In this document: in pieces, positions 1 to 64,000 of the stretch
How positions within the stretch are numbered: position 1 is the first letter of the stretch
Layout of the letters: every line of letters starts with the position of its first letter
Assembly: GCA_021780675.1 (NCBI GenBank)
Contig: JAJXYH010000034.1
Span: forward strand, 19,889 to 83,888
Direction: 5' to 3'
Source of the DNA: a bacterium
GTDB lineage: Bacteria > Patescibacteriota > Microgenomatia > Levybacterales > UBA12049
DNA: 64,000 bases
Made by a program: the position numbers and the translations under genes
The notes under the pieces: generated by a model
Told to the model about the DNA's origin: nothing
The model's database searches: none
What the model saw: the letters and a program-made list of their open reading frames with translations, nothing else

Positions 1-1
1 T

Positions 2-139
2 TTATTTAAGTTAAATATGGAATTAAAGCAAAGAAAATTAAAAAAGACCAGCCAAGTATTTTGGAAGAGAAAGGAAATTGCAATGATACTTACGGCTTTA
101 AAAGAAAAGCAGTTAATAAAAAAGGAGGAGGAAAAATAA
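2..139 (+). CDS. rpmC: ribosomal protein L29, 3' partial (window edge)
   Basis: Frame ending at TAA 137-139 immediately before the S17 start. The translated tail (...KRKEIAMILTALKEKQ...) resembles the L29 C-terminus. Position upstream of rpsQ is the conserved one. Confidence 0.45.
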   Translation, partial: LFKLNMELKQRKLKKTSQVFWKRKEIAMILTALKEKQLIKKEEEK

Positions 140-373
140 ATGGTAAAAACATTTACAGGTAAAATTGTATCTTTAAAAATGAACAGAACAGCTGTTGTTG
201 AGATTACCAGAAGAACGGCACATCCTTTATATAAAAAACTTATTAAAAGAACATCAAGAATAAAGGCTGATACAGGAGATTTAACCTTAGAATTAGGTCA
301 AGCAATAAAAATTGCAGAAACAAAACCGATTTCTAAACAGAAATTCTTTAAAGTTACGGAGGTAATTAAATAA
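140..373 (+). CDS. rpsQ: 30S ribosomal protein S17
   Basis: 77-aa ORF with the typical S17 sequence ([17 protein letters not shown]...). Conserved position L29-S17-L14. Confidence 0.9.
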
Positions 374-747
374 TGATACAGCATAGAACAATGTTAAAAG
401 TTGCGGATAACTCAGGAGCAAGAATTTTACAGGTTATCCATGTTTTCGGAGGATCCAAAAGAAGATTTGGATATATCGGCGATGTTTTGAATTGTGTTGT
501 TAAGGAAGCAATTCCTACAGGACAGGTTAAAGAAGGAGAGATTGTAAAAGTAGTTTTGGTAAGAGCAGCCAAAGAGCATAAAAGAGCAGACGGATCATAC
601 GTAAGGTTTTCGGATAATGCCGGTGTGGTAATCGATAACGCAAAAGATAAAAATCCAAGAGGAACAAGAATTTTCGGACCAATTGCAAGAGAAGTAAGAG
701 ATAGAGGATTTACAAGAATAGCCAGTATGGCAGTTGAGGTAGTTTAA
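373..747 (+). CDS. rplN: 50S ribosomal protein L14
   Basis: 124 aa; [17 protein letters not shown]... is the canonical L14 N-terminus. The start overlaps the S17 stop. Confidence 0.95.
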
Positions 748-748
748 T

Positions 749-1054
749 ATGAAAATTAAAAAAGGCGATAGCGTAAAAATTATTAGAGGAAAAGATAAGG
801 GAAAAGACGGTAAAGTTGAAAAAGTTTTTCCAAAAGACGGTAAGGTTTTGGTATCTAATATTAATCAGTATAAAAGACATCTTAAGGCAAGAAGCGAAAC
901 CGAGCCTTCGGAGATTGTAACTTTAACAAAACCGTTACCTGAGGAAAATGTTGTTTTGGTCTGTCCTAAATGTCATAAGACAACAAGAATTGGTTACAAA
1001 TTAGAAAAAAACAAAAAATTAAGAATTTGCAAAAAGTGCAAATCGGAGATTTAA
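749..1054 (+). CDS. rplX: 50S ribosomal protein L24 with C-terminal C4 zinc-ribbon extension
   Basis: KOW-like N-terminus (KIKKGDSVKIIRGKDKGKDGKV). C-terminal CPKC...CKKC motif. Confidence 0.9.
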   Translation: MKIKKGDSVKIIRGKDKGKDGKVEKVFPKDGKVLVSNINQYKRHLKARSETEPSEIVTLTKPLPEENVVLVCPKCHKTTRIGYKLEKNKKLRICKKCKSEI

Positions 1055-1058
1055 AAAT

Positions 1059-1616
1059 ATGGATAATACAAATATAAAAAATTCATTACAAGACAGATAC
1101 AATAAAGAAATTAGTAAAAAGCTCCAGCAGGAGTTGGGGATAAAGAATGTTTTGGCAACACCTAAGCTTTCCAAAATCATAATTAATATGGGTGTAAAAG
1201 ATGCGGTTTCGGATAAAAAACATATGGAAAAAGGAGTGGAAATTTTAGCACAAATAACCGGACAAAAACCAAAGGTTATGAAGGCTAAGAAATCAATTTC
1301 TTCATTTAAACTTAGGGCTGGAGAAGAAATAGCACTTATGGTAACATTACGTGGGAAAAGAATGTATGATTTTTATCAAAAATTAACAGACATTGTTTTT
1401 CCAAGATTTAGGGATTTCCACGGAGTTAAAAAGACCAGTTTCGACGGAAAAGGAAATTATTCAATGGGTTTTTCCGAAAGTACTGTTTTTCCCGAAATTG
1501 ATCCTAGCAAAATCGATAGAATTCAAGGATTTGAAGTATCTGTTGTAACAACGGCAAAAAACGATGAACAGGGTTTTGCATTATTAAAGGCACTGGGGAT
1601 GCCTTTTGTTAAATAA
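1059..1616 (+). CDS. rplE: 50S ribosomal protein L5
   Basis: 185 aa; conserved L5 sequence and operon position. Confidence 0.9.
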
Positions 1617-1620
1617 AAAT

Positions 1621-1806
1621 ATGGCAAAGAAATCAGATGTAGCAAAATTTAATAAAAAACAGAAGTTTACAGTAAGACACGTAAACAGATGTAGTCTTTG
1701 TGGAAGATCCAGAGCTTATATGCGAAGGTTTGGAATTTGCAGAATTTGCTTTAGGGAACTTGCACAGAAAGGAGAGTTACCGGGAGTAGTTAAATCTACC
1801 TGGTAA
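1621..1806 (+). CDS. rpsZ: 30S ribosomal protein S14, zinc-binding type Z (61 aa)
   Basis: [10 protein letters not shown]... with CSLCGR...CRIC zinc motif. The internal ATG at 1621 gives the canonical 61-aa length. The ORF track start at 1606 overlaps rplE. Confidence 0.9.
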
Positions 1807-1812
1807 AAATAT

Positions 1813-2205
1813 ATGAACCATTTAGTATCGGACTTTATTATTAGAATTAAAAATAGCGCTCTTTCAAAAAGGAAAGAAGTATTATTGCCTTTTTCCAACA
1901 TTAACAAAGAGATTGGAAAAGTGTTGGTAAAAGAAGGGTTTTTAGAAAGCATAAAAGAGGAATCAACTAAAGGTAAAAAAGAGTTAAAAGCAGTCATCAG
2001 CTATGATGATAGAACCCCGGTTTTAACTAATGTAATAATTATGTCTAAGCCATCACTTCGAATTTATTCAACGAGCAAAAAACTTTCTGAAATTGCAAAA
2101 AGAGGGAGAAGAAAAGTTATTGTTTCAACAAGTAAAGGAGTAATGACATCATTTGAAGCGCAAAAGAAAGGATTGGGAGGAGAAGTGCTCTTCTCTATTT
2201 GGTAA
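1813..2205 (+). CDS. rpsH: 30S ribosomal protein S8
   Basis: 130 aa; the S8-like N-terminus (DFIIRIKNS) and operon position. Confidence 0.9.
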   Translation: MNHLVSDFIIRIKNSALSKRKEVLLPFSNINKEIGKVLVKEGFLESIKEESTKGKKELKAVISYDDRTPVLTNVIIMSKPSLRIYSTSKKLSEIAKRGRRKVIVSTSKGVMTSFEAQKKGLGGEVLFSIW

Positions 2206-2210
2206 TAGAT

Positions 2211-2771
2211 ATGTCAAAAATTGCAAAAAAACCAATTGAATTAAAAACAGGCGTAACTTTAACAATGCAAGGAATTAAAGCAACTGTTGCAGGTCCTAAG
2301 GGTACTCTTAATTTCGACGTACCAAAGGGTATAAAAGCAGAAGTAAAGGAAAATCAAATTGTTGTTTCGCAGGTTAAGGAAAACGATAAACTTACAAATG
2401 CACTCTTTGGTTTAACCAGAGCAACACTTGCAAATTTTGTTAAAGGGGTAAGTGAGGGTTTTGAGAAAAAGCTGGAATTAACAGGCGTTGGATATAGAGC
2501 ACAAGGGTCGGGGAATAATCTAACCTTAAATCTTGGATTTTCTCATCCTGTAATTATTAATGCAGATCCGGGCATTCAATTTAAAGTAGAAGAAAATGTA
2601 ATATCAATTTCCGGTATAGATAAAATAATTGTCGGCGATACGGCTGCAAAGGTAAGAGCACTAAGACCGCCGGAGCCATATAAAGGAAAAGGAATAAAAT
2701 ATGTAGGGGAAAGAATTAGAAGAAAAGCAGGAAAAGCGGCTAAGGCGGTAGGAGGAGCCGGAGGTAAATAA
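2211..2771 (+). CDS. rplF: 50S ribosomal protein L6
   Basis: MSKIAKKPIELK... L6 N-terminus. The ATG at 2211 avoids overlap with the rpsH stop (2203-2205). Confidence 0.9.
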   Translation: MSKIAKKPIELKTGVTLTMQGIKATVAGPKGTLNFDVPKGIKAEVKENQIVVSQVKENDKLTNALFGLTRATLANFVKGVSEGFEKKLELTGVGYRAQGSGNNLTLNLGFSHPVIINADPGIQFKVEENVISISGIDKIIVGDTAAKVRALRPPEPYKGKGIKYVGERIRRKAGKAAKAVGGAGGK

Positions 2772-2777
2772 ATTTAT

Positions 2778-3119
2778 ATGCAAAAAAATTCAAAAATATT
2801 AAGACAAACAAGAATAAGAGCTAAAGTTAAAGTAAATGTTAATAGACCAAGGCTTTCTGTTTACAGGTCTAATAAATATATCTATGCGCAAGTTATTGAT
2901 GATGTTAATTCAAAAACAGTAGTTGGATTATCGGAAAAAGCATTAACCAAAAAAGCTAAAACCAAAACAGAAAATGCTAAAGAATTAGGTATAGCTATTG
3001 CTAAAAAAGCAATTCAAAAAAAAGTTGAAAATGTTGTCTTTGACAAAGGTTCATATAAATATCACGGAAGAGTAAAAGCATTAGCAGAGGGAGCAAGGGA
3101 AGGAGGTCTTAAGTTTTAA
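2778..3119 (+). CDS. rplR: 50S ribosomal protein L18
   Basis: 113 aa; L18-like sequence and position. Confidence 0.9.
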   Translation: MQKNSKILRQTRIRAKVKVNVNRPRLSVYRSNKYIYAQVIDDVNSKTVVGLSEKALTKKAKTKTENAKELGIAIAKKAIQKKVENVVFDKGSYKYHGRVKALAEGAREGGLKF

Positions 3120-3120
3120 T

Positions 3121-3651
3121 ATGGATAGGAATTTACAAAAAATGGAACGAGAAAGAAATCAAGACGGATTTGAAGAAAAGATAGTACAGGTTTCAAGAGT
3201 TTCTAAAAAAACCAAGGGTGGAAATAAAATTGGATTTTCAGTTCTTATGGTTGTTGGGAATAAAAGTGGAAAAGTAGGAGTAGGTTTAGGTAAAGCCGGA
3301 GACGTATCCCAGGCAATTAAAAAGGGAGTTTCTCTTGCAAAAAAACACGCAATTGAAGTACCGATTATAAACGGATCTATTCCTTTTGAATTTTATATTA
3401 AATTAGGAGCAGCAAAAGTTATCTTAAAACCTGCACCAACCGGTTCTGGTGTTATTGCAGGAGGAGCTGTAAGAAGTGTTGTTTCTTTAGCCGGAATTTC
3501 CAATATTTCTTCAAAAGTTTTAGGTACGGGAAACCAGGCAAGCAATGTTTACGCAACGATAGAAGCTCTAAAGAGATTATCTGAAAGATACAAAAGAGAA
3601 TTAAAAAGAAAGGAAGCCCGCGTTTCGCGAAAAGCTAAGGAGAGTAAATAA
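3121..3651 (+). CDS. rpsE: 30S ribosomal protein S5
   Basis: 176 aa; dsRBD plus S5 C-domain sequence (VGNKSGKVGVGLGKAGDV). Confidence 0.9.
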   Translation: MDRNLQKMERERNQDGFEEKIVQVSRVSKKTKGGNKIGFSVLMVVGNKSGKVGVGLGKAGDVSQAIKKGVSLAKKHAIEVPIINGSIPFEFYIKLGAAKVILKPAPTGSGVIAGGAVRSVVSLAGISNISSKVLGTGNQASNVYATIEALKRLSERYKRELKRKEARVSRKAKESK

Positions 3652-3654
3652 AAC

Positions 3655-4095
3655 ATGCAGCTAAATAAATTAACAAAAATTACAACTAAACCAAAAAGAA
3701 GATTGGGACAGGGTCATGGATCGGGGCGGGTAAAAACTTCGGGAAGAGGTACAAAAGGACAAAATGCCAGAAGTTCGAGGCCTTTATCTTTTGAAGGAGG
3801 AGCACTTCCTTTAATAAAAAGATTACCGTTTAGAAGGGGAAAAGACAGGAATAAAGTCTATAAAATTAAACCGATTATAGTTAATATAAAAGTTTTAAAT
3901 CTCTTAAAAGTAAATTCGGTTGTAGACTTAAAAACGCTGGTAAGTAATAATATAGTTAATGAGCAGGATGCAAAAACTTATGGTGTTAAAATACTTGGAG
4001 ATGGAAAATTGCAGCACGCACTTACTATAAAACTGCCTGTATCAAAGGGTGCGGAAAGCAAAATTAAAAAAGCAGGCGGAAAAATAGAAAAATAA
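3655..4095 (+). CDS. rplO: 50S ribosomal protein L15 (directly follows S5; no L30 gene)
   Basis: 146 aa; L15-like glycine/arginine-rich N-terminus. Only 3 nt separate it from the rpsE stop. Confidence 0.9.
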   Translation: MQLNKLTKITTKPKRRLGQGHGSGRVKTSGRGTKGQNARSSRPLSFEGGALPLIKRLPFRRGKDRNKVYKIKPIIVNIKVLNLLKVNSVVDLKTLVSNNIVNEQDAKTYGVKILGDGKLQHALTIKLPVSKGAESKIKKAGGKIEK

Positions 4096-4100
4096 ATTAA

Positions 4101-5390
4101 ATGGATAAAATTCTTGCCATTTTCAGAAACAGCGTAAAATCGCCGGATGTAAGAAAGAAACTTTTGTTTACCGGATTAATATTTTTAGTCGCAAGAATCT
4201 TTGCACATATTCCGGTTCCCGGGGTAAATCTTGCACAACTTCACGCACTTTTTTCTCAAAACCAATTCTTAGCGCTTTTAGATGTTTTCTCAGGAGGAAC
4301 CCTTGCAAATTTTTCGGTAATGGCACTTGGACTTAACCCTTACATTAATGCTTCGATCATTCTGCAGCTTCTAACCATGGTTTTTCCTAAGATTGAGGAA
4401 ATGCAAAAAGAGGGAGAAGCGGGGAGGCAAAAAGTTAACCAGTGGACGAGAATAATTACGGTGCCTCTTGCGGTTTTGCAAGCAATTGGTATGTACGCAC
4501 TTTTAAGAAACCAAGGACTAATTTCCAACTTAAATGTTTTAAGTCTTATTTCTTTGGTAGTAACAATGACTGCGGGAACAATGCTTATGGTGTGGCTTGG
4601 GGAACTAATTACCGACAGGGGAATTGGTAATGGAATATCACTTCTTATTTTTGCCGGTATCGTCTCAAGACTTCCGGTTGCATTTTCCCAAACTGCAACA
4701 ACGGTTAATGCCCAAAATTTCTTTAACTTGGGAGTATTTATTGTAATGGGGATTTTTGTTATCGCATCAATTGTTATTATTAACGAAGCGACCAGGCAGA
4801 TTACGGTTTATTACGCAAAGCAGGTTAGAGGAAATAAAATGTACGGAGGACAATCAACGCATTTACCATTAAGGCTTAATCAGGCAGGAGTAATCCCGAT
4901 TATTTTTGCAGTTTCCTTAGTACTTCTTCCATCTCTTGTTGCTAATTATTTGGCAGTTGCCAAAAATCCGATTTTACATAATATCGGAACAAGTATTGGT
5001 CTTTGGTTTACTCCAACAGGATTTTTATATAACGCCATTTACTTTATCTTAGTTGTTGGATTTACTTACTTTTATACGGCAGTTATTTTTAATCCTAAAA
5101 AAATTGCAGAGGAAATACAAAAATATGGTGGGTTTATTCCCGGTATTAGGCCGGGTTCACCAACCGCAAAATACTTAAACTATATCTTAACAAGAATTAC
5201 TTTGGCAGGAGCGTTATTTTTAGGATTTATTGCAATTTTTCCAACCGTTGCAAGACTTTTTACCAACGTTCAAAACCTGGTTTTGGGAGGAACAGGTATA
5301 TTAATTGTAGTTTCAGTCGTACTTGAGACCATTAAAGCAATAGAAGCGCAGCTTGTAATGAGAAATTACGAAGGATACGCAAACAGATAA
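4101..5390 (+). CDS. secY: preprotein translocase subunit SecY
   Basis: 429 aa multi-TM protein with SecY signature regions. Conserved position after rplO. Confidence 0.95.
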
Positions 5391-5394
5391 ATAT

Positions 5395-5928
5395 ATGAAA
5401 ATAATTTTAATCGGAATTCAAGGATCAGGTAAGTCAACACAGGGTAACTTACTCGCAGAAAGTCTTAAATTACCATATCTTTCAACTGGGCATATATTCA
5501 GGGAAATGGCAAAGGAAAAAACTCCTGAAGGAAGGTATATTAAAGAAACCATTAATGCGGGATTTTTAATTCCCGACCACAGAACTTACGAAATAGTTAA
5601 GGAGTACCTTTCCCGTTCGGAGTATCAAAAAGGTTATATTTTAGATGGATTTCCAAGAACAGTTAAACAGGCTGAAGAATTCAAAGATGAAATCGATTAT
5701 GTTTTTTATTTTAAAGTTTCCGACAAGGAGGCTTTGTGGAGAATATCCGGAAGAGACGACGAAAGGGATGATGAAACACTGCAGGCAATAAGAAGAAGGA
5801 TTGCTCAATTCCATGAAGTAACGGAACCTGTTTTGGATTATTATAGAAAGAAAAGGTTGCTTGTAGATATGGATGGTGAAGAGACAATAGAACGAATACA
5901 TAAAGATATAATGAGGGTTCTTCGATAA
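5395..5928 (+). CDS. adk: adenylate kinase, short-LID (AK1-like) form
   Basis: P-loop GIQGSGKSTQ. The LID is reduced to SGRDDERDDE with no zinc knuckle. 177 aa. Confidence 0.8.
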   Translation: MKIILIGIQGSGKSTQGNLLAESLKLPYLSTGHIFREMAKEKTPEGRYIKETINAGFLIPDHRTYEIVKEYLSRSEYQKGYILDGFPRTVKQAEEFKDEIDYVFYFKVSDKEALWRISGRDDERDDETLQAIRRRIAQFHEVTEPVLDYYRKKRLLVDMDGEETIERIHKDIMRVLR

Positions 5929-5969
5929 ATCCTAAGTGGTAGGATTTATAATTTCTCCACTAATAAACT

Positions 5970-6686
5970 ATGAATAGTAAAGGTTTTGTAATTGCAATTG
6001 ACGGTCCGGCTGCTTCCGGGAAGGGAACTATTACCAAGATGTTAACGACATCTTTAAAGGGAGTTAATATCTACACGGGAGGCATGTATAGAGCACTGGC
6101 GTTAAAGTGTTTGCGGGAAAAAGTTTCATTCGAAGATAAAGAAGGAATTATTAAATTATTAGAAAATGTAAATATTTCGCTTGGAGTAGAAGATAATTTA
6201 AGTGAAGTTGCAAAAATTTACTTGGACGGAGAAGATGTTACCGAAGAAATCAAAACGCCGCAGGTAGGAATCGGCGCAGGGAAGGTAGTTTTAATTTCGC
6301 AGGTTAGAGCAGAAATGGTTAAAAGGCAATTTAAAATAGCAGAAAAACTGGTAAGGGAAGGAAAAGTTGTAATCTTTGATGGGCAAGACACTGCTCTTAT
6401 TTACCCTGATGCAAAGTTAAAGATTTTTTTAATAGCAAGTCAAAAAGCCCGCGCAATAAGAAGACAAAAACAATATGAAAAGGCGGGACTTAAGAAGTCA
6501 GAAGAAGAAATGTTTTTGGAAATAAAAGACAGAGACGAAAGAGATTGGAATAGGGATTTGCGTCCTCTTTCCAAAGATCCCGTTGGAGACGGATATTTTT
6601 TAATTGATAGTACAAATCTAGATGAAAATAAAACATTTAGAGTTATAATAGATGAGTTAAAAAAGAAAAGGGTAATTTATGATTAA
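5970..6686 (+). CDS. cmk: cytidylate kinase
   Basis: IAIDGPAASGKGT P-loop typical of Cmk; 238 aa. Confidence 0.8.
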   Translation: MNSKGFVIAIDGPAASGKGTITKMLTTSLKGVNIYTGGMYRALALKCLREKVSFEDKEGIIKLLENVNISLGVEDNLSEVAKIYLDGEDVTEEIKTPQVGIGAGKVVLISQVRAEMVKRQFKIAEKLVREGKVVIFDGQDTALIYPDAKLKIFLIASQKARAIRRQKQYEKAGLKKSEEEMFLEIKDRDERDWNRDLRPLSKDPVGDGYFLIDSTNLDENKTFRVIIDELKKKRVIYD

Positions 6687-7431
6687 AATTAAAACACCCC
6701 AAGAAGTTAAAATAATGGAGAAAAGCGGTCAGATGCTTTCCGAAGCTATGTGGGGGCTTGTTAAAGCAATTAAACCGGGTATGAGTGAAATTGAATTGGA
6801 TGTACTGGCAGAAAGACTAATAAAAGAAAAAGGTGGGGAATCCGGATTTAAAAAAGTCGAGGGTTATAAACATACGGTTTGTATGTCTACAAACGATGTA
6901 TGTGTTCATGGAATTCCGTCTAATTATAAGTTTAAAAACGGTGATGTAGTAGGAATTGACTGTGGAGTTTACTACAACGGATTCCACACCGATATGTCGG
7001 AAACGGTTGTTATTGGCGGTACATCTAAACAAGTAGAAAAGTTCCTTAATATCGGCAAAAAAGCCCTCGAGGAAGGCATAAAGCAAGCTAAAGTAGGAAA
7101 TCATGTAGGAGACATTTCTAAGGCTATACAGGACATTGTAGAGGCTCAAAATGGCTACTCTGTAGTTAGAAGTCTGGTTGGACACGGTGTTGGCAGGGAA
7201 TTACATGAAGATCCCGAAATTCCAGGTTATATACATGGAAAAATTGAGAAATCACCGCTTCTTAAAGAAGGAATGGTTATAGCAATTGAGGTTATCTATA
7301 ATATGGGAAAATCAGATTTAACAATTGATGATGATGGTTGGACACTTAGGACGCGGGATGGTTCACTTTCTGGGTTATTCGAGAGAACAATTGCAATAAC
7401 AATGGCAGGTCCTAAAGTTTTAACACCATAG
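6679..7431 (+). CDS. map: methionine aminopeptidase type I
   Basis: 250 aa; pita-bread fold motifs (VCHGIP, GIDCG, HED) in the conserved position after adk. Confidence 0.9.
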   Translation: MIKIKTPQEVKIMEKSGQMLSEAMWGLVKAIKPGMSEIELDVLAERLIKEKGGESGFKKVEGYKHTVCMSTNDVCVHGIPSNYKFKNGDVVGIDCGVYYNGFHTDMSETVVIGGTSKQVEKFLNIGKKALEEGIKQAKVGNHVGDISKAIQDIVEAQNGYSVVRSLVGHGVGRELHEDPEIPGYIHGKIEKSPLLKEGMVIAIEVIYNMGKSDLTIDDDGWTLRTRDGSLSGLFERTIAITMAGPKVLTP

Positions 7432-7482
7432 CTTTATAAATATTATCTTAATATTACATTGCATTTAAATTAAAATAAAATA

Positions 7483-8046
7483 ATGTATAATTATTTTATG
7501 AAAATACTTCATTTTTCAGATCATGATGATCCAGAATTAAAAAATTTATTTGATTTATGCGATGTTTTAATATCAACAGGAGATTTGTCAACTTTTTCTT
7601 TCGAAGAAATAAGAGATGTTATATCTAGTAAACCTGCTTTTGGTGTATACGGAAATCATGATGCTCCCACATACCTAGAAAATTTAGGTATTCAGAATGT
7701 TCATCTAAAAACTGTTCAATTTGGGAATATGGTAATTGGGGGATATCAAGGGTGTCCCCGATATAAGCCCGGCGGAGGCCCACAATTTACCGAGTATGAA
7801 GCTTTAAGAGATTTGGCAAATTTCCCCCGCGTAGATATTCTCTTGTTGCATGCTGCACCTTTTGGATTATTAGATACTCCGGGAGATATTGTGCATAAAG
7901 GATCAAAAGCAGTTAGAGACTATGTTGACCGAACAAAACCGTTATATATATTTTGTGGTCATGATTCTCCTTCGGAGGAAATGGTATACGGTAATACTAA
8001 AATTTATCGAACTGATAGAGCAAAATTAATTCAAGTAGATTTATAA
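7483..8046 (+). CDS. calcineurin-like metallophosphoesterase
   Basis: Motifs HFSDHDD, TGDL, GNHD, CGHD in a 187-aa ORF. It interrupts the conserved map-infA junction. Confidence 0.65.
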   Translation: MYNYFMKILHFSDHDDPELKNLFDLCDVLISTGDLSTFSFEEIRDVISSKPAFGVYGNHDAPTYLENLGIQNVHLKTVQFGNMVIGGYQGCPRYKPGGGPQFTEYEALRDLANFPRVDILLLHAAPFGLLDTPGDIVHKGSKAVRDYVDRTKPLYIFCGHDSPSEEMVYGNTKIYRTDRAKLIQVDL

Positions 8047-8127
8047 GTTTACTTTAGTTTTTAATAAACGGTAGCAACAGAAAACTCCGGACCAAAAGTT
8101 TTTTTGCCTTTATACCCTAAACAAAAA

Positions 8128-8156
8128 TTGACATAAATATAAATTAAATTTATTAT
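8128..8156 (+). promoter_or_regulatory. sigma70-like promoter for the inserted gene at 8164
   Basis: TTGACA (8128-8133), 17-nt spacer, TATTAT (8151-8156), 7 nt before the ATG at 8164. Confidence 0.5.
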
Positions 8157-8163
8157 TAATATA

Positions 8164-9285
8164 ATGCCTGATATCCAAGAGGATAATTTACATCAACCAA
8201 AGCCCAATATTCCTATTCCAACAGGAATTAATACTTCTATTTATAGAGAAGAGATTCCCCAAAATTCATCACAAAGGCAAATAAAATATCCACCCTTTTT
8301 ATGGGATAAGACTCAAGATTTAATAAGACAGATTGAAGAAAAGATAAATATGAAAATTTTAGTATATTTTACAAGCAATACAACAAGAATAACCAATGAT
8401 GATGTTGAATATTTTTTTGCTCATTTAAGAGAGATTGAGCCAGGGACATCCTTGGGATTAATATTAATAAGTAACGGTGGATCGGTTACTGCTTCGTGGA
8501 GAATTGCTAGTTTATTAAGATCTTATTGCAAAGATTTAACTGTGATTATTCCAAGTAGGTGCGCATCAGCTGCCACACTTTTAAGTTTATCAGCAGATAA
8601 GATTTTATTTGGTCCTACAGGATTTTTAACTGCGATAGATTCCTCCATGATGCACGAATTAAATCCGAGGCCAAACGAAAAAGCCCAACCTGTTTCAGTA
8701 TCTGTAGATCAAGTTAACAGAATAAGTAATTATATTATAGAGGATTTAAAAAATCATCCAAACGGAAAAGGTGCATCCGAAATTATGTTTGAGAAAATCC
8801 ATCCCATCGTATTTGCTGAATTACAAAGATCAAGTAGTTTAAGTAAATTAGTTGCTAAAAATATGATGAAATTAAGAATTAATCCACCATCAGAAGAAGA
8901 GACTCTGAAAATTGCAAATTTACTTAATGATGCTTATCCTGCACATATTTATCCCATTGTTTTTAAGGAAGCATCGGAAATGGGACTTCCTGTAGAAAAA
9001 ACTTCCAATGAATTATCTTCTTTATTATGGGAAATGGTAAAAATATACGTTTTAATTACAAAACCAGTTTATAGCGATTTAACAAGTATTTCATATCATT
9101 TTGAAGAAATGCCGGTAGTAATTGAATCTTTAAATAAAAGAACATATTATGCTATTTCAAAAGATAGCAAAATTTCCGATGCAACCAAGCTATGGTATAG
9201 AGATAATGATAAAACAGGGTGGTATGTTGCTAAAAAAAATAATAACCTCGAACAGAATCCAGTAATAAGTCAAATTTTAGATTAA
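8164..9285 (+). CDS. SDH-family / ClpP-fold (S49-like) serine protease homolog
   Basis: ILISNGGSVTASWRIASLL...CASAATLLSLSADKILFGPTGFLTAIDSS matches the ClpP/SppA/SDH proteinase core. 373 aa. Confidence 0.5.
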   Translation: MPDIQEDNLHQPKPNIPIPTGINTSIYREEIPQNSSQRQIKYPPFLWDKTQDLIRQIEEKINMKILVYFTSNTTRITNDDVEYFFAHLREIEPGTSLGLILISNGGSVTASWRIASLLRSYCKDLTVIIPSRCASAATLLSLSADKILFGPTGFLTAIDSSMMHELNPRPNEKAQPVSVSVDQVNRISNYIIEDLKNHPNGKGASEIMFEKIHPIVFAELQRSSSLSKLVAKNMMKLRINPPSEEETLKIANLLNDAYPAHIYPIVFKEASEMGLPVEKTSNELSSLLWEMVKIYVLITKPVYSDLTSISYHFEEMPVVIESLNKRTYYAISKDSKISDATKLWYRDNDKTGWYVAKKNNNLEQNPVISQILD

Positions 9286-9386
9286 ATTCCCTATCGACTA
9301 TCTAGTTTTAAAAGGAGAAATGTCGAATATGTCCCAATCTTTTACATAGAGTTGTATTCTATGATTGTTTTTGTAATAATTTTATT

Positions 9387-9812
9387 ATGACGGTTGTCAG
9401 GACTTTTAAGTGTAATAAATGTGATTTTTCTTTTAAGGGAGCAAACATATATGGTTTTGTAGCATATGATGATAACGGGAATAGATATTCTTGTAATGCA
9501 AGACCCGATAAAGTTGCTGAAACAATTTCGAAGGTGTTTAATTTGTCTCCTGAAATAGCTGAGAAATGGGCTAATTTTAAAAATGACGAAGTCCCTGAAG
9601 ATATCAGGAAAAAATTAGCAGACAATACTGGTATGGAGTCTTTATTTATATGCTTAAATTGCCTTGCGGAAAACTATATTTATGTAAGAAGAGATAAGCT
9701 TCGATGTTCAAAATGTAATTCTGTATCGATTATGAGTCCTTATGATTGTTGTCCAAAATGTAGAGAAGGTAAAATCGAAGCGGAGGGCATCCTTAAACCT
9801 TCTGATAAATAA
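9387..9812 (+). CDS. double zinc-ribbon protein (hypothetical)
   Basis: Four CxxC pairs (CNKC, CLNC, CSKC, CPKC) in 141 aa. Confidence 0.5.
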   Translation: MTVVRTFKCNKCDFSFKGANIYGFVAYDDNGNRYSCNARPDKVAETISKVFNLSPEIAEKWANFKNDEVPEDIRKKLADNTGMESLFICLNCLAENYIYVRRDKLRCSKCNSVSIMSPYDCCPKCREGKIEAEGILKPSDK

Positions 9813-9924
9813 AGAAAGTTTGTGTTGTGCACTGTTTGAATAATTGCTCTTTTTAAAGACTTTTGCTATAATCAACTAATAAATTCTAAATCCATGAAGA
9901 TCATGGTATAGGATTTGTATTTTT

Positions 9925-10143
9925 ATGGCTCATCAGGGATCAATAGAAATGGACGGGATAGTAAAAGAATCTCTTCCCAATACTTTATTTAGGGTTGAGC
10001 TTGAAAATGGTCAAATCATACTTTGTCACTTATCAGGTAAAATGAGAATGAATTTTATAAAAATTCTTCCCGGAGATAAGGTAAAAGTAGAAATGACCCC
10101 ATACGATAAGGAAAAGGGAAGAATAATTTATAGAGGGAAATAA
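9925..10143 (+). CDS. infA: translation initiation factor IF-1
   Basis: 72 aa S1-like OB fold ([31 protein letters not shown]). Confidence 0.95.
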
Positions 10144-10145
10144 TT

Positions 10146-10259
10146 ATGAAAGTTCAAGCAAGTGTTAAACCAAGATGTGCAAAATGTAAAATTATTAAAA
10201 GGCGAGGCGTGCTTTATGTAACTTGCGATAATCCAAGGCATAAGCAGAGGCAAGGTTAA
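10146..10259 (+). CDS. rpmJ: 50S ribosomal protein L36
   Basis: 37-aa [40 protein letters not shown], absent from the ORF track because of its size. Canonical L36 with a C-C-C-H zinc motif. Confidence 0.9.
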
Positions 10260-10274
10260 AATCGGAGATTTTAT

Positions 10275-10667
10275 ATGAGAATTTCAGGAATTAATTTACC
10301 GGATGAAAAAAGAGTTGATATAGGCTTAACCTATCTTTATGGTGTGGGAAGAAATAATGTGTATGATGTTTTGAAAAAAGCCGGAGTGGACGCATCTAAA
10401 AGAATTAAGTCTTTAACAGAAGAAGAGCAAAGGAATATCCAAAAAGTCTTAGAAACATATAAGCTTGAAGGAGACCTTAGGGTAGAAATTCAAGGAAACA
10501 TTAAAAGACTTAGAGAAATTGGAAGCTACCGTGGTATAAGACATGCAAGAAATCTACCGACCAGAGGACAAAGGACAAAGTCTAATGCAAGGACAAAAAG
10601 AGGTAAAAGAGTTACAATAGGGGCAATTAAAAAAGAAGTAGCGGCAAAAATGGGCATAACAGCATAA
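10275..10667 (+). CDS. rpsM: 30S ribosomal protein S13
   Basis: MRISGINLPDEKRVDIGLTYLYGVG canonical S13. Confidence 0.95.
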   Translation: MRISGINLPDEKRVDIGLTYLYGVGRNNVYDVLKKAGVDASKRIKSLTEEEQRNIQKVLETYKLEGDLRVEIQGNIKRLREIGSYRGIRHARNLPTRGQRTKSNARTKRGKRVTIGAIKKEVAAKMGITA

Positions 10668-10677
10668 ATTAATTAAT

Positions 10678-11076
10678 ATGGCAAAAAAACAAGAAATAAA
10701 AACAAAAGCAAAAAAGTCTAACCTTAAAATTACGGAAAAAGGTAGAGTATATGTATCGGCAACCTTTAATAATACTTTGGTAACATTTACCAACGAAAAT
10801 GGCGATACTGTTGCCTGGAGCTCGGCCGGCGCAGCGGGATTTAAAGGAGCAAGAAAATCTACACCGTTTGCAGCAACTACAGCTGTTGAAAAAGCGGCAG
10901 CAAAAGTAATAGAAAAAGGAATAAAAGTAGTAGATGTTTATATCAAAGGTCCCGGATCCGGAAGAGACGCAGCATTAAGAGCAATTAAATCTGCAGGACT
11001 TTCAATATCTTTAATAGCAGACCTTACGCCAATTCCCCATAACGGACCAAGAGCCGAGAAAAGGAGAAGAATTTAA
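10678..11076 (+). CDS. rpsK: 30S ribosomal protein S11
   Basis: 132 aa; S11-like core sequence (VTFTNENGDTVAWSSAG). Confidence 0.95.
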   Translation: MAKKQEIKTKAKKSNLKITEKGRVYVSATFNNTLVTFTNENGDTVAWSSAGAAGFKGARKSTPFAATTAVEKAAAKVIEKGIKVVDVYIKGPGSGRDAALRAIKSAGLSISLIADLTPIPHNGPRAEKRRRI

Positions 11077-11678
11077 TGGCACGATATACAGGTCCAAAAC
11101 ACAGATTAGTTAGGAAAGAAGGTATTAATTTATTAGATAAGCAATCACAAACTCTTTTAAGAAGACTTAATGTTCCTCCAGGAGTTCACGGTAAAAAAAG
11201 AAAAAGAAGATTATCGGAATTCGGATTACAGCTTAGAGAAAAACAAAAAGCAAAGACAACTTACGGGTTATTGGAAAAACAATTTAAAAAACTTGTTCAA
11301 ACAGTACAGGGCAAAAAAGGCGATACAAAAGAATTAATCATTTCCATGCTTGAGAGAAGATTAGATAATATAGTTTACAGATTGGGTTTTGCTAAAACCA
11401 GATATATGTCAAGGCAAATGGTTTCTCATGGACATATTTTAGTAAACGGAAAAAAACTTTCAATTCCATCATACGAAGTTAAAATAGACGACGTTATTAG
11501 TCTTTCGCCCAAGTTTCAGGCCAACCCACAAGTACTAGAGCTTGCCAAAGAAGAATATGAAACCTTATCGTTTTTACAAAGAAAAGCATTTTCAGGGAAA
11601 CTAATTAGAACGCCAAAACTTGATGATATGCAAGTTCCATTTGATTTGCAATTGATTATTGAATATTATTCAAGATAA
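11076..11678 (+). CDS. rpsD: 30S ribosomal protein S4
   Basis: MARYTGPKHRL... and the S4 domain. Confidence 0.95.
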   Translation: MARYTGPKHRLVRKEGINLLDKQSQTLLRRLNVPPGVHGKKRKRRLSEFGLQLREKQKAKTTYGLLEKQFKKLVQTVQGKKGDTKELIISMLERRLDNIVYRLGFAKTRYMSRQMVSHGHILVNGKKLSIPSYEVKIDDVISLSPKFQANPQVLELAKEEYETLSFLQRKAFSGKLIRTPKLDDMQVPFDLQLIIEYYSR

Positions 11679-11695
11679 TGGTAGAATAGTAAGCT

Positions 11696-12619
11696 ATGGT
11701 TGAACCGACATTCAAAATTAAAGAAGAAAAGGTAACAGACGAATACGGAATGTTCGTAATTGAGCCGTTAGAACCGGGATTTGGCGCAACTTTAGGAAGC
11801 GCATTAAGAAGGGTTTTATTGGTTTCAATTCCCGGAGCAGCCGTTACCTCAGTTAAAATTAGTGGTGCAAAACACAAATTTGCAACAATCCCCGGACTTA
11901 AAGAAAATGTTGTTGATTTACTTTTAAACATAAAAGGACTTAATTTAAGATTATTAAATTCAAAAGCAGAAAGCACAATAAAGCTTTCCGTAAAAGGTCC
12001 TAAGGAAATTACAGCCGCAGATTTAGAACTCCCAGAGGATGTAGAAGTTGTTAATAAAGACCATTATTTGGGCTTTTTAAGCGATAAAAAAGCGAAATTA
12101 GATATGGAATTAACCGTAGAAAGAGGCTTGGGATATTCCTTAGCAGACGAAAGAAGAATTAATACTTTGGGAGTAATTTCAACAGATGCTGTATTCACAC
12201 CCATTAGAAGAGTAGTTCCTGAAGTTTCTTCAACCAGGGTTGGAAGACAGACAAATTTAGATAAACTTACACTTCAAATTTGGACAAACGGAGTAGTAAA
12301 ACCAAAAGATGCTTTAGATGAAGCAGCAAAGATCCTTTCTGCTTATTTTAAACAAATTTATCAACCTAAAGAGGAAGTTGTTGAAGAATCAACTGTAGCA
12401 CTTACGGGAATTGCAGAAGCAACACTTAGAATGACGGTGGATGAACTTGATTTACCAACAAGAATTTATAATACCTTAAGAAATGGTGGAATTGAAACAA
12501 TCGGCCAGCTTTTAGAAGTTCCAAGAAAAGAATTAATTTCAATGAGAAATATGGGCGGAAAATCACTCGAAATAATTGAAGATAAATTAAAAGAAAAGGG
12601 TATTAGTCTTCAGATTTAA
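11696..12619 (+). CDS. rpoA: DNA-directed RNA polymerase subunit alpha
   Basis: 307 aa with N-terminal dimerisation domain and alpha-CTD (LELSVRTYNTL-like IYNTLRNGGIETIGQL). Confidence 0.9.
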   Translation: MVEPTFKIKEEKVTDEYGMFVIEPLEPGFGATLGSALRRVLLVSIPGAAVTSVKISGAKHKFATIPGLKENVVDLLLNIKGLNLRLLNSKAESTIKLSVKGPKEITAADLELPEDVEVVNKDHYLGFLSDKKAKLDMELTVERGLGYSLADERRINTLGVISTDAVFTPIRRVVPEVSSTRVGRQTNLDKLTLQIWTNGVVKPKDALDEAAKILSAYFKQIYQPKEEVVEESTVALTGIAEATLRMTVDELDLPTRIYNTLRNGGIETIGQLLEVPRKELISMRNMGGKSLEIIEDKLKEKGISLQI

Positions 12620-12715
12620 AATTGTATTTGATCTCAAAATCTTAGATCTCAAATAAAGAACACTTATAAAGATAGTTTTGAGATTTAAGATTTTTTTAGT
12701 TTTGAAGCAAAATAT

Positions 12716-13219
12716 ATGAAAAAAAATGTTTTTGGAAGAAAATTTAAAAGAACAAAAAATGAAAGAACGGCGCTTTTTAAAAGCCTGATGTCCTCTTTGG
12801 TTTTAAATGAGAGTATTAAAACAACCGAGGCAAAGGCAAAGGCAATAAAACCGGAAATTGAAAAGTTAGTTACCAAAGCAAAAACTTACGAAAAAGGAGC
12901 AAAAGGAGTTTTACACAAAAGTTTATCTAAAGAAGCTTTTGATAAAATAGTTAAAGAGATTGGGCCAAGGTTTGCAAAAAGAAGCGGTGGATACACCAGA
13001 ATTATTAAACTCGGAGAAAAATTTGGAGACAATTCTCCGCTAGTTTTAATTGAGTGGGTAGAAAAAGCGGACAAAGCTTCTTTAGAAGCTGCAGTAATTT
13101 TAAAGAAGGAAAAGGTAGTAAAGGATAAAAAACCGGCTAAAAATGAACCAAAAAAGGTGGAAAAAAAGCCGGTTAAAAAGACTACTGCTAAGAAAAAAGA
13201 AACAAAAAAAACTAAATAG
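12716..13219 (+). CDS. rplQ: 50S ribosomal protein L17 with lysine-rich C-terminal extension
   Basis: L17 core (GPRFAKRSGGYTRIIKLG) plus a K-rich tail of about 45 aa. Confidence 0.9.
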   Translation: MKKNVFGRKFKRTKNERTALFKSLMSSLVLNESIKTTEAKAKAIKPEIEKLVTKAKTYEKGAKGVLHKSLSKEAFDKIVKEIGPRFAKRSGGYTRIIKLGEKFGDNSPLVLIEWVEKADKASLEAAVILKKEKVVKDKKPAKNEPKKVEKKPVKKTTAKKKETKKTK

Positions 13220-13221
13220 AT

Positions 13222-13656
13222 ATGAATACGACAAAATCAACAAAAATTAGCGAAATAAAAAGAGATTGGCATCTAATTGATGTTGAAGGGCAAATTTTAG
13301 GGAGAAGCGCATCAAATATTGCACAACTTTTAATGGGCAAGAATAAGCCTAATTTTGTTAAAAACTTAGACATGGGTGATTATGTAGTTGTATTAAATGC
13401 AAAATCGGTAAAAGTTACCGGCAAAAAAGAAACAGATAAGAAATATTACAGACATTCAGGTTTTCCGGGTGGTTTTAGAGTAGAAACTTTACAAGAATTA
13501 AGAAATAAAAGACCAACAGAAATAGTAAGACGTGCTGTATCAGGTATGCTTCCGCAAAATAAATTAAAAGCATCCATGCTTAAAAGGCTTTTCATTTTTG
13601 AAGATAAAGAGCATAATTATAAAGATAAATTTATGGTAAAAGGAGATAGTAAATAA
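13222..13656 (+). CDS. rplM: 50S ribosomal protein L13
   Basis: 144 aa; WHLIDVEGQILGRSAS typical L13. Confidence 0.9.
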   Translation: MNTTKSTKISEIKRDWHLIDVEGQILGRSASNIAQLLMGKNKPNFVKNLDMGDYVVVLNAKSVKVTGKKETDKKYYRHSGFPGGFRVETLQELRNKRPTEIVRRAVSGMLPQNKLKASMLKRLFIFEDKEHNYKDKFMVKGDSK

Positions 13657-13658
13657 AT

Positions 13659-14093
13659 ATGGCAAATAATTTTATTTCTAGTAAAGGCAAAAGAAAAGAA
13701 GCGGTTGCCAGGGTAAGACTTTATCGGGATCTTAAAGAAATTCTGATGATGGGGGAAAAGACCGTTAAAAAGGGTGAGATATTTGTAAATGGTGATTTAA
13801 TCGAAAACTATTTTAGAGGTATCGTTTCTAAAGCGCATTATGAAGAACCCTTTAAAATTACCAATACTCAAGGAAAATATACAGTTACTGCTGTTGTTGA
13901 AGGCGGAGGAAACAAAAGTCAGTTAGATGCATTTATTCACGGTGTTTCAAGAGCCTTGGCAAGCATTGATGATAAAAGTAAATCAATCTTAAAGAAAAAA
14001 GGCTTTTTAACAAGAGATTCAAGGATTAGACAGAGAAGAAAAGTCGGAATGGGTGGAAAATCAAGAAGAAAGAAACAAAGTCCGAAGAGGTAA
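13659..14093 (+). CDS. rpsI: 30S ribosomal protein S9
   Basis: GKRKEAVARVRL... and a C-terminal RRKKQSPKR-type tail. Confidence 0.9.
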   Translation: MANNFISSKGKRKEAVARVRLYRDLKEILMMGEKTVKKGEIFVNGDLIENYFRGIVSKAHYEEPFKITNTQGKYTVTAVVEGGGNKSQLDAFIHGVSRALASIDDKSKSILKKKGFLTRDSRIRQRRKVGMGGKSRRKKQSPKR

Positions 14094-14121
14094 TTTTAAG
14101 AATTTTATCAATTTTTATAAA

Positions 14122-14664
14122 TTAGAGGTACTTCTTTTTAATAGCCACTTTTACCCACGGAGCGAGATTTTCATAGATTATCCCTTTTTTATTTATTAAA
14201 TCTTCCTTTTTAACTAAAGAAAAACCGTAGGCGAAATCAAGGTTTGGCATGGTTAATTTTTTTAATTTTATTACTACAACATCATTCATTTCGTGTTCTG
14301 TATAAATGCTTTTTTTATCCTTTGCTTTGTAATAAATAGTTCCTAGAATTTTAGGTTTTCCTAAAAAATCTTTAGGTGTTAAGTTCCACTCTCTTTTTAA
14401 GCAACTTAAAGTTGCTTCAATTGTTGGTTGCAGTTTATCATTTACAAATAATTGATGAGATGAAGAAGTTAAGTCGTAAAGACCATCAAAAGCGGGATGT
14501 TTTCGGTGCTGCAAAATATATTGTCCGTTATAAATTAAGGTTACAGTTAGAGCTTTATGTAAAATTCCTTTTCGGTGAGCTTCCCACTTTTCAACCCTAC
14601 CGATAATTTTCCCTTTTCGGTTAACTTTGGCAATTATTTGTTGTTGCTTATAATAATTATTCAT
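14122..14664 (-). CDS. type-1 isopentenyl-diphosphate isomerase-like protein (Nudix fold), catalytic Cys position = Ser
   Basis: It aligns with the E. coli Idi metal ligands H25, H32, H69, E114, E116 and with W161. The motif SVCGHP is replaced by TSSSHQ. Confidence 0.55.
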   Translation of the reverse strand: MNNYYKQQQIIAKVNRKGKIIGRVEKWEAHRKGILHKALTVTLIYNGQYILQHRKHPAFDGLYDLTSSSHQLFVNDKLQPTIEATLSCLKREWNLTPKDFLGKPKILGTIYYKAKDKKSIYTEHEMNDVVVIKLKKLTMPNLDFAYGFSLVKKEDLINKKGIIYENLAPWVKVAIKKKYL

Positions 14665-14734
14665 TGGTTTGCCTTTTAATGCTGAAACTATTATAATGCA
14701 TAGGCTTATAATAATCTACTACCGGTAGATTATT

Positions 14735-15514
14735 TTGTTTATGAAAAGCATTATTTTTATTAAGCTTGGTGGATCCGTTATTACAGATAAAAAAATTCCC
14801 TATAAAGCCGATACTGAGAACATCAGACGGTTTGCCAAAGAGCTTAAGGCTTATAAAGGCGGTATGGTTTTGGCACACGGAAGCGGAAGTTTTGCTCACG
14901 TTTCAGCTAGTAAATATGGTGGTAAAAAAGGGTACAAGAGCTTAAAAGGTATTGCAAAAGTTGCAAGAGATGCAATGGATATTAACAGAATAGTTATGGA
15001 TATTTTGGTGGAAGAAGGATTACCGGTTATTTCCTTTAGGGCAAACAGCTTGATGATCGCTTTAAATGGTAAACTGAATAAAGATTTATTTGATGCAGCA
15101 GAACTTGCTTTAAGTCAAGGTTTAATCCCGGTTTTTTATGGAGACGTAATTTGGGATAAAAAATGGAACAGCACAATATTTTCGGGAGAAAAAATATTAG
15201 ATTATTTTTGTAAATATTTGCTTAAGAAAAAATATAAAATTGAAAAGATAATACAAGCGTCCAATACCAACGGGATTTATGACAACAATGGGAATACGAT
15301 CCCAATAATAACAAAACAAAATTTTGTAAAAATTAAAAAATATGTTTTTAATTCGGAAAATGTAGATGTTACGGGTGGGATGTTACATAAAGTAATAAAT
15401 GCTATGGGTGTTTTAGATTTTGGGATCAGTACTAATATAATAAACGGGAATGTGAAAGGTGAATTAAAAAAAGCAATAAATGGGAAAATAACAGGAGGGA
15501 CCTTAATTAAATGA
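14735..15514 (+). CDS. isopentenyl phosphate kinase (amino-acid-kinase family)
   Basis: IFIKLGGSVITDK and LAHGSGSFAHV match the archaeal IPK signature (IKIGGS, HGGGSFGH). GDVIWDK and DVTGGM motifs are also present. Confidence 0.75.
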   Translation: MFMKSIIFIKLGGSVITDKKIPYKADTENIRRFAKELKAYKGGMVLAHGSGSFAHVSASKYGGKKGYKSLKGIAKVARDAMDINRIVMDILVEEGLPVISFRANSLMIALNGKLNKDLFDAAELALSQGLIPVFYGDVIWDKKWNSTIFSGEKILDYFCKYLLKKKYKIEKIIQASNTNGIYDNNGNTIPIITKQNFVKIKKYVFNSENVDVTGGMLHKVINAMGVLDFGISTNIINGNVKGELKKAINGKITGGTLIK

Positions 15515-16206
15515 CACCGGAAATAGAAATTAATCCAGAGGCAAAAGAAACGGTTATATTTACAAGTAAAGAGACGAAAAATATTCAAAGTGCAGGAATT
15601 GCAGTACTAATACTTGGAATAGATCCATATAGAAACGGCGATAATAGTTCTGATCCATTATTATGGACAATTAAAGAGCTGAAAGAGAAGCCAAGCACAA
15701 TGAAAAAGGCGGGGGAGATTTCAATTCCTGCAGAGACAAGAAAAATCGGTGAAATAAGATCAGATAATATTTTAGGTGCATTAGCAGAATTTTGTGATGA
15801 TACGAACCTAAAATATATTAAAAAACATCTTTTTTTAAAACCGGGTTCTTTTGGAGAAAGAGTGATAAATGTAAGTGGTAATTTGGTGGATTTAACAGCA
15901 TTAATTTATGATGGCGATTTAAGCTTGCCTATTACTCCCGTTAACTTTTCCGAGGTTAGTCCAAACGGATGGTTAAAAGTCAGTCAGATAAGAAATTTTA
16001 ATGACATCAGACCCATTTTAAGCCAGGCACTGGAAAAGGATTTGGAAATTGGTTTAAGTAAGGACATATTTGATACATATTTAAATGGAAAAGATGAATT
16101 GGCACCTGTTTTTGAAGATGATTTTAGTTCAATAGCGGATTTTTACAGAAACAGAGAGACGTTATCGGATATTCCTTTATTAAGTAGAACTACTTCAGGT
16201 AATTAA
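15511..16206 (+). CDS. hypothetical protein, translationally coupled to IPK (ATGA overlap)
   Basis: 231-aa ORF with no recognisable family. Its start overlaps the IPK stop by 4 nt. Confidence 0.4.
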   Translation: MTPEIEINPEAKETVIFTSKETKNIQSAGIAVLILGIDPYRNGDNSSDPLLWTIKELKEKPSTMKKAGEISIPAETRKIGEIRSDNILGALAEFCDDTNLKYIKKHLFLKPGSFGERVINVSGNLVDLTALIYDGDLSLPITPVNFSEVSPNGWLKVSQIRNFNDIRPILSQALEKDLEIGLSKDIFDTYLNGKDELAPVFEDDFSSIADFYRNRETLSDIPLLSRTTSGN

Positions 16207-17267
16207 CTTTGCCGTTTTTCCAATTTGTTTACAAGTTCGATTATTTGTTTTTTATATTCGTTTCCGATATTTGTTTTTTCTACAATTTTTTTTGCCTTTT
16301 CTATATTTTCTTTTATAACTTTTTCTCCTGCACAGATTGCCCGGGATTTTATAAAAAGCGCTTTTATTTGTTTTCTTTTTGTGTCATTTAGTTTTTTACC
16401 AAAAACACTTATTAGTTCTTTTTTTTCTTCAGCCTTTCCGTATTCGAAAATATAATTTGTAAAAAATGTTGGTTCACTCTGAGAAACATCTTCTAAAATG
16501 TTTTTATGTAAAAGTTTTGGATCTCCCATAATATCCAGGTAATCATCCTGTATTTGGAAAGTCATGCCAATTATGGTGCCAAAATCCTTTGTAAACTTAT
16601 CAAAACCGTTGTTAAGGCTTGCTAGATATGCTCCCATTTGCATTGGTCTAATAAAACTATAATAAGCGGTTTTAAGTAGGGTTTTTTCATCAATTAATTT
16701 AAGGTCCGGTTCGTTTTGTGTTGTTAGATCTATATCAATCATTTGTCCTAAGATTACTTCGTCAAGTGTTTTATAAAAAATTTCTTTTACCTGTAGAAGA
16801 TTTTCAGAAGGAAAGTCTTTGTTTAAGTCAATTAACTTACAAGTCCAGGCGAAAAGTAGATCTCCAAGCAGGACAGCTTGAGAATCTGCGACGTGAGATA
16901 GGTCACCTTTTCTGCCCAATGTCTTTAATCTGTTATATACAAATTCATGAGCGGTAGTTGTATCATGTCTTAGTTTGGCTTTATCCATAAAATCATCATG
17001 AATAAGTAAAAACATATGAAAAACCTCCAAGCTTACAAAGAATTTAATCGCTTTTTCATCCTTTTCTCCACCGCTAGCTTTATACATGCAATATGCAATA
17101 TATGGTCTTACTCTTTTTCCTGCATGCATTACTAATTCTTTTCCATGCAGAGATAAATCTTTTACTAAGGGGCCGGAATAATTTTGTAAATATTCACCAA
17201 TTCTTTCATCCAGGAATTCTTCAAGCATTGGATCAAAAATATTTTTAAATTCTTTTAATGAGTACAT
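16203..17267 (-). CDS. trans-polyprenyl diphosphate synthase (FPP/GGPP synthase family)
   Basis: Two aspartate-rich motifs: LLIHDDFMD and FQIQDDYLDIMGD. 354 aa. Confidence 0.85.
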   Translation of the reverse strand: MYSLKEFKNIFDPMLEEFLDERIGEYLQNYSGPLVKDLSLHGKELVMHAGKRVRPYIAYCMYKASGGEKDEKAIKFFVSLEVFHMFLLIHDDFMDKAKLRHDTTTAHEFVYNRLKTLGRKGDLSHVADSQAVLLGDLLFAWTCKLIDLNKDFPSENLLQVKEIFYKTLDEVILGQMIDIDLTTQNEPDLKLIDEKTLLKTAYYSFIRPMQMGAYLASLNNGFDKFTKDFGTIIGMTFQIQDDYLDIMGDPKLLHKNILEDVSQSEPTFFTNYIFEYGKAEEKKELISVFGKKLNDTKRKQIKALFIKSRAICAGEKVIKENIEKAKKIVEKTNIGNEYKKQIIELVNKLEKRQS

Positions 17268-17327
17268 ATGTTTTATTTAGGCCTAATTATAACAAATCTA
17301 TAGCTTAAAAATGCTACAATAGTAGTC

Positions 17328-17861
17328 ATGGAAACAAATCTTGACGGAGTTTTTACAATTAATTTACCAACGTACGAAGATAATAGGGGATTTTTTAGAG
17401 AAGTTTTGAAATTTAGTGGTATAAATGAACAATTGGGAAAAAGTTTTATTCCAAAACAAATAAATCATGCAAGATCTGTTAAGAATACTTTAAGAGGAAT
17501 TCACGTTGCTCCATGGAATAAAATTATTTATGTTACAAAAGGAAAAGTTCAGGTGGTGCTTGTTGACTCTAGAAAAGATTCTAAAACTTTAGGGAAGCAC
17601 CAGTCTTTTATTTTAGGAGATGATAATAGAATCGCGGTTTTTGTTCCGGCTAATTTTGGAAATTCTTACCTTGTATTAAGTGAGACGGCAGATTATATGT
17701 ATGTTACGGATGAGGAATGGAGTCCGAATAAAGAACTTAATGTTTTTTGGAACGATAAAGATTTAAATATAAATTGGCAACTTAACGGGCAGCCTTTTCT
17801 TTCCGAGAGGGATAGTACAGCCTTTTCTTTTTCTTCGCTTTTCCCTGATTTTAAGAAATAG
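17328..17861 (+). CDS. dTDP-4-dehydrorhamnose 3,5-epimerase-like cupin
   Basis: EDNRGFFREV and RGIHVAP motifs (RmlC-like); 177 aa. Confidence 0.6.
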   Translation: METNLDGVFTINLPTYEDNRGFFREVLKFSGINEQLGKSFIPKQINHARSVKNTLRGIHVAPWNKIIYVTKGKVQVVLVDSRKDSKTLGKHQSFILGDDNRIAVFVPANFGNSYLVLSETADYMYVTDEEWSPNKELNVFWNDKDLNINWQLNGQPFLSERDSTAFSFSSLFPDFKK

Positions 17862-17909
17862 AATCCTTAATTTACAAAACTATTTTTAATGCTGTGATAT
17901 AATTTTGTT

Positions 17910-18296
17910 ATGGCAAAAAGAAGCGAAGAGGCGCAAAGAGAGCATGATTTAATTGTAAATAATTCTTTAAAATCATGGATTGATAGAGGCGATGTTAAAG
18001 CGTTTGCAAACCCCGGCGATGAGCACAATTTTTCGGTTGCAGGAATTTATTACCCGGATATTGTAGTTTTAGATCCCAATAATAATTTTTATCTGATAGA
18101 GGAGGTAGAAACAGAAGATACTGTAAACGAGCAGGAGCTTGAGGAGTGGAAGCAGTTTGCCGGTTTTGGTGTAACTTTAAATTTAATCGTCCCCGAAAAC
18201 AAAAGAGAAGATGCCCAAAACTTAGTTAAAGAAATTTCCAATATTAGAGTTCAGACCTACACACTTAAAGATGGAAAATTGGAATTTCAGGTTTAA
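17910..18296 (+). CDS. hypothetical acidic protein
   Basis: 128-aa ORF with no confident family assignment. Confidence 0.35.
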   Translation: MAKRSEEAQREHDLIVNNSLKSWIDRGDVKAFANPGDEHNFSVAGIYYPDIVVLDPNNNFYLIEEVETEDTVNEQELEEWKQFAGFGVTLNLIVPENKREDAQNLVKEISNIRVQTYTLKDGKLEFQV

Positions 18297-18304
18297 ATTT
18301 TAAG

Positions 18305-18375
18305 TCGGGGTGCCAGGAATTGAACCTGGCCCACACGCACCCCATGCGCGCATTCTACCGATAAACTACACCCCG
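18305..18375 (-). tRNA. tRNA-Pro (anticodon GGG)
   Basis: The reverse complement folds as a cloverleaf: acceptor CGGGGTG/CACCCCG, T-arm CCAGG-TTCAATT-CCTGG, anticodon stem CGCGC/GCGTG with loop ATGGGGT, discriminator A. CCA is not encoded. Confidence 0.8.
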
Positions 18376-18532
18376 CTTCTTCGTCGCATTGCGACTTGCT
18401 CCTTTGCTTTAAAATATTTAAAGCTGCGGATTAACGTCGAATGCTCCTTATTAAAAATCCTTCAGATTTTTAGAAATAATCTTAGATTTTGTATATTGAA
18501 TTATAGCAGAAAATTTGACACATTTTGACATA

Positions 18533-18561
18533 TTGCAAACGTTCTAGAAAATTACTAGAAT
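18533..18561 (+). promoter_or_regulatory. recA promoter with embedded inverted repeat
   Basis: TTGCAA (18533-18538), 17-nt spacer, TAGAAT (18556-18561). The inverted repeat TTCTAG-N7-CTAGAA (18542-18560) fills the spacer and the -10. Confidence 0.4.
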
Positions 18562-18568
18562 ACCTACT

Positions 18569-19657
18569 ATGGTGAAAGCGGTAGGAAAAACAGAAAAAAC
18601 TTCAAATTCCCCTTCGGAAGGAACACAAAAAATGGAAGCGGTAAAGCTTGCCATGGAGCAAATTGAAAAGCAATATGGAAGAGGTTCAATTATGCGATTT
18701 GGCGATATTGGAGAAAAGATGGATATCTCCGTTATCTCTACAGGTTGTCTTCCCTTAGATTTAGCACTCGGAGTAGGTGGAGTGCCAAGAGGAAGAATAA
18801 TCGAAATTTACGGACCTGAGGCTTCAGGCAAAACCACGGTCTGTTTATCAATAATTGCACAAGCTCAAAAACACGGAGGAATTGCAGCATTCATTGACGC
18901 CGAACATGCTCTGGATCCGCTTTGGGCAGAAGCAATTGGCGTAAAGCTGGATGATCTTTTAATTTCCCAACCGGACACCGGTGAGCAAGCGTTGGAGATC
19001 GCAGAAAGTTTAATTAGAAGTGGAGGAGTTGACGTTTTAGTAATTGATTCGGTTGCCGCACTTGTACCACGAGCGGAGATAGAAGGAGATATGGGAGATG
19101 CGGTTATGGGTTTGCAGGCAAGACTTATGTCGCAAGCACTACGAAAGTTAACAGCAGTTATTTCCAAATCAAAAACGGTTGTAATATTTACAAACCAATT
19201 AAGGCAAAAAATTGGAGTAATGTTTGGAAATCCGGAAACAACAACCGGAGGACTGGCGTTGAAGTTTTACTCGTCTGTAAGAATTGATATAAGGAAAATT
19301 GAAAGCCTTAAAGAGGGAGATAAGGTAATAGGTAGTAGGCACCGAGCGAAAATTGTTAAGAATAAAGTTTCCGCTCCTTTTAGGATTGCAGAGTTTGACG
19401 TGTTTGGTACAGGAATTTCAAGGGAAGGCGGAATAATGGATGTTGGAGTTGATATGGGAATTGTAAGTAAGTCCGGAGCATTTTTTAGATACGGTGAAAC
19501 AATGCTTGGACAGGGAAAACAAGCGGCAATGCTTTTCTTGAAAGAAAATAGCGATATATCCAAAAAAATTGTTGATGAAATTATGACTAAGTCTAAATCA
19601 CAACCTACAAAAGTAGAAGTTGGTGTAGAAGAAAACGAAGACGAAGCGGAAAGATAA
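18569..19657 (+). CDS. recA: recombinase RecA
   Basis: GPEASGKTT Walker A with L1/L2 loop regions; 362 aa. Confidence 0.95.
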
Positions 19658-19663
19658 TCCTCC

Positions 19664-20125
19664 ATGGATGAACAATACCAAAAATTGTTAGGGGCTACAT
19701 ATAAATATTTGTCATTTCGGCAAAGAAGTGAAAAAGAAATTACCGATTACTTAAAAAAGAAAAAGGCAGATAAGCAAATTGCTCAAAAAATTATCGAAAG
19801 TTTAAAAAGGCAGAAATTTTTAAATGATGAGGAATTCGCAAGAGCTTGGGTTGAGTCAAGGTCTAAGAATAAAGCATGGCGGGTTATTAAATTTGAATTA
19901 AAACAAAAAGGGATATTAGATGATTTAATTGATAAATATGAATCAAGAATTAAGAATCAAGGTCAAGATAAGAAAAATGCACTTTTCCTTGCACAAAAAC
20001 GAGTAGAACGTTTTAAAAATGAACCATTTCAGAAAGCACGTGAGAAGCTTTTTAGGTTTTTATCGTCAAAAGGTTATGATTACGATACGATCAAAGAGGT
20101 TGTTGATAAGATTTTGAGCAAATAG
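19664..20125 (+). CDS. recX: recombination regulator RecX
   Basis: 153-aa helical-repeat protein immediately after recA. RecX-like repeats (YLSFRQRSEKEI, NDEEFARAWVESR). Confidence 0.75.
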   Translation: MDEQYQKLLGATYKYLSFRQRSEKEITDYLKKKKADKQIAQKIIESLKRQKFLNDEEFARAWVESRSKNKAWRVIKFELKQKGILDDLIDKYESRIKNQGQDKKNALFLAQKRVERFKNEPFQKAREKLFRFLSSKGYDYDTIKEVVDKILSK

Positions 20126-20228
20126 TATAATATGTTAAACAAAAGGAAAATTATGGAAAGATCTTTGTTCGAAATATCATCTTATCCATCAGCCCAGTAA
20201 TTTGGGGTTTTCCTCGTGTTTTAAAATT

Positions 20229-21476
20229 ATGGCACAAACAAATCAGGACCTAATAACTTTAGAAAAAAAGCTGCTCGAAAGAGAAGAAAAGCTTGAAGCG
20301 GAACGAAAAAAACTGGATGAGCTTAAGGAAAAATATCAGGAACGTTTAGAAAAAGTATCCTCACTAACTAAAGACGAGGCAAAAAAACTTTTATTGGATG
20401 AATTAGAATTGAGTGAGTCAAAAGTCGCCGCAAAGCTTATTAAAGAAAAGGAAGAGACAGCAAAATTAGAAGCAGATAAAAAAGCTCAAGAGATTTTGGT
20501 TGATTCGATGAGGCATGGTGCAACTAACTATATTGCCGAATTTACCGTAAGTATTGTAAAAATCCCCGATGAAGAAATTAAAGGAAGAATTATTGGTAAA
20601 GAAGGAAGAAATATTAGGACTTTTGAACAAGCAACGGGAGTTGATGTTGATTTAGACGAGGAAGGAGTAATCAGACTTTCTTCATTCGATCAGATTAGAA
20701 GGGAAGTTGCCAGGAGATCTTTAGAAAAATTAATTAAAGATACAAGAATTCAGCCGTTTAGAATAGAAGAGATAATCGAACAGACCAAAAAAGAAGTTGA
20801 AAAAGTTATGTTTGATGAGGGGGTAAAATTAACGCATGAGGCAGGCGTTTATAATTTACCGGCCGATTTAGTTTCGATATTGGGAAGATTTAAATTTAGG
20901 ACTTCGTTTGGACAAAATTTAGTAGTACACACCTTGGAAGATGTAAAAATCGGTGTTCATATCGCTCAAGAAATTGGAGCTGATACAAACATTGTCCGTT
21001 TAGGCTGTCTATTCCATGATATTGGAAAAGTAATGGAAGGAGAGGGAAGTCATGTTACGCTAGGTGTAGACTTACTTAAAAAACATAGCATTCCTGAAAA
21101 AATTGTTAATTGTGTTGCAGAGCACCACGAAGATAAACCATTTTCTTCAATAGAATCGGTAATTGTACATATTGCCGATCAAATTTCCGGAGCAAGACCA
21201 GGTGCAAGATATCAAGATGTTGAAGAATACGGGAAACGCCTAACAGACATGGAAGAAATTGCCAAAAAATATGATGGCGTTGAAGATGCTTATGCATTTG
21301 AGGCAGGAAGAGAACTTAGGGTTATCATTAATCCGGGGCAATTGGATGATGCTCAAACTACAGTGCTAGCCGCAAAAATAAGAGATGAAGTTTCCAAATC
21401 TCAAGCAGTTCCGGGAGAAATAAAAGTTACCGCGATAAGAGAGTTTAGGGCAGTCGCCACCGAATTTTCCTCTTGA
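20229..21476 (+). CDS. rny: ribonuclease Y (KH + HD domains)
   Basis: Coiled-coil N-terminus, KH domain (IIGKEGRNIRTFE), HD domain (LFHDIGK). The ATG at 20229 is preferred over the track start at 20202. Confidence 0.85.
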   Translation: MAQTNQDLITLEKKLLEREEKLEAERKKLDELKEKYQERLEKVSSLTKDEAKKLLLDELELSESKVAAKLIKEKEETAKLEADKKAQEILVDSMRHGATNYIAEFTVSIVKIPDEEIKGRIIGKEGRNIRTFEQATGVDVDLDEEGVIRLSSFDQIRREVARRSLEKLIKDTRIQPFRIEEIIEQTKKEVEKVMFDEGVKLTHEAGVYNLPADLVSILGRFKFRTSFGQNLVVHTLEDVKIGVHIAQEIGADTNIVRLGCLFHDIGKVMEGEGSHVTLGVDLLKKHSIPEKIVNCVAEHHEDKPFSSIESVIVHIADQISGARPGARYQDVEEYGKRLTDMEEIAKKYDGVEDAYAFEAGRELRVIINPGQLDDAQTTVLAAKIRDEVSKSQAVPGEIKVTAIREFRAVATEFSS

Positions 21477-21554
21477 CATCATTTCGATTACATTGTATTG
21501 TTAAGCTAAATTTAAAGCGTTCATTTTCTTTGAACAGAAAGCGAGGTGAATTAA

Positions 21555-21827
21555 ATGACAAAAAAAGATTTAATAGAGCTTGTAGCTAAAAAAGGAAATC
21601 TTACAAATAAAGCATCAAGAGACGCAGTTTCCGCTTTTCTTAACGGAATTAGAGATTCTCTTAAAAGAGGAGAAAAAGTTGTAATTACCGGTTTTGGAAC
21701 ATTTTCGGTAAGAAAAAGGGCAACCAGGCCGGGAAGAAACCCCAAAACAGGAGAAAAAATTACAATTGCGGCAAGAAAAGCGCCGGGATTTACTCCGGGT
21801 AAAACCCTAAAGAAAGCAGTTAGATAA
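21555..21827 (+). CDS. hup: DNA-binding protein HU
   Basis: 90 aa; GFGTFSVRKRATRPGRNPKTGEKITI is the canonical HU arm. Confidence 0.95.
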   Translation: MTKKDLIELVAKKGNLTNKASRDAVSAFLNGIRDSLKRGEKVVITGFGTFSVRKRATRPGRNPKTGEKITIAARKAPGFTPGKTLKKAVR

Positions 21828-21871
21828 TACACAGAAAATATTTAGGTAGCATTTGTTATAATAGGTTTAAT

Positions 21872-22906
21872 ATGACTTTAAGGCTTAAGAATGTTTTTTT
21901 AATTGTAATAGGAGTTGTTCTTTGCTGGTTTTTATATATAGAAAGAGCAATTCTAACACCTTTTATATTAGCTGCTATTTTTGCTTATATTTTTAATCCG
22001 GTTGTTAATTTCTTTTCGAACAAACTTAAATTTCCCCGAACGCTTTCTGTTATAGGTATTTATATTTTTTTAATATCATTAATTATTTTTTCAGGGGTAA
22101 TTTTTTGGCAAAGAGCAGTTAACGAATCTTTTGAATTAAAGAATGAAGCATATAACATAACTAAAACAGCTAGACATCAAATAAATAATATGCCGAATTG
22201 GTTAAAACCGACAGTTAGTGATACTTTGGATACGATAGAAAAATCTTCTAACATTTCTTATCCTTCAATTTTTTCTTTTTTTCCACAAGTTTTTTCGAGA
22301 GTATTGGGTTTTATTATTTTCCTTTTTAGTGCTTTTTATTTCCTTAAAGAGGGTAGGGGTATGATAGACAGATTGTTAAATAATGCTCCACATAGCTATC
22401 GGATAGAGTTGGATATTTTAATTCGTAAAATAAATTCAGTACTGGTCGGGTATTTGCGTGGACAAATTTTTCTAGTGTTTTTTGTTTCATTAATACTTTT
22501 TGTCTTGCTTACAATTTTAGGAGTTAAATTTTCATTAATTTTAGCTGTTTTTTCAGGATTTGCAGAAATTGTTCCGATTATCGGTCCTATTGTTGCCGCA
22601 GCATTAGCTGCAACTGTTTCTTATCTAGCCGGTGCGTCAAATTTTGGTTTGAATCCTTTTCAGATTGTTATTGCCGTAGTCATAATTTATTTTGTGGTAA
22701 GGCAATTTCAGGATTATTTTATAAACCCTATTATTATGGGTAAAATAACAAAATTGCATCCTCTTATTATTCTTTTTGCAGTTATTGCAGGTGAGCATAG
22801 TGGCGGAATATTAGGATTAATTTTAGCAGTTCCCATTGCGGGAATTTTAAGGATAATTTTTGAATATTCTTTAGAAAAAATTAACGGTCACGAACATCAT
22901 TCTTAA
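21872..22906 (+). CDS. AI-2E family (PerM/UPF0118) membrane transporter
   Basis: 344-aa polytopic membrane protein with the typical 8-TM layout and a conserved central region. Confidence 0.55.
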   Translation: MTLRLKNVFLIVIGVVLCWFLYIERAILTPFILAAIFAYIFNPVVNFFSNKLKFPRTLSVIGIYIFLISLIIFSGVIFWQRAVNESFELKNEAYNITKTARHQINNMPNWLKPTVSDTLDTIEKSSNISYPSIFSFFPQVFSRVLGFIIFLFSAFYFLKEGRGMIDRLLNNAPHSYRIELDILIRKINSVLVGYLRGQIFLVFFVSLILFVLLTILGVKFSLILAVFSGFAEIVPIIGPIVAAALAATVSYLAGASNFGLNPFQIVIAVVIIYFVVRQFQDYFINPIIMGKITKLHPLIILFAVIAGEHSGGILGLILAVPIAGILRIIFEYSLEKINGHEHHS

Positions 22907-22909
22907 TTT

Positions 22910-23317
22910 GGGTTTTGCGGAAGATAGTAAGCCAGATTCTGTTTTTTGGCTCTCAAGTAAACTTTCAAGCTTATCTACAATCTATCTCATTTACGATTTT
23001 TAGTCGCTTAATGGTCCGAATTTACGGACTGCCCTCAAACTTTGATATACCTTTAAAGCAAAGTCTGCTTATTTTTTAAGTAAGCATATCATTCGGAAGT
23101 TGCAGCGGGTGGGATTATCCGTTTCACTCCTACTCGTCTCTGTTACTCTCATATTCCGTCAATTCGGAATATGTTTTCGATACCGTATGTAGGTTAAAGG
23201 TATCGAAACACCAGCTATTACTAGTCGGAACTTACATTCCGTCCCCGGCTTTAGTGCTGTCTGGACTTTCCTCGAATACGTTAATAGTATCCGTAGTAGA
23301 TCCACTTCCGCAAAACC
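22910..23317 (-). ncRNA. rnpB: RNase P RNA (bacterial type A-like)
   Basis: On the minus strand, P1 is GGUUUUGCGGAAG paired with CUUCCGCAAAACC. P3 hairpin is GGAUAC/GUAUUC. The P4 5' strand GAGGAAAGUCCAGAC pairs with the 3' strand ACAGAAUCUGGCUUA, with compensatory CCAG/CUGG changes relative to E. coli CCGG/CCGG. GUAACAGAGAC and GUGAAAC modules are present. About 408 nt in a 0.57-kb ORF-free, GC-enriched gap. Confidence 0.8.
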
Positions 23318-23323
23318 ACATGT

Positions 23324-23352
23324 ATTCTAGCAAATTATCACTCAATTGTCTA
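23324..23352 (-). promoter_or_regulatory. rnpB promoter
   Basis: On the minus strand: TAGACA, 17-nt spacer, TAGAAT, 6 nt, then the G start of P1. Confidence 0.45.
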
Positions 23353-23483
23353 GTCTGCTAACAATACGGGATTAATATAGTTTATAAGGCATTATAGAGG
23401 GTTCCAATACCCTTCGGGCACAGCGAATTACTTAGCCGTTACAAAGGATTTTAGTACCCATTGTTTTGCAAGAGTATCTCATT

Positions 23484-26402
23484 TTATGCATTGCATAATA
23501 TCTTGTATTCGCAGTTTTTACATAAAACATTTTTACTGCATTTAAAATCGCTTTTTTCGATTTCCTTAATTTTTGTAAGTAGTTCATTTTCAAAGCTTTT
23601 TAAATCCTTGGCGGTAAAAGTCATTGACTTTTTTTCATTAGTTTCGATGAAGTGCAAAGTTAAAGTTATGTCTTTTGCACTTCTATTTAAGATCTCGTCT
23701 TTTACTTTTATTGCAGCAAGTGCATATATTGCCAGTTGTAGTTCATGCGCTTTTTGAGCTTTGGGATTGTCCTCACCGGTTTTATAATCAATTATATCAA
23801 TTCCCCCATCTTTTCTTTTGTCTATTCTGTCAATTTTTCCGGAAACTTTTATGTTGCCTTTTAGATTAAAAGAGAATGGAAGCTCTAAAGCCAGCGGTTT
23901 TACCGGCAGATTGGCCTTTTTGCCATAAGGAACATTGCCTGTGGGCTCGCATTCGTTTTTGTAAAAATTTTTAAGAGTTTTTATAGCACGTTCATAATTT
24001 TCTCTTTCGTGTTTTTTATTATTATAGCCTTCATTAATCCAATTTTTATCTAAAATGGTTAGCAATTCCTCTTGGGAAGGAATTTTATTTACTTGAACTA
24101 ATTTATAAAAATTATAAAGAGTATTATGCATCGAAATTCCAAAGCTTTGTACAAAAGATTTAGGCGTTGGGATGTTAAGTATAACTTTTGCTTTATAATG
24201 GAGAGGGCATATGTCAAACATTTGCAGGTTTGAATAATTAATGTAAGTAATTTTTAACGGTTTCTGTTTTTCTTTTTTCTCTTCGGTCTTTTCATAAGAT
24301 GATAATGTTTTTAATAGAGATAGTTGTTCTGTTTCTTTTTCGGTCTTTGTAACTTGAAGTTTTGGTAAGCTTTCAAAAATAAACGGGGACAGTTTCTTAA
24401 GTCTTTTACCTTCTGCGTAAGTTTTAGCAGCTGTAAAGTAAAGTAATTCCTTAGCTCTTGTCATGCCAACATAAAAAAGTCTTCTCTCTTCTTCTATATG
24501 AAAATCGGAGGTTACGGGTAAATTTTCTTTTATTAAATTTTTGGGAAGTTGTATTTTTTCCGCGCGTTCTCTTGTTGGAAAACGGTCAATGACAAGATTG
24601 ACTAAAAAAACAACCTTAAATTCCAATCCTTTACTGGAATGGACAGTTAAAATATTAACAGCATTTTCATTTCTTATATCAAGATCTGCAGCAGTTGGGC
24701 TATCACCGGTTTCAAGCATTAGGTTTATCCATTCAGACGCATCAAAAATACTGCTATTAGGATTTTCCGATTCAAAATTTTTTATTCTGTCAAAAAGTTT
24801 GGCAATGTTTTGAATAGCTTTTTCCTTTTTTAACGAGTCAACGCTATTAAAGGTTAGCAAAAGTCCGGTATCTACCAAAAATGAATAAAGAATTTCTCCG
24901 GCTGTTTCCTTTTTAGCTTTTTCAAGATGCCTTTTAGTCATTTCCCTAAAATGAGTTAGTTTATTTTTTGTTTTTTTGTTCAAGAATTTTTGATCAAGTT
25001 CAAAAAGAGCTTCAAAAAGAGAATAATTTTTGGTCTTTGCAAAATTTAATAAATAATTTAATTCAATAATGGAGATATTAAATATTTCCATAGAAAGAAC
25101 TCTAAAAAGTGATACCGAATCTGAAAGGTTAGATAAAAAATTTAGATAAGCAATTAAATCTTTGATTTCCTCCTGTTTAAAAAGATATCCCGGTCCTAGG
25201 AATTGATAAGGAATTTTATGCCGTTGCAAGGCCTGAGTTATACTCTGTGAATGATTATTGGCTCTCACCAAAATTGCTACATCTTTATAATCATAAGTTT
25301 TAGCTAAAGATTTTATTTCTTTGGCAATATCGTCCGCTTCGTCTTCGCCCCTTGCGGATCTAATTACTCTTATATCTTTTTCTTCTAAATTAGAAACACT
25401 TTTTAGTTTTTTATTAATTTTTTCACTTACTTCAAGTCTGTTAGGATTGTTGTATTGGATTAAATTATAAGAAGCATCAAGTATGGTTTGAGAAGAGCGG
25501 TAATTGTTTGTTAAGACAATTATTTTTGCCTGTTTGTAGTTTTTTCTAAACTGTAATACATTAGATATTGCAGCGCCTCTAAATCTATAAATTGATTGGT
25601 CATCATCTGCAACGACGGTAATATTTTTATTTTTTCTGGCAAGCAGCATTGCCAGTTCATTTTGTGCATAGTTGGTATCCTGGAATTCATCAACTAAAAT
25701 ATATTTAAATAAATTTTGGTAGCGTTTTAAAACATTTGGCCGTTTTCTAAAGACGAGCAGAGTATTTGAAATTAAATCCCCAAAGTCCATTAAAGATTCT
25801 TTTACTTTTATTTCTTCGTAAATTTTGTATGCAGTCGCAAGTTCTATGTATTGATTTTTTTCTTCCAAATTTTTTAATTTTTTCGCCCAAAGAAAATATT
25901 CATTTGGTGTAATATCCTCATCTTTAAGTCTTGAGAAATGTTTAAGTAAGGCGTCTAAGAATTTTGTCGGATTTCCAAGGGGTTTATAAAATTTTAATTT
26001 TAAATCGAATAAATGTCTTTTTAAAAGTAAAATAGACCCCGACTCGGAAATCAATTTGTAGTTTGGGTCAAGGCCGATTGTGTAGGCTTCATCTCTTAGA
26101 ATTTTATCGCAAAAAGAATGAAAAGTATAAATCCACATGTTGGTAAGCCCAAAAGGAAGAAGAACATCTATTCTTTCCTGCATTTCAAAAGCCGCCTTTT
26201 CCGTAAAGGTTAAAGCCAGAATATTTTGTGAGGGGATTTTGCGTTCAACTATTAAGTGTTTAACTCTTTCTGTAATTACTGTAGTTTTTCCCGTGCCCGC
26301 GCCGGCAATAATTAAAAGCGGGCCATTTTTATGCTTGATTGCAGCTTGTTGGTTTTTATCTAAATTTTTATTTCTTTTCATTTCGGTATTGTATTTTACC
26401 AT
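23484..26402 (-). CDS. UvrD/PcrA-type superfamily-1 helicase fused to a C-terminal PD-(D/E)XK (RecB/Cas4-like) nuclease with Cys cluster
   Basis: N-terminal GAGTGKTT Walker A and SF1 motifs. C-terminal IIDYKTG, QLAIY and four Cys (CPLHY...CSKNVLCKNCEYKILC), as in AddB/Cas4-type Fe-S nucleases. 972 aa. Confidence 0.8.
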   Translation of the reverse strand: MVKYNTEMKRNKNLDKNQQAAIKHKNGPLLIIAGAGTGKTTVITERVKHLIVERKIPSQNILALTFTEKAAFEMQERIDVLLPFGLTNMWIYTFHSFCDKILRDEAYTIGLDPNYKLISESGSILLLKRHLFDLKLKFYKPLGNPTKFLDALLKHFSRLKDEDITPNEYFLWAKKLKNLEEKNQYIELATAYKIYEEIKVKESLMDFGDLISNTLLVFRKRPNVLKRYQNLFKYILVDEFQDTNYAQNELAMLLARKNKNITVVADDDQSIYRFRGAAISNVLQFRKNYKQAKIIVLTNNYRSSQTILDASYNLIQYNNPNRLEVSEKINKKLKSVSNLEEKDIRVIRSARGEDEADDIAKEIKSLAKTYDYKDVAILVRANNHSQSITQALQRHKIPYQFLGPGYLFKQEEIKDLIAYLNFLSNLSDSVSLFRVLSMEIFNISIIELNYLLNFAKTKNYSLFEALFELDQKFLNKKTKNKLTHFREMTKRHLEKAKKETAGEILYSFLVDTGLLLTFNSVDSLKKEKAIQNIAKLFDRIKNFESENPNSSIFDASEWINLMLETGDSPTAADLDIRNENAVNILTVHSSKGLEFKVVFLVNLVIDRFPTRERAEKIQLPKNLIKENLPVTSDFHIEEERRLFYVGMTRAKELLYFTAAKTYAEGKRLKKLSPFIFESLPKLQVTKTEKETEQLSLLKTLSSYEKTEEKKEKQKPLKITYINYSNLQMFDICPLHYKAKVILNIPTPKSFVQSFGISMHNTLYNFYKLVQVNKIPSQEELLTILDKNWINEGYNNKKHERENYERAIKTLKNFYKNECEPTGNVPYGKKANLPVKPLALELPFSFNLKGNIKVSGKIDRIDKRKDGGIDIIDYKTGEDNPKAQKAHELQLAIYALAAIKVKDEILNRSAKDITLTLHFIETNEKKSMTFTAKDLKSFENELLTKIKEIEKSDFKCSKNVLCKNCEYKILCNA

Positions 26403-26427
26403 AGATATAAGTTGAGCTTGGGGCAGC

Positions 26428-26565
26428 TTATTGTTGTACGTTTCCTACGTTAGTAGTTGAATTCCGGTTGCTTGAATTGTCGGCTTTATTAGAAAGTAGA
26501 ATAAATATTGAAGATACAATAAGGATAGCTAATATTAGTCCAATAATTAAATATTTCTTTTTCAT
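26428..26565 (-). CDS. small membrane/secreted peptide (45 aa), translationally coupled to rmuC (TAATG)
   Basis: MKKKYLIIGLILAILIVSSIFILLSNKADNSSNRNSTTNVGNVQQ. Its ATG overlaps the rmuC stop. It falls below the ORF-track size cut-off. Confidence 0.3.
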   Translation of the reverse strand: MKKKYLIIGLILAILIVSSIFILLSNKADNSSNRNSTTNVGNVQQ

Positions 26566-27536
26566 TAATCTTTTGAATTTTCTTCGAGTTGTTTAGTTAT
26601 ATTAAGTTTATTGCCAAGCGTTGAAACTGCTGTAGATGCATTCGTAAATTGAGAATAAGCATTATTTATGTGTTTTCCTAAAACCGACATGTTTTCCTCT
26701 ATCTTTTCATAATCCATCTGCATATTTCTTAAAATAGCAAAAACCTCGCGCGATTTACTTTCTATTTTTTTGCCTTCAAACGAAAGAAGAATTGTCTGAA
26801 GACTCGCATATAAAGTAGAGGGAGATACAGGATAAATTCTTAATCTTCTTGAGTATTCCATTACGTCTTCATGATTTACGATTTCATAATAAACGGATTC
26901 GCTTGGAATGTACATTAAAGCAAAATCCATGGTCCCTTCGCTTGGTAAAATATATTTTTTAGAAATTGCATCGATGTGTTTTTTGAGATCTCTTATAAAA
27001 TCTTTTTCAAATTGTTCTTTTTCTTTTATTTCATTTGCTTTTGTCATTTTTTGAAAATTTTCCATCGGAAACTTGCTATCAATAGGTAAGATTCCCGCAT
27101 CGGTTTTTATTGCCGCATCAACCTTTTCTCCGGACTTAAATTCGTATTGTAAGAAAAAACTATTCTTGGGAAACATTTGGGAAATCAAATCTTTTAAAAC
27201 TTGCTCTCCGATATTACCTCTTAATTTAGGACTTTTTAAAAACTCCTGAAGCTCACGCATGTTTCTTCCAATCTCCGACATTTGTCCGATTTCTTTTTCA
27301 ACATCTTTTATTACCCGGGCAGCGTTATCTAGTCTTTCATTTAATTGTTTACTATTTTCCTGCAGTGTTCTTACGGTTTGGGAAGAAGATGAGTTAATTG
27401 TTGATTGCATTGTTTTAAGCCACTCCAAAAGCGTATCATCTGGTTTACCGGCTGATAATTTTTTATTAAGAAGATGATAAATCGAAGCAAAGCCTAAAAT
27501 AATTACAGCTAAAATAATAAGAAGATCGAATTGCAT
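26565..27536 (-). CDS. rmuC: DNA recombination protein RmuC
   Basis: N-terminal TM helix, coiled coil, and a C-terminal RmuC nuclease-like domain (LRGNIGEQVL, DFALMYIPSESVYYE). Confidence 0.75.
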   Translation of the reverse strand: MQFDLLIILAVIILGFASIYHLLNKKLSAGKPDDTLLEWLKTMQSTINSSSSQTVRTLQENSKQLNERLDNAARVIKDVEKEIGQMSEIGRNMRELQEFLKSPKLRGNIGEQVLKDLISQMFPKNSFFLQYEFKSGEKVDAAIKTDAGILPIDSKFPMENFQKMTKANEIKEKEQFEKDFIRDLKKHIDAISKKYILPSEGTMDFALMYIPSESVYYEIVNHEDVMEYSRRLRIYPVSPSTLYASLQTILLSFEGKKIESKSREVFAILRNMQMDYEKIEENMSVLGKHINNAYSQFTNASTAVSTLGNKLNITKQLEENSKD

Positions 27537-27627
27537 GTTTATATTTTACCATTATTAGTAAAGTTAAGTTAAGTATGCTATAAATAAATTATGGAAGGCA
27601 ACGAAGAAGGCAATAAACATCAGCCGA

Positions 27628-28671
27628 TTGAAAGTGCGGAAGCCGCAGAGGAGGCATCCGGATTTAGAGCTTCGCCCAGAAGAATGCTTTCTCAAGAAAG
27701 TGAAGGCGATGAAAATAGATAGCCCACTTACAAATATTCAAGGTTATCTTGATGAGTTTAAGGGTTTTGCCAGTAATGAAGAGTTTATTAAAAGAACTGA
27801 GGATTTAAGAAGATTAATAGGGATTCATCAAAAAGTTAAAGAAGGTTTGGAGCTTGACTCAAAAGATCTAAGATTTTTATATCAAGTAGATTCTCCAATA
27901 GATGATTTTGATTTTGGGGAAGATCTGGGAGTAGCAGATTTACTTAATGGTAGAGACAAAGAGAAAGATATATTGAATCTTTTTGAGTGCGAGAAATCTC
28001 AAATTGCCCGAAGTAAAGATCAGATTAACGAGAGTACTAAGATCTATATTGGACCAGTAAGTAAAGATATTTTTGAATCACTTAAAAAATTTAAAATTGA
28101 TTATATCTATACTAGTTTTCCGGGATCAAGAATTAAAATTCAAGACCTAGAAGTTGAAAGTGAAACAAAGTCAGCAATTAGAAGTCAATTAGAAACATCC
28201 GTGGATATTCAATCAAGTGGGTATGCAAAAGAATTGCTAGGAGTTGAAGGTTTTACTACTGTTGTGGATAGAACATCCGGTTCGGTCGGTTTAACACAGG
28301 AAGATAAAGATTTATTAATAAAAGAACATCCAGGAGCTCTAAACAGGAATTATACTTTAGTAACATTATCTACAGAAGATTTAGGTTTTTCTAATGCACC
28401 AACACTTAAAGAAATTTATGAAAAAGCAAAGACTTTAGGTTTAGAATTATGTCCTTCGGAGCTGGGACCAAAATTTAGATTAAAATTAAAAGACCAAGCG
28501 AGAAATGACCTTGTATATGTTGGTATGGAGCCGATTACAGACCAACCAGGAGACCCTCATATTTTTTCTATTGCGCGGCATGAGGATGAGTTATGGTTAG
28601 ACGATGCATGGACACGAGATACTTATAAATTTGATACGAAGGCAAAGTTTATTTTTTCTCTTTCTAGGTAA
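27628..28671 (+). CDS. hypothetical protein
   Basis: 347-aa ORF with no recognisable domain. The true start may be the downstream ATG (MKIDSPL...). Confidence 0.4.
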   Translation: MKVRKPQRRHPDLELRPEECFLKKVKAMKIDSPLTNIQGYLDEFKGFASNEEFIKRTEDLRRLIGIHQKVKEGLELDSKDLRFLYQVDSPIDDFDFGEDLGVADLLNGRDKEKDILNLFECEKSQIARSKDQINESTKIYIGPVSKDIFESLKKFKIDYIYTSFPGSRIKIQDLEVESETKSAIRSQLETSVDIQSSGYAKELLGVEGFTTVVDRTSGSVGLTQEDKDLLIKEHPGALNRNYTLVTLSTEDLGFSNAPTLKEIYEKAKTLGLELCPSELGPKFRLKLKDQARNDLVYVGMEPITDQPGDPHIFSIARHEDELWLDDAWTRDTYKFDTKAKFIFSLSR

Positions 28672-28673
28672 TT

Positions 28674-29699
28674 TTAGTCGAAATAAAGCTCCGGATTTGC
28701 CGATACATCCTTCCAGTTTTTAAGTTCATGGTTAAAAAATCCCGCCGTTGCTATCATGGCTGCATTATCCGTACAAAGTTTTTTATCCGGTATAAAAAAT
28801 TTTACTGCTAATTTGGAATTTAATATTTCAGTTTCAAATTTTTTCTTAAGTGTTTGATTGGCTGCGACCCCCCCGCCTAAAAGTAATGATTTTGCATGAT
28901 ATTTTTCAATAGCTGCAAAGGTTTTTTGTATCAAAATATCAAAAATTGCATTTTGAAGAGCAAAACAAATTTGAGATATTTCTTTTTCATTTAATTTTTT
29001 TTTCTTTTCCACTTCTCTAAGTACTGCTGTTTTTAGTCCGGAGAAAGAAAAATCAAAGTCCTTTGAATCATGTAGCGGACGTGGGAAATTATAAATATCA
29101 ACATCAGTTTTTTCTGCCAGTTTTTCAATTAACGGACCGGCCGGATAAGGAAGACCTAAAATTCTTCCGGTTTTGTCAAATGCTTCGCCTGCTGCGTCGT
29201 CTCTTGTACCACCTAACCAAATTGTTTCTTTGTGCTTTTTAATGAGTACAAGATCGGTGTGTCCGCCGGAAACAATTAGGGCAATTGCCGGAAATTCAAT
29301 GTCTCTTTTATCGTCGGATTTTATCCAATTTGCATATATATGTCCAAAAAGATGATTAACTGCAATTATGGGTTTATCCCAGGCATATGCAAATGTTCTT
29401 GCTGTTTCAACACCCACCAGTAATGATCCGATAAGCCCCGGGCCTACGGTTACGGCAATAGCATCAATTTCTTCTTTAGGTTTTTTTAAATTTTTTATGG
29501 CATTCTTAATAACCGGAAGAATAAATTTAACTTGCTCTCTGGCTGCAATTTCCGGAATAATTCCACCGGTTTTGGCATGAAGGTCAAGCGAAGAAGAAAT
29601 GACATTTGTTAAAAGTTCAACCTTTTTTCCACCCTTTTCCGCTTTTATTAAAGAAGCAGATGTTTCATCGCAGCTTGTTTCAATTCCTAAAATTATCAT
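28674..29699 (-). CDS. tsaD: tRNA N6-adenosine threonylcarbamoyltransferase TsaD (Kae1/YgjD)
   Basis: MIILGIETSCDETSASL N-terminus and the HxxGH metal motif (NHLFGHIYA); 341 aa. Confidence 0.9.
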   Translation of the reverse strand: MIILGIETSCDETSASLIKAEKGGKKVELLTNVISSSLDLHAKTGGIIPEIAAREQVKFILPVIKNAIKNLKKPKEEIDAIAVTVGPGLIGSLLVGVETARTFAYAWDKPIIAVNHLFGHIYANWIKSDDKRDIEFPAIALIVSGGHTDLVLIKKHKETIWLGGTRDDAAGEAFDKTGRILGLPYPAGPLIEKLAEKTDVDIYNFPRPLHDSKDFDFSFSGLKTAVLREVEKKKKLNEKEISQICFALQNAIFDILIQKTFAAIEKYHAKSLLLGGGVAANQTLKKKFETEILNSKLAVKFFIPDKKLCTDNAAMIATAGFFNHELKNWKDVSANPELYFD

Positions 29700-30148
29700 A
29701 AATGGATAATAACAGTATCTCCTTTTTTAAAATTATATTTTTGCGAAAGCCCCGCATTAATCTCTAAAACGTAATTTGCCGGAGTCTCTGGCGTTACCGT
29801 AACGGGAGTTTCCGTACTAGTTTTGGGATAAGGAAGGTCGGGAAAAATTTCAACAATTTTTCCGTTTTCTATATAAATTATATCAATCAGAAATTTCATA
29901 CCCTTCATCCAGAAAGAATACGTGCCCGCTGTCTGAAAAGGGAAAACCATTCCTTTAAATGTAGGTAATTTATTGTAAATATCCAAACCTAATTGTTTTT
30001 GTTCATTAGTTTTTGCAACATCAACAATAAATTTATGATTATTAATGATTACATAAGAATTGTTGATAAATTTTTGATTTACAATTATGAAAAAAAATGC
30101 AATTATGCAAAAAATTAAAATCAGCAATAATATATTAATTTTTTTCAT
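29696..30148 (-). CDS. DUF192 (COG1430) family protein
   Basis: N-terminal TM helix plus the conserved DUF192 core (GLDIYNKLPTFKGMVFPF...SFWMKGMKFLIDIIYI). Confidence 0.6.
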   Translation of the reverse strand: MKKINILLLILIFCIIAFFFIIVNQKFINNSYVIINNHKFIVDVAKTNEQKQLGLDIYNKLPTFKGMVFPFQTAGTYSFWMKGMKFLIDIIYIENGKIVEIFPDLPYPKTSTETPVTVTPETPANYVLEINAGLSQKYNFKKGDTVIIHL

Positions 30149-30630
30149 TTAAAGTTTTCTGAAATAATTTTTGCAAGTCTGGTTGTAGACTTATTTTCAA
30201 TATTATCTACAAAAACAATTTTTGCATTAACTAACATTGCCTGTCTTTTATTATGAATAGCCTGGGGGTTACCTTTTGTAGTAGTAATGATACTTGGATT
30301 TAGTTTTAGGATTAATTCGTCCCAATCTTTATTGGTATTCATGTCGGGTAAAATAATTATGTAATCGATATACGAAATTGCTTCTAAAACCTTAGCTCTT
30401 TCAAGCTGTGAATTAATCGGCCTATTATTTCCTTTAAGTTTCTTAACGCTAGCATCATTTTCAAGCAAGACAAAAAGATAATTACCTTGTTTTTTAGATT
30501 CTTCTAAAAGCTTAATATGTCCGATGTGAAGTATGTCAAAACAGCCACCGGTTAAAACGATAGTTTTATTTTTTGCTTTTATGTTTTTAGAGATTGTTTG
30601 AGCTTCTTGTGTAGTGATTATCTTATTCAT
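30145..30630 (-). CDS. standalone HldE domain II-like nucleotidyltransferase (heptose-1-phosphate adenylyltransferase-like)
   Basis: TGGCFDILHIGHIKLLEES...NDASVKKLKGNNRPIN...ISYIDYIII closely follows the RfaE/HldE domain II signature (NGCFDxLHxGH ... NSDxSVxxLKGxxRPxN). No kinase domain is attached. Confidence 0.65.
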   Translation of the reverse strand: MNKIITTQEAQTISKNIKAKNKTIVLTGGCFDILHIGHIKLLEESKKQGNYLFVLLENDASVKKLKGNNRPINSQLERAKVLEAISYIDYIIILPDMNTNKDWDELILKLNPSIITTTKGNPQAIHNKRQAMLVNAKIVFVDNIENKSTTRLAKIISENFK

Positions 30631-32072
30631 TATTGGGTTCCTACCAGGTATATAGCCTGCCATGGTTTGTAGTTTGAGACAAATTTATCAGAGATTATTA
30701 TTTTACCATTTTTCTCAACAGTTCTTGTGAAGTATACATCTGCTCCCCATGCCGCAAAATCGGTTTGTTTTACTTCTCCTTTAGGAAGTGTCGGGTCATC
30801 CTGATAAAGCGGTGGGGGTGGTGGTCTTTGGTTTGAAACTACTGGAGTGGTCATAGTTACGATTCTTCCATCCTTAGTTCCATAAAAATAAAATGCCAGT
30901 GATAAATTATTTAAGTCAACTGCGCTTTGTACGAGAATATAACGCCCGGTATCATTTTTAAATTTTAAGTCAACGGTCGGTACGTAGATTGTTGCATCAA
31001 TTCCGGGTGGAGAGTCCTCTTCGTAATAACCAACCCTATAAGCATGAGCATACCTTTCAACGACCGGTAAGCCTGAGTTAAGGATTGCCCTAAAAAAAGT
31101 AGTTGAAACCTGACAAACCCCGCCACCATCTCCCAAAATTGTTTTACCATTTTGGATTATGTATGCCTGTTGATAACCTGTAAATGAGGATACATCGCCC
31201 AATGCTTTATCAAAAGAAAAAACTTCTCCTGGTGCAACGAGTACCCCGTTTAATCTTGAAGCGGCAAGAACAATGTTATGAATTCTACTCGCAATGGAAT
31301 GATAAAAAAGCGAGTGACCTTCTCCTATTAACTCTTTAATTCCCAGACTGTTTGCCTTTTCGGTAGTAATATTAGGGTAAAGTATTGTAACTGGAATTTT
31401 TATATAAATTTTTTGTGGTTTTTGAGTTGAAAAAAGTTTTGGAGCTAATAAATAAATTTCATTAGTTAATTTATCAAAATTTAGCTGCTCGCCGTTATTT
31501 GATGGAGTAAAAGTAGTAACTCTGTTATTTTCAAATTTAAATACAGCGTTTACAGCCTTTTTGTTAATTTGATTAGAAAGTGGTTTTAAATCTTTCGTTA
31601 ATTTGTTTTTATCAACGGTATATGAAGGAGACAATTTAACGCCGGTAAAATAACTTTGTAAAAGCGTACTAAGATCGGTTAAGAAATTTCCCGATCTTCC
31701 AATAAGGTAAGCTTGGTCGGAAAGCAAATTAATGTCGTATCCAAAATTTATTTCTTTTGCAGAAACTGTTGCCACGCCATAATCGCTGGTTAGAGTGAAT
31801 GTAGTGTTTGAGACTCTTAAATTTTGTTGATAAAAATATTGTCTTACCTCATCTTTTGTTTTTCCACCAAAATCCGCATTTCCTACAGATACTCCCAAAA
31901 ATACTTTATTACTGAAATATTTTTCATATGCAAAAAAACCAAAACAGGAAACAAAAACAAAAGTCAGTATGGCTCCTGTTAAAAACCAAAATATAGTTCT
32001 GGAAGCTTTTATTATTTGTTTCTTTTTCTTTTGGCTTATCTTAAATTTTAACCGAAGTTTAGAAAAGTTCAT
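30630..32072 (-). CDS. VanW-domain protein
   Basis: N-terminal TM helix and a C-terminal VanW domain with LGDGGGVCQVSTTFF. Confidence 0.7.
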   Translation of the reverse strand: MNFSKLRLKFKISQKKKKQIIKASRTIFWFLTGAILTFVFVSCFGFFAYEKYFSNKVFLGVSVGNADFGGKTKDEVRQYFYQQNLRVSNTTFTLTSDYGVATVSAKEINFGYDINLLSDQAYLIGRSGNFLTDLSTLLQSYFTGVKLSPSYTVDKNKLTKDLKPLSNQINKKAVNAVFKFENNRVTTFTPSNNGEQLNFDKLTNEIYLLAPKLFSTQKPQKIYIKIPVTILYPNITTEKANSLGIKELIGEGHSLFYHSIASRIHNIVLAASRLNGVLVAPGEVFSFDKALGDVSSFTGYQQAYIIQNGKTILGDGGGVCQVSTTFFRAILNSGLPVVERYAHAYRVGYYEEDSPPGIDATIYVPTVDLKFKNDTGRYILVQSAVDLNNLSLAFYFYGTKDGRIVTMTTPVVSNQRPPPPPLYQDDPTLPKGEVKQTDFAAWGADVYFTRTVEKNGKIIISDKFVSNYKPWQAIYLVGTQ

Positions 32073-32113
32073 TGAATATGTTTTATATTTGGTATTATAC
32101 TATAAATTGACTT

Positions 32114-33598
32114 ATGGAAAATGCAAATACGATATTTCAAAGTACAAATCTAAATAATCCCAACATTCAAGGTAACACTGGATTAAATTCTCAATCTGCA
32201 AATTTTCCTTCAGCACTACCCAATACACCACAACCCTTACAACCTAACGCTCCCAAAGGAAATCTCGTGCAAATTAATCAGCAAGAAACCCAAGAAAAAA
32301 AACCTAAAGGGGGCCGCTTTGGCGGAGTAAAAAAACTATTAAATCTTTTACTTTCTATTTTTATTGTTTTGGGGATTGTTATGATTGTTATGATCTTCTT
32401 AATTCCCAGCCTAAATAAGACCTCTCCTTCTACCCAGACGACAATTACTTATTGGGGTCTTTTTGAAGATAATAATGTAATGCAAGGGATTATTTCTGAA
32501 TTTGAAAAACAAAATCCCAATATAAAAGTTGACTATATTAAGCAAGATATAAGTCAATATAGGGAAAGGCTGCAAACAAGAATCAATAACGGAACAGGAC
32601 CGGATATTTTTAGGTTCCATAACACGTGGTATCCAATGCTTAAAAACGACTTACTTCCGCTACCGGAGCAAACAATTTCTAAAGACATGTTTACCAGTGT
32701 TTTTTATCCGGTTGCTCAAAGAGATTTAATTAAAAATGGTGCAATTTACGGAATACCTCTTCAGATAGATACCTTGGCACTTTTTATAAACACAGGAATT
32801 TTTCAATCCGCCGGACGAACTGCCCCTATCAGTTGGGAAGATTTTCTAAATGATGCAAGGGCGTTAACAGTAAAGGATTCTAATGGAAATATTACAACTG
32901 CAGGTGCAGCAATGGGAACATATGGAAATGTTACCCATGCTCCCGATATCATTTCTTTGCTTTTCTATGAAAATAGCGTAGATTTTAATAATCTTTCAAA
33001 TTCTTCAAGTGAAATTAATGATGCGTTAACATTTTACGAATCATTTGCAAATGGAGCAAATGCGGTTTGGAATAACAATCTAGATCCTTCGCAACTCGCA
33101 TTTGCTAAAGGGAATTTAGCAATGTTTTTTGGTTACTCAACAGACTATTTTGCTATAAAACAGTTTAATCCCAATCTTGCTTTTCAGATTGTTCCTGTTC
33201 CACAACTTTCCGGTAAGAACATAACACTGGCAAGTTACTGGGTTGAGGGGGTTTCTGCAAAAAGCAAACATCAAGCGGAAAGTTTATTATTTATGAAATT
33301 TTTAGCAAAAAAAGAAACAGAACAAAAATTATATGCTGATGAATCAAAAGTTAGGGATTTTGGTGAGCCATATGCAAGAGTTGATATTGCCGATCGCTTG
33401 AAGAATAATCCTATGGTTTATCCTTTTGTTATGCAAGCTCCAAATGCATATTCATCGCCTTTTGTAGACGGAACTTTTGATAATGGTTTAAACCAGCAAT
33501 TGGACACTTATTTACAAAAAACAATTGATGCAGGCAACAATCCTGTAGATGCGTTAATAAATGCAGCGAACCAAACCTATCAGCAGTACGGTTTATAA
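32114..33598 (+). CDS. extracellular solute-binding protein (ABC SBP family 1), orphan
   Basis: N/Q/P-rich N-terminus, TM anchor, then an SBP_bac_1-like domain (ITYWGLFEDNN...GPDIFRFHNTW). No permease or ATPase is adjacent. Confidence 0.6.
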   Translation: MENANTIFQSTNLNNPNIQGNTGLNSQSANFPSALPNTPQPLQPNAPKGNLVQINQQETQEKKPKGGRFGGVKKLLNLLLSIFIVLGIVMIVMIFLIPSLNKTSPSTQTTITYWGLFEDNNVMQGIISEFEKQNPNIKVDYIKQDISQYRERLQTRINNGTGPDIFRFHNTWYPMLKNDLLPLPEQTISKDMFTSVFYPVAQRDLIKNGAIYGIPLQIDTLALFINTGIFQSAGRTAPISWEDFLNDARALTVKDSNGNITTAGAAMGTYGNVTHAPDIISLLFYENSVDFNNLSNSSSEINDALTFYESFANGANAVWNNNLDPSQLAFAKGNLAMFFGYSTDYFAIKQFNPNLAFQIVPVPQLSGKNITLASYWVEGVSAKSKHQAESLLFMKFLAKKETEQKLYADESKVRDFGEPYARVDIADRLKNNPMVYPFVMQAPNAYSSPFVDGTFDNGLNQQLDTYLQKTIDAGNNPVDALINAANQTYQQYGL

Positions 33599-33645
33599 AG
33601 CTAATTTATAATAATTTTTATCCTAAAATAATTAACTAGAGGTTA

Positions 33646-33736
33646 TTGACAAACATATATGTTTACTATATCATTCTTAAGGTTAAGAACTTATTTTTAT
33701 TATTCCCTCTAGTTTTACTGTGAGGGATTTTGTTTT
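33646..33736 (+). promoter_or_regulatory. greA promoter plus leader stem-loop with U-tract
   Basis: TTGACA (33646-33651) and a TATCAT-like -10. The 12-bp palindrome AACATATATGTT sits in the spacer. Hairpin TCCCTC-N11-GAGGGA (33704-33727) is followed by TTTTGTTTT and ends 16 nt before the greA ATG. Confidence 0.4.
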
Positions 33737-33751
33737 AAAAGGACGTAAATT

Positions 33752-34225
33752 ATGGATGCCAAAAAAATATATTTAACAAAAGAAGGTTTAGTAGAGTTAA
33801 AAAAAGAATTCGAAGAACTTACTAAAGTAAAAAGACCCGATGTTTTAGAAAGAGTTTCTCAAGCAAGAAGCATGGGAGACTTGTCTGAAAATGCGGAATA
33901 TGTTGCTGCAAGAGAAGAGCTATCATTTATTGACGGTAGAATAGAAGAACTTGAGGAACTTATTAAACAGGCGGTATTAATACAAGAATCCCATAGTAAA
34001 AGCGGATCGGGTGTTGTTAAGCTTGGATCAACTGTTACAGTAAGCATTAAAGGCAAAAAGGAAATATTTACAGTCGTTGGCGAATGGGAGGCAGACCCCC
34101 ATGATAAGAAAATTTCCCATGAATCCCCGCTTGGTAAAGCTTTAATTGGTAAAAAAGTGGGAGAAAAAGTAGAAGTTGAAGCACCGGCAGGAATAGTAGT
34201 TTATACTATTGCATCTGTAAATTAA
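33752..34225 (+). CDS. greA: transcription elongation factor GreA
   Basis: Coiled-coil N-terminus (LTKEGLVELKKEFEEL...DLSENAEY) and a C-terminal FKBP-like domain; 157 aa. Confidence 0.9.
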   Translation: MDAKKIYLTKEGLVELKKEFEELTKVKRPDVLERVSQARSMGDLSENAEYVAAREELSFIDGRIEELEELIKQAVLIQESHSKSGSGVVKLGSTVTVSIKGKKEIFTVVGEWEADPHDKKISHESPLGKALIGKKVGEKVEVEAPAGIVVYTIASVN

Positions 34226-34244
34226 GTTAAAATCACCTCATATT

Positions 34245-35231
34245 ATGGCAGAATTTAATTATGTTGTCTGCGGCGGAACTTTTGATTTATTTCATAAAGG
34301 CCACGAGGAATTAATAAATAAAGCATTATCAATATCAAAAAAAATATTAATTGGTATTACCAGTGATACTTATATAGAATCGTTTAAAAAAGAACACCAA
34401 ATAGAAGATTTTAGTAAACGAAAAAAATCGGTAAAAGCATATCTTAAAAAAATACATGTAGATAAAAAAGTTATATTGGTTCCAATAAATTCAGCATACG
34501 AACCTTATTTAGAAACTTCAAAAAAATATGATGCAATAGTTGTATCGAATCAAACTAAAAAAACAGCGATCCTTATTAATAAAAAAAGAAAACAAAATAA
34601 TTTAATTCCTTTAACAATTATTATTGTTCCGGATGTTTCTGCAGATGATAAAAAAATAATTTCTTCAACCAGAATAAGACATGGAGAGATAAATAGAAAA
34701 GGGAAACTATTTATAGACAGTAAATGGAAGAATAATAACCTTGTTTTGCCGATTAATTTGCGGAAAAAATTACAAGTTCCGTGGGGAAAGGTATTAGAGA
34801 CAGTTCCCAAAAAGCTTGACGGGAAAAAAGCTGTGGTTGTAGGAGACTATACAGCGTTAGAGTTTAATAAAAATAATTTACGTCAATTTTTATCTGTTAT
34901 AGATTTTTTAATAAACCGTGAGAAAAAATTTAATAATTTATTACAATTAGGTTTTAAAGATAAAAAATTTGTAAGAGTAAGAAGTGATCCCGGAATCATT
35001 TCTAAAAATTTATTTAAAGAGATTGAAAATGCATTCAAAAACCCAACAAAAAGAAAAATTATTGTAGTTGATGGTGAAGAGGATTTGGCAGTTCTTCCTG
35101 TAATTTTATTGGCGCCGCTTGAGTTTAGTATTTTTTATGGTCAACCTAAAAAAGGGATGGTAGAAGTATTGGTAACAGAAGAAGTTAAAGAAAAAGCATA
35201 TAAACTTTTAGATAAGTTTATTATTGCGTAA
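34245..35231 (+). CDS. archaeal/eukaryotic-type phosphopantetheine adenylyltransferase fused to a C-terminal DUF359-like domain (putative GTP-dependent dephospho-CoA kinase)
   Basis: N-terminus VVCGGTFDLFHKGHEEL...IGITSD is the COG1019 PPAT signature. The C-terminal roughly 170 aa carry VVGDYT, VDGEEDLAVLPVILLAP and YGQPKKGMV motifs. Confidence 0.5.
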   Translation: MAEFNYVVCGGTFDLFHKGHEELINKALSISKKILIGITSDTYIESFKKEHQIEDFSKRKKSVKAYLKKIHVDKKVILVPINSAYEPYLETSKKYDAIVVSNQTKKTAILINKKRKQNNLIPLTIIIVPDVSADDKKIISSTRIRHGEINRKGKLFIDSKWKNNNLVLPINLRKKLQVPWGKVLETVPKKLDGKKAVVVGDYTALEFNKNNLRQFLSVIDFLINREKKFNNLLQLGFKDKKFVRVRSDPGIISKNLFKEIENAFKNPTKRKIIVVDGEEDLAVLPVILLAPLEFSIFYGQPKKGMVEVLVTEEVKEKAYKLLDKFIIA

Positions 35232-35297
35232 GATAAATTTTTTGTTATAATAATTTAAGATGAAAATTATAAATTTTATAAGAAATGCAAAGAAGAA

Positions 35298-35317
35298 CCT
35301 CGTAATGAGGGGTTTTG
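35298..35317 (+). terminator. intrinsic terminator-like hairpin
   Basis: CCTC-GTAAT-GAGG followed by GGTTTTG, downstream of the PPAT fusion gene. Confidence 0.35.
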
Positions 35318-35352
35318 TCTTTGTCTAAATAGAAAAAAATTAAAAAGATAAA

Positions 35353-35375
35353 CCCCTCAAACGGAGGGGTTTTTT
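35353..35375 (+). terminator. rho-independent terminator
   Basis: CCCCTC-AAACG-GAGGGG followed by TTTTTT. Confidence 0.65.
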
Positions 35376-35468
35376 GATGCTAAAAAAAGCAGCATTTCTG
35401 ATGATGAATCCAAGATTTTACAAAGCTTATTTAGAAAAAGCTAGTAAATCTGGGAGGAGGTGAAAAAT

Positions 35469-35804
35469 ATGGAAAGAGATGGTTTTGTACCATTAGATGA
35501 AAGTTATTCTGGTATGCCCCAAAATTTAGATTTTGTAAATGGGAATGGGCAAAGAGTTAGTGTGGTGTTTGGAATGGAACATGATCTTCCAGCAACAAGA
35601 TTTTCTATATTAGACCAGGAAGATAGAGTTATAAGTAAAGGTGGTAGTTTTGCAATAAACTTTGGCCACGCTTTAACTACAGGTTTAGGTCTGGAAACAG
35701 GATCAAGGGCAATTAGGTTTTTGCGAGAAAATAAATTGGCAGACTTAGGTCCTTTAGCTACAGCAGTATTTTCCGGAGTTGATAATTCTGGAGGAAGAGT
35801 TTAA
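35469..35804 (+). CDS. hypothetical protein (111 aa)
   Basis: A strong SD (GGAGGAGGTGA) precedes the ATG at 35469. No recognisable domain. Confidence 0.4.
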   Translation: MERDGFVPLDESYSGMPQNLDFVNGNGQRVSVVFGMEHDLPATRFSILDQEDRVISKGGSFAINFGHALTTGLGLETGSRAIRFLRENKLADLGPLATAVFSGVDNSGGRV

Positions 35805-35840
35805 TTTAAACACTTTTATAATTGGATAATTTTATGTAGA

Positions 35841-37367
35841 ATGATGGTTAATATGTATTGGGCAGATAAAATTGCTGAAGAAATAATTAAATCGGGAGAG
35901 TATAAACCCTATTGGGTAGATGATATGTTTACTCCTTCGGGCTATCCTCATGTTGGATCTCTTAGAGGGCCACTAGTGCATGATGTGGTATATAAGGCTT
36001 TAAAAAATAAAGGAGCGAAAGTTAAATGGACTTATATAATGAATGATTTTGACCCGATTGATGGGTTGCCCCCTGATTTAATGGATAAGCTTTTTTCTTA
36101 CATGGGTGTTCCGGTTAGACTTGCTCCTTCTCCCGTTGAAGGATTTGCCAGTTTTGGAGAGTATTTTTCTAAAGATATCCAAAGTGTATTAAAAAATTTA
36201 GGGGTAGAGGCACAGTATCTTTCTTCGTGGGATATGTACAAGGAAGGAAAATTCAATGATGTTATTAAAGAAGCACTAGATAATGCTGACAAAATTCAGG
36301 ATATTTATGAAGAGGTTTCAGGTAGTAAAAAAAGAGAAAAAGGTTGGCTTCCGCTTCAGGTTATATGTGAAAAATGCGGAAAATTAGGAACTACAAGAGT
36401 TCATGACTGGAATGGTAAAACTGTAAAATATACTTGCGAACCGGAAATGGTTAAATGGGCAAAAGGATGCGGGTATAAAGGTGAAATCAGCCCATTTGAT
36501 GGGAATGGAAAGTTACCTTGGAAAGTTGACTGGCCTGCACACTGGAAAGTAATCGGGGTAACAATAGAAGGGGCAGGTAAAGACCATTCCTCGGCAGGTG
36601 GATCAAGAGATATTGCTAAGGCACTTTGTAAAGAAGTGTTTAGATATCCAAATCCGTTTAATATTCCCTACGAGTTTATTTTAATAGGTGGTAAAAAAAT
36701 GGCATCTTCAAAAGGATTAGGTTTAAAAGCCCGTGACCTTTCCCAAATTTTACCATTAGATATCGGCAGGTTTTTATTCATTAGAACCGAGTTTAGAAAA
36801 CAAGTTGAGTTTGATCCTACTGATCCAATGGCAATTCCGGTTATTTTTGATGAATATCAAAAGGCTGCGGATGCTTATTTTGATAAAACCAATGAAGAAC
36901 TTGCTAGAGTTTTTGAACTTTCTCAAGTTAGCGATAAAATTATAAAGCCGCCTTCTGTTAGATTTTCTGTGCTTACGCAGTGGGTACAAATGCCGAATAT
37001 GGAAGAAGAAATTATAAAAAATGGTTTAGAAAGTTGGGCAAAATACGCAAGAGTATGGCTTGAGAAATTTGCACCTGAAAAAGACAAATTTGAAGTTCAA
37101 AAAGAACTTCCAAAAGAAGCAAAAGATCTTTCCAAACTGCAAAAAGAACTTCTTAATAACATCTCACAAGAACTTAATAAGAAATGGGATGCGGAAGAGT
37201 TCCAAACCAAAATTTACGATTTGGGAAAAGAATTAGGTTTAGGTGGAAAAGATACTTTCGCTGCGATTTACCTATCATTACTTGGCAAAGACCATGGTCC
37301 AAAAGCAGCCTGGCTTATCTTATCGCTCGACAGGGATTTTGTTAAAGAAAGATTTAGCGTCCTTTAG
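35841..37367 (+). CDS. lysK: lysyl-tRNA synthetase, class I (archaeal type)
   Basis: Class I signature PSGYPHVGS in place of HIGH, with KMASSKG as the KMSKS motif. The length of about 508 aa is typical of LysRS-I. Confidence 0.8.
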   Translation: MMVNMYWADKIAEEIIKSGEYKPYWVDDMFTPSGYPHVGSLRGPLVHDVVYKALKNKGAKVKWTYIMNDFDPIDGLPPDLMDKLFSYMGVPVRLAPSPVEGFASFGEYFSKDIQSVLKNLGVEAQYLSSWDMYKEGKFNDVIKEALDNADKIQDIYEEVSGSKKREKGWLPLQVICEKCGKLGTTRVHDWNGKTVKYTCEPEMVKWAKGCGYKGEISPFDGNGKLPWKVDWPAHWKVIGVTIEGAGKDHSSAGGSRDIAKALCKEVFRYPNPFNIPYEFILIGGKKMASSKGLGLKARDLSQILPLDIGRFLFIRTEFRKQVEFDPTDPMAIPVIFDEYQKAADAYFDKTNEELARVFELSQVSDKIIKPPSVRFSVLTQWVQMPNMEEEIIKNGLESWAKYARVWLEKFAPEKDKFEVQKELPKEAKDLSKLQKELLNNISQELNKKWDAEEFQTKIYDLGKELGLGGKDTFAAIYLSLLGKDHGPKAAWLILSLDRDFVKERFSVL

Positions 37368-37806
37368 GCTTTACTCTTCCTCTTGATTGCGGTTTTCCCC
37401 TTAACTGACCTCTTCGCAGAGAGGTTCTTGCACTTTCCGATCTTCTTGCGACTGTATAGCCTCCGCTCCCAAATGTAGCTTGTTGAGTATTCGGTGTGCC
37501 ATTCATACCATTGTCCACAGGGTCGCCGGTAAAAATAGCTTCAGGTTCATTAGGGATATCTTGACCAAAGTGAGTATCCCCTTCGTGAATATGTTCAATT
37601 TCTGTAACGAATACATGATCAGGTGTCGTATCAATTTCCTCTACGAGAGCTACTACATGCATACCGCTAGCTTCTAATTTATTAAGTTCTGCAATAGCTC
37701 TTATGCGTATTGTAGAATCTGGAGTTCCGGCCAAAGTTTCTAGGTCTACATCTCCAGGTAAATGCTCTTTGTCTACAGGATCAATAGTTTCTCTTTCTGT
37801 GCTCAT
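37354..37806 (-). CDS. hypothetical acidic protein with Arg-rich tail; locally GC-enriched; converges on and overlaps the lysK 3' end by 14 nt
   Basis: 150-aa ORF on the minus strand. The local GC is visibly above the window background. Weak SD. Confidence 0.3.
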   Translation of the reverse strand: MSTERETIDPVDKEHLPGDVDLETLAGTPDSTIRIRAIAELNKLEASGMHVVALVEEIDTTPDHVFVTEIEHIHEGDTHFGQDIPNEPEAIFTGDPVDNGMNGTPNTQQATFGSGGYTVARRSESARTSLRRGQLRGKPQSRGRVKPKGR

Positions 37807-37850
37807 AAGGCTATTATTTTAGTCCTCTTTATGCTAAAGTTCAAGTACTT

Positions 37851-38435
37851 TTGAAATTTATGAAAAATTTAACTTTTGTTACCGGAAATAAAGCAAAGGC
37901 AAAGGATGTGCAAAAAATATTAGATTTTCCAATAAATATTGTCGATTTGGATCTGGATGAGATTCAGGAATTAGATTTAGAAAAAGTAGCTACACATAAA
38001 GTTTCGGAAGCTTATAAAAAAATAAACAGCCCTGTATTTGTTGATGATGTAGGTTTTTATATTGAGGCGTGGAATAATTTTCCAGGACCGTTAATTAAAT
38101 GGGTGCTTAAATCCGGAAACGGAAGATCTGAGTTATTATTAGAGATGTTAAAAAATGTAAAGCAAAGAAATGCAACCGCAAAATTGGCAGTAGCCTATCA
38201 TGACGGTAAAAAAATACGTTGTTTTTTGGGAGAAGTGAGAGGAACAATAGCAACTGAAGTAAGAGCTGGGAATAATTTTGGGTTTGGGTGGGATTCGATT
38301 TTTATCCCGAAAGGATTTAATAAGACTTATGGAGAAATGACTTTTAAAGAAAAAAATAAAATTTCCCATAGAAGAAAAGCATTTGATAAATTCAAAAAAT
38401 ACTTGGATAGTCAAAGAACAAAAAAAGAGCTATAA
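37851..38435 (+). CDS. rdgB: non-canonical purine NTP pyrophosphatase (Ham1/RdgB family)
   Basis: FVTGNKAKAKDV N-terminus. The FGWDSIF and ISHRRKA motifs are typical of ITPase. Confidence 0.8.
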   Translation: MKFMKNLTFVTGNKAKAKDVQKILDFPINIVDLDLDEIQELDLEKVATHKVSEAYKKINSPVFVDDVGFYIEAWNNFPGPLIKWVLKSGNGRSELLLEMLKNVKQRNATAKLAVAYHDGKKIRCFLGEVRGTIATEVRAGNNFGFGWDSIFIPKGFNKTYGEMTFKEKNKISHRRKAFDKFKKYLDSQRTKKEL

Positions 38436-38442
38436 TTGCTTT

Positions 38443-39696
38443 ATGTTAGACATAAAATATCTTCGCGAAAACGCAAAAAAAGTTGAGAAAAAAGCAAAAG
38501 ATAAAGGAATTGTTATTGATATTTCAGAGGTTTTAAAACTAGATGAGGAGTTTAGAAAACTTTCAACTCAAGCTCAAAGTTTAAGAGAAGAAAAGAATAC
38601 TCTTTCTTCTGGTATTAAAGGAAAACCAACGGAAGTACAAATTAAAAAAGGAAAAGAAATTAAAGAACAATTAGAAAGCTTAGATAAAAAACTTGCAGAA
38701 AAAGAACCTCAGTTAAATAAATTATTACTTCAAATTCCAAATCCCGCCAAAGACGATGTTAAGGTTGGTAAGAATGATACCGAAAACGACGTTTTAAGAA
38801 AAGTTGGAACGCCGCCAAAATTTAAATTTACCCCCAAAGACCATTTAACCCTAGGAGAGAATTTAGACATTATTGATGTAGAAAGAGCATCAAAGATTTC
38901 CGGCGCAAGATTTTATTTTTTAAAAAATGACGCTGCACTTTTGGAATTTGCACTAAGACAATTTGCTTTTGATTTACTTCTTAAAGAAGGATTTACGCCT
39001 GTTGTTCCCCCGGTTTTAATTAAAACTGAAGTAATGAAAGGCTTAGGTTACATGGAAAACGGTGGGGACGAAGATATGTATATTTTAGAAAAAGACGGTT
39101 TGGTTTTGGTTGGAACAAGTGAGCAATCGATTGTTTCGATGCACAAAGATGAAGTATTAAATATTAAAGATCTTCCCAAAAGATATGTTGGTTTTTCTAC
39201 TTGTTTTAGAAGGGAAGCAGGAAGTTATGGTAAAGATACAAGAGGAATTTTACGTGCGCACCAGTTCGATAAAATCGAAATGGTTTCGTTTGTCAAAGAT
39301 GGTGACGATGATAAAGAACACGATTATTTACTTTCTTTAGAAGAAAAACTTTTACAGGTTTTAGAAATTCCTTATCAGGTTGTAAAAATGTGTACGGGAG
39401 ATTTAGGAATTCCCGCTGCAAGAAAATATGATTTGGAGGCTTGGATACCATCGGAAAATAAGTACAGGGAAGTAACATCCACTTCAACTACAACAGCCTT
39501 TCAGTCCCGAAGATTAAATATAAAATATCAAGACGGAAGTGAAAAAAAATACGTAAATATTTTAAACGGAACGGCATTTTCAACCCGCCCGATTATTGCA
39601 ATATTGGAAAATTATCAACAAGAAGATGGAAGTATTAAAATTCCGGATATTTTACAAAAATATTTAGGTAAAAAAGTAATAAAAAAAGAAAAATAA
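38443..39696 (+). CDS. serS: seryl-tRNA synthetase
   Basis: MLDIKYLREN... coiled-coil arm and class II motifs (FRREAGS, GTAFSTRPIIAILENYQ). The internal ATG at 38443 is preferred over the track start, which overlaps rdgB. Confidence 0.9.
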   Translation: MLDIKYLRENAKKVEKKAKDKGIVIDISEVLKLDEEFRKLSTQAQSLREEKNTLSSGIKGKPTEVQIKKGKEIKEQLESLDKKLAEKEPQLNKLLLQIPNPAKDDVKVGKNDTENDVLRKVGTPPKFKFTPKDHLTLGENLDIIDVERASKISGARFYFLKNDAALLEFALRQFAFDLLLKEGFTPVVPPVLIKTEVMKGLGYMENGGDEDMYILEKDGLVLVGTSEQSIVSMHKDEVLNIKDLPKRYVGFSTCFRREAGSYGKDTRGILRAHQFDKIEMVSFVKDGDDDKEHDYLLSLEEKLLQVLEIPYQVVKMCTGDLGIPAARKYDLEAWIPSENKYREVTSTSTTTAFQSRRLNIKYQDGSEKKYVNILNGTAFSTRPIIAILENYQQEDGSIKIPDILQKYLGKKVIKKEK

Positions 39697-39920
39697 TTAT
39701 GTAATTTTTGCCTCTAATTCAACCTAAACGTATCATTTTGAAGCTAACAAAAAATCTTGACATAGTATATAAAATAAATCATTATAAAGTTGACCCTTAA
39801 TAGTAATATTAAAGTTAAAAATGAAAATGTTTGTCTTAAAGACGAATTAATAAATTACTAAACTTGTAAGTCTAGATAGACAGATAGTTAAGTAATTTCC
39901 AAAAAGGAGGTGATTAGTCC

Positions 39921-39953
39921 ATGGCAAAGAAAAAAGCAAAGAAAAAGAAATAG
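39921..39953 (+). CDS. poly-lysine micro-ORF MAKKKAKKKK with consensus Shine-Dalgarno
   Basis: AAGGAGGTGA lies 7 nt upstream of the ATG. Ten codons, eight of them Lys (AAA/AAG), then TAG. Confidence 0.35.
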   Translation: MAKKKAKKKK

Positions 39954-40036
39954 TTGGTAAGTAATTTGGAACATTACCAATTATTACCAATTGATCAATT
40001 GGTAAATCCCCTGCCTCAAATGGTGGGGGATTTTTT
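39954..40036 (+). promoter_or_regulatory. nested palindromes plus intrinsic terminator in the secA leader
   Basis: TTGGTAA/TTACCAA arms occur four times. This includes the perfect 22-bp palindrome TTACCAATTGATCAATTGGTAA (39984-40005). The terminator AATCCCC-N13-GGGGGATT with a T6 tract follows at 40005-40036. Confidence 0.45.
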
Positions 40037-40079
40037 ATATCCTCAAGTATGATAAAATTAAGTAACTAAAATTCTACTT

Positions 40080-42791
40080 ATGTTAAATATTTTCGGAAAA
40101 TTATTTGATTCGAATGAAAGGGAACTTGATAAAATACTTCCTATTGTTGAAAAAATAAATTCTTTAGAAAAAGAAACTAAAAAATTAAAAGATAAAGATT
40201 TTCCCAAAAAGACCCAGGAGTTTAAAGAAAGATTAGAAGAAGGGGAACCGCTTGAAAATATTCTTCCCGAGGCTTTTGCTTTAGTTAGAGAAGCGTCGTT
40301 TAGAACAATTGGACAAAGACACTACGATGTTCAGCTTGTTGCCGGTATTTCCTTGGCGCTTGGAAAAATTGCCGAACAAAAAACAGGAGAGGGTAAAACA
40401 TTGTCTGCTACTCCCGCATTATATTTACACGCATTAACAGGTAAAAATGTTCATCTTGTTACGGTAAACGACTATTTGGCAAGAAGAGATGTCGGCTGGA
40501 TGGGGCCTATTTTTAATTTTTTAGGTATCACAGTTGCCTCAATAATTAGCGAAGAATCTTTTGTATTTGATATGGATTTTAAAAATAATCAGGTAACGGA
40601 TTATAGGTTAATGCACCTTCGGCCAATAAATAGAAAAGAAGCTTATGAAAAAGATGTTGTTTATGGCATAAACTCCGAATTTGGATTTGATTATTTAAGG
40701 GATAATATGGCGCAGGATTTACAATCTCAAGTTCAGAGGGGCTTTTACTATGCAATTGTCGATGAGGTTGATTCGGTATTAATTGATGAAGCAAGAACTC
40801 CTCATATTATCTCTGCCCCCGATGAAGCACCAACGCAAAAATATTATGAATATGCAAAGCTGGTAGATAAATTAACGCCTGAGATAGATTATAAAATTGA
40901 TGAAAAATTAAGAACAGCCCATTTAACCGAGCACGGGATAGGAAAAATAGAAAAAATTTATGGGGTAGCAAATATCTACGAAAAAGATTTTGATACGGTT
41001 TATCATTTAGAGGCTGCATTAAAAGCACGTACGCTTTTTCATAAAGAGAAAGATTACATTGTAAAAGAGGGCGAAGTAATTTTAGTTGATGAATTTACGG
41101 GTAGACTTATGACCGGAAGAAGGTTATCTGAAGGACTTCATCAGGCAATTGAAGCAAAAGAAGGAGTTTCAATTCAAAAAGAGTCTAAGACATTGGCAAC
41201 AGTTTCCTTGCAGAACTATTTTAGGATGTATGAACGCTTGGCAGGAATGACCGGAACCGCGGTAACAGAAGCAGAGGAGTTTCACAAAATTTATAAACTG
41301 GATGTAGTTGTAATTCCAACACATAAGAATTTAGTTAGAAAGGATTTGGCAGATGCAATTTATAAAACTTCACGGGCAAAATATACAGCAGTCGCAGCCG
41401 AAATTGAACAAGCTCACAAAACCGGACAGCCGGTCTTGGTTGGAACAACCTCGATTGAAAAAAATGAAATCATTGCCGAACTTTTAAAACGAAAGGGCAT
41501 AAAACACGAAGTATTAAATGCTAAGAATCATACAAAAGAAGCAGAGATTATTTCTAAAGCCGGTGAAAAAGGTGCCGTAACAGTTGCAACCAATATGGCG
41601 GGAAGAGGCGTTGATATTATTTTAGGGGGAGAGGCGCCTAAAAATGAAGACGGTACTGACAAAAAAGGAACCAAAGAGTGGGAAGCTTGGGAAAAGCATC
41701 ACAATGAAGTTTTGAGCCTAGGGGGACTTTATGTAATTGGAACGGAAAGACACGAGTCGCGAAGAATAGATAACCAATTAAGAGGAAGGTCAGGTAGGCA
41801 AGGTGATCCCGGTAAATCTCAATTTTTTGTGTCTTTGGATGATGAAATAATGAGGCTTTTTGGTGGCGATACAATATCAGGTCTTATGACCAGGTTTAAT
41901 ATGCCGGAAGATGTGCCGCTTTCCCATCCGTTAGTAACGAGGGCAATAGAACAAGCGCAAATAAAAGTTGAAGGTTATAATTTTGATATCAGGAAACATT
42001 TGGTTGATTACGACGATGTTTTAAATAAGCAAAGGGAAATAATTTACTCAAGAAGACAAAACATTTTACGATCCGATGATAATCCCCAAAAACTAAAATC
42101 GGAAGTATTAGAAAAAATTCATAGCGCAATTTTGGCAAGTGTAACAATGAATTCCGAAAATTATATGCAAACCTCACCTTCAGAAACTATAGCAACGGAA
42201 TTTGCAACGATTATTCCTTTTGATGAAAATTCATTAAATCAAATTAAATCGCAGCTTGAACAATTAACCAGAATTGATCAAAGAGGAGAATTTTTATATG
42301 CGGTTTCCGACGATATTTATAATGCCAGAGAAAAGCAAGTCGGACCGGATATGGCTCGCCAAATCGAAAAATTTGTTTCGCTTTCTGTTATTGATAATCT
42401 TTGGATCGACCATTTGGATGCAATAGATAATTTGCGCCAAGGGATTGGTTTAAGGGGTTACGGTCAAAAAGATCCGCTAGTTGAATATAAAAATGAAGCT
42501 TTTATTATGTTTGAAAAACTTATTAACGGAATAGATGATGAAATTGTACATAGAATTTTTAAAATTTCTGTTCAGGAGCCACCTGAAGTTCATGCGCAGC
42601 ATGCGCATTTGGTTGAACAGGCTGCAGGTTCAAACATTGCTAGTGAAGTATCAACCGGTTCTACGAGTACCGGTTCCGCTGCATCTACAACTGCTAATAG
42701 TTCATCAACGTCTAAGAAAAAACTCGGACGAAACGATCCTTGCTGGTGCGGATCGGGTAAAAAATACAAAAAATGTCATTGGCCTAACTGA
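40080..42791 (+). CDS. secA: preprotein translocase ATPase SecA
   Basis: 903 aa with DEAD-motor motifs and the C-terminal zinc finger CWCGSGKKYKKCH. Confidence 0.95.
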   Translation: MLNIFGKLFDSNERELDKILPIVEKINSLEKETKKLKDKDFPKKTQEFKERLEEGEPLENILPEAFALVREASFRTIGQRHYDVQLVAGISLALGKIAEQKTGEGKTLSATPALYLHALTGKNVHLVTVNDYLARRDVGWMGPIFNFLGITVASIISEESFVFDMDFKNNQVTDYRLMHLRPINRKEAYEKDVVYGINSEFGFDYLRDNMAQDLQSQVQRGFYYAIVDEVDSVLIDEARTPHIISAPDEAPTQKYYEYAKLVDKLTPEIDYKIDEKLRTAHLTEHGIGKIEKIYGVANIYEKDFDTVYHLEAALKARTLFHKEKDYIVKEGEVILVDEFTGRLMTGRRLSEGLHQAIEAKEGVSIQKESKTLATVSLQNYFRMYERLAGMTGTAVTEAEEFHKIYKLDVVVIPTHKNLVRKDLADAIYKTSRAKYTAVAAEIEQAHKTGQPVLVGTTSIEKNEIIAELLKRKGIKHEVLNAKNHTKEAEIISKAGEKGAVTVATNMAGRGVDIILGGEAPKNEDGTDKKGTKEWEAWEKHHNEVLSLGGLYVIGTERHESRRIDNQLRGRSGRQGDPGKSQFFVSLDDEIMRLFGGDTISGLMTRFNMPEDVPLSHPLVTRAIEQAQIKVEGYNFDIRKHLVDYDDVLNKQREIIYSRRQNILRSDDNPQKLKSEVLEKIHSAILASVTMNSENYMQTSPSETIATEFATIIPFDENSLNQIKSQLEQLTRIDQRGEFLYAVSDDIYNAREKQVGPDMARQIEKFVSLSVIDNLWIDHLDAIDNLRQGIGLRGYGQKDPLVEYKNEAFIMFEKLINGIDDEIVHRIFKISVQEPPEVHAQHAHLVEQAAGSNIASEVSTGSTSTGSAASTTANSSSTSKKKLGRNDPCWCGSGKKYKKCHWPN

Positions 42792-43013
42792 TTAGCTTGA
42801 TTTTACAATCTAAATGTTCATTCTCAACGCCTCATAGTCAATTTTTTTTAGCCTCGTAAATTTATGTGATTTTGGATATTTTAAAGACCCCCAAATTTAC
42901 TAAAGGCTTAAGTTTATAACTATCGGTGACCATATGGTTTTAATTTATGTCGTAGAACTCAAGTTGTAAGACTTAATAAAAATAACTATTGACGTGCATT
43001 ATTAAGTAATGAT

Positions 43014-43033
43014 ATATTCGATATATCGAATAT
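43014..43033 (+). promoter_or_regulatory. perfect 20-bp palindromic operator overlapping the ArsR-family gene start
   Basis: ATATTCGATATATCGAATAT ends inside the ATG at 43032. An upstream TTGACG with an extended -10 TGaTATATT gives a promoter. Confidence 0.55.
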
Positions 43034-43526
43034 GTATTACGAAGTATTTCAGTTACATGCTAAGCTTTTAAAAGCTTTATCAAATCCCAAAAGGCTCGAA
43101 ATTATTCAACTAATTAGAGAAGAGGAACTACCAGTTGCAGAAATTCAAGAAATGCTTGATTTACCCCAAGGAAATTTAAGCCAACATTTACAAGTGCTCA
43201 GAGCTGCAGGCATTGTTAAGACAAGACGGGAAGGAAAACAAATTTATTACAGTATTTCCCATAAAAACTTTATTAAAGCAAGCGATTTATTTAGAGAGGT
43301 ATTGATAGAAAGAAATAAAGACGCTGTTTCAGATATAGCTTTTAAAAAAATGGCCGATCTTGTTCCTTTAACTTCAGATCCGGTATGCGGGATGAGAGTA
43401 AGCCCTAAAACTTCGGCGTTTGCTTACAAAAACACTGGGGATGAATTTTATTTCTGCGGTTCAGGATGTTACGAAAGATTCAAGAAATACCCTAAAAAAT
43501 ACATCAGAGCAGTAGCATTCGCTTAA
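43032..43526 (+). CDS. ArsR/SmtB-family transcriptional regulator with C-terminal YHS metal-binding domain
   Basis: ArsR wHTH (LSNPKRLEIIQLI...LSQHLQVLRAAGIV) plus a YHS/TRASH-like DPVCGMRV...YFCGSGCYERF tail. Confidence 0.7.
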   Translation: MYYEVFQLHAKLLKALSNPKRLEIIQLIREEELPVAEIQEMLDLPQGNLSQHLQVLRAAGIVKTRREGKQIYYSISHKNFIKASDLFREVLIERNKDAVSDIAFKKMADLVPLTSDPVCGMRVSPKTSAFAYKNTGDEFYFCGSGCYERFKKYPKKYIRAVAFA

Positions 43527-43530
43527 TTTT

Positions 43531-43884
43531 ATGGACAAAATTATTGTTAGTATTGTTGGCGTAGTTTTTATCGGTTTTATTTACTGGTTTTTCTTAGGAA
43601 AAAGAGAGAAAGGAGTAAAAGCCGAACGTTCCATTGATGTTCTGGTTAAAGGTGGTTATACCCCATCAAAAATTATTATTCCTCAAAATAAAACTACGAC
43701 CATCAATTTTACAAGAGAAGACTCCAATAGCTGTCTTGAAGAAGTTGTCTTGTCTGATTTTAAAATAAGAAAATATCTTCCCATCAATAAAACGGTCAGT
43801 ATACAAATAAATCCATCAAAGAAAGGAGATTTTAATTTTTCCTGTGGAATGGGAATGTTTCACGGAAATTTAATTGTCGAATAA
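43531..43884 (+). CDS. membrane-anchored cupredoxin-like domain protein (paralog of the 46082 gene C-terminus)
   Basis: N-terminal TM helix. The C-terminus YTPSKIIIP...SNSC...[16 protein letters not shown] aligns with the C-terminal domain of the 344-aa protein. Confidence 0.5.
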
Positions 43885-46085
43885 TGGATAATAAAAAAAC
43901 ATATGCGGTAAAAGGAATGCATTGTGCTTCATGCGTAAGGGTTTTAGAAAAAGCAATTGGGAAAGTTGATGGTGTTAAAGAAGTTAGTGTAAATTTAGCA
44001 ACTGAAAAAGCAGCTGTATCTTTTTCGAAGAAAGTAGAAGATCAGGAAATAAAAAATGCCGTACAAAAAGTAGGGTATGGATTAGAAGAAGTAAATGAAG
44101 ACGCCGAAAAAGTTGAAAAACAAAAACAATTAAGTGATTTAAGAAATAAACTTACACTCAGCTTAGTTTTGGGTTTTTTGATCTTTTATGGAAGTTTTCC
44201 AGGTTTAATGAAATTTTCACCTGTGTTACTTCAAAACTTTTTAGTTCAACTTCTCTTATCATTGCCCGTTCAATTTTGGGCAGGACTAAGCTTTTATAAA
44301 GCCGCAATTCCAGCTTTTAAGAATAGGACTGCCAACATGGACACTCTGGTTGCGGTCGGAACATCGGTTGCTTTTTCTTATTCGGTTTTTGTAACTCTTT
44401 TTCCCCAGATTCCAAAATCGATTGGAATAGAGCCAATGCCCTATTTTGACGTTTCAACAATTATTATTGGTTTAATTCTTTTAGGCAGATATTTTGAGGC
44501 AAGAGCTAAAAGCAATACCTCAGAAGCAATTAAAAAGTTAATGGGACTATCTCCCAAAACAGCTAGAGTGATTAGAAATGGAGAAGAATTGGATTTGCCA
44601 ATTAGTGAAGTTATTGTGGGTGATGAAATAAGAGTTAGGCCTGGGGAAAAGATTCCGGTTGACGGAACTATTTTAGAGGGCGAATCTTCAATTGATGAAG
44701 CAATGATTACAGGCGAAAGTATTCCTGTAGATAAACTTAAAGGCGATGTCGTAATTGGTGCGACCATGAATAAGTCAGGAAGCTTTACTTATAAAGCTAC
44801 AAAAGTAGGAAGTGAAACTATGCTCTCACAAATTATAAAACTTGTTCAGGAGGCTCAGGGAAGCAAGGCCCCAATCCAAAGAATTGCCGATTTAATTTCT
44901 TCGTATTTTGTTCCGGTTGTCATAATGCTATCGGTATTAACTTTTGTAATCTGGTATGATTTCGGACCTGTACCGTCATTTTTATTTGCTCTCTTAAACA
45001 TGGTTGCAGTTTTAATTATTGCTTGTCCTTGTGCCATGGGACTTGCAACACCAACGGCCATCATGGTCGGAACGGGTAAGGGAGCGGAAAACGGTATTTT
45101 AATTAAAGATGCGCAGAGTTTAGAATTGGCTCATAAAATAAATGCGATTGTTTTTGATAAAACCGGAACTTTAACAAATGGAAAACCGGAAGTAACTGAT
45201 ATATTAGGAGAAGATAAAAATAAGATTTTAATGTTGGCAGCATCCTTAGAAAAAGGCTCAGAACATTCTCTTGCTACTGCGATTATTCAAAAAGCGGAAA
45301 AAGATAAAGTTAAACTTATTAAAGTTGAAAAATTTCAATCAGTCGTAGGGCATGGTATTCAGGGTGTAATAGCAGGAGAAAAAGTAGTCCTAGGTAATAA
45401 ACGCTTTATGAAAAAAGAAAACATTGATATTTCTAGTTTGGAAAAAGATATAGACCAATTAGAAGAAAGCGGCAAAACAGTAATGATTTTGGCTGTTGAT
45501 GGAAAAGAAGTGGGAGCTATTTCTGTTGCCGATACCCTTAAGGATAGCGCTAAAGAAGGAGTTTCACTTTTGAAGAAGATTGGCATTGAAGTTTTTATGA
45601 TAACCGGTGATAACGAGAAAACAGCAAACGCAATTGCGAAATCGATAGGAATACAAAACGTTTTAGCAGAAGTTTTGCCAAGTCAAAAAGAAGAAGAGGT
45701 CCGAAAAATACAGGCAAAAGGAAAAATTGTTGCAATGGTTGGAGACGGAATAAACGATGCTCCTGCTTTGGCAGCAGCCGACATAGGAATTGCCATGGGA
45801 ACGGGAACAGATGTAGCGATTGAGGCAGCGGATATAACTTTACTAAATAAAGACTTAAAATCAGTTTCGCAATCAATTAATCTCTCGAAAAAAACAATGA
45901 GAACAATAAGACTTAATTTATTTTGGGCATTTGGTTATAACATCGTGTTGATACCTGTTGCGATGGGTTTACTTTATCCGTTTTTTCATCTGTTCCTAAA
46001 TCCTATCTTTGCGTCTCTGGCAATGGCCTTAAGTTCAATATCGGTAGTAACTAATTCACTTACCCTAAAAAGAGTCGCAATATGA
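43884..46085 (+). CDS. copA: copper-translocating P1B-type ATPase
   Basis: N-terminal HMA (GMHCASCV), CPC in TM6, [15 protein letters not shown]; 733 aa. Confidence 0.9.
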
Positions 46086-47116
46086 ATATAACCAGCTTAA
46101 TTTCAATATTTTTAACAGGACTGTTAACAGGCGGTCTTAGCTGCATGGCCGTTCAAGGAGGACTTCTGGCGGCAACATTGGCTCAAAGGGAGGAAGAAAG
46201 ACTGAAGAGCAATTTAAAAAGTGGCGGTAATGCTATACCAATTATCTCGTTTTTAGTTGCAAAATTGGTTGCTTATACGATTCTAGGATTTTTGTTGGGT
46301 TCATTAGGTTCTGTATTCCAATTGTCGTTATCTTTAAAAGTTATTATGCAAATCGCAGTAAGTATTTTTATGCTTGGGACTGCTTTTAATATTTTAGATG
46401 TTCATCCTATTTTTCGATATTTTGTAATCCAACCCCCTAAATTTCTAACAAGACTTGTTAGAAAACAATCCAAGAGTCAGGATGTTTTTGCTCCGGCTAT
46501 CTTAGGATCCCTTACCATTTTTATCCCTTGCGGTATTACGCAGGGAATGATGGCTTTAGCCATAGGGTCAGGTAGTCCTTTATCGGGGGCATTGATACTT
46601 TTTGCATTTATTCTTGGTACATCACCCATATTTTTTGTGTTGGGATACTTTGCAACAAAGCTCGGAGATATATTCCAGCAAAGATTTATGAAAATTGTAG
46701 CTTTTGCAATCATTTTCCTGGCAATATTTAACATCAATAATGCAATTACCTTAAGTGGAGTTAAGCTTCCATTTGGTGATATAGCTAAAAATGTTTGGTG
46801 CACATTTACTATATGCGACAATGTTACTTCGGGAACTAATGTTGCAATAAACAATAGTCCTACGATTACTATTGGAGCTGTAAGTTATACCCCAAATATT
46901 ATAAGTGTAAAAGCAGGAGCACGGGTAAAATTGAAGCTTGTGAACACAGAGGGAACAAGTTGTATTCAGGCCTTTACAATACCTAGCTTAGGATTGCAAA
47001 AAATAGTTCGTCCCGGAACATCTGATGAATTAGATTTTATAGCCCCAAGTACACCTGGACAAATTCCATTCATGTGTAGTATGGGAATGTTTAAGGGGGT
47101 GATTAACGTACTATGA
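46082..47116 (+). CDS. CcdA/DsbD_2-like polytopic membrane protein fused to a C-terminal cupredoxin-like domain
   Basis: TM Cys motifs LSCMAV and [16 protein letters not shown] resemble CcdA TM1/TM4. The C-terminal domain YTPNIISV...GTSC...[14 protein letters not shown] is paralogous to the 43531 protein. Confidence 0.5.
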
Positions 47117-47331
47117 TAAAGAAAGTTTTTAAAATAAAAGGAATGCATTGCACTAGTTGTGCAATAAATATAGACGGAGAGTTAGAGGATACAGATGGAG
47201 TAAAACAAGCTAATACTAATTATGCAAAGGTTATTACTGAGGTTGAATTTGACCCAAAAAAAATAAATGAAGAGCAAATTGTGAAGTTAATTAAAAAGGT
47301 TGGTTATGATGCTGCTCTAGTAACAAATTAA
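47113..47331 (+). CDS. copZ: copper chaperone CopZ (HMA domain)
   Basis: 72 aa with GMHCTSCA and a ferredoxin-like fold. Confidence 0.85.
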   Translation: MIKKVFKIKGMHCTSCAINIDGELEDTDGVKQANTNYAKVITEVEFDPKKINEEQIVKLIKKVGYDAALVTN

Positions 47332-47433
47332 AATGAGATTCAAGCGATAACTATATAAAACTATATTATCAATGAAATACCCTTTTTATACTGTTTTATA
47401 TGTCTCATTTAGCCTCAAAAGCAAGACATCACT

Positions 47434-47470
47434 ATAATGATATAATGGGTCTAGACTGGAATGCTCAGCA
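47434..47470 (+). repeat. intergenic repeat copy A (about 37 nt)
   Basis: ATAATGATATAATGGGTCTAGACTGGAATGCTCAGCA. Related copies lie at 49061 and 50491. Confidence 0.6.
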
Positions 47471-47482
47471 AATGAAAAATAG

Positions 47483-47508
47483 TGGCTAATCGCCACCTTT
47501 TTTATTTG
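47483..47508 (+). terminator. rho-independent terminator after copZ and repeat A
   Basis: GTGGC-TAAT-CGCCAC followed by CTTTTTTATTT. Confidence 0.6.
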
Positions 47509-47600
47509 CTGTTGGTGGTAGAGATTTGTTTCGAATCTCGAAGCGAAGCGGAGATACTCGTAAGAGTACATTGCTCGGCAGCAAAACCTTGAATTAGACT

Positions 47601-48074
47601 ATGAATGATCTACTCATAAGAAGCTATAAATCTTCCGATAATCAGGAAATAAAAGACCTCTACAAACTGGCCTCAGTAGAATCCGAAATTGGTTTTCGGG
47701 ACGGTCCGTGGTATAAAGATTTTGATATTATGGAAAATTTTTATATGGATAAGGGAGATTTTTTAGTGGGAGTAATGGGTAATAAAATTGTAGCAATGAT
47801 AGGACTAGAGAAATCATTAAAAACGGTAGGGCACATTAGGAGGATGAGGGTGCATCCAGAATATAGGAGAAGAGGGTATGCCCAAGCGCTTCTTAAGGAA
47901 TTGGAGGAGAGGGCGGTTAAAAAAGGATTTACAGAGCTTCGTCTTCGTACATCAATCCAGCAGATAATGGCACAGAGGCTTTATGAAAAAAACGGATATT
48001 CAAAAATGAAGTCAAAAAAAGAGTTTTATTTGGAAGGTCCTTTTGAGGTGATTTGGTATAGGAAATTGCTATGA
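47601..48074 (+). CDS. GNAT family N-acetyltransferase
   Basis: RRMRVHPEYRRRGYAQALL acetyl-CoA-binding motif; 157 aa. Confidence 0.75.
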   Translation: MNDLLIRSYKSSDNQEIKDLYKLASVESEIGFRDGPWYKDFDIMENFYMDKGDFLVGVMGNKIVAMIGLEKSLKTVGHIRRMRVHPEYRRRGYAQALLKELEERAVKKGFTELRLRTSIQQIMAQRLYEKNGYSKMKSKKEFYLEGPFEVIWYRKLL

Positions 48075-48099
48075 GGTTCAAACGGTTCGAGAGCGGCAC

Positions 48100-48125
48100 G
48101 CTCATGTGAATTGGATTCGAACGGA
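48100..48125 (+). repeat. intergenic repeat copy D (shared 3' module)
   Basis: GCTCATGTGAATTGGATTCGAACGGA is near-identical to 50519-50545. Confidence 0.5.
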
Positions 48126-48310
48126 AGAGCCACTAAGGATTAGATTGTGATAGTAAGCTAATCTTGTATAACTTAAATTTCCATTTTTACGGTTCTAAGC
48201 CTTCTTAAATTGTTCTTAAACCAACTCAGGGTTTAAGACATAAAAATGAAAATATTTAAAATGGTTGATTTATTAAACTGAATTTTCTACGAAGTTTGAT
48301 TTTTAAGTCC

Positions 48311-48751
48311 TTAATTGTCTGATCTTTTTTTGAGTAATTCTAAAATTTCGCTTTGTTTTTCATTAATGTTATGAATTTCAGAAGTAAGAGTATGAATTGC
48401 AATTAACGTTTCGTGGTCGTTTAGAGCTCTAGCATCACTTGCTTCTGCCTGAACATTTTGACCAACTATAATTATTGGCAATAATACTAATTGCAAAAAT
48501 GCCTGAGAAATCCAAGCAACAATTATGATGGGGTCATGCGACATAATAGCAGCCGGTAATGCTACTAAGGAAATTAAAGCAAATAAGTATGCCATCCACA
48601 TAGAACCAACGGACTTTGTAATTATTACTGCAATGCGTGTGTTAAAACGACCAATTGGATTGTCTCCATGAACCGTTTTATGTGCATCCCGATTTAAAAT
48701 CAGTTTTGGTTTGTGGGATTTTGCTTTAGTAACTTCTTCTCTATTTGTCAT
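48311..48751 (-). CDS. small two-TM membrane protein (DUF1003-like)
   Basis: 146-aa ORF with two central hydrophobic helices flanked by charged segments. Confidence 0.4.
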   Translation of the reverse strand: MTNREEVTKAKSHKPKLILNRDAHKTVHGDNPIGRFNTRIAVIITKSVGSMWMAYLFALISLVALPAAIMSHDPIIIVAWISQAFLQLVLLPIIIVGQNVQAEASDARALNDHETLIAIHTLTSEIHNINEKQSEILELLKKRSDN

Positions 48752-49060
48752 AATTTTTTATGCAAAATTTATAGATGTAATAATACGACTACTAAAAAGA
48801 TTATAGCAGATTTTTAAATACTTTATAAACTTTTAAACCCACAAGTTTTCCAATGTTATGGCAGATAAATTTTACTTAGAGGCTCTAAAAAGAAGAAAAG
48901 AATTAGACAGTAAGAATTTAAAACCATACCTTAATATTTATCTAAATAAATTAGATAAGCTTGACAAGAAAGAAAAAAAGGGGCTGCTGAAGACGCGCTT
49001 TTATATAGCACTATTTTTCAAAACGCTGCAACAATAATCTCCTAATGCTATAATTTAACT

Positions 49061-49097
49061 ATAACGACTAACTGGATCTAGACCGGTATGCTCAGCA
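49061..49097 (+). repeat. intergenic repeat copy B
   Basis: ATAACGACTAACTGGATCTAGACCGGTATGCTCAGCA, preceded by gcTATAAT. Confidence 0.6.
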
Positions 49098-49145
49098 TTT
49101 TAACCTAAAAATTGACATTTTTTATGTTTATGAGATGATTTAGTT

Positions 49146-50414
49146 GTGGATCCGAATAGAGCATTGCAAGCTGAACAATCTAATATTCCACTTAATCAAC
49201 AAGTAAGTGCAATACCTCCTAAACCTTTATCGAGAATAAAATGGATTTCAATTTCAGTAGTAATAATTATTTTAATTATTACTTCAATAGCTGGAATATA
49301 TTACCTTGGATTAAAAAATTTATTTAATAATCAAAGTAAGATATCTACCTCTCCAGCAAATAACGAATCTATAAATGTTGGGAAAGGCTACATAGTTGGT
49401 ATAAGTAAGGATAAATTGGCATGGTATAACCCGAGCACAGGAAAAACAATATCCTCTTCAATAGCATTGTCACCAAAACAGTTTATCCTTTTCTCACCTG
49501 ACAAATCTAAATTTCTTACAGTTTCAGGTGATAGATATGATTTTAAAAATCAAAAGAGATCAATAGCTGTTTATGATAATTATGGTAACAATATTCTTTC
49601 AAAAAATATAGAAATACCTAAAGGTTATGGTATTTCATCTGGCATGGCTGATATTTCAGCAAATTTTGGGTGGGGATTGAATAGTGATGGAATCGTATAT
49701 TATTTGATGAAGCTGGTTAAGGAGAATCAGCCTATTGGAGGAGTTTATGATTTCGAATTTCATTTCGTTTCACTAGTTGATAAAACAGACACCGTAATTT
49801 ATAAAATGGAAAAAATTATTACAGAACAAAATTTTCTTGTGCAAGGATATGAGAGTGAAACGAAAAAATTAATATTGGAAGAACTCCTCACGGTGGGTGG
49901 AAATATTATCGGTATTCAGACCACAACAAATGAACAAAAAACGCTGTTTTATAATAACAATGTTCGAAATTTATCTTTAAGCACGGATGGGAAAGGCTTT
50001 ATTAACATTTCTCAACTAGATTCTACCATCTATCCTATTTCTCAAGATTTATCTAAAAAAAATTTACTTCCTCTACTTAATTTACCTGCAAAAATAGATA
50101 TGTTTTACCCCATGCCAGTGCCTATTTCTATATCCAATAATCTTATTGCCATCGTTTCATTTGAAACTAGAAAATATGGTAATTTGCTTCCCGCAGAACC
50201 CGTAAAAGTATTATTAATTGATCCAAATACTCTTGTTCTTGTAAAGACAATACCTGTTTCTGCAAGCCTTATTGAAAAGGGACAAGAATGGAAAGGCGTG
50301 ATAATAGAAGACGTAAATGAAAACGGAGATATATTAACAAATAATAAACTTTTAAGAAATAATACTGTAATAAATCTCCCTTTAGATTTTGAAGGATTAT
50401 CATTTATAAGGTAA
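49146..50414 (+). CDS. hypothetical membrane-anchored/secreted protein (GTG start)
   Basis: 422 aa with an N-terminal TM helix (ISISVVIIILIITSIAGIYYLGL). No recognisable domain. Confidence 0.45.
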   Translation: MDPNRALQAEQSNIPLNQQVSAIPPKPLSRIKWISISVVIIILIITSIAGIYYLGLKNLFNNQSKISTSPANNESINVGKGYIVGISKDKLAWYNPSTGKTISSSIALSPKQFILFSPDKSKFLTVSGDRYDFKNQKRSIAVYDNYGNNILSKNIEIPKGYGISSGMADISANFGWGLNSDGIVYYLMKLVKENQPIGGVYDFEFHFVSLVDKTDTVIYKMEKIITEQNFLVQGYESETKKLILEELLTVGGNIIGIQTTTNEQKTLFYNNNVRNLSLSTDGKGFINISQLDSTIYPISQDLSKKNLLPLLNLPAKIDMFYPMPVPISISNNLIAIVSFETRKYGNLLPAEPVKVLLIDPNTLVLVKTIPVSASLIEKGQEWKGVIIEDVNENGDILTNNKLLRNNTVINLPLDFEGLSFIR

Positions 50415-50490
50415 ATGTTGAAAATAGGTTATAACGCCATCTATAATCCCCGCAATTACGGACTATAATTCTAAAGCTCGTATCCTGGTT

Positions 50491-50545
50491 ATAACGATAA
50501 ACTGGGTTTAGACCGGTATGCTCATGTGAATTGGATTTGAACGAG
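50491..50545 (+). repeat. intergenic repeat copy C (5' module shared with A and B, 3' module shared with D)
   Basis: ATAACGATAAACTGGGTTTAGACCGGTATGCTCATGTGAATTGGATTTGAACGA. It matches repeat B at 30 of 34 positions over the core ATAACGA...GCTCA. Confidence 0.6.
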
Positions 50546-50811
50546 GCTATGTGATACCCTATTATGATAGCAGTTCAAAAAATGTCACTATCCCAATTAA
50601 TTTTTGAATAAAATCATTCATGTCTTACGCCGATAGTAAAAATAATTTATCCAATAATAAGCAGCTTTTTATTATTTTAAAGTATGTTACCATTGGTATC
50701 GGAATTTCCGGAATAGGTATTTTAATTGCAATCATATGTTTTTTATTAACCAAGCATTAATCTTCTTGACACCTTTAATAAAATCTTAAATTTTGCTACG
50801 ATAAAAGTAGT

Positions 50812-52491
50812 ATGTTACTGTCCAACGAACAGGTTAAAAATCTGTTGTTACATTCTGGTCAGGTAAGTCAGGAGACGCTTACAAGCTTAGAAGAATTTGC
50901 TAAGAATGCAAGAACCCCCTTGCAGGAAGCTGCAATAGAAAAAGATGTAATTTCCGATGAGAACTTAGGTATTTTGGTTGCAAATTTTCTTAAATTCCCT
51001 TTTATATATTTGGCAAAAACCGCAATCCCCGAAAATATATTTTCAATAATTCCTGAGAGGATTGCCCGAAAGTTTAAACTGGTTGCTTTTGCAAAAACAG
51101 CAGGTGGAATTCTTTTGGCAATGGTAGATCCTACAAATAAGGAACTTATAGAAATGATTTCTAAAAAAACAGGTCTTAAAGTTATTCCTTATTATGCAAC
51201 GGGAAGAGACATCGAAAACACACTACAACTTTATAGAAAAGATTTGCAGCAGACTTTTGATGATCTATTAAAGAGGGAAGTTGGGGAAAATGTCGAAGCC
51301 CAGGATGCGCCGATTGCCAAAATGGTTGATCTTCTTATTACTTACGCTTACAGGGATAAAGCATCGGATATTCATATTGAGCCGGAAGAAAATGATTTGT
51401 TGGTAAGGTTTAGAATAGACGGAATTTTGCATGACATGTTGTATTTGGACAAAAAACTAACAGAAAGAATTTTAACCCGCATCAAAATTTTATCAAGGCT
51501 TAGAACAGATGAGCATTTAAGTGCACAAGACGGAAAAATTAGGATGATGGTCGATGACGATAATTTGGATCTTCGTGTTTCAATAGTTCCGATTGCAGAA
51601 GGAGAAAAAGCAGTAATGCGTTTACTTTCTTCTCATTTTAGAGCTTCATCGCTTTTGGATTTAGGAATGAGAGAAGAAGATTTTAAAAAGGTGAATAATG
51701 CTATAAATAAATCTTACGGAATGATTCTGGCAACAGGACCAACCGGTTCGGGTAAAACCACCAGTATTTATTCTATTCTTAAAATATTAAATACCAGAGA
51801 AAAAAATATTACAACAATTGAGGATCCTATTGAATACCGCATGAAAGGCGTTAATCAAATTCAAGTTAATTCCAAAACTAATTTAACTTTTGCAAATGGA
51901 CTAAGAAGTATTTTGCGTCAGGATCCTAATGTAATTTTTGTAGGAGAAATTAGAGATGACGAAACAGCAGAAATTGCCGTAAACGCAGCATTAACGGGCC
52001 ATTTAGTCGTTTCTACACTTCACACCAACGATGCCGCAACTGCGCTTCCAAGACTTGTTGATATGAAAGTAGAGCCATTTTTAGTTGCATCAACAGTTAA
52101 TGTTATTATTGCCCAAAGGTTGGTTAGAAGAATATGTGAATCTTGTAAGGCGCAGGTGTATATTAAAAAGGAGGATCTTTTAAAAAATATTCCTCAGGAT
52201 TTAATAGAAAAACATTTTCAAGGTGGAGATGAAATTCCGGTTTCTCAAGGAAAAGGTTGTAAGCTTTGCCACCATACAGGTTATTTGGGAAGAATCGGAA
52301 TTTATGAAGTTTTGCAAATGTCAGAATCGATTAGGAAAATGGTTGTTGATAAAAAAGATTCGGATGTAATTACGGAAGAAGCGATAAAAGAGGGAATGAC
52401 AACCATGCAGGAAGATGGTGTTGATAAAATTGCAAAAGGGTTTACAACGCTTGAAGAAGTACTAAGGGTAACAAAGGTGGAAAGAGCATGA
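50812..52491 (+). CDS. pilB: type IV pilus assembly ATPase PilB/GspE
   Basis: N-terminal GSPII_N-like domain, Walker A GPTGSGKTT, and a C-terminal tetracysteine motif CESC...CKLCHHTGYLGRIGIYEV. Confidence 0.9.
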   Translation: MLLSNEQVKNLLLHSGQVSQETLTSLEEFAKNARTPLQEAAIEKDVISDENLGILVANFLKFPFIYLAKTAIPENIFSIIPERIARKFKLVAFAKTAGGILLAMVDPTNKELIEMISKKTGLKVIPYYATGRDIENTLQLYRKDLQQTFDDLLKREVGENVEAQDAPIAKMVDLLITYAYRDKASDIHIEPEENDLLVRFRIDGILHDMLYLDKKLTERILTRIKILSRLRTDEHLSAQDGKIRMMVDDDNLDLRVSIVPIAEGEKAVMRLLSSHFRASSLLDLGMREEDFKKVNNAINKSYGMILATGPTGSGKTTSIYSILKILNTREKNITTIEDPIEYRMKGVNQIQVNSKTNLTFANGLRSILRQDPNVIFVGEIRDDETAEIAVNAALTGHLVVSTLHTNDAATALPRLVDMKVEPFLVASTVNVIIAQRLVRRICESCKAQVYIKKEDLLKNIPQDLIEKHFQGGDEIPVSQGKGCKLCHHTGYLGRIGIYEVLQMSESIRKMVVDKKDSDVITEEAIKEGMTTMQEDGVDKIAKGFTTLEEVLRVTKVERA

Positions 52492-53543
52492 AACCAAACA
52501 ATATAAAAATATCAAATAACGAAAAATTAAGTTTTTATAGCACAATGTCGACGATGATTTCTGCCGGAATCCCAATACTGGAAGTAATAGATTCGATATT
52601 AGAGGATTCTAAGGGGAACACAAAAAAAATTGTACTTTCAATCAGAGAAGATTTAATTCAAGGAAAGTCACTTTCTGCAGCATTTTCTAAATTTCCAACC
52701 ACTTTTAATAAAGTTACGGTAAATGTTGTAAGGGCTGCGGAAGAAGCAGGTACGTTAGAAGTTGTACTAAAGGATTTAAAAGATCAACTTCAAAAAGACA
52801 TGGAATTTATGGATAATGTAAAATCTGCGGTTACTTATCCAACAATCATTTTCTTTCTGTTTTTGGCAGTTATGGTATTAATATTGGTTGTTGTTATGCC
52901 TAAGATTGCAACGGTTTTTACCTCTCTTAAAGTAGACCTTCCACTTCCAACCAGAATTTTAATTTTTATGTCGAATATTTTAATTAATAATACGGTGCCA
53001 TTTATTATGGGACTTTTGAGTATCTTTTTAGGAATTTATCTTTTGTTTAAATTTAAAAAATCAATAATTATTAATATTTTATTTTCACTTCCGATTGTTT
53101 CTAAATTAGTTAAAGAGATTGATTTGGTAAGGTTTTCAAGAAGCATGTATCTTTTACTTAGTTCAGGAATCACGATCACCGCTGCTTTAACTTTGGCAGA
53201 AGAAATAGTAATTAAAAAGGACATAAGTAGGGTAATTTTACAGGCGCAGGATATAGTCCAATCAGGGAAAAAGCTATCAGAAGCATTTAAAGGTAAAAAG
53301 ACTGCTTTTCCGGTAATTGTAGTGAAGATTATCGAAGCCGGAGAAAGAACGGGTACTTTAGATAAGTCGATGCAAGAAATTGGTGAGTTTATGGATTATC
53401 AGGTTAATTCGACTCTTAAAACATTAGTTTCTCTACTTGAGCCTTTAATGTTAATTTTTGTAGGTGTATTGGTTGGAGGAATGATGATGTCGATTATTGC
53501 CCCAATTTACGGACTTATTAGTACAATCGGTAGCCAAAAATGA
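52488..53543 (+). CDS. pilC: type IV pilus platform protein PilC/GspF
   Basis: 351 aa with GspF-type repeats and three TM segments. Its start overlaps the pilB stop. Confidence 0.8.
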   Translation: MKPNNIKISNNEKLSFYSTMSTMISAGIPILEVIDSILEDSKGNTKKIVLSIREDLIQGKSLSAAFSKFPTTFNKVTVNVVRAAEEAGTLEVVLKDLKDQLQKDMEFMDNVKSAVTYPTIIFFLFLAVMVLILVVVMPKIATVFTSLKVDLPLPTRILIFMSNILINNTVPFIMGLLSIFLGIYLLFKFKKSIIINILFSLPIVSKLVKEIDLVRFSRSMYLLLSSGITITAALTLAEEIVIKKDISRVILQAQDIVQSGKKLSEAFKGKKTAFPVIVVKIIEAGERTGTLDKSMQEIGEFMDYQVNSTLKTLVSLLEPLMLIFVGVLVGGMMMSIIAPIYGLISTIGSQK

Positions 53544-54019
53544 AAATAAATAATAACGCAGGATTTACCCTTATTGAGTTAATCGTAGTAATAATAATAG
53601 TATCTTCACTTTTGGGATTATTGGTTTTTAATTTAGTTGGAACACAAAGAAACACGGAGATTAGCTCTCAGACAGACATTATTGTTTCGGATTTGTCTTC
53701 GCAGCAAAATAAAGCAATGCTTGGTGCCGGAGGTTCAAGCGGAAATGATTACGGAATTCATTTTGAATCAAATCAATACACTTTGTTTGAGGGTAGTACA
53801 TATAATCCTGCCGATTCCGGCAATTTTGTAGTAAATCTTGATTCGGGGTATCAACTAACAAGCACATTTCCTTTTGGAGACATAGTATTTGATTCAATAA
53901 CCGGAACTGTGAGCGGATTTTTAAATGGGAATAATACGGTGACGTTGCAAGAGATAAATGGAGGAAAGTCAAAAACAGTTACTATTAATAAATATGGTGT
54001 GGTTACGGGAGAAAATTAA
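53540..54019 (+). CDS. prepilin-type N-terminal methylation domain protein (minor pilin)
   Basis: GFTLIELIVVIIIV class III signal/helix. Confidence 0.75.
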   Translation: MKINNNAGFTLIELIVVIIIVSSLLGLLVFNLVGTQRNTEISSQTDIIVSDLSSQQNKAMLGAGGSSGNDYGIHFESNQYTLFEGSTYNPADSGNFVVNLDSGYQLTSTFPFGDIVFDSITGTVSGFLNGNNTVTLQEINGGKSKTVTINKYGVVTGEN

Positions 54020-55990
54020 ATGAAAAATATTTTCAAAAACTCAGGTCAAACTTTGGTTGAACTATTAATAACAATTGGACTTGCGGCAATTTTACTTCCT
54101 GCTCTTTTAGGTGCGTTTTCGATAACCAGAAGCGGAAGAGCCCAGATGGACCAAAGAATTAAAGCAATCGCTTTTTTGCAAGAGGGTGAGGAATCGCTTC
54201 GTGTAATAAGAGCAAATGATTGGACTAATTTGGCAGATGGAACTTTTCATCCTGTTGCAACTGCAACCACTTGGACTTTGGCTCCAAATGCAGAAAATCT
54301 AGGAGACTTTACAAGACAAATTGTAATTTCGGATATTTACCGCGATGCAAACGGAAATATTGCAACTACAGGGGGGGTTTTAGATCCATCAACTAAACAA
54401 GTAACGGTTACTGTTTCTTGGAATAATCCACTTACAGGGTCGGTTACAGATGTATCTTATTTAACAAGACACAAGAATATTGCCGAGGTTCAAACAACAG
54501 TTACTGATTTTTCTACGGGCACATTTGTAAATACTGCGGCGGTTAGTACGGTTGGCAGTAGTCTTCCAAATGATGGGCAGGTTCAACTAGGCGCCGGAGG
54601 AGGAGCTAATGGAGGAGACTGGTGTAAACCTTCGCAATACATTTTAAAAACTTATGATTTACCTGGACAAGGGGTTGCACAAAATTTGTCTGCTACATCA
54701 ACTGCAACACAAAACGTTGCTTATACAACAACCGGAGGGAATGCATCTGGTGATGCTGTTGATGGTTTAACTGTTTCGTTTGCAAATCCGCCCGCTGTTA
54801 ATCCCTCTGCATCAAATAATGAGGCTAAAGCATATGGAATTTTTGTTGATGCCGGCGGAAACTATGTTTATTTTAATGAAAATAATCCGCCTAACCATTT
54901 AGTGCAAATTGTAAATGCCAGTAATTTGATCGATGTAGGAACTTTGGATGTGAGCGGAAAAACAGGCAGCAGCGTTTATGCTTTGGGGAATTACGCTTTT
55001 GTTGTTTCTGGAAATACTTTATATAGTTTTAATGTAACAAGTAAAATCGGTTCACATTCACCGGTAAGTTCTGTCGCATTAGCGGGAAACGGCAAAAGGG
55101 TAATGGTGGTTGAAAGTAATGTATATGTTGCTACCGATAGCACAAATAGTCAATTGCAAATAATTCCTTATAATTTGAATACCGGTGTTTTGGGAAATCC
55201 AACAAGCATAAATTTAAACAATAACTTAGCCGGTGTTGACGCATTTGTTAATAGTAGTGCAAGTTTTGCTTATGTGGTAACAGCCTCGTCTTCCGGAATA
55301 AACAATTTTTATATTGTTGACTTGAATAATACAAATAATAAATATGGATATGCAACTCTTGGCTTAAGTCCAAAAGGGATTACCGTTGTTCCCAGGAATA
55401 GGGCGATTATTGTTGGAACAGGTAATACAAAATATGAAGTTTTTGATACCACAATTCCAAGTGCTGCAAGCTATTGTGGAGGAATGAGTCCAACTGGTGT
55501 TAATTCAATAAATGCGGTTGCATCTGTTGCTCAGCCAGACGGAAGGGTATTTTCTTATATTCTTACCGATAATTCATCTGCAGAGTTTCAAATAGTTTTA
55601 GGAGGTCCCGGAAGCGGTAATTTTGCAACTTCGGGAACTTACACTTCTGCTCCTATTGCCCTAGCTAATGCATCAAATTTTAATTATTTTAGTGCGGATG
55701 TTAGCCAGCCGGCCAGTACGCATATTGCAATTCAAGTCGCTACGGCAAATTCCGTAGGAGGCTCATGCGCATCGGCACAATACGTATATGTTGGTCCTGA
55801 TGGGACGACCGGAACATACTTTACGCCGGTTGGGAATGTAATTTCAGGACAAATTCCGATTACAAGCCCTACAACTCCTGCAAATTATCAAAATCCGGGA
55901 GAATGTTTTAGTTATCAGGTAACGATTACATCAAGTGACCAAACCCTAACACCTGTTTTAAATGATATTTCAATAAATTATTCGCCATGA
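54020..55990 (+). CDS. large pilin-like protein (656 aa) with prepilin-type N-terminus
   Basis: MKNIFKNSGQTLVELLITIGLAAILL followed by a Ser/Thr/Gly/Asn-rich domain of about 600 aa. Confidence 0.65.
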   Translation: MKNIFKNSGQTLVELLITIGLAAILLPALLGAFSITRSGRAQMDQRIKAIAFLQEGEESLRVIRANDWTNLADGTFHPVATATTWTLAPNAENLGDFTRQIVISDIYRDANGNIATTGGVLDPSTKQVTVTVSWNNPLTGSVTDVSYLTRHKNIAEVQTTVTDFSTGTFVNTAAVSTVGSSLPNDGQVQLGAGGGANGGDWCKPSQYILKTYDLPGQGVAQNLSATSTATQNVAYTTTGGNASGDAVDGLTVSFANPPAVNPSASNNEAKAYGIFVDAGGNYVYFNENNPPNHLVQIVNASNLIDVGTLDVSGKTGSSVYALGNYAFVVSGNTLYSFNVTSKIGSHSPVSSVALAGNGKRVMVVESNVYVATDSTNSQLQIIPYNLNTGVLGNPTSINLNNNLAGVDAFVNSSASFAYVVTASSSGINNFYIVDLNNTNNKYGYATLGLSPKGITVVPRNRAIIVGTGNTKYEVFDTTIPSAASYCGGMSPTGVNSINAVASVAQPDGRVFSYILTDNSSAEFQIVLGGPGSGNFATSGTYTSAPIALANASNFNYFSADVSQPASTHIAIQVATANSVGGSCASAQYVYVGPDGTTGTYFTPVGNVISGQIPITSPTTPANYQNPGECFSYQVTITSSDQTLTPVLNDISINYSP

Positions 55991-56523
55991 TAAGACTAAT
56001 TTTAAATTTTAAAAATTCTGTTTTACAAAAAAATAAAGGTTTTACTCTTATTGAAATTCTTATATTCATGGGAATATTCTCGATTTTAATTACCGTAATG
56101 CTTCAGCTGTTTACCGCAATCTTTGATAATCAACTTGAATCACAAAGTACGACAGCTGTTTCTACGGATAGCAGATATATAGAAAATAAGTTAACAGCAG
56201 ATATTAAAAATGCTACATCATCTTCTATATTAAGCCCTGCAATAGGAGCATCTTCTTCTGCGCTAAGTATTTCTAATGGTTCGTCAACATACACATATAG
56301 TCTGTCCGGAAATAATCTGGTAGTAAATGAGCAACCGGCCGGAACTACGGATCAACTTAATAGTGTAAATACGAAAGTATCATCACTTAATTTTTTTAGG
56401 TTAGCAGATAATTCAGGACAAGATATAAGCACAATTACTGTGAGTTTTACATTAACAAGTGGAACAATTAAAAGAAGCGGGGCAGTTAGCGAAGATTTTA
56501 ATTTTACAGCAGGAACGCGTTAA
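55987..56523 (+). CDS. prepilin-type minor pilin
   Basis: KGFTLIEILIFMGIFSILI N-terminus. Confidence 0.7.
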   Translation: MIRLILNFKNSVLQKNKGFTLIEILIFMGIFSILITVMLQLFTAIFDNQLESQSTTAVSTDSRYIENKLTADIKNATSSSILSPAIGASSSALSISNGSSTYTYSLSGNNLVVNEQPAGTTDQLNSVNTKVSSLNFFRLADNSGQDISTITVSFTLTSGTIKRSGAVSEDFNFTAGTR

Positions 56524-56527
56524 TAAT

Positions 56528-56920
56528 ATGTTTAAATTAATTAAAAATAAATCAGGTCAAGCACTGGTTACATTATTATTTATATCTGTAATTGGTGTTA
56601 CCGTTATAACTGCTGCAGCTATTCTAATATTTCAAAATATTCAAAGCTCAAGTATTGTAGAACAGGGTACACAGGCTTATTATATTGCAGAAAGTGGAAT
56701 AGAAGAGGGAGTTTTAAGAATGCTTAGAAATCCTGGCTACAGCGGAACGTCCCCCGGGCAACCACTTGATGTTGACGGTGGTAGCGTGGTAATTTCTACG
56801 GCAAGCGGCGGGATAATCAGCGCAACGGGAACTTACCATGACACGTCAAGGACAATACAAGTTAAAACAGTGTACAATAATGGTGAACTAACCATTAGTT
56901 CATGGAAGGAGATAAAATAA
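56528..56920 (+). CDS. prepilin-type minor pilin (PilX-like)
   Basis: MFKLIKNKSGQALVTLLFISVIGV. The ATG at 56528 is preferred to the overlapping track start. Confidence 0.6.
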   Translation: MFKLIKNKSGQALVTLLFISVIGVTVITAAAILIFQNIQSSSIVEQGTQAYYIAESGIEEGVLRMLRNPGYSGTSPGQPLDVDGGSVVISTASGGIISATGTYHDTSRTIQVKTVYNNGELTISSWKEIK

Positions 56921-57730
56921 ATGAGTAAAAGAATTAACGCAATACTTTTTGTTGATAGTAATAGGTTATTATTTTATTCTAAAGGTGCAACTGCTACGTA
57001 TCAGATTAAGCTAAATCCCGATATATTTGTGGATTTGGAGGTTATTAACAGAGAAAAATTTGAACATTTAATTGACAATTTTTTTCAAGTACCAAGTATA
57101 AAGGGTAAGGAATTTGATATTACGATTATTTTCTCTCAGCGTACTACGTTTGAAACCGAATTAACCAGTGCAAATTCTAAGGCAGAATTTGAAGAAACCC
57201 AGCGTTTTTTAGATATGGTTCCATTTGAAGAGGTTTTAAATAATTCATACCGAATAAACAAAAAGACAAAAATTGTGGCTATAAATAAAATTTTATATAA
57301 TATTTTAAAATTAGCACTTGAGAAGAATAAGGCACATGTAGTGGTATTATTGCCGATGGGAGTATTAGCTACTGCAAATTCGGAGTTGGCCAGCAAAATT
57401 GATTTTCCTTTAATTGAAAGTAAATTAGAGTCTTTTATGCAATATAGCATAGTTGATTTGGGGGAAATGGGACTTGGTGGCGAGGTTCCAAACGCAATAG
57501 GAATAAAAAGAAAAGATGTGAGACTTTATATTTTAGTTATAGTTTTGATTGGGCTATTTGCCGTATTGATATTTTTAATTTATACAACCTTTATTGCACC
57601 TCCTAAGAGGGTTCAATCTGTAAATACTTTTCATACTTCGACAGCAACTAGTCGTGATCAAAATACTAAATCTTTTAATGCAACAGATTCCGCACAAATT
57701 TCTACTCCGAGTTCACAACTCTCCAAATAA
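56921..57730 (+). CDS. putative pilus assembly protein (PilM/PilN-like; single TM near the C-terminus)
   Basis: 269 aa embedded between the pilin genes, with a TM helix at about residue 205-228. It has no strong motif. Confidence 0.35.
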   Translation: MSKRINAILFVDSNRLLFYSKGATATYQIKLNPDIFVDLEVINREKFEHLIDNFFQVPSIKGKEFDITIIFSQRTTFETELTSANSKAEFEETQRFLDMVPFEEVLNNSYRINKKTKIVAINKILYNILKLALEKNKAHVVVLLPMGVLATANSELASKIDFPLIESKLESFMQYSIVDLGEMGLGGEVPNAIGIKRKDVRLYILVIVLIGLFAVLIFLIYTTFIAPPKRVQSVNTFHTSTATSRDQNTKSFNATDSAQISTPSSQLSK

Positions 57731-57818
57731 TTAAAATTATTTTACCCATAAATTTAATTTAGCCTTAAAATACCCCCTTGACAAAGTATTTTTTTCTATG
57801 CTAATGTTGATATAGAAC

Positions 57819-58334
57819 ATGAAAAGACTGCCCAACATTAAAAACGTAAAAGGTTTTACCCTCATCGAACTTTTAGTTGTAATCGGAATTTTAGCAATTT
57901 TACTTTCAATCGTTTTAATCGCAATTAATCCTGCCAGACAATTTGGTCAAGCAAACAATACTAGAAGAAGGAGTGATGTCACTCAAATTCTTAATGCAAT
58001 CGGAGCTTATGCAGCAGATAATAAAGGAGTACTACCAATAGGAATTCCGGTAGGTACAGCTTCTGCGGTATTTATTTCTGGATCGACAGCTACACCACCA
58101 ACGGGATTTGCGTCAGCACCAGTAGCCGGATATGCAGATTTGTGCTCAGAATTAGTTCCAAATTATATTCCTGCATTACCACAAGATCCTCAAGCTTATG
58201 CAGGAACATCAGTTACAAATTGTAGTGATACAACCTACTTTACAGGCTATACAGTATCACAAGATGCAAATCATAGAGTAACAGTATCCGCACCAAACGC
58301 AGAGAATAACGAGATCATTAGTAACACTCGCTAG
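57819..58334 (+). CDS. type IV major pilin (PilA-like)
   Basis: KGFTLIELLVVIGILAILLSIVLIAINP followed by a pilin-like globular domain. It has its own TTGACA-containing upstream region. Confidence 0.8.
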   Translation: MKRLPNIKNVKGFTLIELLVVIGILAILLSIVLIAINPARQFGQANNTRRRSDVTQILNAIGAYAADNKGVLPIGIPVGTASAVFISGSTATPPTGFASAPVAGYADLCSELVPNYIPALPQDPQAYAGTSVTNCSDTTYFTGYTVSQDANHRVTVSAPNAENNEIISNTR

Positions 58335-58344
58335 CTTCAAAACT

Positions 58345-58596
58345 ATGCCTACTAAAAAAGCTAAAAAATCTGTAAAAAAGTCAACTAGATTAGTTAAGCA
58401 CGAACCCAATATAAAAGCGATATTATCTTTATTAGTTCTACTTGTAGCATTTTCTGTTTTTTTATTATTTAGTAATTATAAGGATACATTAATGGCAGAC
58501 GCTAATTCGTTAAAAATATTTTTAATTTTAGTTATAGTATTAGGTGCATTGCTTTTAGCACTTTTATTTCTTGTTAATCCTCAAAAGAATAAATAA
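58345..58596 (+). CDS. small two-TM membrane protein
   Basis: 83 aa with a K-rich N-terminus and two hydrophobic helices. Confidence 0.4.
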   Translation: MPTKKAKKSVKKSTRLVKHEPNIKAILSLLVLLVAFSVFLLFSNYKDTLMADANSLKIFLILVIVLGALLLALLFLVNPQKNK

Positions 58597-58647
58597 CTTT
58601 TTTCGTTTACATTTTTCTTTAATTGATAAATTTGTTATTATTTAATT

Positions 58648-59529
58648 ATGCTTAAGAAAGTTTCCAATTCAGGTTTTTTTAAACTAAATAAGCTTTGGAC
58701 ACAAAGGCATGAAAAACTTTCTAAAGAGATATTTAAGTCACATAAGGAATCTTTCGAATGGCTTGCAGATAGCTCTAAACAACTCACTGTAGGTTCGCTA
58801 GCCGGTCTTTTTTTGTTAACACAACCAATTGTAGCCAAGATTCCCGTTACTTTTTCACAAAGCATGCATCAAGCAAATAACACTGTAGATAAAAAAACAT
58901 TTTTAGTTTTTGAGTTGAAGTCAATTTTACCGGATCATGTTCAATCTTTAACTCCACAGCAAGAGCAAAGTGTAAGTACGGTATTAACAAGAGATTTTGG
59001 GATAACAGTTGCTCCAGAGCTTAATGGGAAGAGGCTTAATACAACTTATGGGTATATCGGTCAAGAGCAGCATCTGGCTCTCTATCCGGGTGATAACATG
59101 TTTATACATTTTCAGACATCAGATGAGGCAACTAGGTACTTTAAATACGGCATGGCGCCAGGTTTGGGTGGTTGGGGATATTTCGCTCCTTCAAAGGATG
59201 AATTGACACAGCAAGATATAAATAGAGAAAAGTATTATATTGCTGTCCAAACATTTTTGGCACCAGGTTTTGAAAATAACCCAAAAGAATATATAGATTT
59301 TTTTAATTACAAAAAAATGCTGGTTGTTAATCCCCAAAATGGCAAAGCAGTTGTTGCCGACATTGCAGATGCAGGTCCGGCTCCATGGACAGGAAAACAA
59401 TTAGGCGGGTCGCCGGAGGTCATGCATTATCTTGAAAGAGTAGACGGAGTTCAAAAAGGTGGAGTATTATATTTTTTTATTGATGATCCTAATGATACAA
59501 TTCCATTAGGACCGATTAATTCATTATGA
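58648..59529 (+). CDS. secreted protein with C-terminal RlpA/3D-like (double-psi beta-barrel) domain
   Basis: The C-terminus MLVVNPQNGKAVVADIADAGPAPWTGKQLGGSPEV resembles the peptidoglycan-binding/lytic RlpA/MltA 3D core. Confidence 0.35.
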   Translation: MLKKVSNSGFFKLNKLWTQRHEKLSKEIFKSHKESFEWLADSSKQLTVGSLAGLFLLTQPIVAKIPVTFSQSMHQANNTVDKKTFLVFELKSILPDHVQSLTPQQEQSVSTVLTRDFGITVAPELNGKRLNTTYGYIGQEQHLALYPGDNMFIHFQTSDEATRYFKYGMAPGLGGWGYFAPSKDELTQQDINREKYYIAVQTFLAPGFENNPKEYIDFFNYKKMLVVNPQNGKAVVADIADAGPAPWTGKQLGGSPEVMHYLERVDGVQKGGVLYFFIDDPNDTIPLGPINSL

Positions 59530-59858
59530 AAATAAAACATTTTTATACACACTTAATACAAATAAATGATATAACATTAGATCTTGGTAATGTAGAGATG
59601 TCCAAAGAAGAAAGACTACATCTTTTATCGCTTCTTGATGCAAATATTCACGCTACAGTTATGCATACAGTTTTATCAGAGCTTCCAACTGGCGAAAAAA
59701 AGATATTTTTAATAAATTTAGTAGAAAATAACCACGATAAAATATTTAAGCATTTAAGGGTACATATTAATGATATAGATACAAAAATTACTGAAGCCGC
59801 CGATAGGTTAATTGATGAGATGAGAAAGGATATTAAATTAGTTAAGAGTTCAGAATAG
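59526..59858 (+). CDS. hypothetical protein
   Basis: 110-aa ORF coupled to the preceding gene. No recognisable domain. Confidence 0.35.
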   Translation: MKIKHFYTHLIQINDITLDLGNVEMSKEERLHLLSLLDANIHATVMHTVLSELPTGEKKIFLINLVENNHDKIFKHLRVHINDIDTKITEAADRLIDEMRKDIKLVKSSE

Positions 59859-60152
59859 AAAATAACCGAATTTTTCCAAATCTATTTTCCCGTTTTTATC
59901 AAATTTAATTCCCTCTTTTATAAGTAATTTAGCTTGTGTATCAAGGCCTCCAAAAGCGTAACCGCTGGAAACCATCCCTTTTGAATTAATTACCCTATGG
60001 CATGGTACATCCTTAGGGTTTTTATTTGCGTGTAGTGCATATCCAATAACTCTAGGGTCTATACCGACTGCCTTTGAAATAGCCCCATAAGTAGTAACTT
60101 TGCCTTTAGGAATAGATGAAACAATTTTATAAACTTTGTCGAAAGTGTTCAT
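59850..60152 (-). CDS. MGMT-family DNA-binding domain protein (O6-alkylguanine alkyltransferase C-domain, Cys retained)
   Basis: VPCHRVINSKG active-site motif within a 100-aa protein. Confidence 0.75.
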   Translation of the reverse strand: MNTFDKVYKIVSSIPKGKVTTYGAISKAVGIDPRVIGYALHANKNPKDVPCHRVINSKGMVSSGYAFGGLDTQAKLLIKEGIKFDKNGKIDLEKFGYFLF

Positions 60153-60194
60153 TATTGATTAGACAATTTTTTAATGCTATGCTAATTATACTTT

Positions 60195-60668
60195 ATGCTA
60201 AACTTGTTGATGATAATTATCGCAAAATATTTTTATTTAGTAATTGTTTTGTTGGGAGTAATTTTTGTAGCAACCAAATTTATACAAAAAGAGAAAGGAG
60301 TGGCAATGTTTTCTATTATTACATTACCTCTAATACTTATAATCGCTAAGATTTCCGGTATAATTTATTATGACCCAAGGCCTTTTGTTGTAAGACATTT
60401 TATCCCTTTAGTAGCGCACGCAGCAGATAATGGCTTCCCTTCAGACCATGCATTATTAAGTTTTGCAATTGCATCGGTGATTTTCGTTTACAACAAAAAA
60501 ATAGGTTTGATCCTATTTTTAGCAGGATTTTTGGTAGGCATTTCTAGAATATACGTAGGAATTCATTCTATCATTGATATTATGGGAAGTTTTGTTATAT
60601 CGGTAGCAGTAACCTACTTGGTATATTTGGTTTTAAAAAAATATCCCCTAGTACCAATTGAAAAATAA
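60195..60668 (+). CDS. PAP2 family phosphatase (undecaprenyl-diphosphatase-like)
   Basis: PAP2 motifs DPRPF (KxxxxxxRP-like), FPSDHA (PSGH) and SRIYVGIHSIID (SRxxxxxHxxxD). Confidence 0.7.
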   Translation: MLNLLMIIIAKYFYLVIVLLGVIFVATKFIQKEKGVAMFSIITLPLILIIAKISGIIYYDPRPFVVRHFIPLVAHAADNGFPSDHALLSFAIASVIFVYNKKIGLILFLAGFLVGISRIYVGIHSIIDIMGSFVISVAVTYLVYLVLKKYPLVPIEK

Positions 60669-60682
60669 TAGTTTGCCTTGAT

Positions 60683-61093
60683 TTGTTTGCAAATGGTAAA
60701 TATATTGCCTACAATTATTTTATGGATAAAATGAAGACAAAAGTTACTAAGCAGGAGTCCGAATGGGATAAAAAAAGGATTATTCTTGTAACAATTATAG
60801 TAATTATTTTATTAATCTTAGGTTTTTCGGCAAAAAACGCAATCTTAGGTAGTTCATATAATAAACCGCTAGTTTCACAATCAATTACTACAAACAACCC
60901 ACCTTTGAGTATTAAAAAAAGTGCACAAGATCAAATTTATGCACTTAAACAAGAAGCGAGTAATATTAACTTAGTAGACGTTGCAACGTCTTCTCCACAA
61001 GTTCAAAAAATAATTAATGACCTAAAAGCAATTAAAGATTATCCTAATAACCAATTAAAACAAACTTGTATTAACCTTTGTTCTAAATTGTAA
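60683..61093 (+). CDS. hypothetical membrane-anchored protein
   Basis: 136-aa ORF with one TM helix. The likely start is at the internal Met (MDKMKTK). Confidence 0.35.
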   Translation: MFANGKYIAYNYFMDKMKTKVTKQESEWDKKRIILVTIIVIILLILGFSAKNAILGSSYNKPLVSQSITTNNPPLSIKKSAQDQIYALKQEASNINLVDVATSSPQVQKIINDLKAIKDYPNNQLKQTCINLCSKL

Positions 61094-62388
61094 TGGAAAA
61101 AAAAAATATAAAGCACAAATTTAGTAGAATACTAAGAATTTTAGGACCTGGTCTTATTACGGGAGCTGCCGATGATGACCCATCCGGAATTGCTACATAT
61201 TCTCAAACCGGTGCTCAGTTTGGGTATGGACAATTATGGACAGTACTGTTTATGTATCCTCTTATGACTGCTGTTCAAGAAGCGTGTGCCAGGATTGGTG
61301 CTGTTACGGGAAAAGGGATTGCTTCGGTTGTTAAAACAAATTACAGTAAAAAATTATTATATTTTGTTGTATTTTTAGTTGTTGTTGCTAATACAATAAA
61401 TATTGGAGCAGATTTGGGAGCAATGGCCGCTTCTGCTCAGTTAATAGTACCTGTTAATTTTGCATTTTTGGCAATATTTTTTACAATATTAATCCTACTT
61501 TTAGAAATTTTTACCTCGTACAGAATTTATGCAAGAATTCTTAAATGGCTTTCTTTAGCATTATTTTCATATGTTTTCACTGCGGTTATTGTGGGTCAAA
61601 ATTGGATTGAGGTTATTAAATCAACTTTTGTTCCACACATAGAATTTACGGTTGGTTTCTTTTTTCTATTAACGGGAGTTTTGGGAACAACGATTTCACC
61701 ATATATGTTTTTTTGGGAGGCATCGGAAGAAGTTGAGGAAGAAAAAGCAGCGAGTATTTTAAAAGAAGGTAATAAACCAATACTAAAAAAACAATATCTT
61801 AAAGATATAAGAATTGATAATGCAATCGGAATGTTATTTTCGGAATTGATAACTTTTTTTATAATTATTACAACCGCTTCTGTTTTAAATTCACACGGAA
61901 TCACAAATATTGCAACAGCTTCGGAAGCGGCAAAGGCATTGGAGCCATTAGTTTCAACTTTTCCGAATTCAGGATTAATTGCTAAAGTAATATTTGCCTT
62001 TGGTGTAATTGGAATAGGAATTATGTCAGTACCCGTATTAGCTGGTTCTGCTTCGTATGCACTCTCGGAAAGCTTAAATTGGAAAGAAGGTTTAAACCTA
62101 AAGCTTAAAAAAGCGCATGGTTTTTATGGTGTTATTACAATTGCGACCTTAATAGGTCTTTTAATAAATTTTATTGGTATAAATCCTATTCAGGCCCTGG
62201 TTTATACGGCTGTCTTTAACGGTATCGCAGCTGTACCGCTGATTTTTATAATTGCAAAAATTGCAGGAAACGAAAAAATAATGGGTGAGTATAAAAGCGG
62301 GAAATTATCAAGTTCATTAGTGTGGTTGACTTTTATAACAATGTTTTTATCGGCTTTGGCACTTATTGCAACGAACATTTATCATTAA
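61093..62388 (+). CDS. mntH: Nramp-family divalent metal cation transporter
   Basis: [28 protein letters not shown] matches the Nramp signature (GPG...DPGN...Q.GA). 431-aa polytopic protein. Confidence 0.75.
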
Positions 62389-62392
62389 AATT

Positions 62393-63397
62393 ATGGATCA
62401 ATTGAAGGAAAGAATAAAAAAACTATTAGAGAAGTTTGACGTTGATAATAAGCGTAGATTAGTGCGTGAAATTGAGGTTGAAAGCACCCATCCCGATTTT
62501 TGGAAGGATCAAAGAACAGCTTCTCAAAAAATGAAATACCTTGCAAGTTTACAGGATGAAATTACGAAAACAGAAACACTTCAGGAATTAGCAAAAGCGG
62601 AAAATCTAAATGAAGCCGAAAAACTTTTGGATGAACTTGAAACACTGCTTTATTTTTCAGGATATTATGATAACTCATCGGCAATTCTTTCAATTCATTC
62701 GGGTCAAGGTGGGGTTGAGGCAATGGACTGGACAAATATGCTGTATAGAATGTACTCCCGGTATTTTGAAAAAAAAGGTTGGCAATTTAAAACCCTGGAG
62801 GAAACACCCGGTGATGAAGCGGGATTAAAAAGTGTAATTATAGAAGTAGACGGAGACTTTGCATATGGTTTTTTGCGCGGAGAAGCCGGTGTCCACCGTT
62901 TGGTAAGACAATCCCCATTTAATGCCGATAGTTTAAGGCAAACGTCTTTTGCTTTAGTTGAAGTTTTGCCGGAAATTGAAGAATCGCCTGATATTAATAT
63001 TAAAGATGAAGATTTAGCGTGGGATTTTTTTAGAAGTGGTGGGCATGGAGGTCAAAACGTAAATAAAGTATCAACTGCCGTAAGATTAACCCACAAGCCA
63101 ACAGGTATTACTATTACGGCCCAGGGACAGCGTTATCAGGGTCAAAATCGCGAATACGCTTTAAAAATGTTAAGGGCAAAATTATGGCTTTTGCAGGAGG
63201 AAGAGCGAAAAAAGCAGGAAGCAAAGCTTAAAGGAGGATATAAAACTCCAGGTTGGGGAAATCAAATCCGTTCATATGTGCTCCATCCTTATAAAATGGT
63301 TAAAGATCTTCGTACAAATTATGAAACTTCCAATACTGAAGCAGTATTAGATGGTGACATAGATTCGTTTATTGATGAAGAGCTACGAAAGTTATAG
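62393..63397 (+). CDS. prfB: peptide chain release factor 2 (single ORF, no programmed frameshift)
   Basis: The SPF tripeptide (RQSPFNA) is RF2-specific, and the GGQ motif is present ([12 protein letters not shown]). The ATG at 62393 immediately follows the Nramp stop. Confidence 0.85.
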
Positions 63398-63472
63398 GAT
63401 TTGCCTTAAAAAGGGTTGCTAAAGTGGCTAAAATATGGTTTACTTAATTATCACAGGAGGTGATTCATTTTT

Positions 63473-63976
63473 ATGGATAAAAGTAAAGAAACGATTGAAG
63501 TAAAAAAAGAAGAAACTGAAGAAGAAACAAACGATAAAACCTTAATTCACGATTTTAGTACACAGACTGCAAAAAACGCATTCACTCCCAAGATAATCGG
63601 TCTTTTAGCCTTAGTTATTATTGTAGGAATAGCAACAGGATTTTTACTATCCGGAAGATCTTCTTCGGTAAGTTCAGGAAATAGCTTAGGTTCGATTTTA
63701 AGTGGGTCTTCGATACCAAAAGGAACTGTTGTAGGATCTAGTGATACCGCAACTTTTAAAGACACGGCTGAAGGAACACTAAAAGAAGGTGGCATAGATG
63801 GAGAAGGAGCATATCATTTAGAAAGACCGGGTGGAGATAGTCAAAATGTCTATTTAACCTCATCAATTGTAGATTTATCTAAATATATTGGTAAAAAAAT
63901 TAAGGTATGGGGGCAAACCCAAAAAGCTCAAACTGCAGGTTGGTTAATGGACGTTGGGAGAATTGAGGTTTTGTAA
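63473..63976 (+). CDS. hypothetical membrane-anchored protein
   Basis: 167 aa with an acidic N-terminus, one TM helix (IIGLLALVIIVGIATGFLL), and a Ser/Gly-rich region. Confidence 0.4.
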   Translation: MDKSKETIEVKKEETEEETNDKTLIHDFSTQTAKNAFTPKIIGLLALVIIVGIATGFLLSGRSSSVSSGNSLGSILSGSSIPKGTVVGSSDTATFKDTAEGTLKEGGIDGEGAYHLERPGGDSQNVYLTSSIVDLSKYIGKKIKVWGQTQKAQTAGWLMDVGRIEVL

Positions 63977-64000
63977 ATGATCCTTTTAAACAGTGTTTCT

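What the first reader, a model, noticed from the sequence alone, without database searches (positions are those of the whole stretch)
34245..35231. Putative single-polypeptide archaeal-type PPAT plus DUF359-like fusion for the last two steps of CoA synthesis
The N-terminal roughly 150 aa carry the archaeal/eukaryotic PPAT signature (GGTFDLFHKGH, IGITSD). The C-terminal roughly 170 aa carry VVGDYT, VDGEEDLAVLPVILLAP and YGQPKKGMV. These resemble what I recall of DUF359, the family shown in archaea to be the GTP-dependent dephospho-CoA kinase, but I cannot verify that resemblance here. A bacterial genome encoding the archaeal enzymes for both terminal CoA steps as one fused protein would be noteworthy.
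Basis: inference. Interest (0 to 1): 0.6.

Follow-up and report, generated by a model that had tools for sequence, protein, structure and literature searches.

The report
Archaeal-type fused CoA synthase in CPR bacterium
A tiny-genome (CPR/Microgenomates) bacterium encodes, as one 328-residue protein, the archaeal versions of the last two coenzyme A enzymes. The fusion is real and common across this bacterial group, it was already described in archaea, and annotation pipelines name only its first half.

Summary
ORF 34245-35231 (+) is intact and 328 aa long. Residues 3-156 match archaeal/eukaryotic-type phosphopantetheine adenylyltransferase (PPAT; NCBIfam NF001985, 153 bits, cutoff 104). Residues about 168-325 match DUF359 (PF04019, 99 bits, cutoff 25), the family of the Thermococcus GTP-dependent dephospho-CoA kinase (DPCK) TK1697.

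The three Asp residues tested by mutagenesis in TK1697 align to D201, D220 and D280. These, and the PPAT HxGH motif, are essentially invariant in 390 homologues. The AlphaFold model (pLDDT 93) matches PDB 8jvc and 3do8.

The window is clearly bacterial (Levybacteria-like). The gene lies in a conserved housekeeping block and was assembled identically from several samples.

This fusion is not new as a kind. In marine archaea it was the clue that led to the discovery of archaeal DPCK (Shimosaka 2019). In public data it is a large family spread across Microgenomates.

Its presence in bacteria is not mentioned in any paper I could search. NCBI names these proteins only as PPAT.

I could not test absence of canonical coaD/coaE genome-wide, the source of 4'-phosphopantetheine, or GTP use.

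Verdict: new member of a known kind, moderate interest.

The parts
34245..35231 (+). Whole gene: 328-aa bifunctional PPAT / DUF359-type dephospho-CoA kinase (end coordinate includes the stop codon)
   Evidence: ORF list. Pfam and NCBIfam hits. Identical protein on contigs from several samples. AF2 model with pLDDT 93.3 and pTM 0.88.
34251..34712 (+). N-terminal domain, residues 3-156: archaeal/eukaryotic-type phosphopantetheine adenylyltransferase
   Evidence: NF001985 scores 153.4 bits against a cutoff of 104. PDB 3do8: E 4.8e-18 by sequence and TMt 0.79-0.86 by fold. Bacterial CoaD model TIGR01510 scores only 22.9 bits against a cutoff of 103.
34293..34304 (+). HxGH nucleotidyltransferase motif (H17-K-G-H20)
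   Evidence: Read from the translation. H17, G19 and H20 are present in 386 of 386 ungapped homologues.
34659..34679 (+). ISSTRIR motif (residues 139-145), the second nucleotide-binding motif of this transferase superfamily
   Evidence: Read from the translation. It aligns to ISSTRIK of 3do8. R145 is conserved in 378 of 390 homologues. Its role in nucleotide binding is from general knowledge of the superfamily.
34746..35219 (+). C-terminal domain, residues 168-325: DUF359/arCOG04076-type dephospho-CoA kinase
   Evidence: PF04019 scores 99 bits against a cutoff of 25. NF041125 aligns to residues 168-325, covering model positions 5-169 of 176. PDB 8jvc: E 9.6e-14 by sequence; Foldseek E 1.4e-13 and TMt 0.78-0.80.
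34845..34847 (+). D201 codon, equivalent to TK1697 Asp48
   Evidence: Position derived from the alignment. TK1697 D48A mutagenesis is reported in PMC6650551. Conserved in 390 of 390 homologues.
34902..34904 (+). D220 codon, equivalent to TK1697 Asp67
   Evidence: alignment. Conserved in 389 of 389 ungapped homologues.
35082..35084 (+). D280 codon in the GEEDL motif, equivalent to TK1697 Asp125
   Evidence: alignment. Conserved in 389 of 389 ungapped homologues.
33752..34225 (+). greA, 19 nt upstream on the same strand; probably co-transcribed with the fusion gene
   Evidence: Pfam GreA_GreB_N and GreA_GreB. greA lies next to the fusion in all Levybacteria loci, on either side of it. Co-transcription is inferred.
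33646..33674 (+). Promoter-like site upstream of greA (TTGACA, 17 nt spacer, TATCAT; 11 of 12 matches)
   Evidence: Consensus scan only. This is weak evidence.
35294..35316 (+). Terminator-like hairpin 63 nt after the stop codon
   Evidence: Consensus scan only. This is weak evidence.

Best explanation
The gene encodes a bifunctional 'CoA synthase' built from the two archaeal-type enzymes.

- **Step 1 (N-terminal domain).** The Rossmann-like nucleotidyltransferase domain adenylylates 4'-phosphopantetheine with ATP to give dephospho-CoA. This is the PPAT reaction.
- **Step 2 (C-terminal domain).** The DUF359 domain is a thiamine-pyrophosphokinase-like kinase, not a P-loop kinase. It phosphorylates the 3'-OH of dephospho-CoA to give CoA, most likely with GTP as donor as in T. 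kodakarensis TK1697.

The two domains abut with almost no linker and are predicted as one rigid body. The product of step 1 is therefore made next to the enzyme for step 2.

The gene is a vertically inherited housekeeping gene of Microgenomates (CPR) bacteria and ultimately of archaeal origin. In such reduced genomes it probably completes CoA from salvaged or separately made 4'-phosphopantetheine.

What is shown: domain identity, intact active-site residues, fold, distribution and synteny. What is inferred: both enzymatic activities, GTP use, the source of the substrate, and the displacement of bacterial CoaD/CoaE.
For: - **Domain models.** Both domains score above curated cutoffs.
- **Relation to solved or tested proteins.** Sequence and fold match the DPCK 8jvc/8jvg and the A. 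fulgidus PPAT homologue 3do8.
- **Catalytic residues.** D48, D67 and D125 of TK1697, whose Ala mutants impair growth (PMC6650551), align to D201, D220 and D280.
- **Conservation.** These three Asp residues and the HxGH motif are invariant in 386-390 of 390 homologues that are only 32-62% identical overall. Both halves are therefore under purifying selection.
- **Model quality.** The AF2 model has pLDDT 93.3 and pTM 0.88 with no disordered linker.
- **Published precedent.** The same PPAT-arCOG04076 fusion in uncultured archaea was the published rationale for assigning DPCK function to this family.
- **Stable genomic position.** Synteny is conserved across Levybacteria: TsaD, DUF192, a nucleotidyltransferase and VanW on one strand, then SBP, GreA, the fusion, class I LysRS, Ham1, SerRS and SecA.
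- **Likely CoA users in the window.** These are a GNAT acetyltransferase and genes downstream of mevalonate (isopentenyl phosphate kinase, polyprenyl synthase).
- **No competing genes nearby.** No bacterial-type CoaD or CoaE lies in the window, its extension or the CPR flanks.
Against: - No enzymatic data exist for any bacterial member of the family.
- The Thermococcales-specific equivalog models are not reached: NF041125 scores 68 bits against 300, and NF041124 scores 80 against 290. Orthology to the characterised enzymes therefore rests on family-level models plus conserved residues.
- GTP specificity cannot be read from the sequence with the information available here.
- The rest of the genome could not be examined. 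A canonical coaD or coaE may coexist, and the origin of 4'-phosphopantetheine is unknown.
- The gene's GC content (0.275) is about 1.9 sd below the window's ORF mean. This is mild and does not decide anything.
Confidence: 0.8

Rival explanations
1. The N-terminal half is PPAT, but the DUF359 half in bacteria has drifted to another role. It might be a kinase for a different nucleotide or cofactor, or a regulatory or ligand-binding module, and a conventional P-loop CoaE elsewhere in the genome makes CoA.
For: - The score against the only experimentally anchored equivalog model is low: NF041125 gives 68 bits against a cutoff of 300.
- Identity to TK1697 is only 28-29%.
- The rest of the genome was not readable, so a CoaE cannot be excluded.
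Against: - All three catalytic Asp residues and the GEEDL and YGQP motifs are invariant across 390 homologues.
- The match covers the full length of the DPCK fold.
- Permanent fusion to the enzyme of the preceding pathway step across hundreds of lineages is the same argument that correctly predicted DPCK function in archaea.
Confidence: 0.1
2. The N-terminal nucleotidyltransferase is not PPAT but a paralogous archaeal-type adenylyltransferase, for example an NMN or FMN adenylyltransferase. The protein would then serve another cofactor pathway.
For: The PF01467 superfamily is functionally diverse. Weak hits to NMNAT, FAD synthetase and glycerol-3-phosphate cytidylyltransferase models are present.
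Against: - NF001985 (PPAT) scores 153 bits, above its cutoff of 104. NMNAT models score 18 bits or less.
- In the triple-domain relatives, a separate domain that matches archaeal NMNAT sits in front of the PPAT-like domain. The two are therefore distinct paralogues.
- The best PDB sequence match is deposited as a PPAT.
Confidence: 0.05
3. The feature is an artefact: an archaeal contig mis-binned as bacterial, or two adjacent genes joined by a sequencing or assembly error.
For: Both domains are archaeal in type. The source is a metagenome-assembled genome.
Against: - The same 64-kb contig carries a bacterial ribosomal-protein operon, GreA, SecA, RecA/RecX, RNase Y and type IV pilus genes.
- The identical protein was assembled from four or more samples.
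- The architecture and length are conserved in hundreds of homologues.
- Levybacteria loci share the surrounding synteny.
Confidence: 0.01

Closest known systems
PPAT-arCOG04076 (DUF359) fusion proteins of uncultured marine group II/III archaea (e.g. AIF21550.1; Shimosaka, Makarova, Koonin & Atomi 2019, PMC6650551)
   Same: The two Pfam domains occur in the same order (PF01467 then PF04019), and the length is about 330-347 aa. Poseidoniales loci L019, L022, L028 and others show this. The inferred function is the same: the last two steps of CoA synthesis.
   Different: The host is a CPR bacterium, not an archaeon. Identity to the Poseidoniales proteins is only about 27-31%. The Poseidoniales proteins form their own clade (bootstrap 0.98 for both domains) that excludes all CPR sequences. 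Whether the two groups share one fusion event is unresolved.
TK1697, GTP-dependent dephospho-CoA kinase of Thermococcus kodakarensis (PDB 8jvc, 8jvf, 8jvg)
   Same: The C-terminal domain has the same fold (TMt 0.78-0.80, Foldseek E 1e-13). It has the same catalytic Asp residues and the same GEEDL and YGQP motifs.
   Different: TK1697 is a stand-alone 177-aa protein. Identity is 28-29%. The window protein does not reach the Thermococcales equivalog cutoff. Its NTP preference is untested.
Archaeal PPAT (COG1019-type; P. abyssi and T. kodakarensis TK2128; A. fulgidus homologue PDB 3do8)
   Same: The N-terminal domain passes NF001985. It has the HxGH and ISSTRIR motifs and matches the fold of 3do8.
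   Different: Here the domain is fused to the next enzyme of the pathway and is encoded in a bacterium.
Eukaryotic CoA synthase (COASY): PPAT fused to DPCK
   Same: It works the same way: one polypeptide with PPAT at the N-terminus and DPCK at the C-terminus catalyses the last two steps. The PPAT is of the archaeal/eukaryotic type.
   Different: The COASY kinase domain is a P-loop CoaE homologue. The kinase here is the unrelated DUF359 fold. There is no P-loop motif and no CoaE family hit. This is an analogous fusion, not a homologous one.
Bacterial CoaD plus CoaE
   Same: They catalyse the same two reactions.
   Different: TIGR01510 (CoaD) scores 22.9 bits against a cutoff of 103.3. There is no CoaE domain. 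The bacterial enzymes are separate genes, and the bacterial kinase uses ATP.

Membership tests
Archaeal/eukaryotic-type PPAT (NCBIfam NF001985; PF01467 superfamily) | Scores above the curated cutoff of the family HMM | tested here: met
   NF001985 scores 153.4 bits against a cutoff of 104, over residues 3-156. PF01467 scores 47.4 bits against 21.
Archaeal/eukaryotic-type PPAT (NCBIfam NF001985; PF01467 superfamily) | (H/T)xGH and ISxxR nucleotide-binding motifs | tested here: met
   H17-K-G-H20 and ISSTRIR at residues 139-145. H17 and H20 are present in 386 of 386 homologues.
Archaeal/eukaryotic-type PPAT (NCBIfam NF001985; PF01467 superfamily) | Nucleotidyltransferase Rossmann-like fold matching a solved archaeal homologue | tested here: met
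   Foldseek against 3do8: TMt 0.79-0.86, E 1e-8 to 2e-7.
Archaeal/eukaryotic-type PPAT (NCBIfam NF001985; PF01467 superfamily) | Adenylylation of 4'-phosphopantetheine | not testable with these tools
   This needs an enzyme assay.
DUF359 / arCOG04076 GTP-dependent dephospho-CoA kinase | Scores above the Pfam PF04019 gathering cutoff | tested here: met
   99 bits against a cutoff of 25, E 1.9e-28.
DUF359 / arCOG04076 GTP-dependent dephospho-CoA kinase | Reaches the NCBIfam equivalog NF041125 (Thermococcales DPCK) cutoff | tested here: not met
   67.7 bits against a cutoff of 300. The model is lineage-specific, so this excludes close orthology to the Thermococcales enzymes but not family membership.
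DUF359 / arCOG04076 GTP-dependent dephospho-CoA kinase | Three conserved catalytic Asp residues (TK1697 D48, D67, D125) | tested here: met
   D201, D220 and D280 align to them. They are invariant in 389-390 of 390 homologues.
DUF359 / arCOG04076 GTP-dependent dephospho-CoA kinase | Fold of the solved DPCK | tested here: met
   8jvc and 8jvg: Foldseek E 1.4e-13, TMt 0.78-0.80, about 175 aligned columns.
DUF359 / arCOG04076 GTP-dependent dephospho-CoA kinase | Phosphorylates dephospho-CoA and prefers GTP | not testable with these tools
   This needs an enzyme assay. The paper describing the 8jvc structure was not in the searchable library, so residues that read the guanine base could not be checked.
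PPAT-DUF359 fusion (archaeal bifunctional CoA synthase) | Both domains in one ORF, with PPAT N-terminal | tested here: met
   Poseidoniales examples have the same order.
PPAT-DUF359 fusion (archaeal bifunctional CoA synthase) | Common descent with the archaeal fused genes (a single fusion event) | tested here: inconclusive
   Neighbour-joining trees with bootstrap were used. The Poseidoniales fused clade has 0.98 support in both domain trees and excludes all CPR sequences. CPR N-terminal domains are interspersed with stand-alone archaeal PPATs, with low support.
Eukaryotic COASY / bacterial CoaE (P-loop DPCK) | Walker A P-loop kinase domain (PF01121) | tested here: not met
   No CoaE family hit. 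No GxxxxGK[ST] motif in this ORF.
Bacterial CoaD (TIGR01510) | Scores above the equivalog cutoff | tested here: not met
   22.9 bits against a cutoff of 103.3.

The most novel reading that the evidence does not exclude
The whole Microgenomates radiation (Levy-, Roizman-, Woese-, Gottesman- and Pacebacteria) may have replaced bacterial CoaD and CoaE with an archaeal-derived, GTP-dependent, fused CoA synthase. That would be a cross-domain non-orthologous displacement of two essential genes. These ultra-small bacteria would then finish CoA themselves from salvaged 4'-phosphopantetheine. Because pipelines name the protein only 'PPAT', published metabolic reconstructions would wrongly score the last CoA step as missing in this group.
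Probability: 0.4. Interest if true: 0.5.

Novelty: new member of a known kind. Interest (0 to 1): 0.36.

Why it matters
CoA is essential, and CPR bacteria are usually described as unable to make most cofactors.

- **Cofactor autonomy.** If the fusion is active, a whole class of CPR bacteria can carry out the last two CoA steps with enzymes so far described as archaeal.
- **Gene exchange between domains.** It adds a clear case to the list of archaeal-type genes in CPR. This window also holds a class I LysRS and an isopentenyl phosphate kinase.
- **A concrete annotation gap.** Pfam still labels the kinase domain 'DUF359'. NCBI names these proteins only as PPAT. The DPCK step is therefore silently missed in metabolic reconstructions.
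- **A practical reagent.** The family offers mesophilic, single-polypeptide enzymes for testing GTP versus ATP use and substrate hand-over between the two active sites.

It does not reveal a new kind of enzyme or a new mechanism.

Tried and rejected
- **Genome-wide check for coaD/coaE.** This was not possible. Only the window and a 10-kb extension of the same organism could be read. That extension is on NCBI assembly GCA_027353285.1. None found a CoA-pathway gene. This is weak negative evidence only.
- **The second cytidylyltransferase-like ORF (30145-30663, - strand).** I considered it as a possible bacterial CoaD and rejected that. Its best match is rfaE domain II-like (113 bits, below the 181 cutoff) and it has no CoaD match.
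- **Fusion in Proteobacteria.** Record titles 'Vitreimonas sp.', 'Gammaproteobacteria' and 'Pseudomonadales' suggested this. I rejected it as probable mislabelling. The closest homologues of those proteins are named Patescibacteria, Pacebacteria, Woesebacteria and Gottesmanbacteria, and locus GC is 0.34-0.48.
- **Donor lineage and number of fusion events.** Neighbour-joining trees did not resolve either.
- **AlphaFold-database fold search.** The library was unavailable.
- **Literature.** Ten searches found no paper that mentions DUF359, arCOG04076 or archaeal DPCK in bacteria. The library covers open-access papers only.

Full report
**1. The observation**

The ORF finder lists one ORF at 34245..35231 on the + strand, with an ATG start and 328 aa.

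- Pfam gives PF04019 (DUF359) at E 1.9e-28, 99 bits against a cutoff of 25, over residues 206-325.
- Pfam also gives PF01467 (cytidylyltransferase-like) at E 2.9e-12 over residues 8-146.
- NCBIfam refines the N-terminal half. NF001985 'pantetheine-phosphate adenylyltransferase', the archaeal-type model, scores 153.4 bits against a cutoff of 104 over residues 3-156.
- The bacterial CoaD model TIGR01510 scores only 22.9 bits against a cutoff of 103.
- The Thermococcales DPCK model NF041125 aligns residues 168-325 to model positions 5-169 of 176. Its score of 68 bits is far below that lineage-specific cutoff of 300.

Against PDB sequences the two best matches are 3do8 (deposited as a PPAT, E 4.8e-18, residues 7-154) and 8jvc (GTP-dependent dephospho-CoA kinase, E 9.6e-14, residues 188-323).

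**2. It is a real, intact gene of a bacterium**

The identical 328-aa protein is called on contigs from at least four independent samples, so the junction is not an assembly artefact.

The window is plainly bacterial. It holds:
- a bacterial ribosomal-protein operon with SecY, Adk, Map, IF-1 and RpoA (1-14,000);
- RecA, RecX and RNase Y;
- GreA immediately upstream of the fusion gene;
- SecA and type IV pilus genes.

The named relatives among the top hits are 'Candidatus Levyibacteriota/Levybacteria' or 'Patescibacteria group'. GreA is 85-88% and SecA 77% identical to a Levyibacteriota MAG. An NCBI copy of the region is in assembly GCA_027353285.1.

The gene's GC content (0.275) is about 1.9 sd below the mean of the window's ORFs (0.338). 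This is mild and not diagnostic of recent transfer.

greA and the fusion gene are 19 nt apart. A promoter-like site lies before greA and a terminator-like hairpin lies 63 nt after the fusion gene. This suggests a two-gene transcript, on consensus-scan evidence only.

**3. Active sites and fold**

Shimosaka et al. (PMC6650551) showed that TK1697 is a GTP-dependent DPCK. They also showed that Ala replacement of Asp48 and Asp67 (strongly) and Asp125 (partly) impairs growth.

Counting along the HMMER alignment, these residues correspond to D201, D220 and D280 of the window protein. D280 lies in the GEEDL motif.

I aligned all 390 homologues fetched.
- 385 are 300-360 aa long.
- D201 is present in 390 of 390, D220 in 389 of 389 ungapped, and D280 in 389 of 389 ungapped.
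- The PPAT HxGH residues H17, G19 and H20 are present in 386 of 386 ungapped.
- Overall identity to the query falls to 32%.

Both catalytic centres are therefore under strong purifying selection.

An AlphaFold2 model built on a 44-sequence alignment has mean pLDDT 93.3 and pTM 0.88, with no low-confidence linker. The PPAT domain ends near residue 156 and the DPCK match starts near 168, so the two domains abut.

Foldseek against the PDB returns the T. kodakarensis DPCK structures first (8jvc and 8jvg, E about 1e-13, TMt 0.78-0.80). The A. fulgidus PPAT homologue 3do8 follows (TMt 0.79-0.86), then bacterial PPATs at lower similarity (TMt about 0.6).

**4. How it most likely works**

- **Step 1 (inferred from family membership and motifs).** The N-terminal domain transfers AMP from ATP to 4'-phosphopantetheine to give dephospho-CoA.
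- **Step 2 (inferred from homology to TK1697 and the conserved Asp triad).** The C-terminal domain phosphorylates the 3'-hydroxyl of dephospho-CoA to give CoA.

The kinase is not a P-loop enzyme. No Walker A motif and no CoaE family hit are present. GTP as donor is the default expectation from TK1697 but is untested.

The tight fusion places the two consecutive active sites on one rigid polypeptide. Channelling between them is possible but is speculation.

The window contains likely CoA users: a GNAT acetyltransferase (47601-48074) and genes downstream of the mevalonate route (archaeal-type isopentenyl phosphate kinase, polyprenyl synthase). The source of 4'-phosphopantetheine (CoaBC and PanK elsewhere in the genome, or salvage) is unknown.

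**5. Distribution and context**

An exhaustive search of a library clustered at 50% identity finds 4194 representatives at E <= 1e-3 and 650 at E <= 1e-30. Nearly all of the best 150 span both domains at about 320-350 aa.

A scan of GTDB species representatives finds full-length fused genes in two groups:
- Levyibacteriota, Roizmanbacteria, 'Microgenomates group' and 'Patescibacteria group' MAGs and one single-cell genome;
- Poseidoniales/Thalassarchaeaceae (marine group II) archaea.

Other archaea in that scan matched with the PPAT half only. Their DUF359 genes were not looked for.

Six loci are titled Gammaproteobacteria, Pseudomonadales or Vitreimonas. The closest homologues of two of them (L025 and L011) are named Patescibacteria, Pacebacteria, Woesebacteria and Gottesmanbacteria. 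I regard those record titles as mislabels. The bacterial distribution is therefore the Microgenomates part of the CPR.

Within Levybacteria the surrounding gene order is conserved. TsaD, DUF192, an rfaE-domain-II-like nucleotidyltransferase and VanW lie on one strand. Then come a solute-binding protein, GreA (on either side of the fusion), the fusion, class I LysRS, Ham1, SerRS and SecA. The gene is thus a stable core gene, not a recent island.

Neighbour-joining trees with bootstrap show a robust Poseidoniales fused clade (0.98 for each domain) that excludes all CPR sequences. CPR PPAT domains are interspersed, with weak support, among stand-alone archaeal PPATs. One fusion event versus several, and the donor lineage, remain open.

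**6. Comparison with what is known**

The PPAT-arCOG04076 fusion in uncultured marine archaea is published. It was the clue that led to the identification of archaeal DPCK.

That paper and the companion review treat the family as archaeal. Its PSI-BLAST searches were reported to retrieve only arCOG04076 members. Only one paper in the searchable open-access library contains the word DUF359. None links DUF359, arCOG04076 or archaeal DPCK to CPR or Patescibacteria.

In the databases the proteins are present, and the protein collection searched here lists both Pfam domains for them. NCBI names them only 'pantetheine-phosphate adenylyltransferase'. JGI occasionally writes 'UPF0218 family/phosphopantetheine adenylyltransferase'.

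Functionally the protein parallels eukaryotic CoA synthase (COASY), which also has PPAT followed by DPCK. The kinase halves are unrelated folds, so this is an analogous fusion.

**7. What could not be done**

No coaD, coaE or other CoA gene lies in the 64-kb window, its 10-kb extension or the +-10 kb flanks of 17 CPR loci. This is weak evidence, because those flanks are largely syntenic with each other and the probes were crude.

Even a P-loop CoaE homologue would not by itself refute the function. T. kodakarensis has two such homologues, and both lack DPCK activity.

**8. Verdict**

It is a new (bacterial, CPR) member of a known kind, not a new kind.

Its value lies in three things: the cross-domain distribution, a probable displacement of CoaD and CoaE in a whole CPR class (untested), and a concrete annotation gap. 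Interest is moderate, at about 0.36.

Noticed in passing
L012:9974-11458 (Roizmanbacteria MAG) and protein P0221: Some relatives are triple fusions of about 490 aa. They have an N-terminal archaeal-type NMN adenylyltransferase-like domain (NF002243, 117-125 bits, just under the 127 cutoff), then PPAT, then DUF359/DPCK. One polypeptide may therefore finish both NAD and CoA. L036 has the two nucleotidyltransferase domains in one ORF and DUF359 in the next ORF.
   Followed up: partly
L025, L011, L013, L021, L036, L079 (GTDB species-representative records): Records titled 'Vitreimonas sp.' (a 1.4-Mb contig, locus GC 0.44), 'uncultured Gammaproteobacteria' and 'uncultured Pseudomonadales' carry the fusion. 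The closest homologues of the L025 and L011 proteins are named Patescibacteria, Pacebacteria, Woesebacteria and Gottesmanbacteria, so these taxonomic labels look wrong.
   Followed up: partly
window 35841-37367 (+): Class I (archaeal-type) lysyl-tRNA synthetase lies just downstream of the fusion gene (PF01921, 310 bits). It is conserved at this position in Levybacteria loci.
   Followed up: partly
window 14122-17267: An isoprenoid gene cluster. It has an archaeal-type isopentenyl phosphate kinase (14735-15514, NF040647 at 187 bits against a cutoff of 120), a weak IDI-like Nudix ORF (14122-14664, - strand), an unassigned 231-aa ORF (15511-16206) and a polyprenyl synthase (16203-17267, - strand).
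   Followed up: partly
window 30145-30663 (-): A second small cytidylyltransferase-like protein (172 aa, motif GCFDILHIGH). Its best match is rfaE domain II, below the cutoff (113 bits against 181). It is conserved in the Levybacteria synteny block, and its substrate is unknown. It is not a CoaD.
   Followed up: partly
window 32114-33598 (+): A stand-alone extracellular solute-binding protein (SBP_bac_1) with a long low-complexity N-terminus and no adjacent permease genes. It always lies just upstream of the GreA and fusion pair in Levybacteria. In L008 its stop codon overlaps the start of the fusion gene. Any link to precursor uptake is pure speculation.
   Followed up: no
window 43032-47331 (+): A copper or metal handling cluster. 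It has an ArsR-type regulator with a YHS domain, a cupredoxin-like protein, a P-type ATPase with an HMA domain, a DsbD-like membrane protein fused to a cupredoxin domain, and a small ORF whose N-terminus resembles an HMA domain (that ORF was not scanned).
   Followed up: no
window 35460-35804 (+) and 37354-37806 (-): Two ORFs flanking the LysRS gene (114 and 150 aa) have no Pfam or NCBIfam match. Neither has a homologue in the other Levybacteria loci. They are called as genes in the public assembly.
   Followed up: no

What the first reader, a model, noticed from the sequence alone, without database searches (positions are those of the whole stretch)
39890..40079. secA leader: a strongly ribosome-bound 10-codon poly-lysine micro-ORF followed by nested TTGGTAA/TTACCAA palindromes and an intrinsic terminator
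A near-consensus SD (AAGGAGGTGA, 7-nt spacing) drives ATG GCA AAG AAA AAA GCA AAG AAA AAG AAA TAG. Immediately downstream, the heptamer TTGGTAA and its complement occur four times. They form alternative hairpins, including a perfect 22-bp palindrome (39984-40005). A terminator (AATCCCC...GGGGGATT plus T6) follows 44 nt before secA. secA in other bacteria is controlled by arrest peptides (SecM, MifM-type logic). Consecutive AAA/AAG codons are known to stall or slip ribosomes. The arrangement looks like a translation-coupled attenuator for secA. Alternatively, the perfect palindrome could be a dimeric repressor site. The peptide could also be a tiny basic ribosome-associated peptide.
Basis: partly seen in the sequence, partly recalled or inferred. 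Interest (0 to 1): 0.7.

Follow-up and report, generated by a model that had tools for sequence, protein, structure and literature searches.

The report
Conserved oligolysine micro-gene upstream of secA
A tiny gene with strong expression signals, encoding little more than a run of seven to ten lysines and followed by a nearly invariant pair of RNA hairpins and a terminator, sits just upstream of secA in over a hundred Levybacteria (candidate phyla radiation) genomes; it looks like a self-contained unit of unknown function, not a read-through switch for secA.

Summary
There is an 11-nt Shine-Dalgarno (SD) sequence, the ORF MAKKKAKKKK-stop, four TTGGTAA/TTACCAA heptamers, a perfect 22-bp palindrome and a strong intrinsic terminator. 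The whole arrangement is conserved in 105 distinct Levybacteria/Microgenomates loci, always next to secA. Comparison does not support a secA attenuator. The alternative hairpins never involve the terminator stem. Masking a ribosome footprint at the stop codon flips hairpin P1 to P2 but leaves the terminator intact. secA has its own extended -10 promoter, ending 6-10 nt before its ATG in 80 of 99 loci, which implies a leaderless mRNA. Relatives that lack the cassette have the same promoter. The ORF is under frame and charge selection: K 70%, R 6%, D+E 0.2%, and length 9-34 aa. Its Lys codons are 64% AAG, against 12% in neighbouring genes, and no A-run exceeds 9. This keeps it below the slippage threshold and argues against Lys-codon or slippage sensing. 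My best reading is an autonomous, highly expressed micro-gene for a polycationic peptide, with a translation-responsive structured 3' RNA. Its terminator abuts the leaderless secA promoter. It matched no Rfam, Pfam, NCBIfam or PDB entry and none of the papers searched. Function remains inferred. The invariant UUGAUCAA centre and the tight linkage to secA are unexplained.

The parts
38383..39696 (+). serS (seryl-tRNA synthetase), the upstream neighbour; the true start is probably the ATG at 38443
   Evidence: ORF list. serS lies upstream of the cassette in most of the 72 metagenome loci. Loci without serS upstream keep a remnant of its 3' end.
39700..39756 (+). Conserved upstream box: TGTAATTTTTG, CAACCTAAAC, TTTTGAAGC and an A-rich tract abutting the -35. 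It resembles an UP element plus something unexplained.
   Evidence: Consensus from 101 loci: TgaTTTTTg-N10-CAAtCTAAAct-N6-tTTTGAAGCaaagaAaaattCTTGACAAA.
39757..39785 (+). Predicted sigma-70-type promoter of the micro-gene: -35 TTGACA (39757-62), 17-nt spacer, -10 CATTAT (39780-85). The predicted TSS is near 39792.
   Evidence: Best promoter match in the region, 10 of 12. CTTGACAAA and CAnnAT are conserved, and sequence becomes variable immediately downstream. The TSS is not measured.
39792..39903 (+). 5' UTR with stem-loops (39829-39847 and 39853-39897). Its length is lineage-specific.
   Evidence: Fold of the whole predicted transcript: -62.9 kcal/mol, z = -5.9. 5' UTRs are 20-155 nt in relatives and usually carry a CTGCCC...GGCAG-type hairpin. 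This window carries a partial copy of the P1 arm (D3/I5).
39904..39914 (+). Extended Shine-Dalgarno sequence AAGGAGGTGAT, 11 nt complementary to the canonical 16S 3' tail
   Evidence: Only exact copy in the window. At least 9 nt of complementarity in 71 of 105 elements and 11-13 nt in 50 of 105. Spacing from GTGA to the ATG is 5-9 nt.
39921..39953 (+). Micro-ORF MAKKKAKKKK plus TAG
   Evidence: 105 unique homologous ORFs of 9-34 aa. The stop is always in frame and lies 0-2 nt from P1 in 94 of 105. Composition is K 70%, R 6%, D+E 0.17%. Lys codons are AAG 539 against AAA 303, versus 16 against 112 in secA+serS.
39950..39984 (+). Hairpin P1: the 5' arm (segment A, TTGGTAA) starts in the stop codon, and the 3' arm is segment B1 (TTACCAA)
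   Evidence: MFE fold. The basal helix is 96.6% paired across 77 sequences, with AU-to-GC compensation. There are 52 distinct apical sequences, nearly all forming their own stems.
39985..40004 (+). Hairpin P2: the core of the 22-bp palindrome 39984-40005. Segment B2 pairs with segment A' as an 8-bp stem with a GAUC loop. The centre UUGAUCAA is invariant.
   Evidence: The invariant columns are TA.CAA.TGATC..TTG in 77 sequences. RNAalifold gives 8 pairs with one double compensation, in L008.
40005..40036 (+). Intrinsic terminator: 11-bp GC-rich stem, 6-nt loop and T6
   Evidence: it is the strongest perfect-stem terminator in the 64 kb. A GC hairpin plus T-tract is present in 99 elements with different sequences, and 79 of 99 have 6 or more T.
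40050..40072 (+). secA promoter elements: extended -10 TGATAAAAT (40050-58) and a second TAAAAT (40067-72) 7 nt before the ATG
   Evidence: TGnTAnnnT is found in 91 of 99 relatives, and its end lies 6-10 nt from the secA ATG in 80. Relatives without the cassette have the same promoter type.
40080..42791 (+). secA (903 aa), the downstream neighbour; not part of the micro-gene transcript as predicted
   Evidence: Relatives share 63-84% identity.

Best explanation
This is an autonomous, conserved micro-gene cassette, not a leader of secA.

Shown or directly read from sequence:
- It has its own promoter region: an UP-like box, a consensus -35 and a CAnnAT -10.
- It has a 5' stem-loop and an unusually long Shine-Dalgarno sequence.
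- It has a 9-34-codon ORF whose only conserved property is a run of Lys/Arg.
- The stop codon is buried in the foot of hairpin P1.
- A second hairpin, P2, uses the same or a duplicated 3' arm and has an invariant UUGAUCAA centre.
- An intrinsic terminator follows, and its T-tract runs into the extended -10 promoter of a secA mRNA that is leaderless or nearly so.

Inferred:
- Transcription normally ends at this terminator, and secA is initiated afresh.
- The ORF is translated efficiently and in frame. Its product, (M)A/P-K7-10, is selected for positive charge. It most likely acts by charge on RNA, ribosomes or DNA, in the manner of the tiny unannotated basic ribosomal proteins (bS22/eL41, bL37) or protamine-like counter-ions.
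- To reach the stop codon the ribosome must melt P1. In the common single-B form this hands segment B over to A', so P1 switches to P2. The 3' RNA domain therefore reports whether the message is being translated. It probably sets message lifetime or output. It does not change termination.
For: Conservation and linkage. 113 elements (105 unique) were found by a secA-first search and by an independent palindrome-first metagenome search. All sit upstream of secA.

Translation.
- The start is ATG in 103 and GTG in 2, placed 5-9 nt after GTGA.
- The second residue is Ala (89) or Pro (16).
- ORF length varies from 9 to 34 codons, even between near-identical genomes, yet the frame is always kept. The stop abuts P1 in 94 of 105.
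- Composition is K 70%, R 6% and D+E 0.17%, although GAA/GAG would fit a purine tract equally well.
- Lys codons are 64% AAG, against 12% in secA+serS. The longest A-run is 9 or fewer in all elements. That is below the A11 needed for ribosome sliding (PMC4363877).

Own unit.
- The promoter region is conserved.
- The terminator is the strongest in the 64 kb.
- It is never in competition with other pairings.

secA independent.
- The extended -10 ends 6-10 nt from the ATG in 80 of 99 loci.
- The same promoter is present in cassette-less relatives.
- Leaderless genes are common in this genome.

Switch. Masking 15 nt from the stop moves B pairing from A (0.74 to 0.02) to A' (0.24 to 0.90). P1 is supported by compensatory changes and 52 distinct apical stems. 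P2 is supported by L008.

ORF is the persistent core. L039 keeps the ORF but has lost the palindrome. No locus keeps the palindrome without the ORF.

Precedent. Unannotated basic ribosomal proteins of about 30 aa and 61% K/R exist (PMC10618245).
Against: - There is no expression, TSS, 3'-end or peptide data. The promoter, terminator and leaderless status of secA are consensus-based predictions.
- The most conserved part is the RNA/DNA 3' domain (13 invariant positions), not the peptide. This is unusual for a gene whose product is the protein.
- A peptide of 8-9 residues has no positional conservation and is far shorter than any known ribosomal protein. There is no homology to bS22, bL37, eL41 or anything else in Pfam, NCBIfam or PDB.
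- Near-absolute linkage to secA across about 105 loci is not explained by an independent gene.
- The cassette has been lost or has decayed in several lineages (L038, L029, L035, L041, L051, L062), so it is dispensable.
- In the window's own clade B is duplicated, so the P1/P2 switch cannot operate there.
Confidence: 0.45

Rival explanations
1. Cis-acting regulator of secA transcription that works without an antiterminator. The heavily transcribed cassette ends inside the secA promoter. It would then tune secA in one of three ways: promoter occlusion, handing terminated RNA polymerase on to the weak leaderless secA promoter, or a constitutive fraction of read-through. Translation or P1/P2 status would modulate how often polymerase arrives or terminates.
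For: - Linkage to secA is almost absolute and survives loss of serS upstream.
- The T-tract ends within 0-14 nt of the TG of the extended -10 in about 75 of 95 loci.
- Terminator strength ranges from 3 to 9 T.
- The secA -10 is TAAAAT in 59 of 86 cassette-bearing loci, against TATAAT in 4 of 10 cassette-less loci.
- Post-termination sliding and re-initiation of bacterial RNA polymerase at nearby promoters is documented (PMC6978380, PMC6978322, PMC10372574).
Against: - secA has the same leaderless promoter in relatives without the cassette.
- In L191 a 582-aa gene lies between the cassette and secA. In L179 and L066 about 450 nt intervene, and long-ORF lineages have spacers of 130-240 nt.
- No predicted structure changes terminator formation.
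- This does not explain selection for a polybasic peptide.
- The -10 difference is confounded by phylogeny and rests on 10 loci.
Confidence: 0.22
2. The functional product is the RNA: a small riboregulator or protein-binding RNA of about 150-250 nt. Its invariant UUGAUCAA/P2 module is the active site, for base-pairing, dimerisation or protein binding. The micro-ORF with its very strong SD serves only to load ribosomes that stabilise the RNA or gate exposure of that module. This would be a dual-function or ribosome-gated sRNA.
For: - The 3' domain is the most conserved sequence of the unit, with 13 invariant columns in 77 sequences, while the terminator and the P1 apex vary freely.
- UUGAUCAA persists even where A' is lost (L024, L028), and GAUC is always exposed, either in a loop or in a single-stranded linker.
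- P1 plus a single-stranded linker plus a terminator is the usual architecture of an sRNA 3' end.
- The structure is significant at z = -5.8.
- A strong SD near the 5' end is a known mRNA stabiliser (the STAB-SD principle; my own knowledge).
Against: - Composition and frame of the ORF are under clear selection for Lys/Arg, which a mere ribosome-loading ORF would not need.
- L039 keeps the ORF without the module.
- No target-like complement was found in the 64 kb beyond chance.
- No Rfam family matched.
Confidence: 0.15
3. Sensor of translation stress or of tunnel-binding compounds. A short polybasic leader is rich in +x+ (Lys/Arg-x-Lys/Arg) motifs, on which drug-bound or compromised ribosomes stall. 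The position of the ribosome, either stalled within the ORF or at the stop, would select P1 or P2, as in erm/cat-type leaders.
For: - Size (9-12 codons), strong SD and stop-adjacent hairpins resemble the erm, cat and cmlA leader ORFs (my own knowledge).
- Iterated Lys codons are decoded slowly even as AAG (PMC4363877).
- The ribosome-position-dependent P1/P2 flip is predicted.
Against: - No resistance or stress gene follows.
- The flip exposes no RBS and leaves the terminator unchanged.
- secA is leaderless with its own promoter.
- The switch is disabled in the window's clade.
Confidence: 0.06
4. One reading: a classical leader-peptide transcription attenuator. Ribosome stalling on Lys codons would choose between an antiterminator and the terminator, and so control read-through into secA.
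For: The layout is superficially right: a run of one amino acid's codons, three mutually complementary segments and a terminator upstream of a gene. Weak structural resemblance to attenuator families in Rfam (PyrR at 19.6 bits against a gathering score of 54).
Against: - The alternative pairings (A:B versus B:A') do not include either terminator arm. Terminator pairing is 0.89 when free and 0.85 with the ribosome footprint masked.
- In this window all three hairpins coexist.
- Lys-to-Arg replacement is common, and AAG is preferred.
- secA has its own promoter, lacks an SD, and has no link to lysine supply.
Confidence: 0.04
5. The 22-bp palindrome is a DNA operator for a dimeric transcription factor that controls secA or the cassette.
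For: It is a perfect palindrome with strong sequence conservation of both halves and of the centre. Little covariation is seen in P2.
Against: - Conservation is asymmetric. Position +4 is A/G/T/C on the 3' half, while its mirror on the 5' half is about 90% T.
- T-to-C changes in the 5' half are compensated in the upstream A arm, which is an RNA-level signature.
- The distance to the secA -10 varies continuously, about 40-73 nt and more, with no helical phasing.
- There is only one copy in 64 kb.
- The A-B spacer varies from 8 to more than 30 nt and has its own stems.
Confidence: 0.05

Closest known systems
Leader-peptide transcription attenuators (trpL, hisL, pheL, thrL type)
   Same: A very short ORF with a run of one amino acid's codons, followed by segments that can pair in alternative ways and by an intrinsic terminator. 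The ribosome's position decides which hairpin forms.
   Different: The alternative hairpins exclude the terminator. The run is charge-conserved (K/R), not codon-conserved. The downstream gene has its own leaderless promoter and is unrelated to lysine metabolism.
Secretion-monitoring arrest peptides (SecM-secA, MifM-yidC2, VemP-secDF2)
   Same: A small ORF immediately upstream of a gene of the secretion machinery.
   Different: There is no signal or transmembrane segment. A peptide of 9-12 aa cannot leave the exit tunnel to be pulled. No RBS-masking hairpin lies over secA, which has no SD. A terminator and a promoter lie in between.
Tiny, highly basic, often unannotated ribosomal proteins (bS22/eL41/mS38, bL37, bTHX)
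   Same: They are unannotated by gene callers and have at least 60% Lys/Arg. The genes carry strong expression signals and MAK/MPV-type N-termini. The long variants here (24-34 aa) are in the same size range (PMC10618245).
   Different: No detectable homology and no positional conservation. The common form has only 9-12 aa, too short for the 24-33-aa helices of those proteins. Ribosome binding is untested. The cassette is dispensable in some lineages.
Drug-sensing leader ORFs (ermCL, ermDL, cat-86 and cmlA leaders) and +x+ arrest motifs
   Same: ORFs of 8-19 codons with a good SD. A ribosome on the ORF remodels adjacent hairpins. Polybasic motifs are prone to stalling.
   Different: The remodelling exposes no RBS and does not affect termination. 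No resistance gene follows.
Dual-function sRNAs that encode small peptides (SgrS/SgrT, RNAIII/delta-haemolysin, SR1/SR1P)
   Same: A short terminated transcript that carries both a small translated ORF and a conserved structured RNA module.
   Different: No target or seed has been identified. The peptide is low-complexity oligolysine. There is no homology to any Rfam family.

Membership tests
Leader-peptide transcription attenuator | A mutually exclusive antiterminator and terminator that share a segment | tested here: not met
   Summed pair probability between the terminator region and upstream sequence has a median below 1 bp. The terminator's 3' arm is paired locally at 0.89 when free and 0.85 with 15 nt from the stop masked. 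All three hairpins coexist in the window.
Leader-peptide transcription attenuator | Leader ORF enriched in codons of the amino acid that is sensed | tested here: inconclusive
   Lys makes up 70% of residues. However, Arg substitutes freely (6%), and AAG rather than the genome-typical AAA is used. This fits selection on charge, not on Lys-tRNA.
Leader-peptide transcription attenuator | The regulated gene depends on read-through and has no promoter of its own between terminator and gene | tested here: not met
   An extended -10 lies between terminator and secA in 91 of 99 loci. It is at leaderless distance in 80. The same promoter occurs in cassette-less relatives. This is a prediction; no TSS was measured.
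SecM/MifM/VemP-type monitoring substrate | N-terminal signal or transmembrane segment that engages the secretion machinery | tested here: not met
   The peptides are 9-34 aa of K, R, A and T with no hydrophobic stretch.
SecM/MifM/VemP-type monitoring substrate | The arrested ribosome unmasks the RBS of the downstream gene on the same mRNA | tested here: not met
   A terminator and a promoter intervene. The -10 hexamer occupies the place where the secA SD would be.
bS22/eL41, bL37, bTHX tiny basic ribosomal proteins | Sequence homology to the family | tested here: not met
   No Pfam or NCBIfam hit at E up to 10. No PDB chain at E up to 10. Low-complexity queries limit sensitivity.
bS22/eL41, bL37, bTHX tiny basic ribosomal proteins | Length of about 24-33 aa forming an RNA-embedded helix | tested here: not met
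   The window peptide has 10 aa. The mode across 105 loci is 9-11 aa, and only about 10 loci have 23 aa or more.
bS22/eL41, bL37, bTHX tiny basic ribosomal proteins | Stoichiometric association with ribosomes | not testable with these tools
   This needs ribosome purification with peptidomics, or cryo-EM, from an uncultivated CPR organism.
Intrinsic (Rho-independent) terminator | GC-rich hairpin immediately followed by a U-tract | tested here: met
   Window: 11-bp stem with 6 GC pairs plus T6. Hairpin plus T-tract is present in 99 elements, and 79 have 6 or more T. Function was not measured.
Any Rfam RNA family | Score at or above the family's gathering threshold | tested here: not met
   The only gathering-level hit in the window is a tRNA. 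The best hits in the region score 19.6 bits or less, against thresholds of 39-88.
Palindromic DNA operator of a dimeric regulator | Symmetric conservation of half-sites and fixed geometry relative to the controlled promoter | tested here: not met
   Variability of the two halves is asymmetric. The distance to the secA -10 is continuous, not phased. There is a single copy in 64 kb. Protein binding itself is not testable here.

The most novel reading that the evidence does not exclude
Levybacteria carry a dedicated high-expression cassette for a genetically encoded oligolysine, (M)AK7-10. This would be among the shortest conserved protein-coding genes known. The peptide would serve as a polyamine- or protamine-like counter-ion for ribosomes or the tightly packed nucleoid of these ultra-small cells. 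Its 3' RNA would be a three-segment device that senses its own translation. Its terminator would be fused to the leaderless secA promoter, so that polymerase released from the cassette feeds or gates secA transcription.
Probability: 0.12. Interest if true: 0.85.

Novelty: new variant of a known kind. Interest (0 to 1): 0.6.

Why it matters
If real, this is an unannotated, phylum-wide genetic element in the candidate phyla radiation. It combines a translated oligolysine ORF of minimal size, near the lower limit for a conserved gene, with an almost invariant RNA module.

It shows that gene callers and family databases miss conserved coding and RNA features in these genomes.

It offers a compact natural example of a ribosome-operated RNA switch whose output is not termination.

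Its terminator sits directly against a leaderless promoter of an essential secretion gene. That is a ready-made test case for promoter occlusion or polymerase recycling in vivo.

It also corrects an attractive but wrong annotation, "secA attenuator".

Tried and rejected
- Rfam, at gathering thresholds and at permissive E-values: nothing.
- Pfam and NCBIfam on five long peptide variants: nothing.
- PDB sequence search: nothing.
- Exact look-up of ten variants in the 15-billion-protein collection: absent, so they are unannotated.
- Literature searches for poly-Lys leaders, secA leaders, CPR small ORFs and the peptide string: no description found.
- Viral contigs: only chance matches inside genes.
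- More copies or targets of the palindrome or its 12-mer in the window: none beyond chance.
- The same promoter box elsewhere in the window: none.
- Programmed frameshift or stop read-through. Stops occur in all three frames within about 14 nt in the window. The extended frames are not conserved, because the stop type and the offset to P1 vary.
- A second mini-ORF, TTG ATC AAT TGG TAA. The variable positions are codon positions 1 and 2, not 3, and the stop is often absent, so I rejected it.
- CsrA-type GGA loops in P1: not consistently present.
- T-box or tRNA-acceptor mimicry (UGGU/ACCA): no supporting architecture.
- An anti-SD or antiterminator partner for the terminator arms: none, and the terminator sequences vary freely.
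- Activator-site geometry for the palindrome: no phasing.
Full report
**Observation**

The window is from a Candidatus Levybacteria genome (CPR/Patescibacteria, Microgenomates). Its SecA is 63-84% identical to SecA of about 65 Levybacteria-type MAGs.

serS (38383-39696) and secA (40080-42791) flank a 383-nt spacer.
- SD AAGGAGGTGA(T) at 39904-39914;
- ATG at 39921, and the ORF MAKKKAKKKK ending with TAG at 39951-53;
- TTGGTAA at 39954 and 39999, and TTACCAA at 39974 and 39984;
- a perfect 22-bp palindrome at 39984-40005;
- a terminator at 40004-40036.

The palindrome core is unique in the 64 kb, against 0.01 expected. The 3' domain folds far better than shuffles, with z = -5.8. The terminator is the best perfect-stem terminator among only about five in the window.

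**Conservation**

Upstream regions of secA in the genome loci showed the whole arrangement again and again. An independent search that started from the palindrome (TACCAATTGATCNNTTGGT) in metagenome contigs returned 120 stretches. 72 of them carry the complete element. The rest are chance matches inside genes of unrelated organisms, reverse-strand duplicates, or elements cut off at a contig end.

Together this gives 113 elements, 105 of them unique. Wherever downstream DNA is present, secA follows. It usually starts 63-100 nt after the palindrome. The exceptions are L191, where a 582-aa membrane-protein gene is inserted, L179 and L066, with spacers of about 450 nt, and the long-ORF lineages, with 130-240 nt. 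serS is usually upstream. Where it is not, a remnant of its 3' end remains.

Some relatives of similar divergence lack the element (L029, L035, L041, L051, L062, and Gottesmanbacteria L049/L050). L038 has a decayed copy with a promoter and terminator but no SD, ORF or palindrome. L039 keeps the promoter, SD, ORF and terminator but has replaced the palindrome. So the element is lineage-wide but dispensable. The ORF is its most persistent part: no locus has the palindrome without the ORF.

**The ORF is translated and selected for charge**

- The start is ATG in 103 elements and GTG in 2. It lies 5-9 nt after GGTGA, inside an SD with at least 9 nt of complementarity to the 16S tail in 71 of 105 and 11-13 nt in 50 of 105.
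- The second residue is Ala (89) or Pro (16).
- Length runs from 9 to 34 aa, with a mode of 9-11. It differs by single codons even between near-identical genomes. The tract has almost no T and so would be open in any frame, yet the stop is always in the ATG frame. It lies 0-2 nt from the P1 arm in 94 of 105.
- Residues after Met are K 70%, A 13%, R 6%, T 5% and D+E 0.17%. A purine-tract constraint at the RNA level would allow Glu (GAA/GAG) equally, so the phase-specific choice of Lys/Arg is a translation-level signal.
- Lys codons are AAG 539 against AAA 303. In this window's secA plus serS they are AAG 16 against AAA 112. No element has an A-run longer than 9, and the mode is 5.
- In E. coli systems robust ribosome sliding needs A11, and A9-A10 give little. 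Iterated AAG is decoded slowly but in frame (PMC4363877).

The sequences are therefore built to avoid slippage. This contradicts the slip-or-stall rationale of the finding, though slow decoding of the Lys run remains possible.

The peptides have no match in Pfam, NCBIfam or PDB. The long variants are absent from a 15-billion-protein collection, so they are unannotated.

**The cassette has its own promoter and terminator**

About 100 nt upstream of the predicted start is conserved in 101 loci. The consensus is TgaTTTTTg-N10-CAAtCTAAAct-N6-tTTTGAAGCaaagaAaaatt-CTTGACAAA-...AAATa.tt-CAc.AT. Sequence becomes variable directly afterwards. In the window these elements are -35 TTGACA at 39757-62 and -10 CATTAT at 39780-85.

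The 5' UTR is 20-155 nt long and usually has a stem-loop. A GC-rich hairpin plus T-tract closes the unit in 99 elements. Its sequence differs freely between loci, and 79 of 99 have 6 or more T.

**secA starts afresh**

An extended -10 (TGnTAnnnT) lies between terminator and secA in 91 of 99 loci. Its end is 6-10 nt from the secA ATG in 80, the spacing expected for a leaderless mRNA. The T-tract often supplies the TRTG/-16 region of that promoter.

The window has TGATAAAAT at 40050-58 and a second TAAAAT at 40067-72, 7 nt from the ATG. Leaderless-type promoters are common in this genome. Relatives without the cassette have the same leaderless secA promoter. There is no SD before secA that a leader could mask.

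**RNA structure**

I name the segments A (UUGGUA, starting in or next to the stop codon), B (UACCAAU) and A' (UUGGUA). A:B forms hairpin P1 and B:A' forms hairpin P2.

P1:
- Its basal helix is 96.6% paired in 77 sequences. One position switches from AU to GC in the loci where B has C.
- Its apex exists in 52 different versions that nearly all form their own stems, including inserted GC-rich helices.
- P1 is therefore an RNA helix, not a protein half-site pair.

P2:
- It is an 8-bp stem with a GAUC loop, almost invariant, with one double compensation in L008.

Distribution of forms:
- In 75 of 99 elements there is one B. P1 is favoured there, and UGAUCARUUGGUAA is single-stranded.
- In the window's clade B is tandemly duplicated, so P1, P2 and the terminator all form.
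- Long-ORF lineages lack A and have an unrelated UUGAUC...GAUCAA hairpin plus P2.
- L024 and L028 lack A' but keep UUGAUCAA.

Masking 15 nt from the stop codon, the footprint of a terminating ribosome, shifts B pairing from A (0.74 to 0.02) to A' (0.24 to 0.90). Terminator pairing stays at 0.89 versus 0.85.

So the alternative hairpins form a plausible translation-reporting switch. They are not an antiterminator/terminator pair, and the switch is not universal.

**Against a DNA operator**

- The two halves are not equally conserved. Position +4 shows all four bases, while its mirror is about 90% T.
- Changes in B are compensated in A.
- The distance from the palindrome to the secA -10 varies continuously.
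- No second site exists in 64 kb.

**Interpretation**

The best-supported statement is architectural. This is an autonomous, strongly signalled micro-gene cassette for a polycationic peptide with a structured 3' RNA, and its terminator abuts the leaderless secA promoter.

How it works is inference. I favour a peptide that acts through charge on RNA, ribosomes or DNA. Unannotated basic ribosomal proteins of about 30 aa, such as bS22, are a precedent (PMC10618245), and all CPR lack uL30 (PMC9297842). The P1/P2 device would tune message fate according to translation.

The rivals are:
- cis-coupling to secA through promoter occlusion or polymerase recycling (PMC6978380, PMC6978322, PMC10372574);
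- an RNA-centred function of the invariant UUGAUCAA module;
- a stress or drug sensor;
- the classical attenuator;
- a DNA operator.

Three things remain unexplained: the invariance of UUGAUCAA, the extra conserved box upstream of the -35, and the near-absolute linkage to secA.

**Novelty and score**

None of the databases or papers searched describes this element. It resembles known kinds (leader ORFs, tiny basic proteins, dual-function sRNAs) without meeting the defining features of any. I rate it a new variant of a known kind, with interest 0.6. It is clearly real, widely conserved and odd, but its function is open. The appealing "secA attenuator" reading does not survive comparison.

Noticed in passing
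window 11679, 17312, 17895, 21854, 27551(-), 26401(-), 35243: Many genes appear leaderless. An extended -10 (TGnTAnAAT) ends 6-11 nt before the ATG of long ORFs. A crude count gives about 25 of 80 long ORFs. SD-led genes also exist, with SDs up to 10 nt at 63473 and 35469.
   Followed up: partly
window 35243-35372: An extended -10 (TGTTATAAT) is followed by a short ORF of about 21 codons starting at 35260 (MKIINFIRNAKKNLVMRGFVFV). A bidirectional GC hairpin terminator follows at 35350-35372. This may be another unannotated small gene.
   Followed up: no
window 39700-39756 and the homologous positions in about 100 loci: A conserved box lies upstream of the cassette's -35: TGATTTTTG-N10-CAATCTAAAC-N7-TTTTGAAGC-A-rich. 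This is more than an UP element would need, and it was not found elsewhere in the window.
   Followed up: partly
L003, L021, L027, L040, L060, L068, L005, L026, L053 and others (between the terminator and the secA -10); also just after serS: The motif AGCCTC/GAGGCT recurs a few nt upstream of extended -10 promoters and in other Levybacteria intergenic regions. Spacing to the -10 is not fixed and its role is unknown.
   Followed up: no
L015, L017, L044, L060 (upstream of the cassette): Where serS is no longer the upstream neighbour, a remnant of the serS 3' end (..AGTGTAATAAAA..AGTAAAAAT..) is still present. serS-cassette-secA is therefore the ancestral order.
   Followed up: partly
L038 2600-3000; L039 2700-3000; L024 and L028 upstream of secA: Natural variants exist. 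L038 keeps the promoter and terminator but has lost the SD, ORF and palindrome. L039 keeps the ORF but has a different hairpin, UUGAU[GC stem]AUCA. L024 and L028 lack A' but keep UUGAUCAA, and L028 has it twice.
   Followed up: yes
L191 1545-3293: A 582-aa multi-pass membrane/TPR-like protein gene is inserted between the cassette terminator and secA. This is the only locus where the gene downstream of the cassette is not secA.
   Followed up: partly
window 39885-39898 versus 39954-39967; 39852-39864: The unusually long 5' UTR of this genome contains a partial copy of the P1 5' arm (TAAGTAATTT) and a segment complementary to it. Relatives do not share this.
   Followed up: no
secA promoters in 86 cassette-bearing versus 10 cassette-less loci: The -10 hexamer is TAAAAT in 59 of 86 loci with the cassette. 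It is the consensus TATAAT in 4 of 10 loci without it. This is suggestive of promoter compensation, but it is confounded by phylogeny.
   Followed up: partly
window 18305-18375 (-): The only Rfam gathering-level hit in the 64 kb is one tRNA. No rRNA, tmRNA, RNase P, SRP or 6S RNA was detected in this window.
   Followed up: no

What the first reader, a model, noticed from the sequence alone, without database searches (positions are those of the whole stretch)
43000..43526. ArsR-YHS fusion regulator with a perfect 20-bp palindromic operator overlapping its own start codon
ATATTCGATATATCGAATAT (43014-43033) ends in the ATG of an ArsR-family regulator. The regulator carries a C-terminal YHS-type metal-binding module (DPVCGMRV...FCGSGC). 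It heads a copper-efflux operon. An autoregulatory metal sensor built from an ArsR HTH and a YHS sensing domain is an unusual architecture. Copper sensors are usually CsoR, CopY or CueR.
Basis: partly seen in the sequence, partly recalled or inferred. Interest (0 to 1): 0.55.

Follow-up and report, generated by a model that had tools for sequence, protein, structure and literature searches.

The report
ArsR–YHS copper repressor and its operator
A small DNA-binding repressor fused to a metal-binding YHS domain sits on a palindrome covering its own promoter and start codon. It most likely switches on a copper-export operon when copper rises. The same design recurs across the uncultured Patescibacteria and has not been studied.

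Summary
ATATTCGATATATCGAATAT (43014-43033) is a perfect 20-bp palindrome, unique in the window. Its last two bases are the AT of the ATG of a 164-aa protein with an ArsR/SmtB winged helix (aa 1-94) and a YHS domain (aa 114-162, above Pfam's cut-off).

The gene heads a tightly packed operon: cupredoxin, Cu(I)-type CopA, DsbD_2-cupredoxin membrane protein, CopZ.

Comparative evidence supports the interpretation. In 80 related genomic loci (43-87% identical regulators, where named mostly Patescibacteria), ATATTC-N8-GAATAT lies at the regulator's start in 70. In 58 it sits in the identical register with the ATG. There are 94 sites in 789 kb, against about 5 in shuffles. A conserved TTGACA-17/18-TATATT promoter overlaps the site.

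The same promoter-operator-ATG cassette precedes other metal or thiol-redox envelope genes in relatives.

The conserved element is a 6-8-bp-arm inverted repeat. The perfect 20-mer is a local peculiarity.

All cysteines lie in the YHS domain. The putative ligands D116, C119, C142 and C146 are invariant. The classical ArsR metal sites are absent.

Most likely this is a Cu(I)-released autorepressor. It works like archaeal CopR (Lrp+TRASH) but is not a member of that family. No paper describes it. Binding and metal specificity remain untested.

The parts
42989..42994 (+). -35 box TTGACG
   Evidence: Promoter scan gives TTGACG-18-TATATT, 10 of 12 matches, with TG before the -10. In relatives TTGACA sits at -42/-43 from the ATG in 30 of the 32 loci that have G at -12 and a clear -35 box.
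43010..43018 (+). Extended -10 box TGaTATATT (hexamer 43013-43018), lying in the left arm of the operator
   Evidence: TATATT at -19..-14 is the majority sequence in relatives. The transcription start inferred at about 43025 would leave a leader of about 6-7 nt with no Shine-Dalgarno motif. This start is inferred, not mapped.
43014..43033 (.). Operator: perfect 20-bp palindrome ATATTCGATATATCGAATAT. The conserved core is ATATTCG-N6-CGAATAT. The last AT is the first two bases of the start codon.
   Evidence: Unique in the window, 0 of 100 shuffles. Conserved in 70 of 80 related loci, and in the identical register in 58. Outer 6 bp of each arm are about 95-100% conserved, while the centre varies.
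43032..43526 (+). Regulator gene, 164 aa (ArsR-YHS fusion)
   Evidence: ORF; Pfam; NCBIfam NF033788, 91.6 bits against a cut-off of 55; AlphaFold2 model with pLDDT 87.9.
43032..43313 (+). ArsR/SmtB winged-helix domain, aa 1-94 (a1-a2-a3-aR-b1-b2-a5). Recognition helix PQGNLSQHLQVLR.
   Evidence: Secondary structure. Foldseek TM-score normalised to target is 0.80-0.86 to Rv0081, HlyU, NolR, SqrR and CzrA. Q46, N48, L49, S50, Q51, H52 and L53 are invariant. The domain contains no cysteine (translation).
43314..43370 (+). Linker, aa 95-113, lower model confidence
   Evidence: pLDDT is 71-80 in this block. Length and sequence vary in the alignment, except M107, L110 and P112.
43371..43517 (+). YHS domain, aa 114-162, with putative ligands D116, C119, C142, C146 (plus invariant M121)
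   Evidence: PF04945 at 44.6 bits against a cut-off of 30.3. These residues are invariant in 53 sequences. The D-x2-C...C-x3-C ligand set is the one proposed for YHS domains in PMC4626032.
43531..43884 (+). Membrane-anchored cupredoxin-like protein, 117 aa
   Evidence: Cupredoxin_1, 77.3 bits. Starts 4 nt after the regulator's stop codon.
43884..46085 (+). CopA, a P1B-1 Cu(I)/Ag(I)-exporting ATPase, 733 aa
   Evidence: HMA + E1-E2_ATPase + Hydrolase. TIGR01511 at 658 bits. MHCASC, CPC, N-x6-YN-x4-P and M-x2-SS motifs are visible in the translation.
46082..47116 (+). DsbD_2 membrane domain fused to a C-terminal cupredoxin-like domain, 344 aa
   Evidence: DsbD_2 at 107.9 bits and Cupredoxin_1 at 49.3 bits. 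Follows CopA, or lies between the regulator and CopA, in roughly 35 related loci.
47113..47331 (+). CopZ-type copper chaperone, 72 aa (MHCTSC)
   Evidence: HMA at 52.1 bits. CopZ models also match but below their cut-offs.
47482..47506 (+). Terminator-like hairpin plus T-run after copZ; probable operon end
   Evidence: GTGGCTAATCGCCAC followed by CTTTTTTATT. This is a consensus match only.

Best explanation
This is an autoregulated, metal-released repressor of a copper-efflux operon.

Repression (inferred). A dimer of the 164-aa ArsR-family protein binds the inverted repeat ATATTCG-N6-CGAATAT through its invariant recognition helix (PQGNLSQHL). The site covers the -10 box, the likely transcription start and the first two bases of the start codon. 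Bound repressor therefore excludes RNA polymerase from the single promoter. That promoter drives regulator, cupredoxin, copA, dsbD_2-cupredoxin and copZ.

Induction (inferred). When cytoplasmic Cu(I), and probably Ag(I), rises, it is bound by the C-terminal YHS domain through D116, C119, C142 and C146, possibly also M121. This lowers DNA affinity allosterically, and the operon and the regulator itself are derepressed.

Shown here: the domain identities, the invariance of the ligand set, the absence of the classical ArsR metal sites, the conservation and register of operator and promoter, and the copper nature of the controlled genes.

Inferred: DNA binding by this protein, the metal identity, the direction of the allosteric switch and the transcription start.
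For: 1. Operator
- The palindrome is unique in the window, with 0 of 100 shuffles matching.
- ATATTC-N8-GAATAT (<=1 mismatch) lies within -60..+5 of the regulator's ATG in 70 of 80 related loci. There are 94 sites in 789 kb, against 2-8 in 20 shuffles.
- The register with the ATG is identical in 58 loci.
- The flanking intergenic sequence is not conserved apart from the -35 box.

2. Promoter overlap
- The promoter reads TTGACA-17/18-TATATT, with the -10 inside the left arm.
- In a subgroup the -35 sits 7 bp closer to the ATG. The left-arm hexamer then reads CATATT, and a TAnnnT box appears in the operator spacer.
- The operator therefore covers the -10 in both layouts.

3. Regulon coherence
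- About half of the loci show REG-CopA-DsbD_2/cupredoxin-CopZ synteny.
- Others carry DUF1573, DUF305, DsbD-like genes and a CPH-type HMBD ATPase.
- Extra copies of the same promoter-operator-ATG cassette precede DsbA-like, DUF1573, cupredoxin, DsbD-like, DUF411 and SHOCT genes.

4. Sensor
- YHS scores above Pfam's cut-off.
- D116, C119, M121, C142 and C146 are invariant.
- The ArsR domain has no cysteine.
- A YHS domain conferred copper responsiveness on an adenylyl cyclase (PMC4626032).
- A TRASH domain contributes to copper sensing in archaeal CopR (PMC7830388).

5. Fold
- The AlphaFold2 model has pLDDT 87.9 and a canonical ArsR topology.
- It matches solved ArsR-family repressors.
Against: - There is no experimental datum for any member of this family.
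- The transcription start is not mapped.
- The YHS domain of toluene-4-monooxygenase binds no metal in its crystal. Metal binding by the YHS domains of ATPases has not been demonstrated (PMC4626032).
- The adenylyl-cyclase YHS responded to added Cu2+, not demonstrably to Cu(I).
- The closest solved relatives of the DNA-binding domain (HlyU, BigR, SqrR, Rv0081, NolR) are not metal sensors.
- The nearest genomic relatives, L001 and L002 (87% and 80% identity), have no CopA within the stretch held.
- About 10 of 80 loci lack the site at the regulator start. It lies further upstream in L009, L055, L065 and L079, and only downstream of the regulator in L040. L020 is N-masked and L063 is cut by the contig end. 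None was found in L057 and L066.
Confidence: 0.72

Rival explanations
1. Same repressor and operator, but the YHS domain is a structural zinc ribbon, or it senses something other than copper. Candidates are Zn/Cd/Hg, or thiol oxidation or persulfidation of its three cysteines, as in the BigR/SqrR/HlyU relatives.
For: - The DNA-binding domain is closest to non-metal, cysteine-redox ArsR members: BigR model at 71.7 bits, and HlyU and SqrR among the top structures.
- L24e TRASH binds Cd/Zn structurally.
- Extra operator sites precede DsbA- and DsbD-like thiol-redox genes.
- The metal was not tested.
Against: - The controlled transporter here is a P1B-1 Cu(I) ATPase with a CopZ chaperone.
- Synteny with CopA holds across about half of the loci.
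- The BigR equivalog model is far below its cut-off (71.7 against 155).
- The BigR/SqrR sensing cysteines lie in the ArsR core, which here has no cysteine.
Confidence: 0.13
2. The palindrome acts as an RNA hairpin that hides the start codon, as translational control or attenuation, rather than as a protein-binding operator.
For: As RNA, 43005-43075 folds with the palindrome as a 15-pair hairpin enclosing the AUG (-15 kcal/mol, z = -2.5).
Against: - The conserved promoter places the -10 inside the left arm, so the transcript would lack that arm.
- Conservation is of sequence, not of pairing. Arm positions are near-invariant.
- Position 7 changes G to T or A on one side without compensation in 15 of 59 operators.
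- Central pair 9/12 is A·A in 37 of 59.
- No Rfam family matches.
Confidence: 0.03
3. The palindrome is the operator of a different transcription factor encoded elsewhere, or the ArsR-YHS protein activates rather than represses.
For: No binding experiment links this protein to this site. HlyU-type ArsR proteins are described as activators (molecule names).
Against: - The site co-occurs with this gene in 70 of 80 loci across 43-87% protein identity.
- The recognition helix and the half-sites are both near-invariant.
- A site covering the -10 and the transcription start is geometrically a repressor site.
Confidence: 0.04
4. A chance palindrome in AT-rich intergenic DNA.
For: The window is 34% G+C. 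Short AT-rich inverted repeats are common nearby.
Against: None of 100 shuffles gave any match even at 3 mismatches. The site is conserved in 70 of 80 related loci, against about 5 chance sites in 789 kb.
Confidence: 0.01

Closest known systems
ArsR/SmtB metalloregulators (SmtB, CzrA, CadC, NmtR, CmtR; the Cu(I)-responsive BxmR, cited from my own knowledge)
   Same: The winged-helix fold is the same and the family models match above cut-off. The gene is first in the metal-efflux operon it presumably represses. The operator is an inverted repeat over the promoter.
   Different: The sensory ligands are not built into the scaffold. The ArsR domain has no cysteine and none of the classical ligand sets. 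Only three histidines, H9, H52 and H77, are conserved there. The only cysteines sit in a separate YHS domain, joined by a linker of about 20 aa. No solved chain covers both domains (TM-score normalised to query <=0.55).
Archaeal CopR/CopT (Sulfolobus, Thermococcus, Pyrococcus PF0739): HTH + TRASH copper regulator next to copA
   Same: An N-terminal wHTH is combined with a C-terminal TRASH/YHS-type cysteine domain. The gene is adjacent to copA, and the binding motif is semi-palindromic (PMC7830388). This is the best functional analogue.
   Different: [quoted passage not shown] The present protein is ArsR-type, with no Lrp effector or oligomerisation domain hit. It presumably binds as a dimer on one 20-bp site over a bacterial -10. 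The similarity is convergent domain fusion, not membership.
YHS-domain adenylyl cyclase of Mycobacterium phlei
   Same: A C-terminal YHS domain with the D-x2-C...C-x3-C pattern acts as a copper-responsive regulatory module for the N-terminal output domain (PMC4626032).
   Different: The output there is cAMP synthesis, not DNA binding. The linker is 8-11 aa. The response was shown with Cu2+.
CsoR, CopY and CueR, the usual bacterial copper sensors
   Same: They have the same physiological role: Cu(I)-dependent control of copA/copZ.
   Different: The folds are unrelated. No match to their Pfam families was seen among the regulator's hits.
HlyU / BigR / SqrR / Rv0081 / NolR, the nearest solved ArsR-family structures
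   Same: They give the best sequence and structure matches for aa 5-95 (33-38% identity, TM-score normalised to target 0.80-0.86).
   Different: They have about 95-118 aa and no C-terminal domain. They sense persulfide or redox state through core cysteines, or nothing known. The equivalog models are far below cut-off here.

Membership tests
ArsR/SmtB family | Sequence match to family HMMs above curated cut-offs | tested here: met
   HTH_5 at 50.2 bits (cut-off 22) and HTH_20 at 47.2 (cut-off 27). NF033788 at 91.6 (cut-off 55).
ArsR/SmtB family | a1-a2-a3-aR-b1-b2-a5 winged-helix fold | tested here: met
   The AlphaFold2 model shows helices 2-16, 19-27, 35-42 and 46-58, strands 62-67 and 70-75, and helix 78-94. 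Foldseek TM-score normalised to target is up to 0.86 to Rv0081, NolR, HlyU and CzrA. This is a prediction, not a solved structure.
ArsR/SmtB family | Homodimer binding an inverted-repeat operator at its own promoter | tested here: inconclusive
   A conserved inverted repeat over the -10 and start codon is found in 70 of 80 loci. Dimerisation and binding are not testable in silico here.
ArsR/SmtB family | Metal ligands within the scaffold (a3N Cys motif, a5 His/Asp/Glu site and others) | tested here: not met
   There is no cysteine in aa 1-113. There is no cluster of His/Asp/Glu at a5 beyond the single H77. This feature is not required for family membership, since many members lack it. It shows that the sensor must lie elsewhere.
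YHS / TRASH domain | Match to PF04945 above the gathering score | tested here: met
   44.6 bits against 30.3, aa 115-159. The same precomputed domain is present in most of the top 120 homologues.
YHS / TRASH domain | Ligand pattern D/C-x2-C ... C-x3-C | tested here: met
   D116-P-V-C119 ... C142-G-S-G-C146, invariant in 53 sequences. The pattern is as defined in PMC4626032.
YHS / TRASH domain | Binds a transition-metal ion | not testable with these tools
   Needs metal titration of purified protein.
Archaeal CopR/CopT (Lrp/AsnC + TRASH) | Lrp/AsnC-type HTH plus an Lrp-like oligomerisation core forming octamers | tested here: not met
   The best HTH models are ArsR-type. HTH_24 is only marginal (22.7 against 21.9) and there is no AsnC effector-domain hit. 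CopR features are taken from PMC7830388.
Archaeal CopR/CopT (Lrp/AsnC + TRASH) | C-terminal Cys-rich TRASH-type sensor and adjacency to copA | tested here: met
   YHS lies at the C-terminus. copA is two genes downstream in the same operon. REG-CopA synteny holds in about half of the related loci.
CsoR / CopY / CueR | Match to the respective Pfam families | tested here: not met
   None appears among the 14 families hit at E<=0.01.
P1B-1 Cu(I) ATPase (for the controlled transporter) | CPC in TM6, N-x6-YN-x4-P in TM7, M-x2-SS in TM8, N-terminal MxCxxC (classification from my own knowledge) | tested here: met
   [26 protein letters not shown] and GMHCASC are in the translation. TIGR01511 scores 658 bits against a cut-off of 397.

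The most novel reading that the evidence does not exclude
The ArsR-YHS protein is the principal copper sensor of a large part of the Patescibacteria (CPR). It would be a mechanistically distinct class of bacterial Cu(I) sensor. A free-standing YHS module, possibly loaded by the operon's CopZ, would allosterically release an otherwise ligand-less ArsR dimer. It would act through a portable promoter-operator-start-codon cassette that produces leaderless or near-leaderless mRNAs, and the cassette would define a small copper and envelope-thiol regulon.
Probability: 0.45. Interest if true: 0.65.

Novelty: new variant of a known kind. Interest (0 to 1): 0.5.

Why it matters
Regulation in Patescibacteria/CPR is almost unexplored because these bacteria are not grown in pure culture. 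This case offers a regulator, its operator, its promoter and a coherent regulon, all read from sequence alone. All of it can be tested in vitro or in a heterologous host.

It would provide a direct test of the long-standing but thinly supported proposal that YHS/TRASH domains are copper sensors. It would add a modular design (scaffold plus grafted sensor) to the ArsR family, whose known sensors place ligands within the scaffold. It would also be a bacterial counterpart, reached by convergence, of archaeal CopR.

The very strict operator consensus also makes a handy marker for predicting copper-responsive genes in these genomes.

Tried and rejected
1. None was found. The 20-mer, its 14-bp core and ATATTC-N8-GAATAT give only chance-level hits elsewhere. 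The operon genes abut or overlap, so one promoter/operator suffices.
2. The second inverted repeat, ACTTAATAA/TTATTAAGT, flanking the -35 box (42971-43007). It is not conserved in relatives and was treated as chance.
3. The RNA-hairpin reading. It was rejected on promoter position and on the lack of compensatory change.
4. Known RNA families in 42600-43700. None was found.
5. A search with the YHS part alone, to list other architectures.
7. The invariant Tyr2 (ATG TAT) as an operator extension. This was rejected. Other genes behind the same cassette have ATGAAT or ATGTCT.
8. The distant hit P0261 (30% identity). It lies after a ferric-reductase gene and carries only a YHS annotation. It was not pursued and is not counted as a family member.

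Full report
**Observation**

The sequence at 43014-43033 reads ATATTCGATATATCGAATAT. It is a perfect 20-bp palindrome. It is the only match in the 64-kb window even when 3 mismatches are allowed, and none of 100 dinucleotide-preserving shuffles produced one. Its last two bases are the A and T of the ATG at 43032.

That ATG is the first start after an in-frame stop. The encoded N-terminus 'MY' is invariant or nearly so among homologues, so the start codon is right. Longer N-termini in some database entries and mechanical ORFs ('...DIFEISNMY...') are simply the operator translated.

**The protein**

The 164-aa product matches the ArsR models HTH_5 (50.2 bits, cut-off 22) and HTH_20 (47.2, cut-off 27). 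It also matches the YHS model PF04945 at aa 115-159 (44.6, cut-off 30.3), and NCBIfam's ArsR/SmtB metalloregulator model (91.6, cut-off 55).

An AlphaFold2 model built on 53 sequences has mean pLDDT 87.9. It shows the canonical a1-a2-a3-aR-b-hairpin-a5 topology for aa 1-94, a less confident linker (95-113) and a small C-terminal domain with two b-strands followed by two helices.

Foldseek against the PDB returns ArsR-family repressors (Rv0081, HlyU, SqrR, NolR, CzrA, SmtB). The TM-score is 0.80-0.86 normalised to the target, but at most 0.55 normalised to the query. No solved chain therefore contains both domains. A profile search of PDB sequences says the same.

The ArsR domain has no cysteine and none of the classical a3N or a5 ligand sets (translation). 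The three cysteines of the protein, together with D116 and M121, sit in the YHS domain and are invariant. D116-x2-C119...C142-x3-C146 is exactly the ligand pattern proposed for YHS domains (PMC4626032).

**The operon**

The downstream genes are:
- a membrane-anchored cupredoxin-like protein (43531-43884);
- a P-type ATPase (43884-46085);
- a DsbD_2 membrane domain fused to a cupredoxin-like domain (46082-47116);
- an HMA chaperone (47113-47331).

They are separated by 4 nt or overlap. A terminator-like hairpin follows at 47482.

The ATPase carries MHCASC, CPC, N-x6-YN-x4-P and M-x2-SS. By the accepted classification (my own knowledge) this marks a P1B-1 Cu(I)/Ag(I) exporter. The copper-ATPase model TIGR01511 scores 658 bits against a cut-off of 397.

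**Promoter**

A TTGACG-18-TATATT promoter with an upstream TG scores 10 of 12. Its -10 hexamer (43013-43018) lies in the left arm of the palindrome. The ATG follows 13 nt later with no Shine-Dalgarno motif. The transcript would therefore carry a leader of only about 6-7 nt. This is inferred; the start is not mapped.

**Comparative evidence**

A protein search found 1215 hits. The best 120 are 62-91% identical, and nearly all carry HTH_20, HTH_5 and YHS. Where a name is given, it points to Patescibacteria: Roizman- and Levybacteria, Microgenomates and Paceibacterota.

An exhaustive search of 50%-identity representatives lists about 40 clusters that align over both domains. The named members among the distant ones are again Microgenomates/Collierbacteria.

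A scan of one genome per species returned 80 loci with 43-87% identity. I extracted the upstream regions.
- ATATTC-N8-GAATAT with at most 1 mismatch lies within -60..+5 of the regulator's ATG in 70 of 80 loci.
- In all there are 94 sites in 789 kb, against 2-8 in 20 block shuffles.
- In 58 loci the register is exactly that of the window, with the palindrome ending in the AT of the ATG.

The remaining loci fall into three groups:
- the site lies further upstream, ahead of a preceding gene or a longer leader (L009, L055, L065, L079), or only downstream of the regulator (L040);
- the sequence is masked or truncated (L020, L063);
- no site was found (L057, L066).

The in-register consensus is TTGACA-N17-TATATTCGAAATATCGAATATG. 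The outer six positions of each arm are about 95-100% conserved. The surrounding intergenic DNA is not conserved, apart from the -35 box. The conservation figures for the arm positions are partly inflated, because those loci were selected on the motif. The count of 70 of 80 is not.

**Refinements**

1. The conserved unit is a 6-8-bp-arm inverted repeat. Only the window and L062 have a perfect 20-mer. Central pair 9/12 is A·A in 37 of 59 operators. Position 7 changes on one side only in 15 of 59. This pattern is conservation of sequence, not of pairing. It fits a protein site and argues against an RNA hairpin, although the RNA could fold. No Rfam family matches.

2. There are two promoter layouts.
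   - With G at -12 and TATATT at -19..-14, the -35 box sits at -42/-43. This holds for 30 of the 32 such loci that have a clear -35 box, and for the window.
   - With T at -12, the left hexamer reads CATATT and a TAnnnT box appears in the operator spacer at -12..-7. The -35 box then moves to -35/-36 in 10 of 16 such loci. That predicts a truly leaderless mRNA.
   - In both layouts the operator covers the -10 box.

3. The promoter-operator-ATG cassette is portable. Extra copies precede other genes, in several cases in the same register with that gene's ATG:
   - a DsbA-like thioredoxin (L048, L051);
   - a 312-319-aa protein with a CC-D-N...D-C-N-H-G motif and no Pfam family (L009);
   - DUF1573 proteins (L015, L040, L054);
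   - a cupredoxin (L040);
   - a DsbD-like protein (L060);
   - a SHOCT membrane protein (L079);
   - DUF411 (L080).
   They also show that the ATG overlap is a property of the cassette, not of the regulator's coding sequence.

**Synteny**

About half of the loci have REG-CopA-DsbD_2/cupredoxin-CopZ, as in the window. Many others have REG followed by DUF1573, the CC-D-N protein, a DsbD-like protein, DUF305, DUF5676 and an HMBD-type ATPase with a CPH motif (L008).

The identical regulator is found on 7 metagenomic contigs with the same SecA-REG-cupredoxin-CopA order.

**Mechanism**

The best-supported reading is a classical ArsR-type autorepressor whose sensor has been outsourced to a fused YHS domain. 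The apo dimer occupies the inverted repeat over the -10 and transcription start. Cu(I), and probably Ag(I), bound by D116/C119/C142/C146 lowers DNA affinity and derepresses the operon.

The direction of the switch follows from two points. The site occludes the core promoter, and the controlled genes export copper.

How the YHS domain communicates with the winged helix is unknown. It might pair across the dimer or dock onto the DNA-binding face. The invariant H9, H77 and M107 are candidates for an interdomain contribution, but that is speculation.

**Comparison with the known**

The protein is a member of the ArsR/SmtB family by sequence and predicted fold. It carries a bona fide YHS domain.

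It works like archaeal CopR, which is also a winged-helix-plus-TRASH copper regulator next to copA. It is not a member of that family, however. CopR is an Lrp/AsnC-type octamer that wraps DNA and also activates (PMC7830388).

It is unrelated to CsoR, CopY and CueR.

Full-text searches for ArsR together with 'YHS domain', 'TRASH domain' or YHS found no paper describing such a fusion. The ArsR/TRASH co-mentions examined concern separate genes in Sulfolobus mer operons. Annotation pipelines do label the two domains.

**Verdict**

'Unusual' should be tempered. This is a widespread, auto-annotated but uncharacterised subfamily, apparently confined to Patescibacteria, and it has an archaeal analogue. 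I rate it a new variant of a known kind, with interest 0.5.

Noticed in passing
window, whole (e.g. starts at 11696, 17328, 18569, 21872, 27536(-), 50812): Only 13 of 54 long ORFs have a Shine-Dalgarno-like motif. Many first genes have a TAnAAT-like box, often with TG upstream, ending 6-9 nt before the ATG. This suggests that leaderless mRNAs are common in this 34% G+C genome.
   Followed up: partly
L018, L025, L026, L034, L056, L058, L061, L062, L064, L073 (upstream of the regulator start): In this subgroup the -35 box lies 7 bp closer to the ATG. The operator's left hexamer reads CATATT and the operator spacer itself is a TAnnnT -10 box. This predicts a transcript that starts at the A of the ATG.
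   Followed up: yes
L002:6506-7444, L008:7001-7936, L009:5039 onward: A conserved 311-319-aa membrane-anchored protein has the motif R-P-C-C-x-N-x-T-x-F-x-D-C-N-H-G and ends in G-S-C-G/S-A/V. It has no Pfam family. It lies next to the regulator, or directly behind its own copy of the operator in L009. It may be an unknown copper or thiol-stress protein.
   Followed up: partly
L048:4488, L051:4489, L060:4742, L015:2041, L040:6536 and 9428, L054:269/300, L079:1186, L080:5955: Additional copies of the operator, mostly with their own TTGACA promoter. They precede DsbA-like, DsbD-like, DUF1573, cupredoxin, SHOCT and DUF411 genes, in several cases in register with that gene's ATG. This points to a small regulon beyond copA.
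   Followed up: yes
P0040; ORFs L002:5959-6477 and L008:5959-6486: Some gene calls extend the regulator upstream to a TTG or ATG, giving '...(D)IFE(I/L)SNMY...'. The extension is the operator sequence translated, so it is an annotation artefact.
   Followed up: yes
Record titles of L002, L007, L009, L012, L015, L023, L026, L028, L033, L037, L038, L040 and others: About 23 of the 80 genome records are titled 'uncultured Gammaproteobacteria' or 'Pseudomonadales' (one 'Rikenellaceae'). Their loci are nevertheless continuous in sequence, operator and synteny with named Patescibacteria. L009's contig is 804 kb, a typical CPR genome size. The labels are probably placeholders or errors.
   Followed up: no
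window 42971-42979 / 42999-43007: A 9-bp perfect inverted repeat, ACTTAATAA/TTATTAAGT, brackets the -35 box. It is not conserved in relatives.
   Followed up: partly
window 43062-43077: A 16-bp perfect palindrome, AAGCTTTTAAAAGCTT (two HindIII sites), lies inside the regulator's coding sequence. It overlaps the codons for the conserved KLLKAL. It is probably a by-product of the coding sequence.
   Followed up: no
L008:11725-12078: A second, small ArsR-type gene (117 aa, no YHS domain) follows the CPH-type ATPase in the alternative operon type.
   Followed up: no
L085:4990-5502 (protein P0261): A distant relative (30% identity, 170 aa, only YHS recorded) sits directly after a ferric-reductase-like gene, not in a copper operon.
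   Followed up: no
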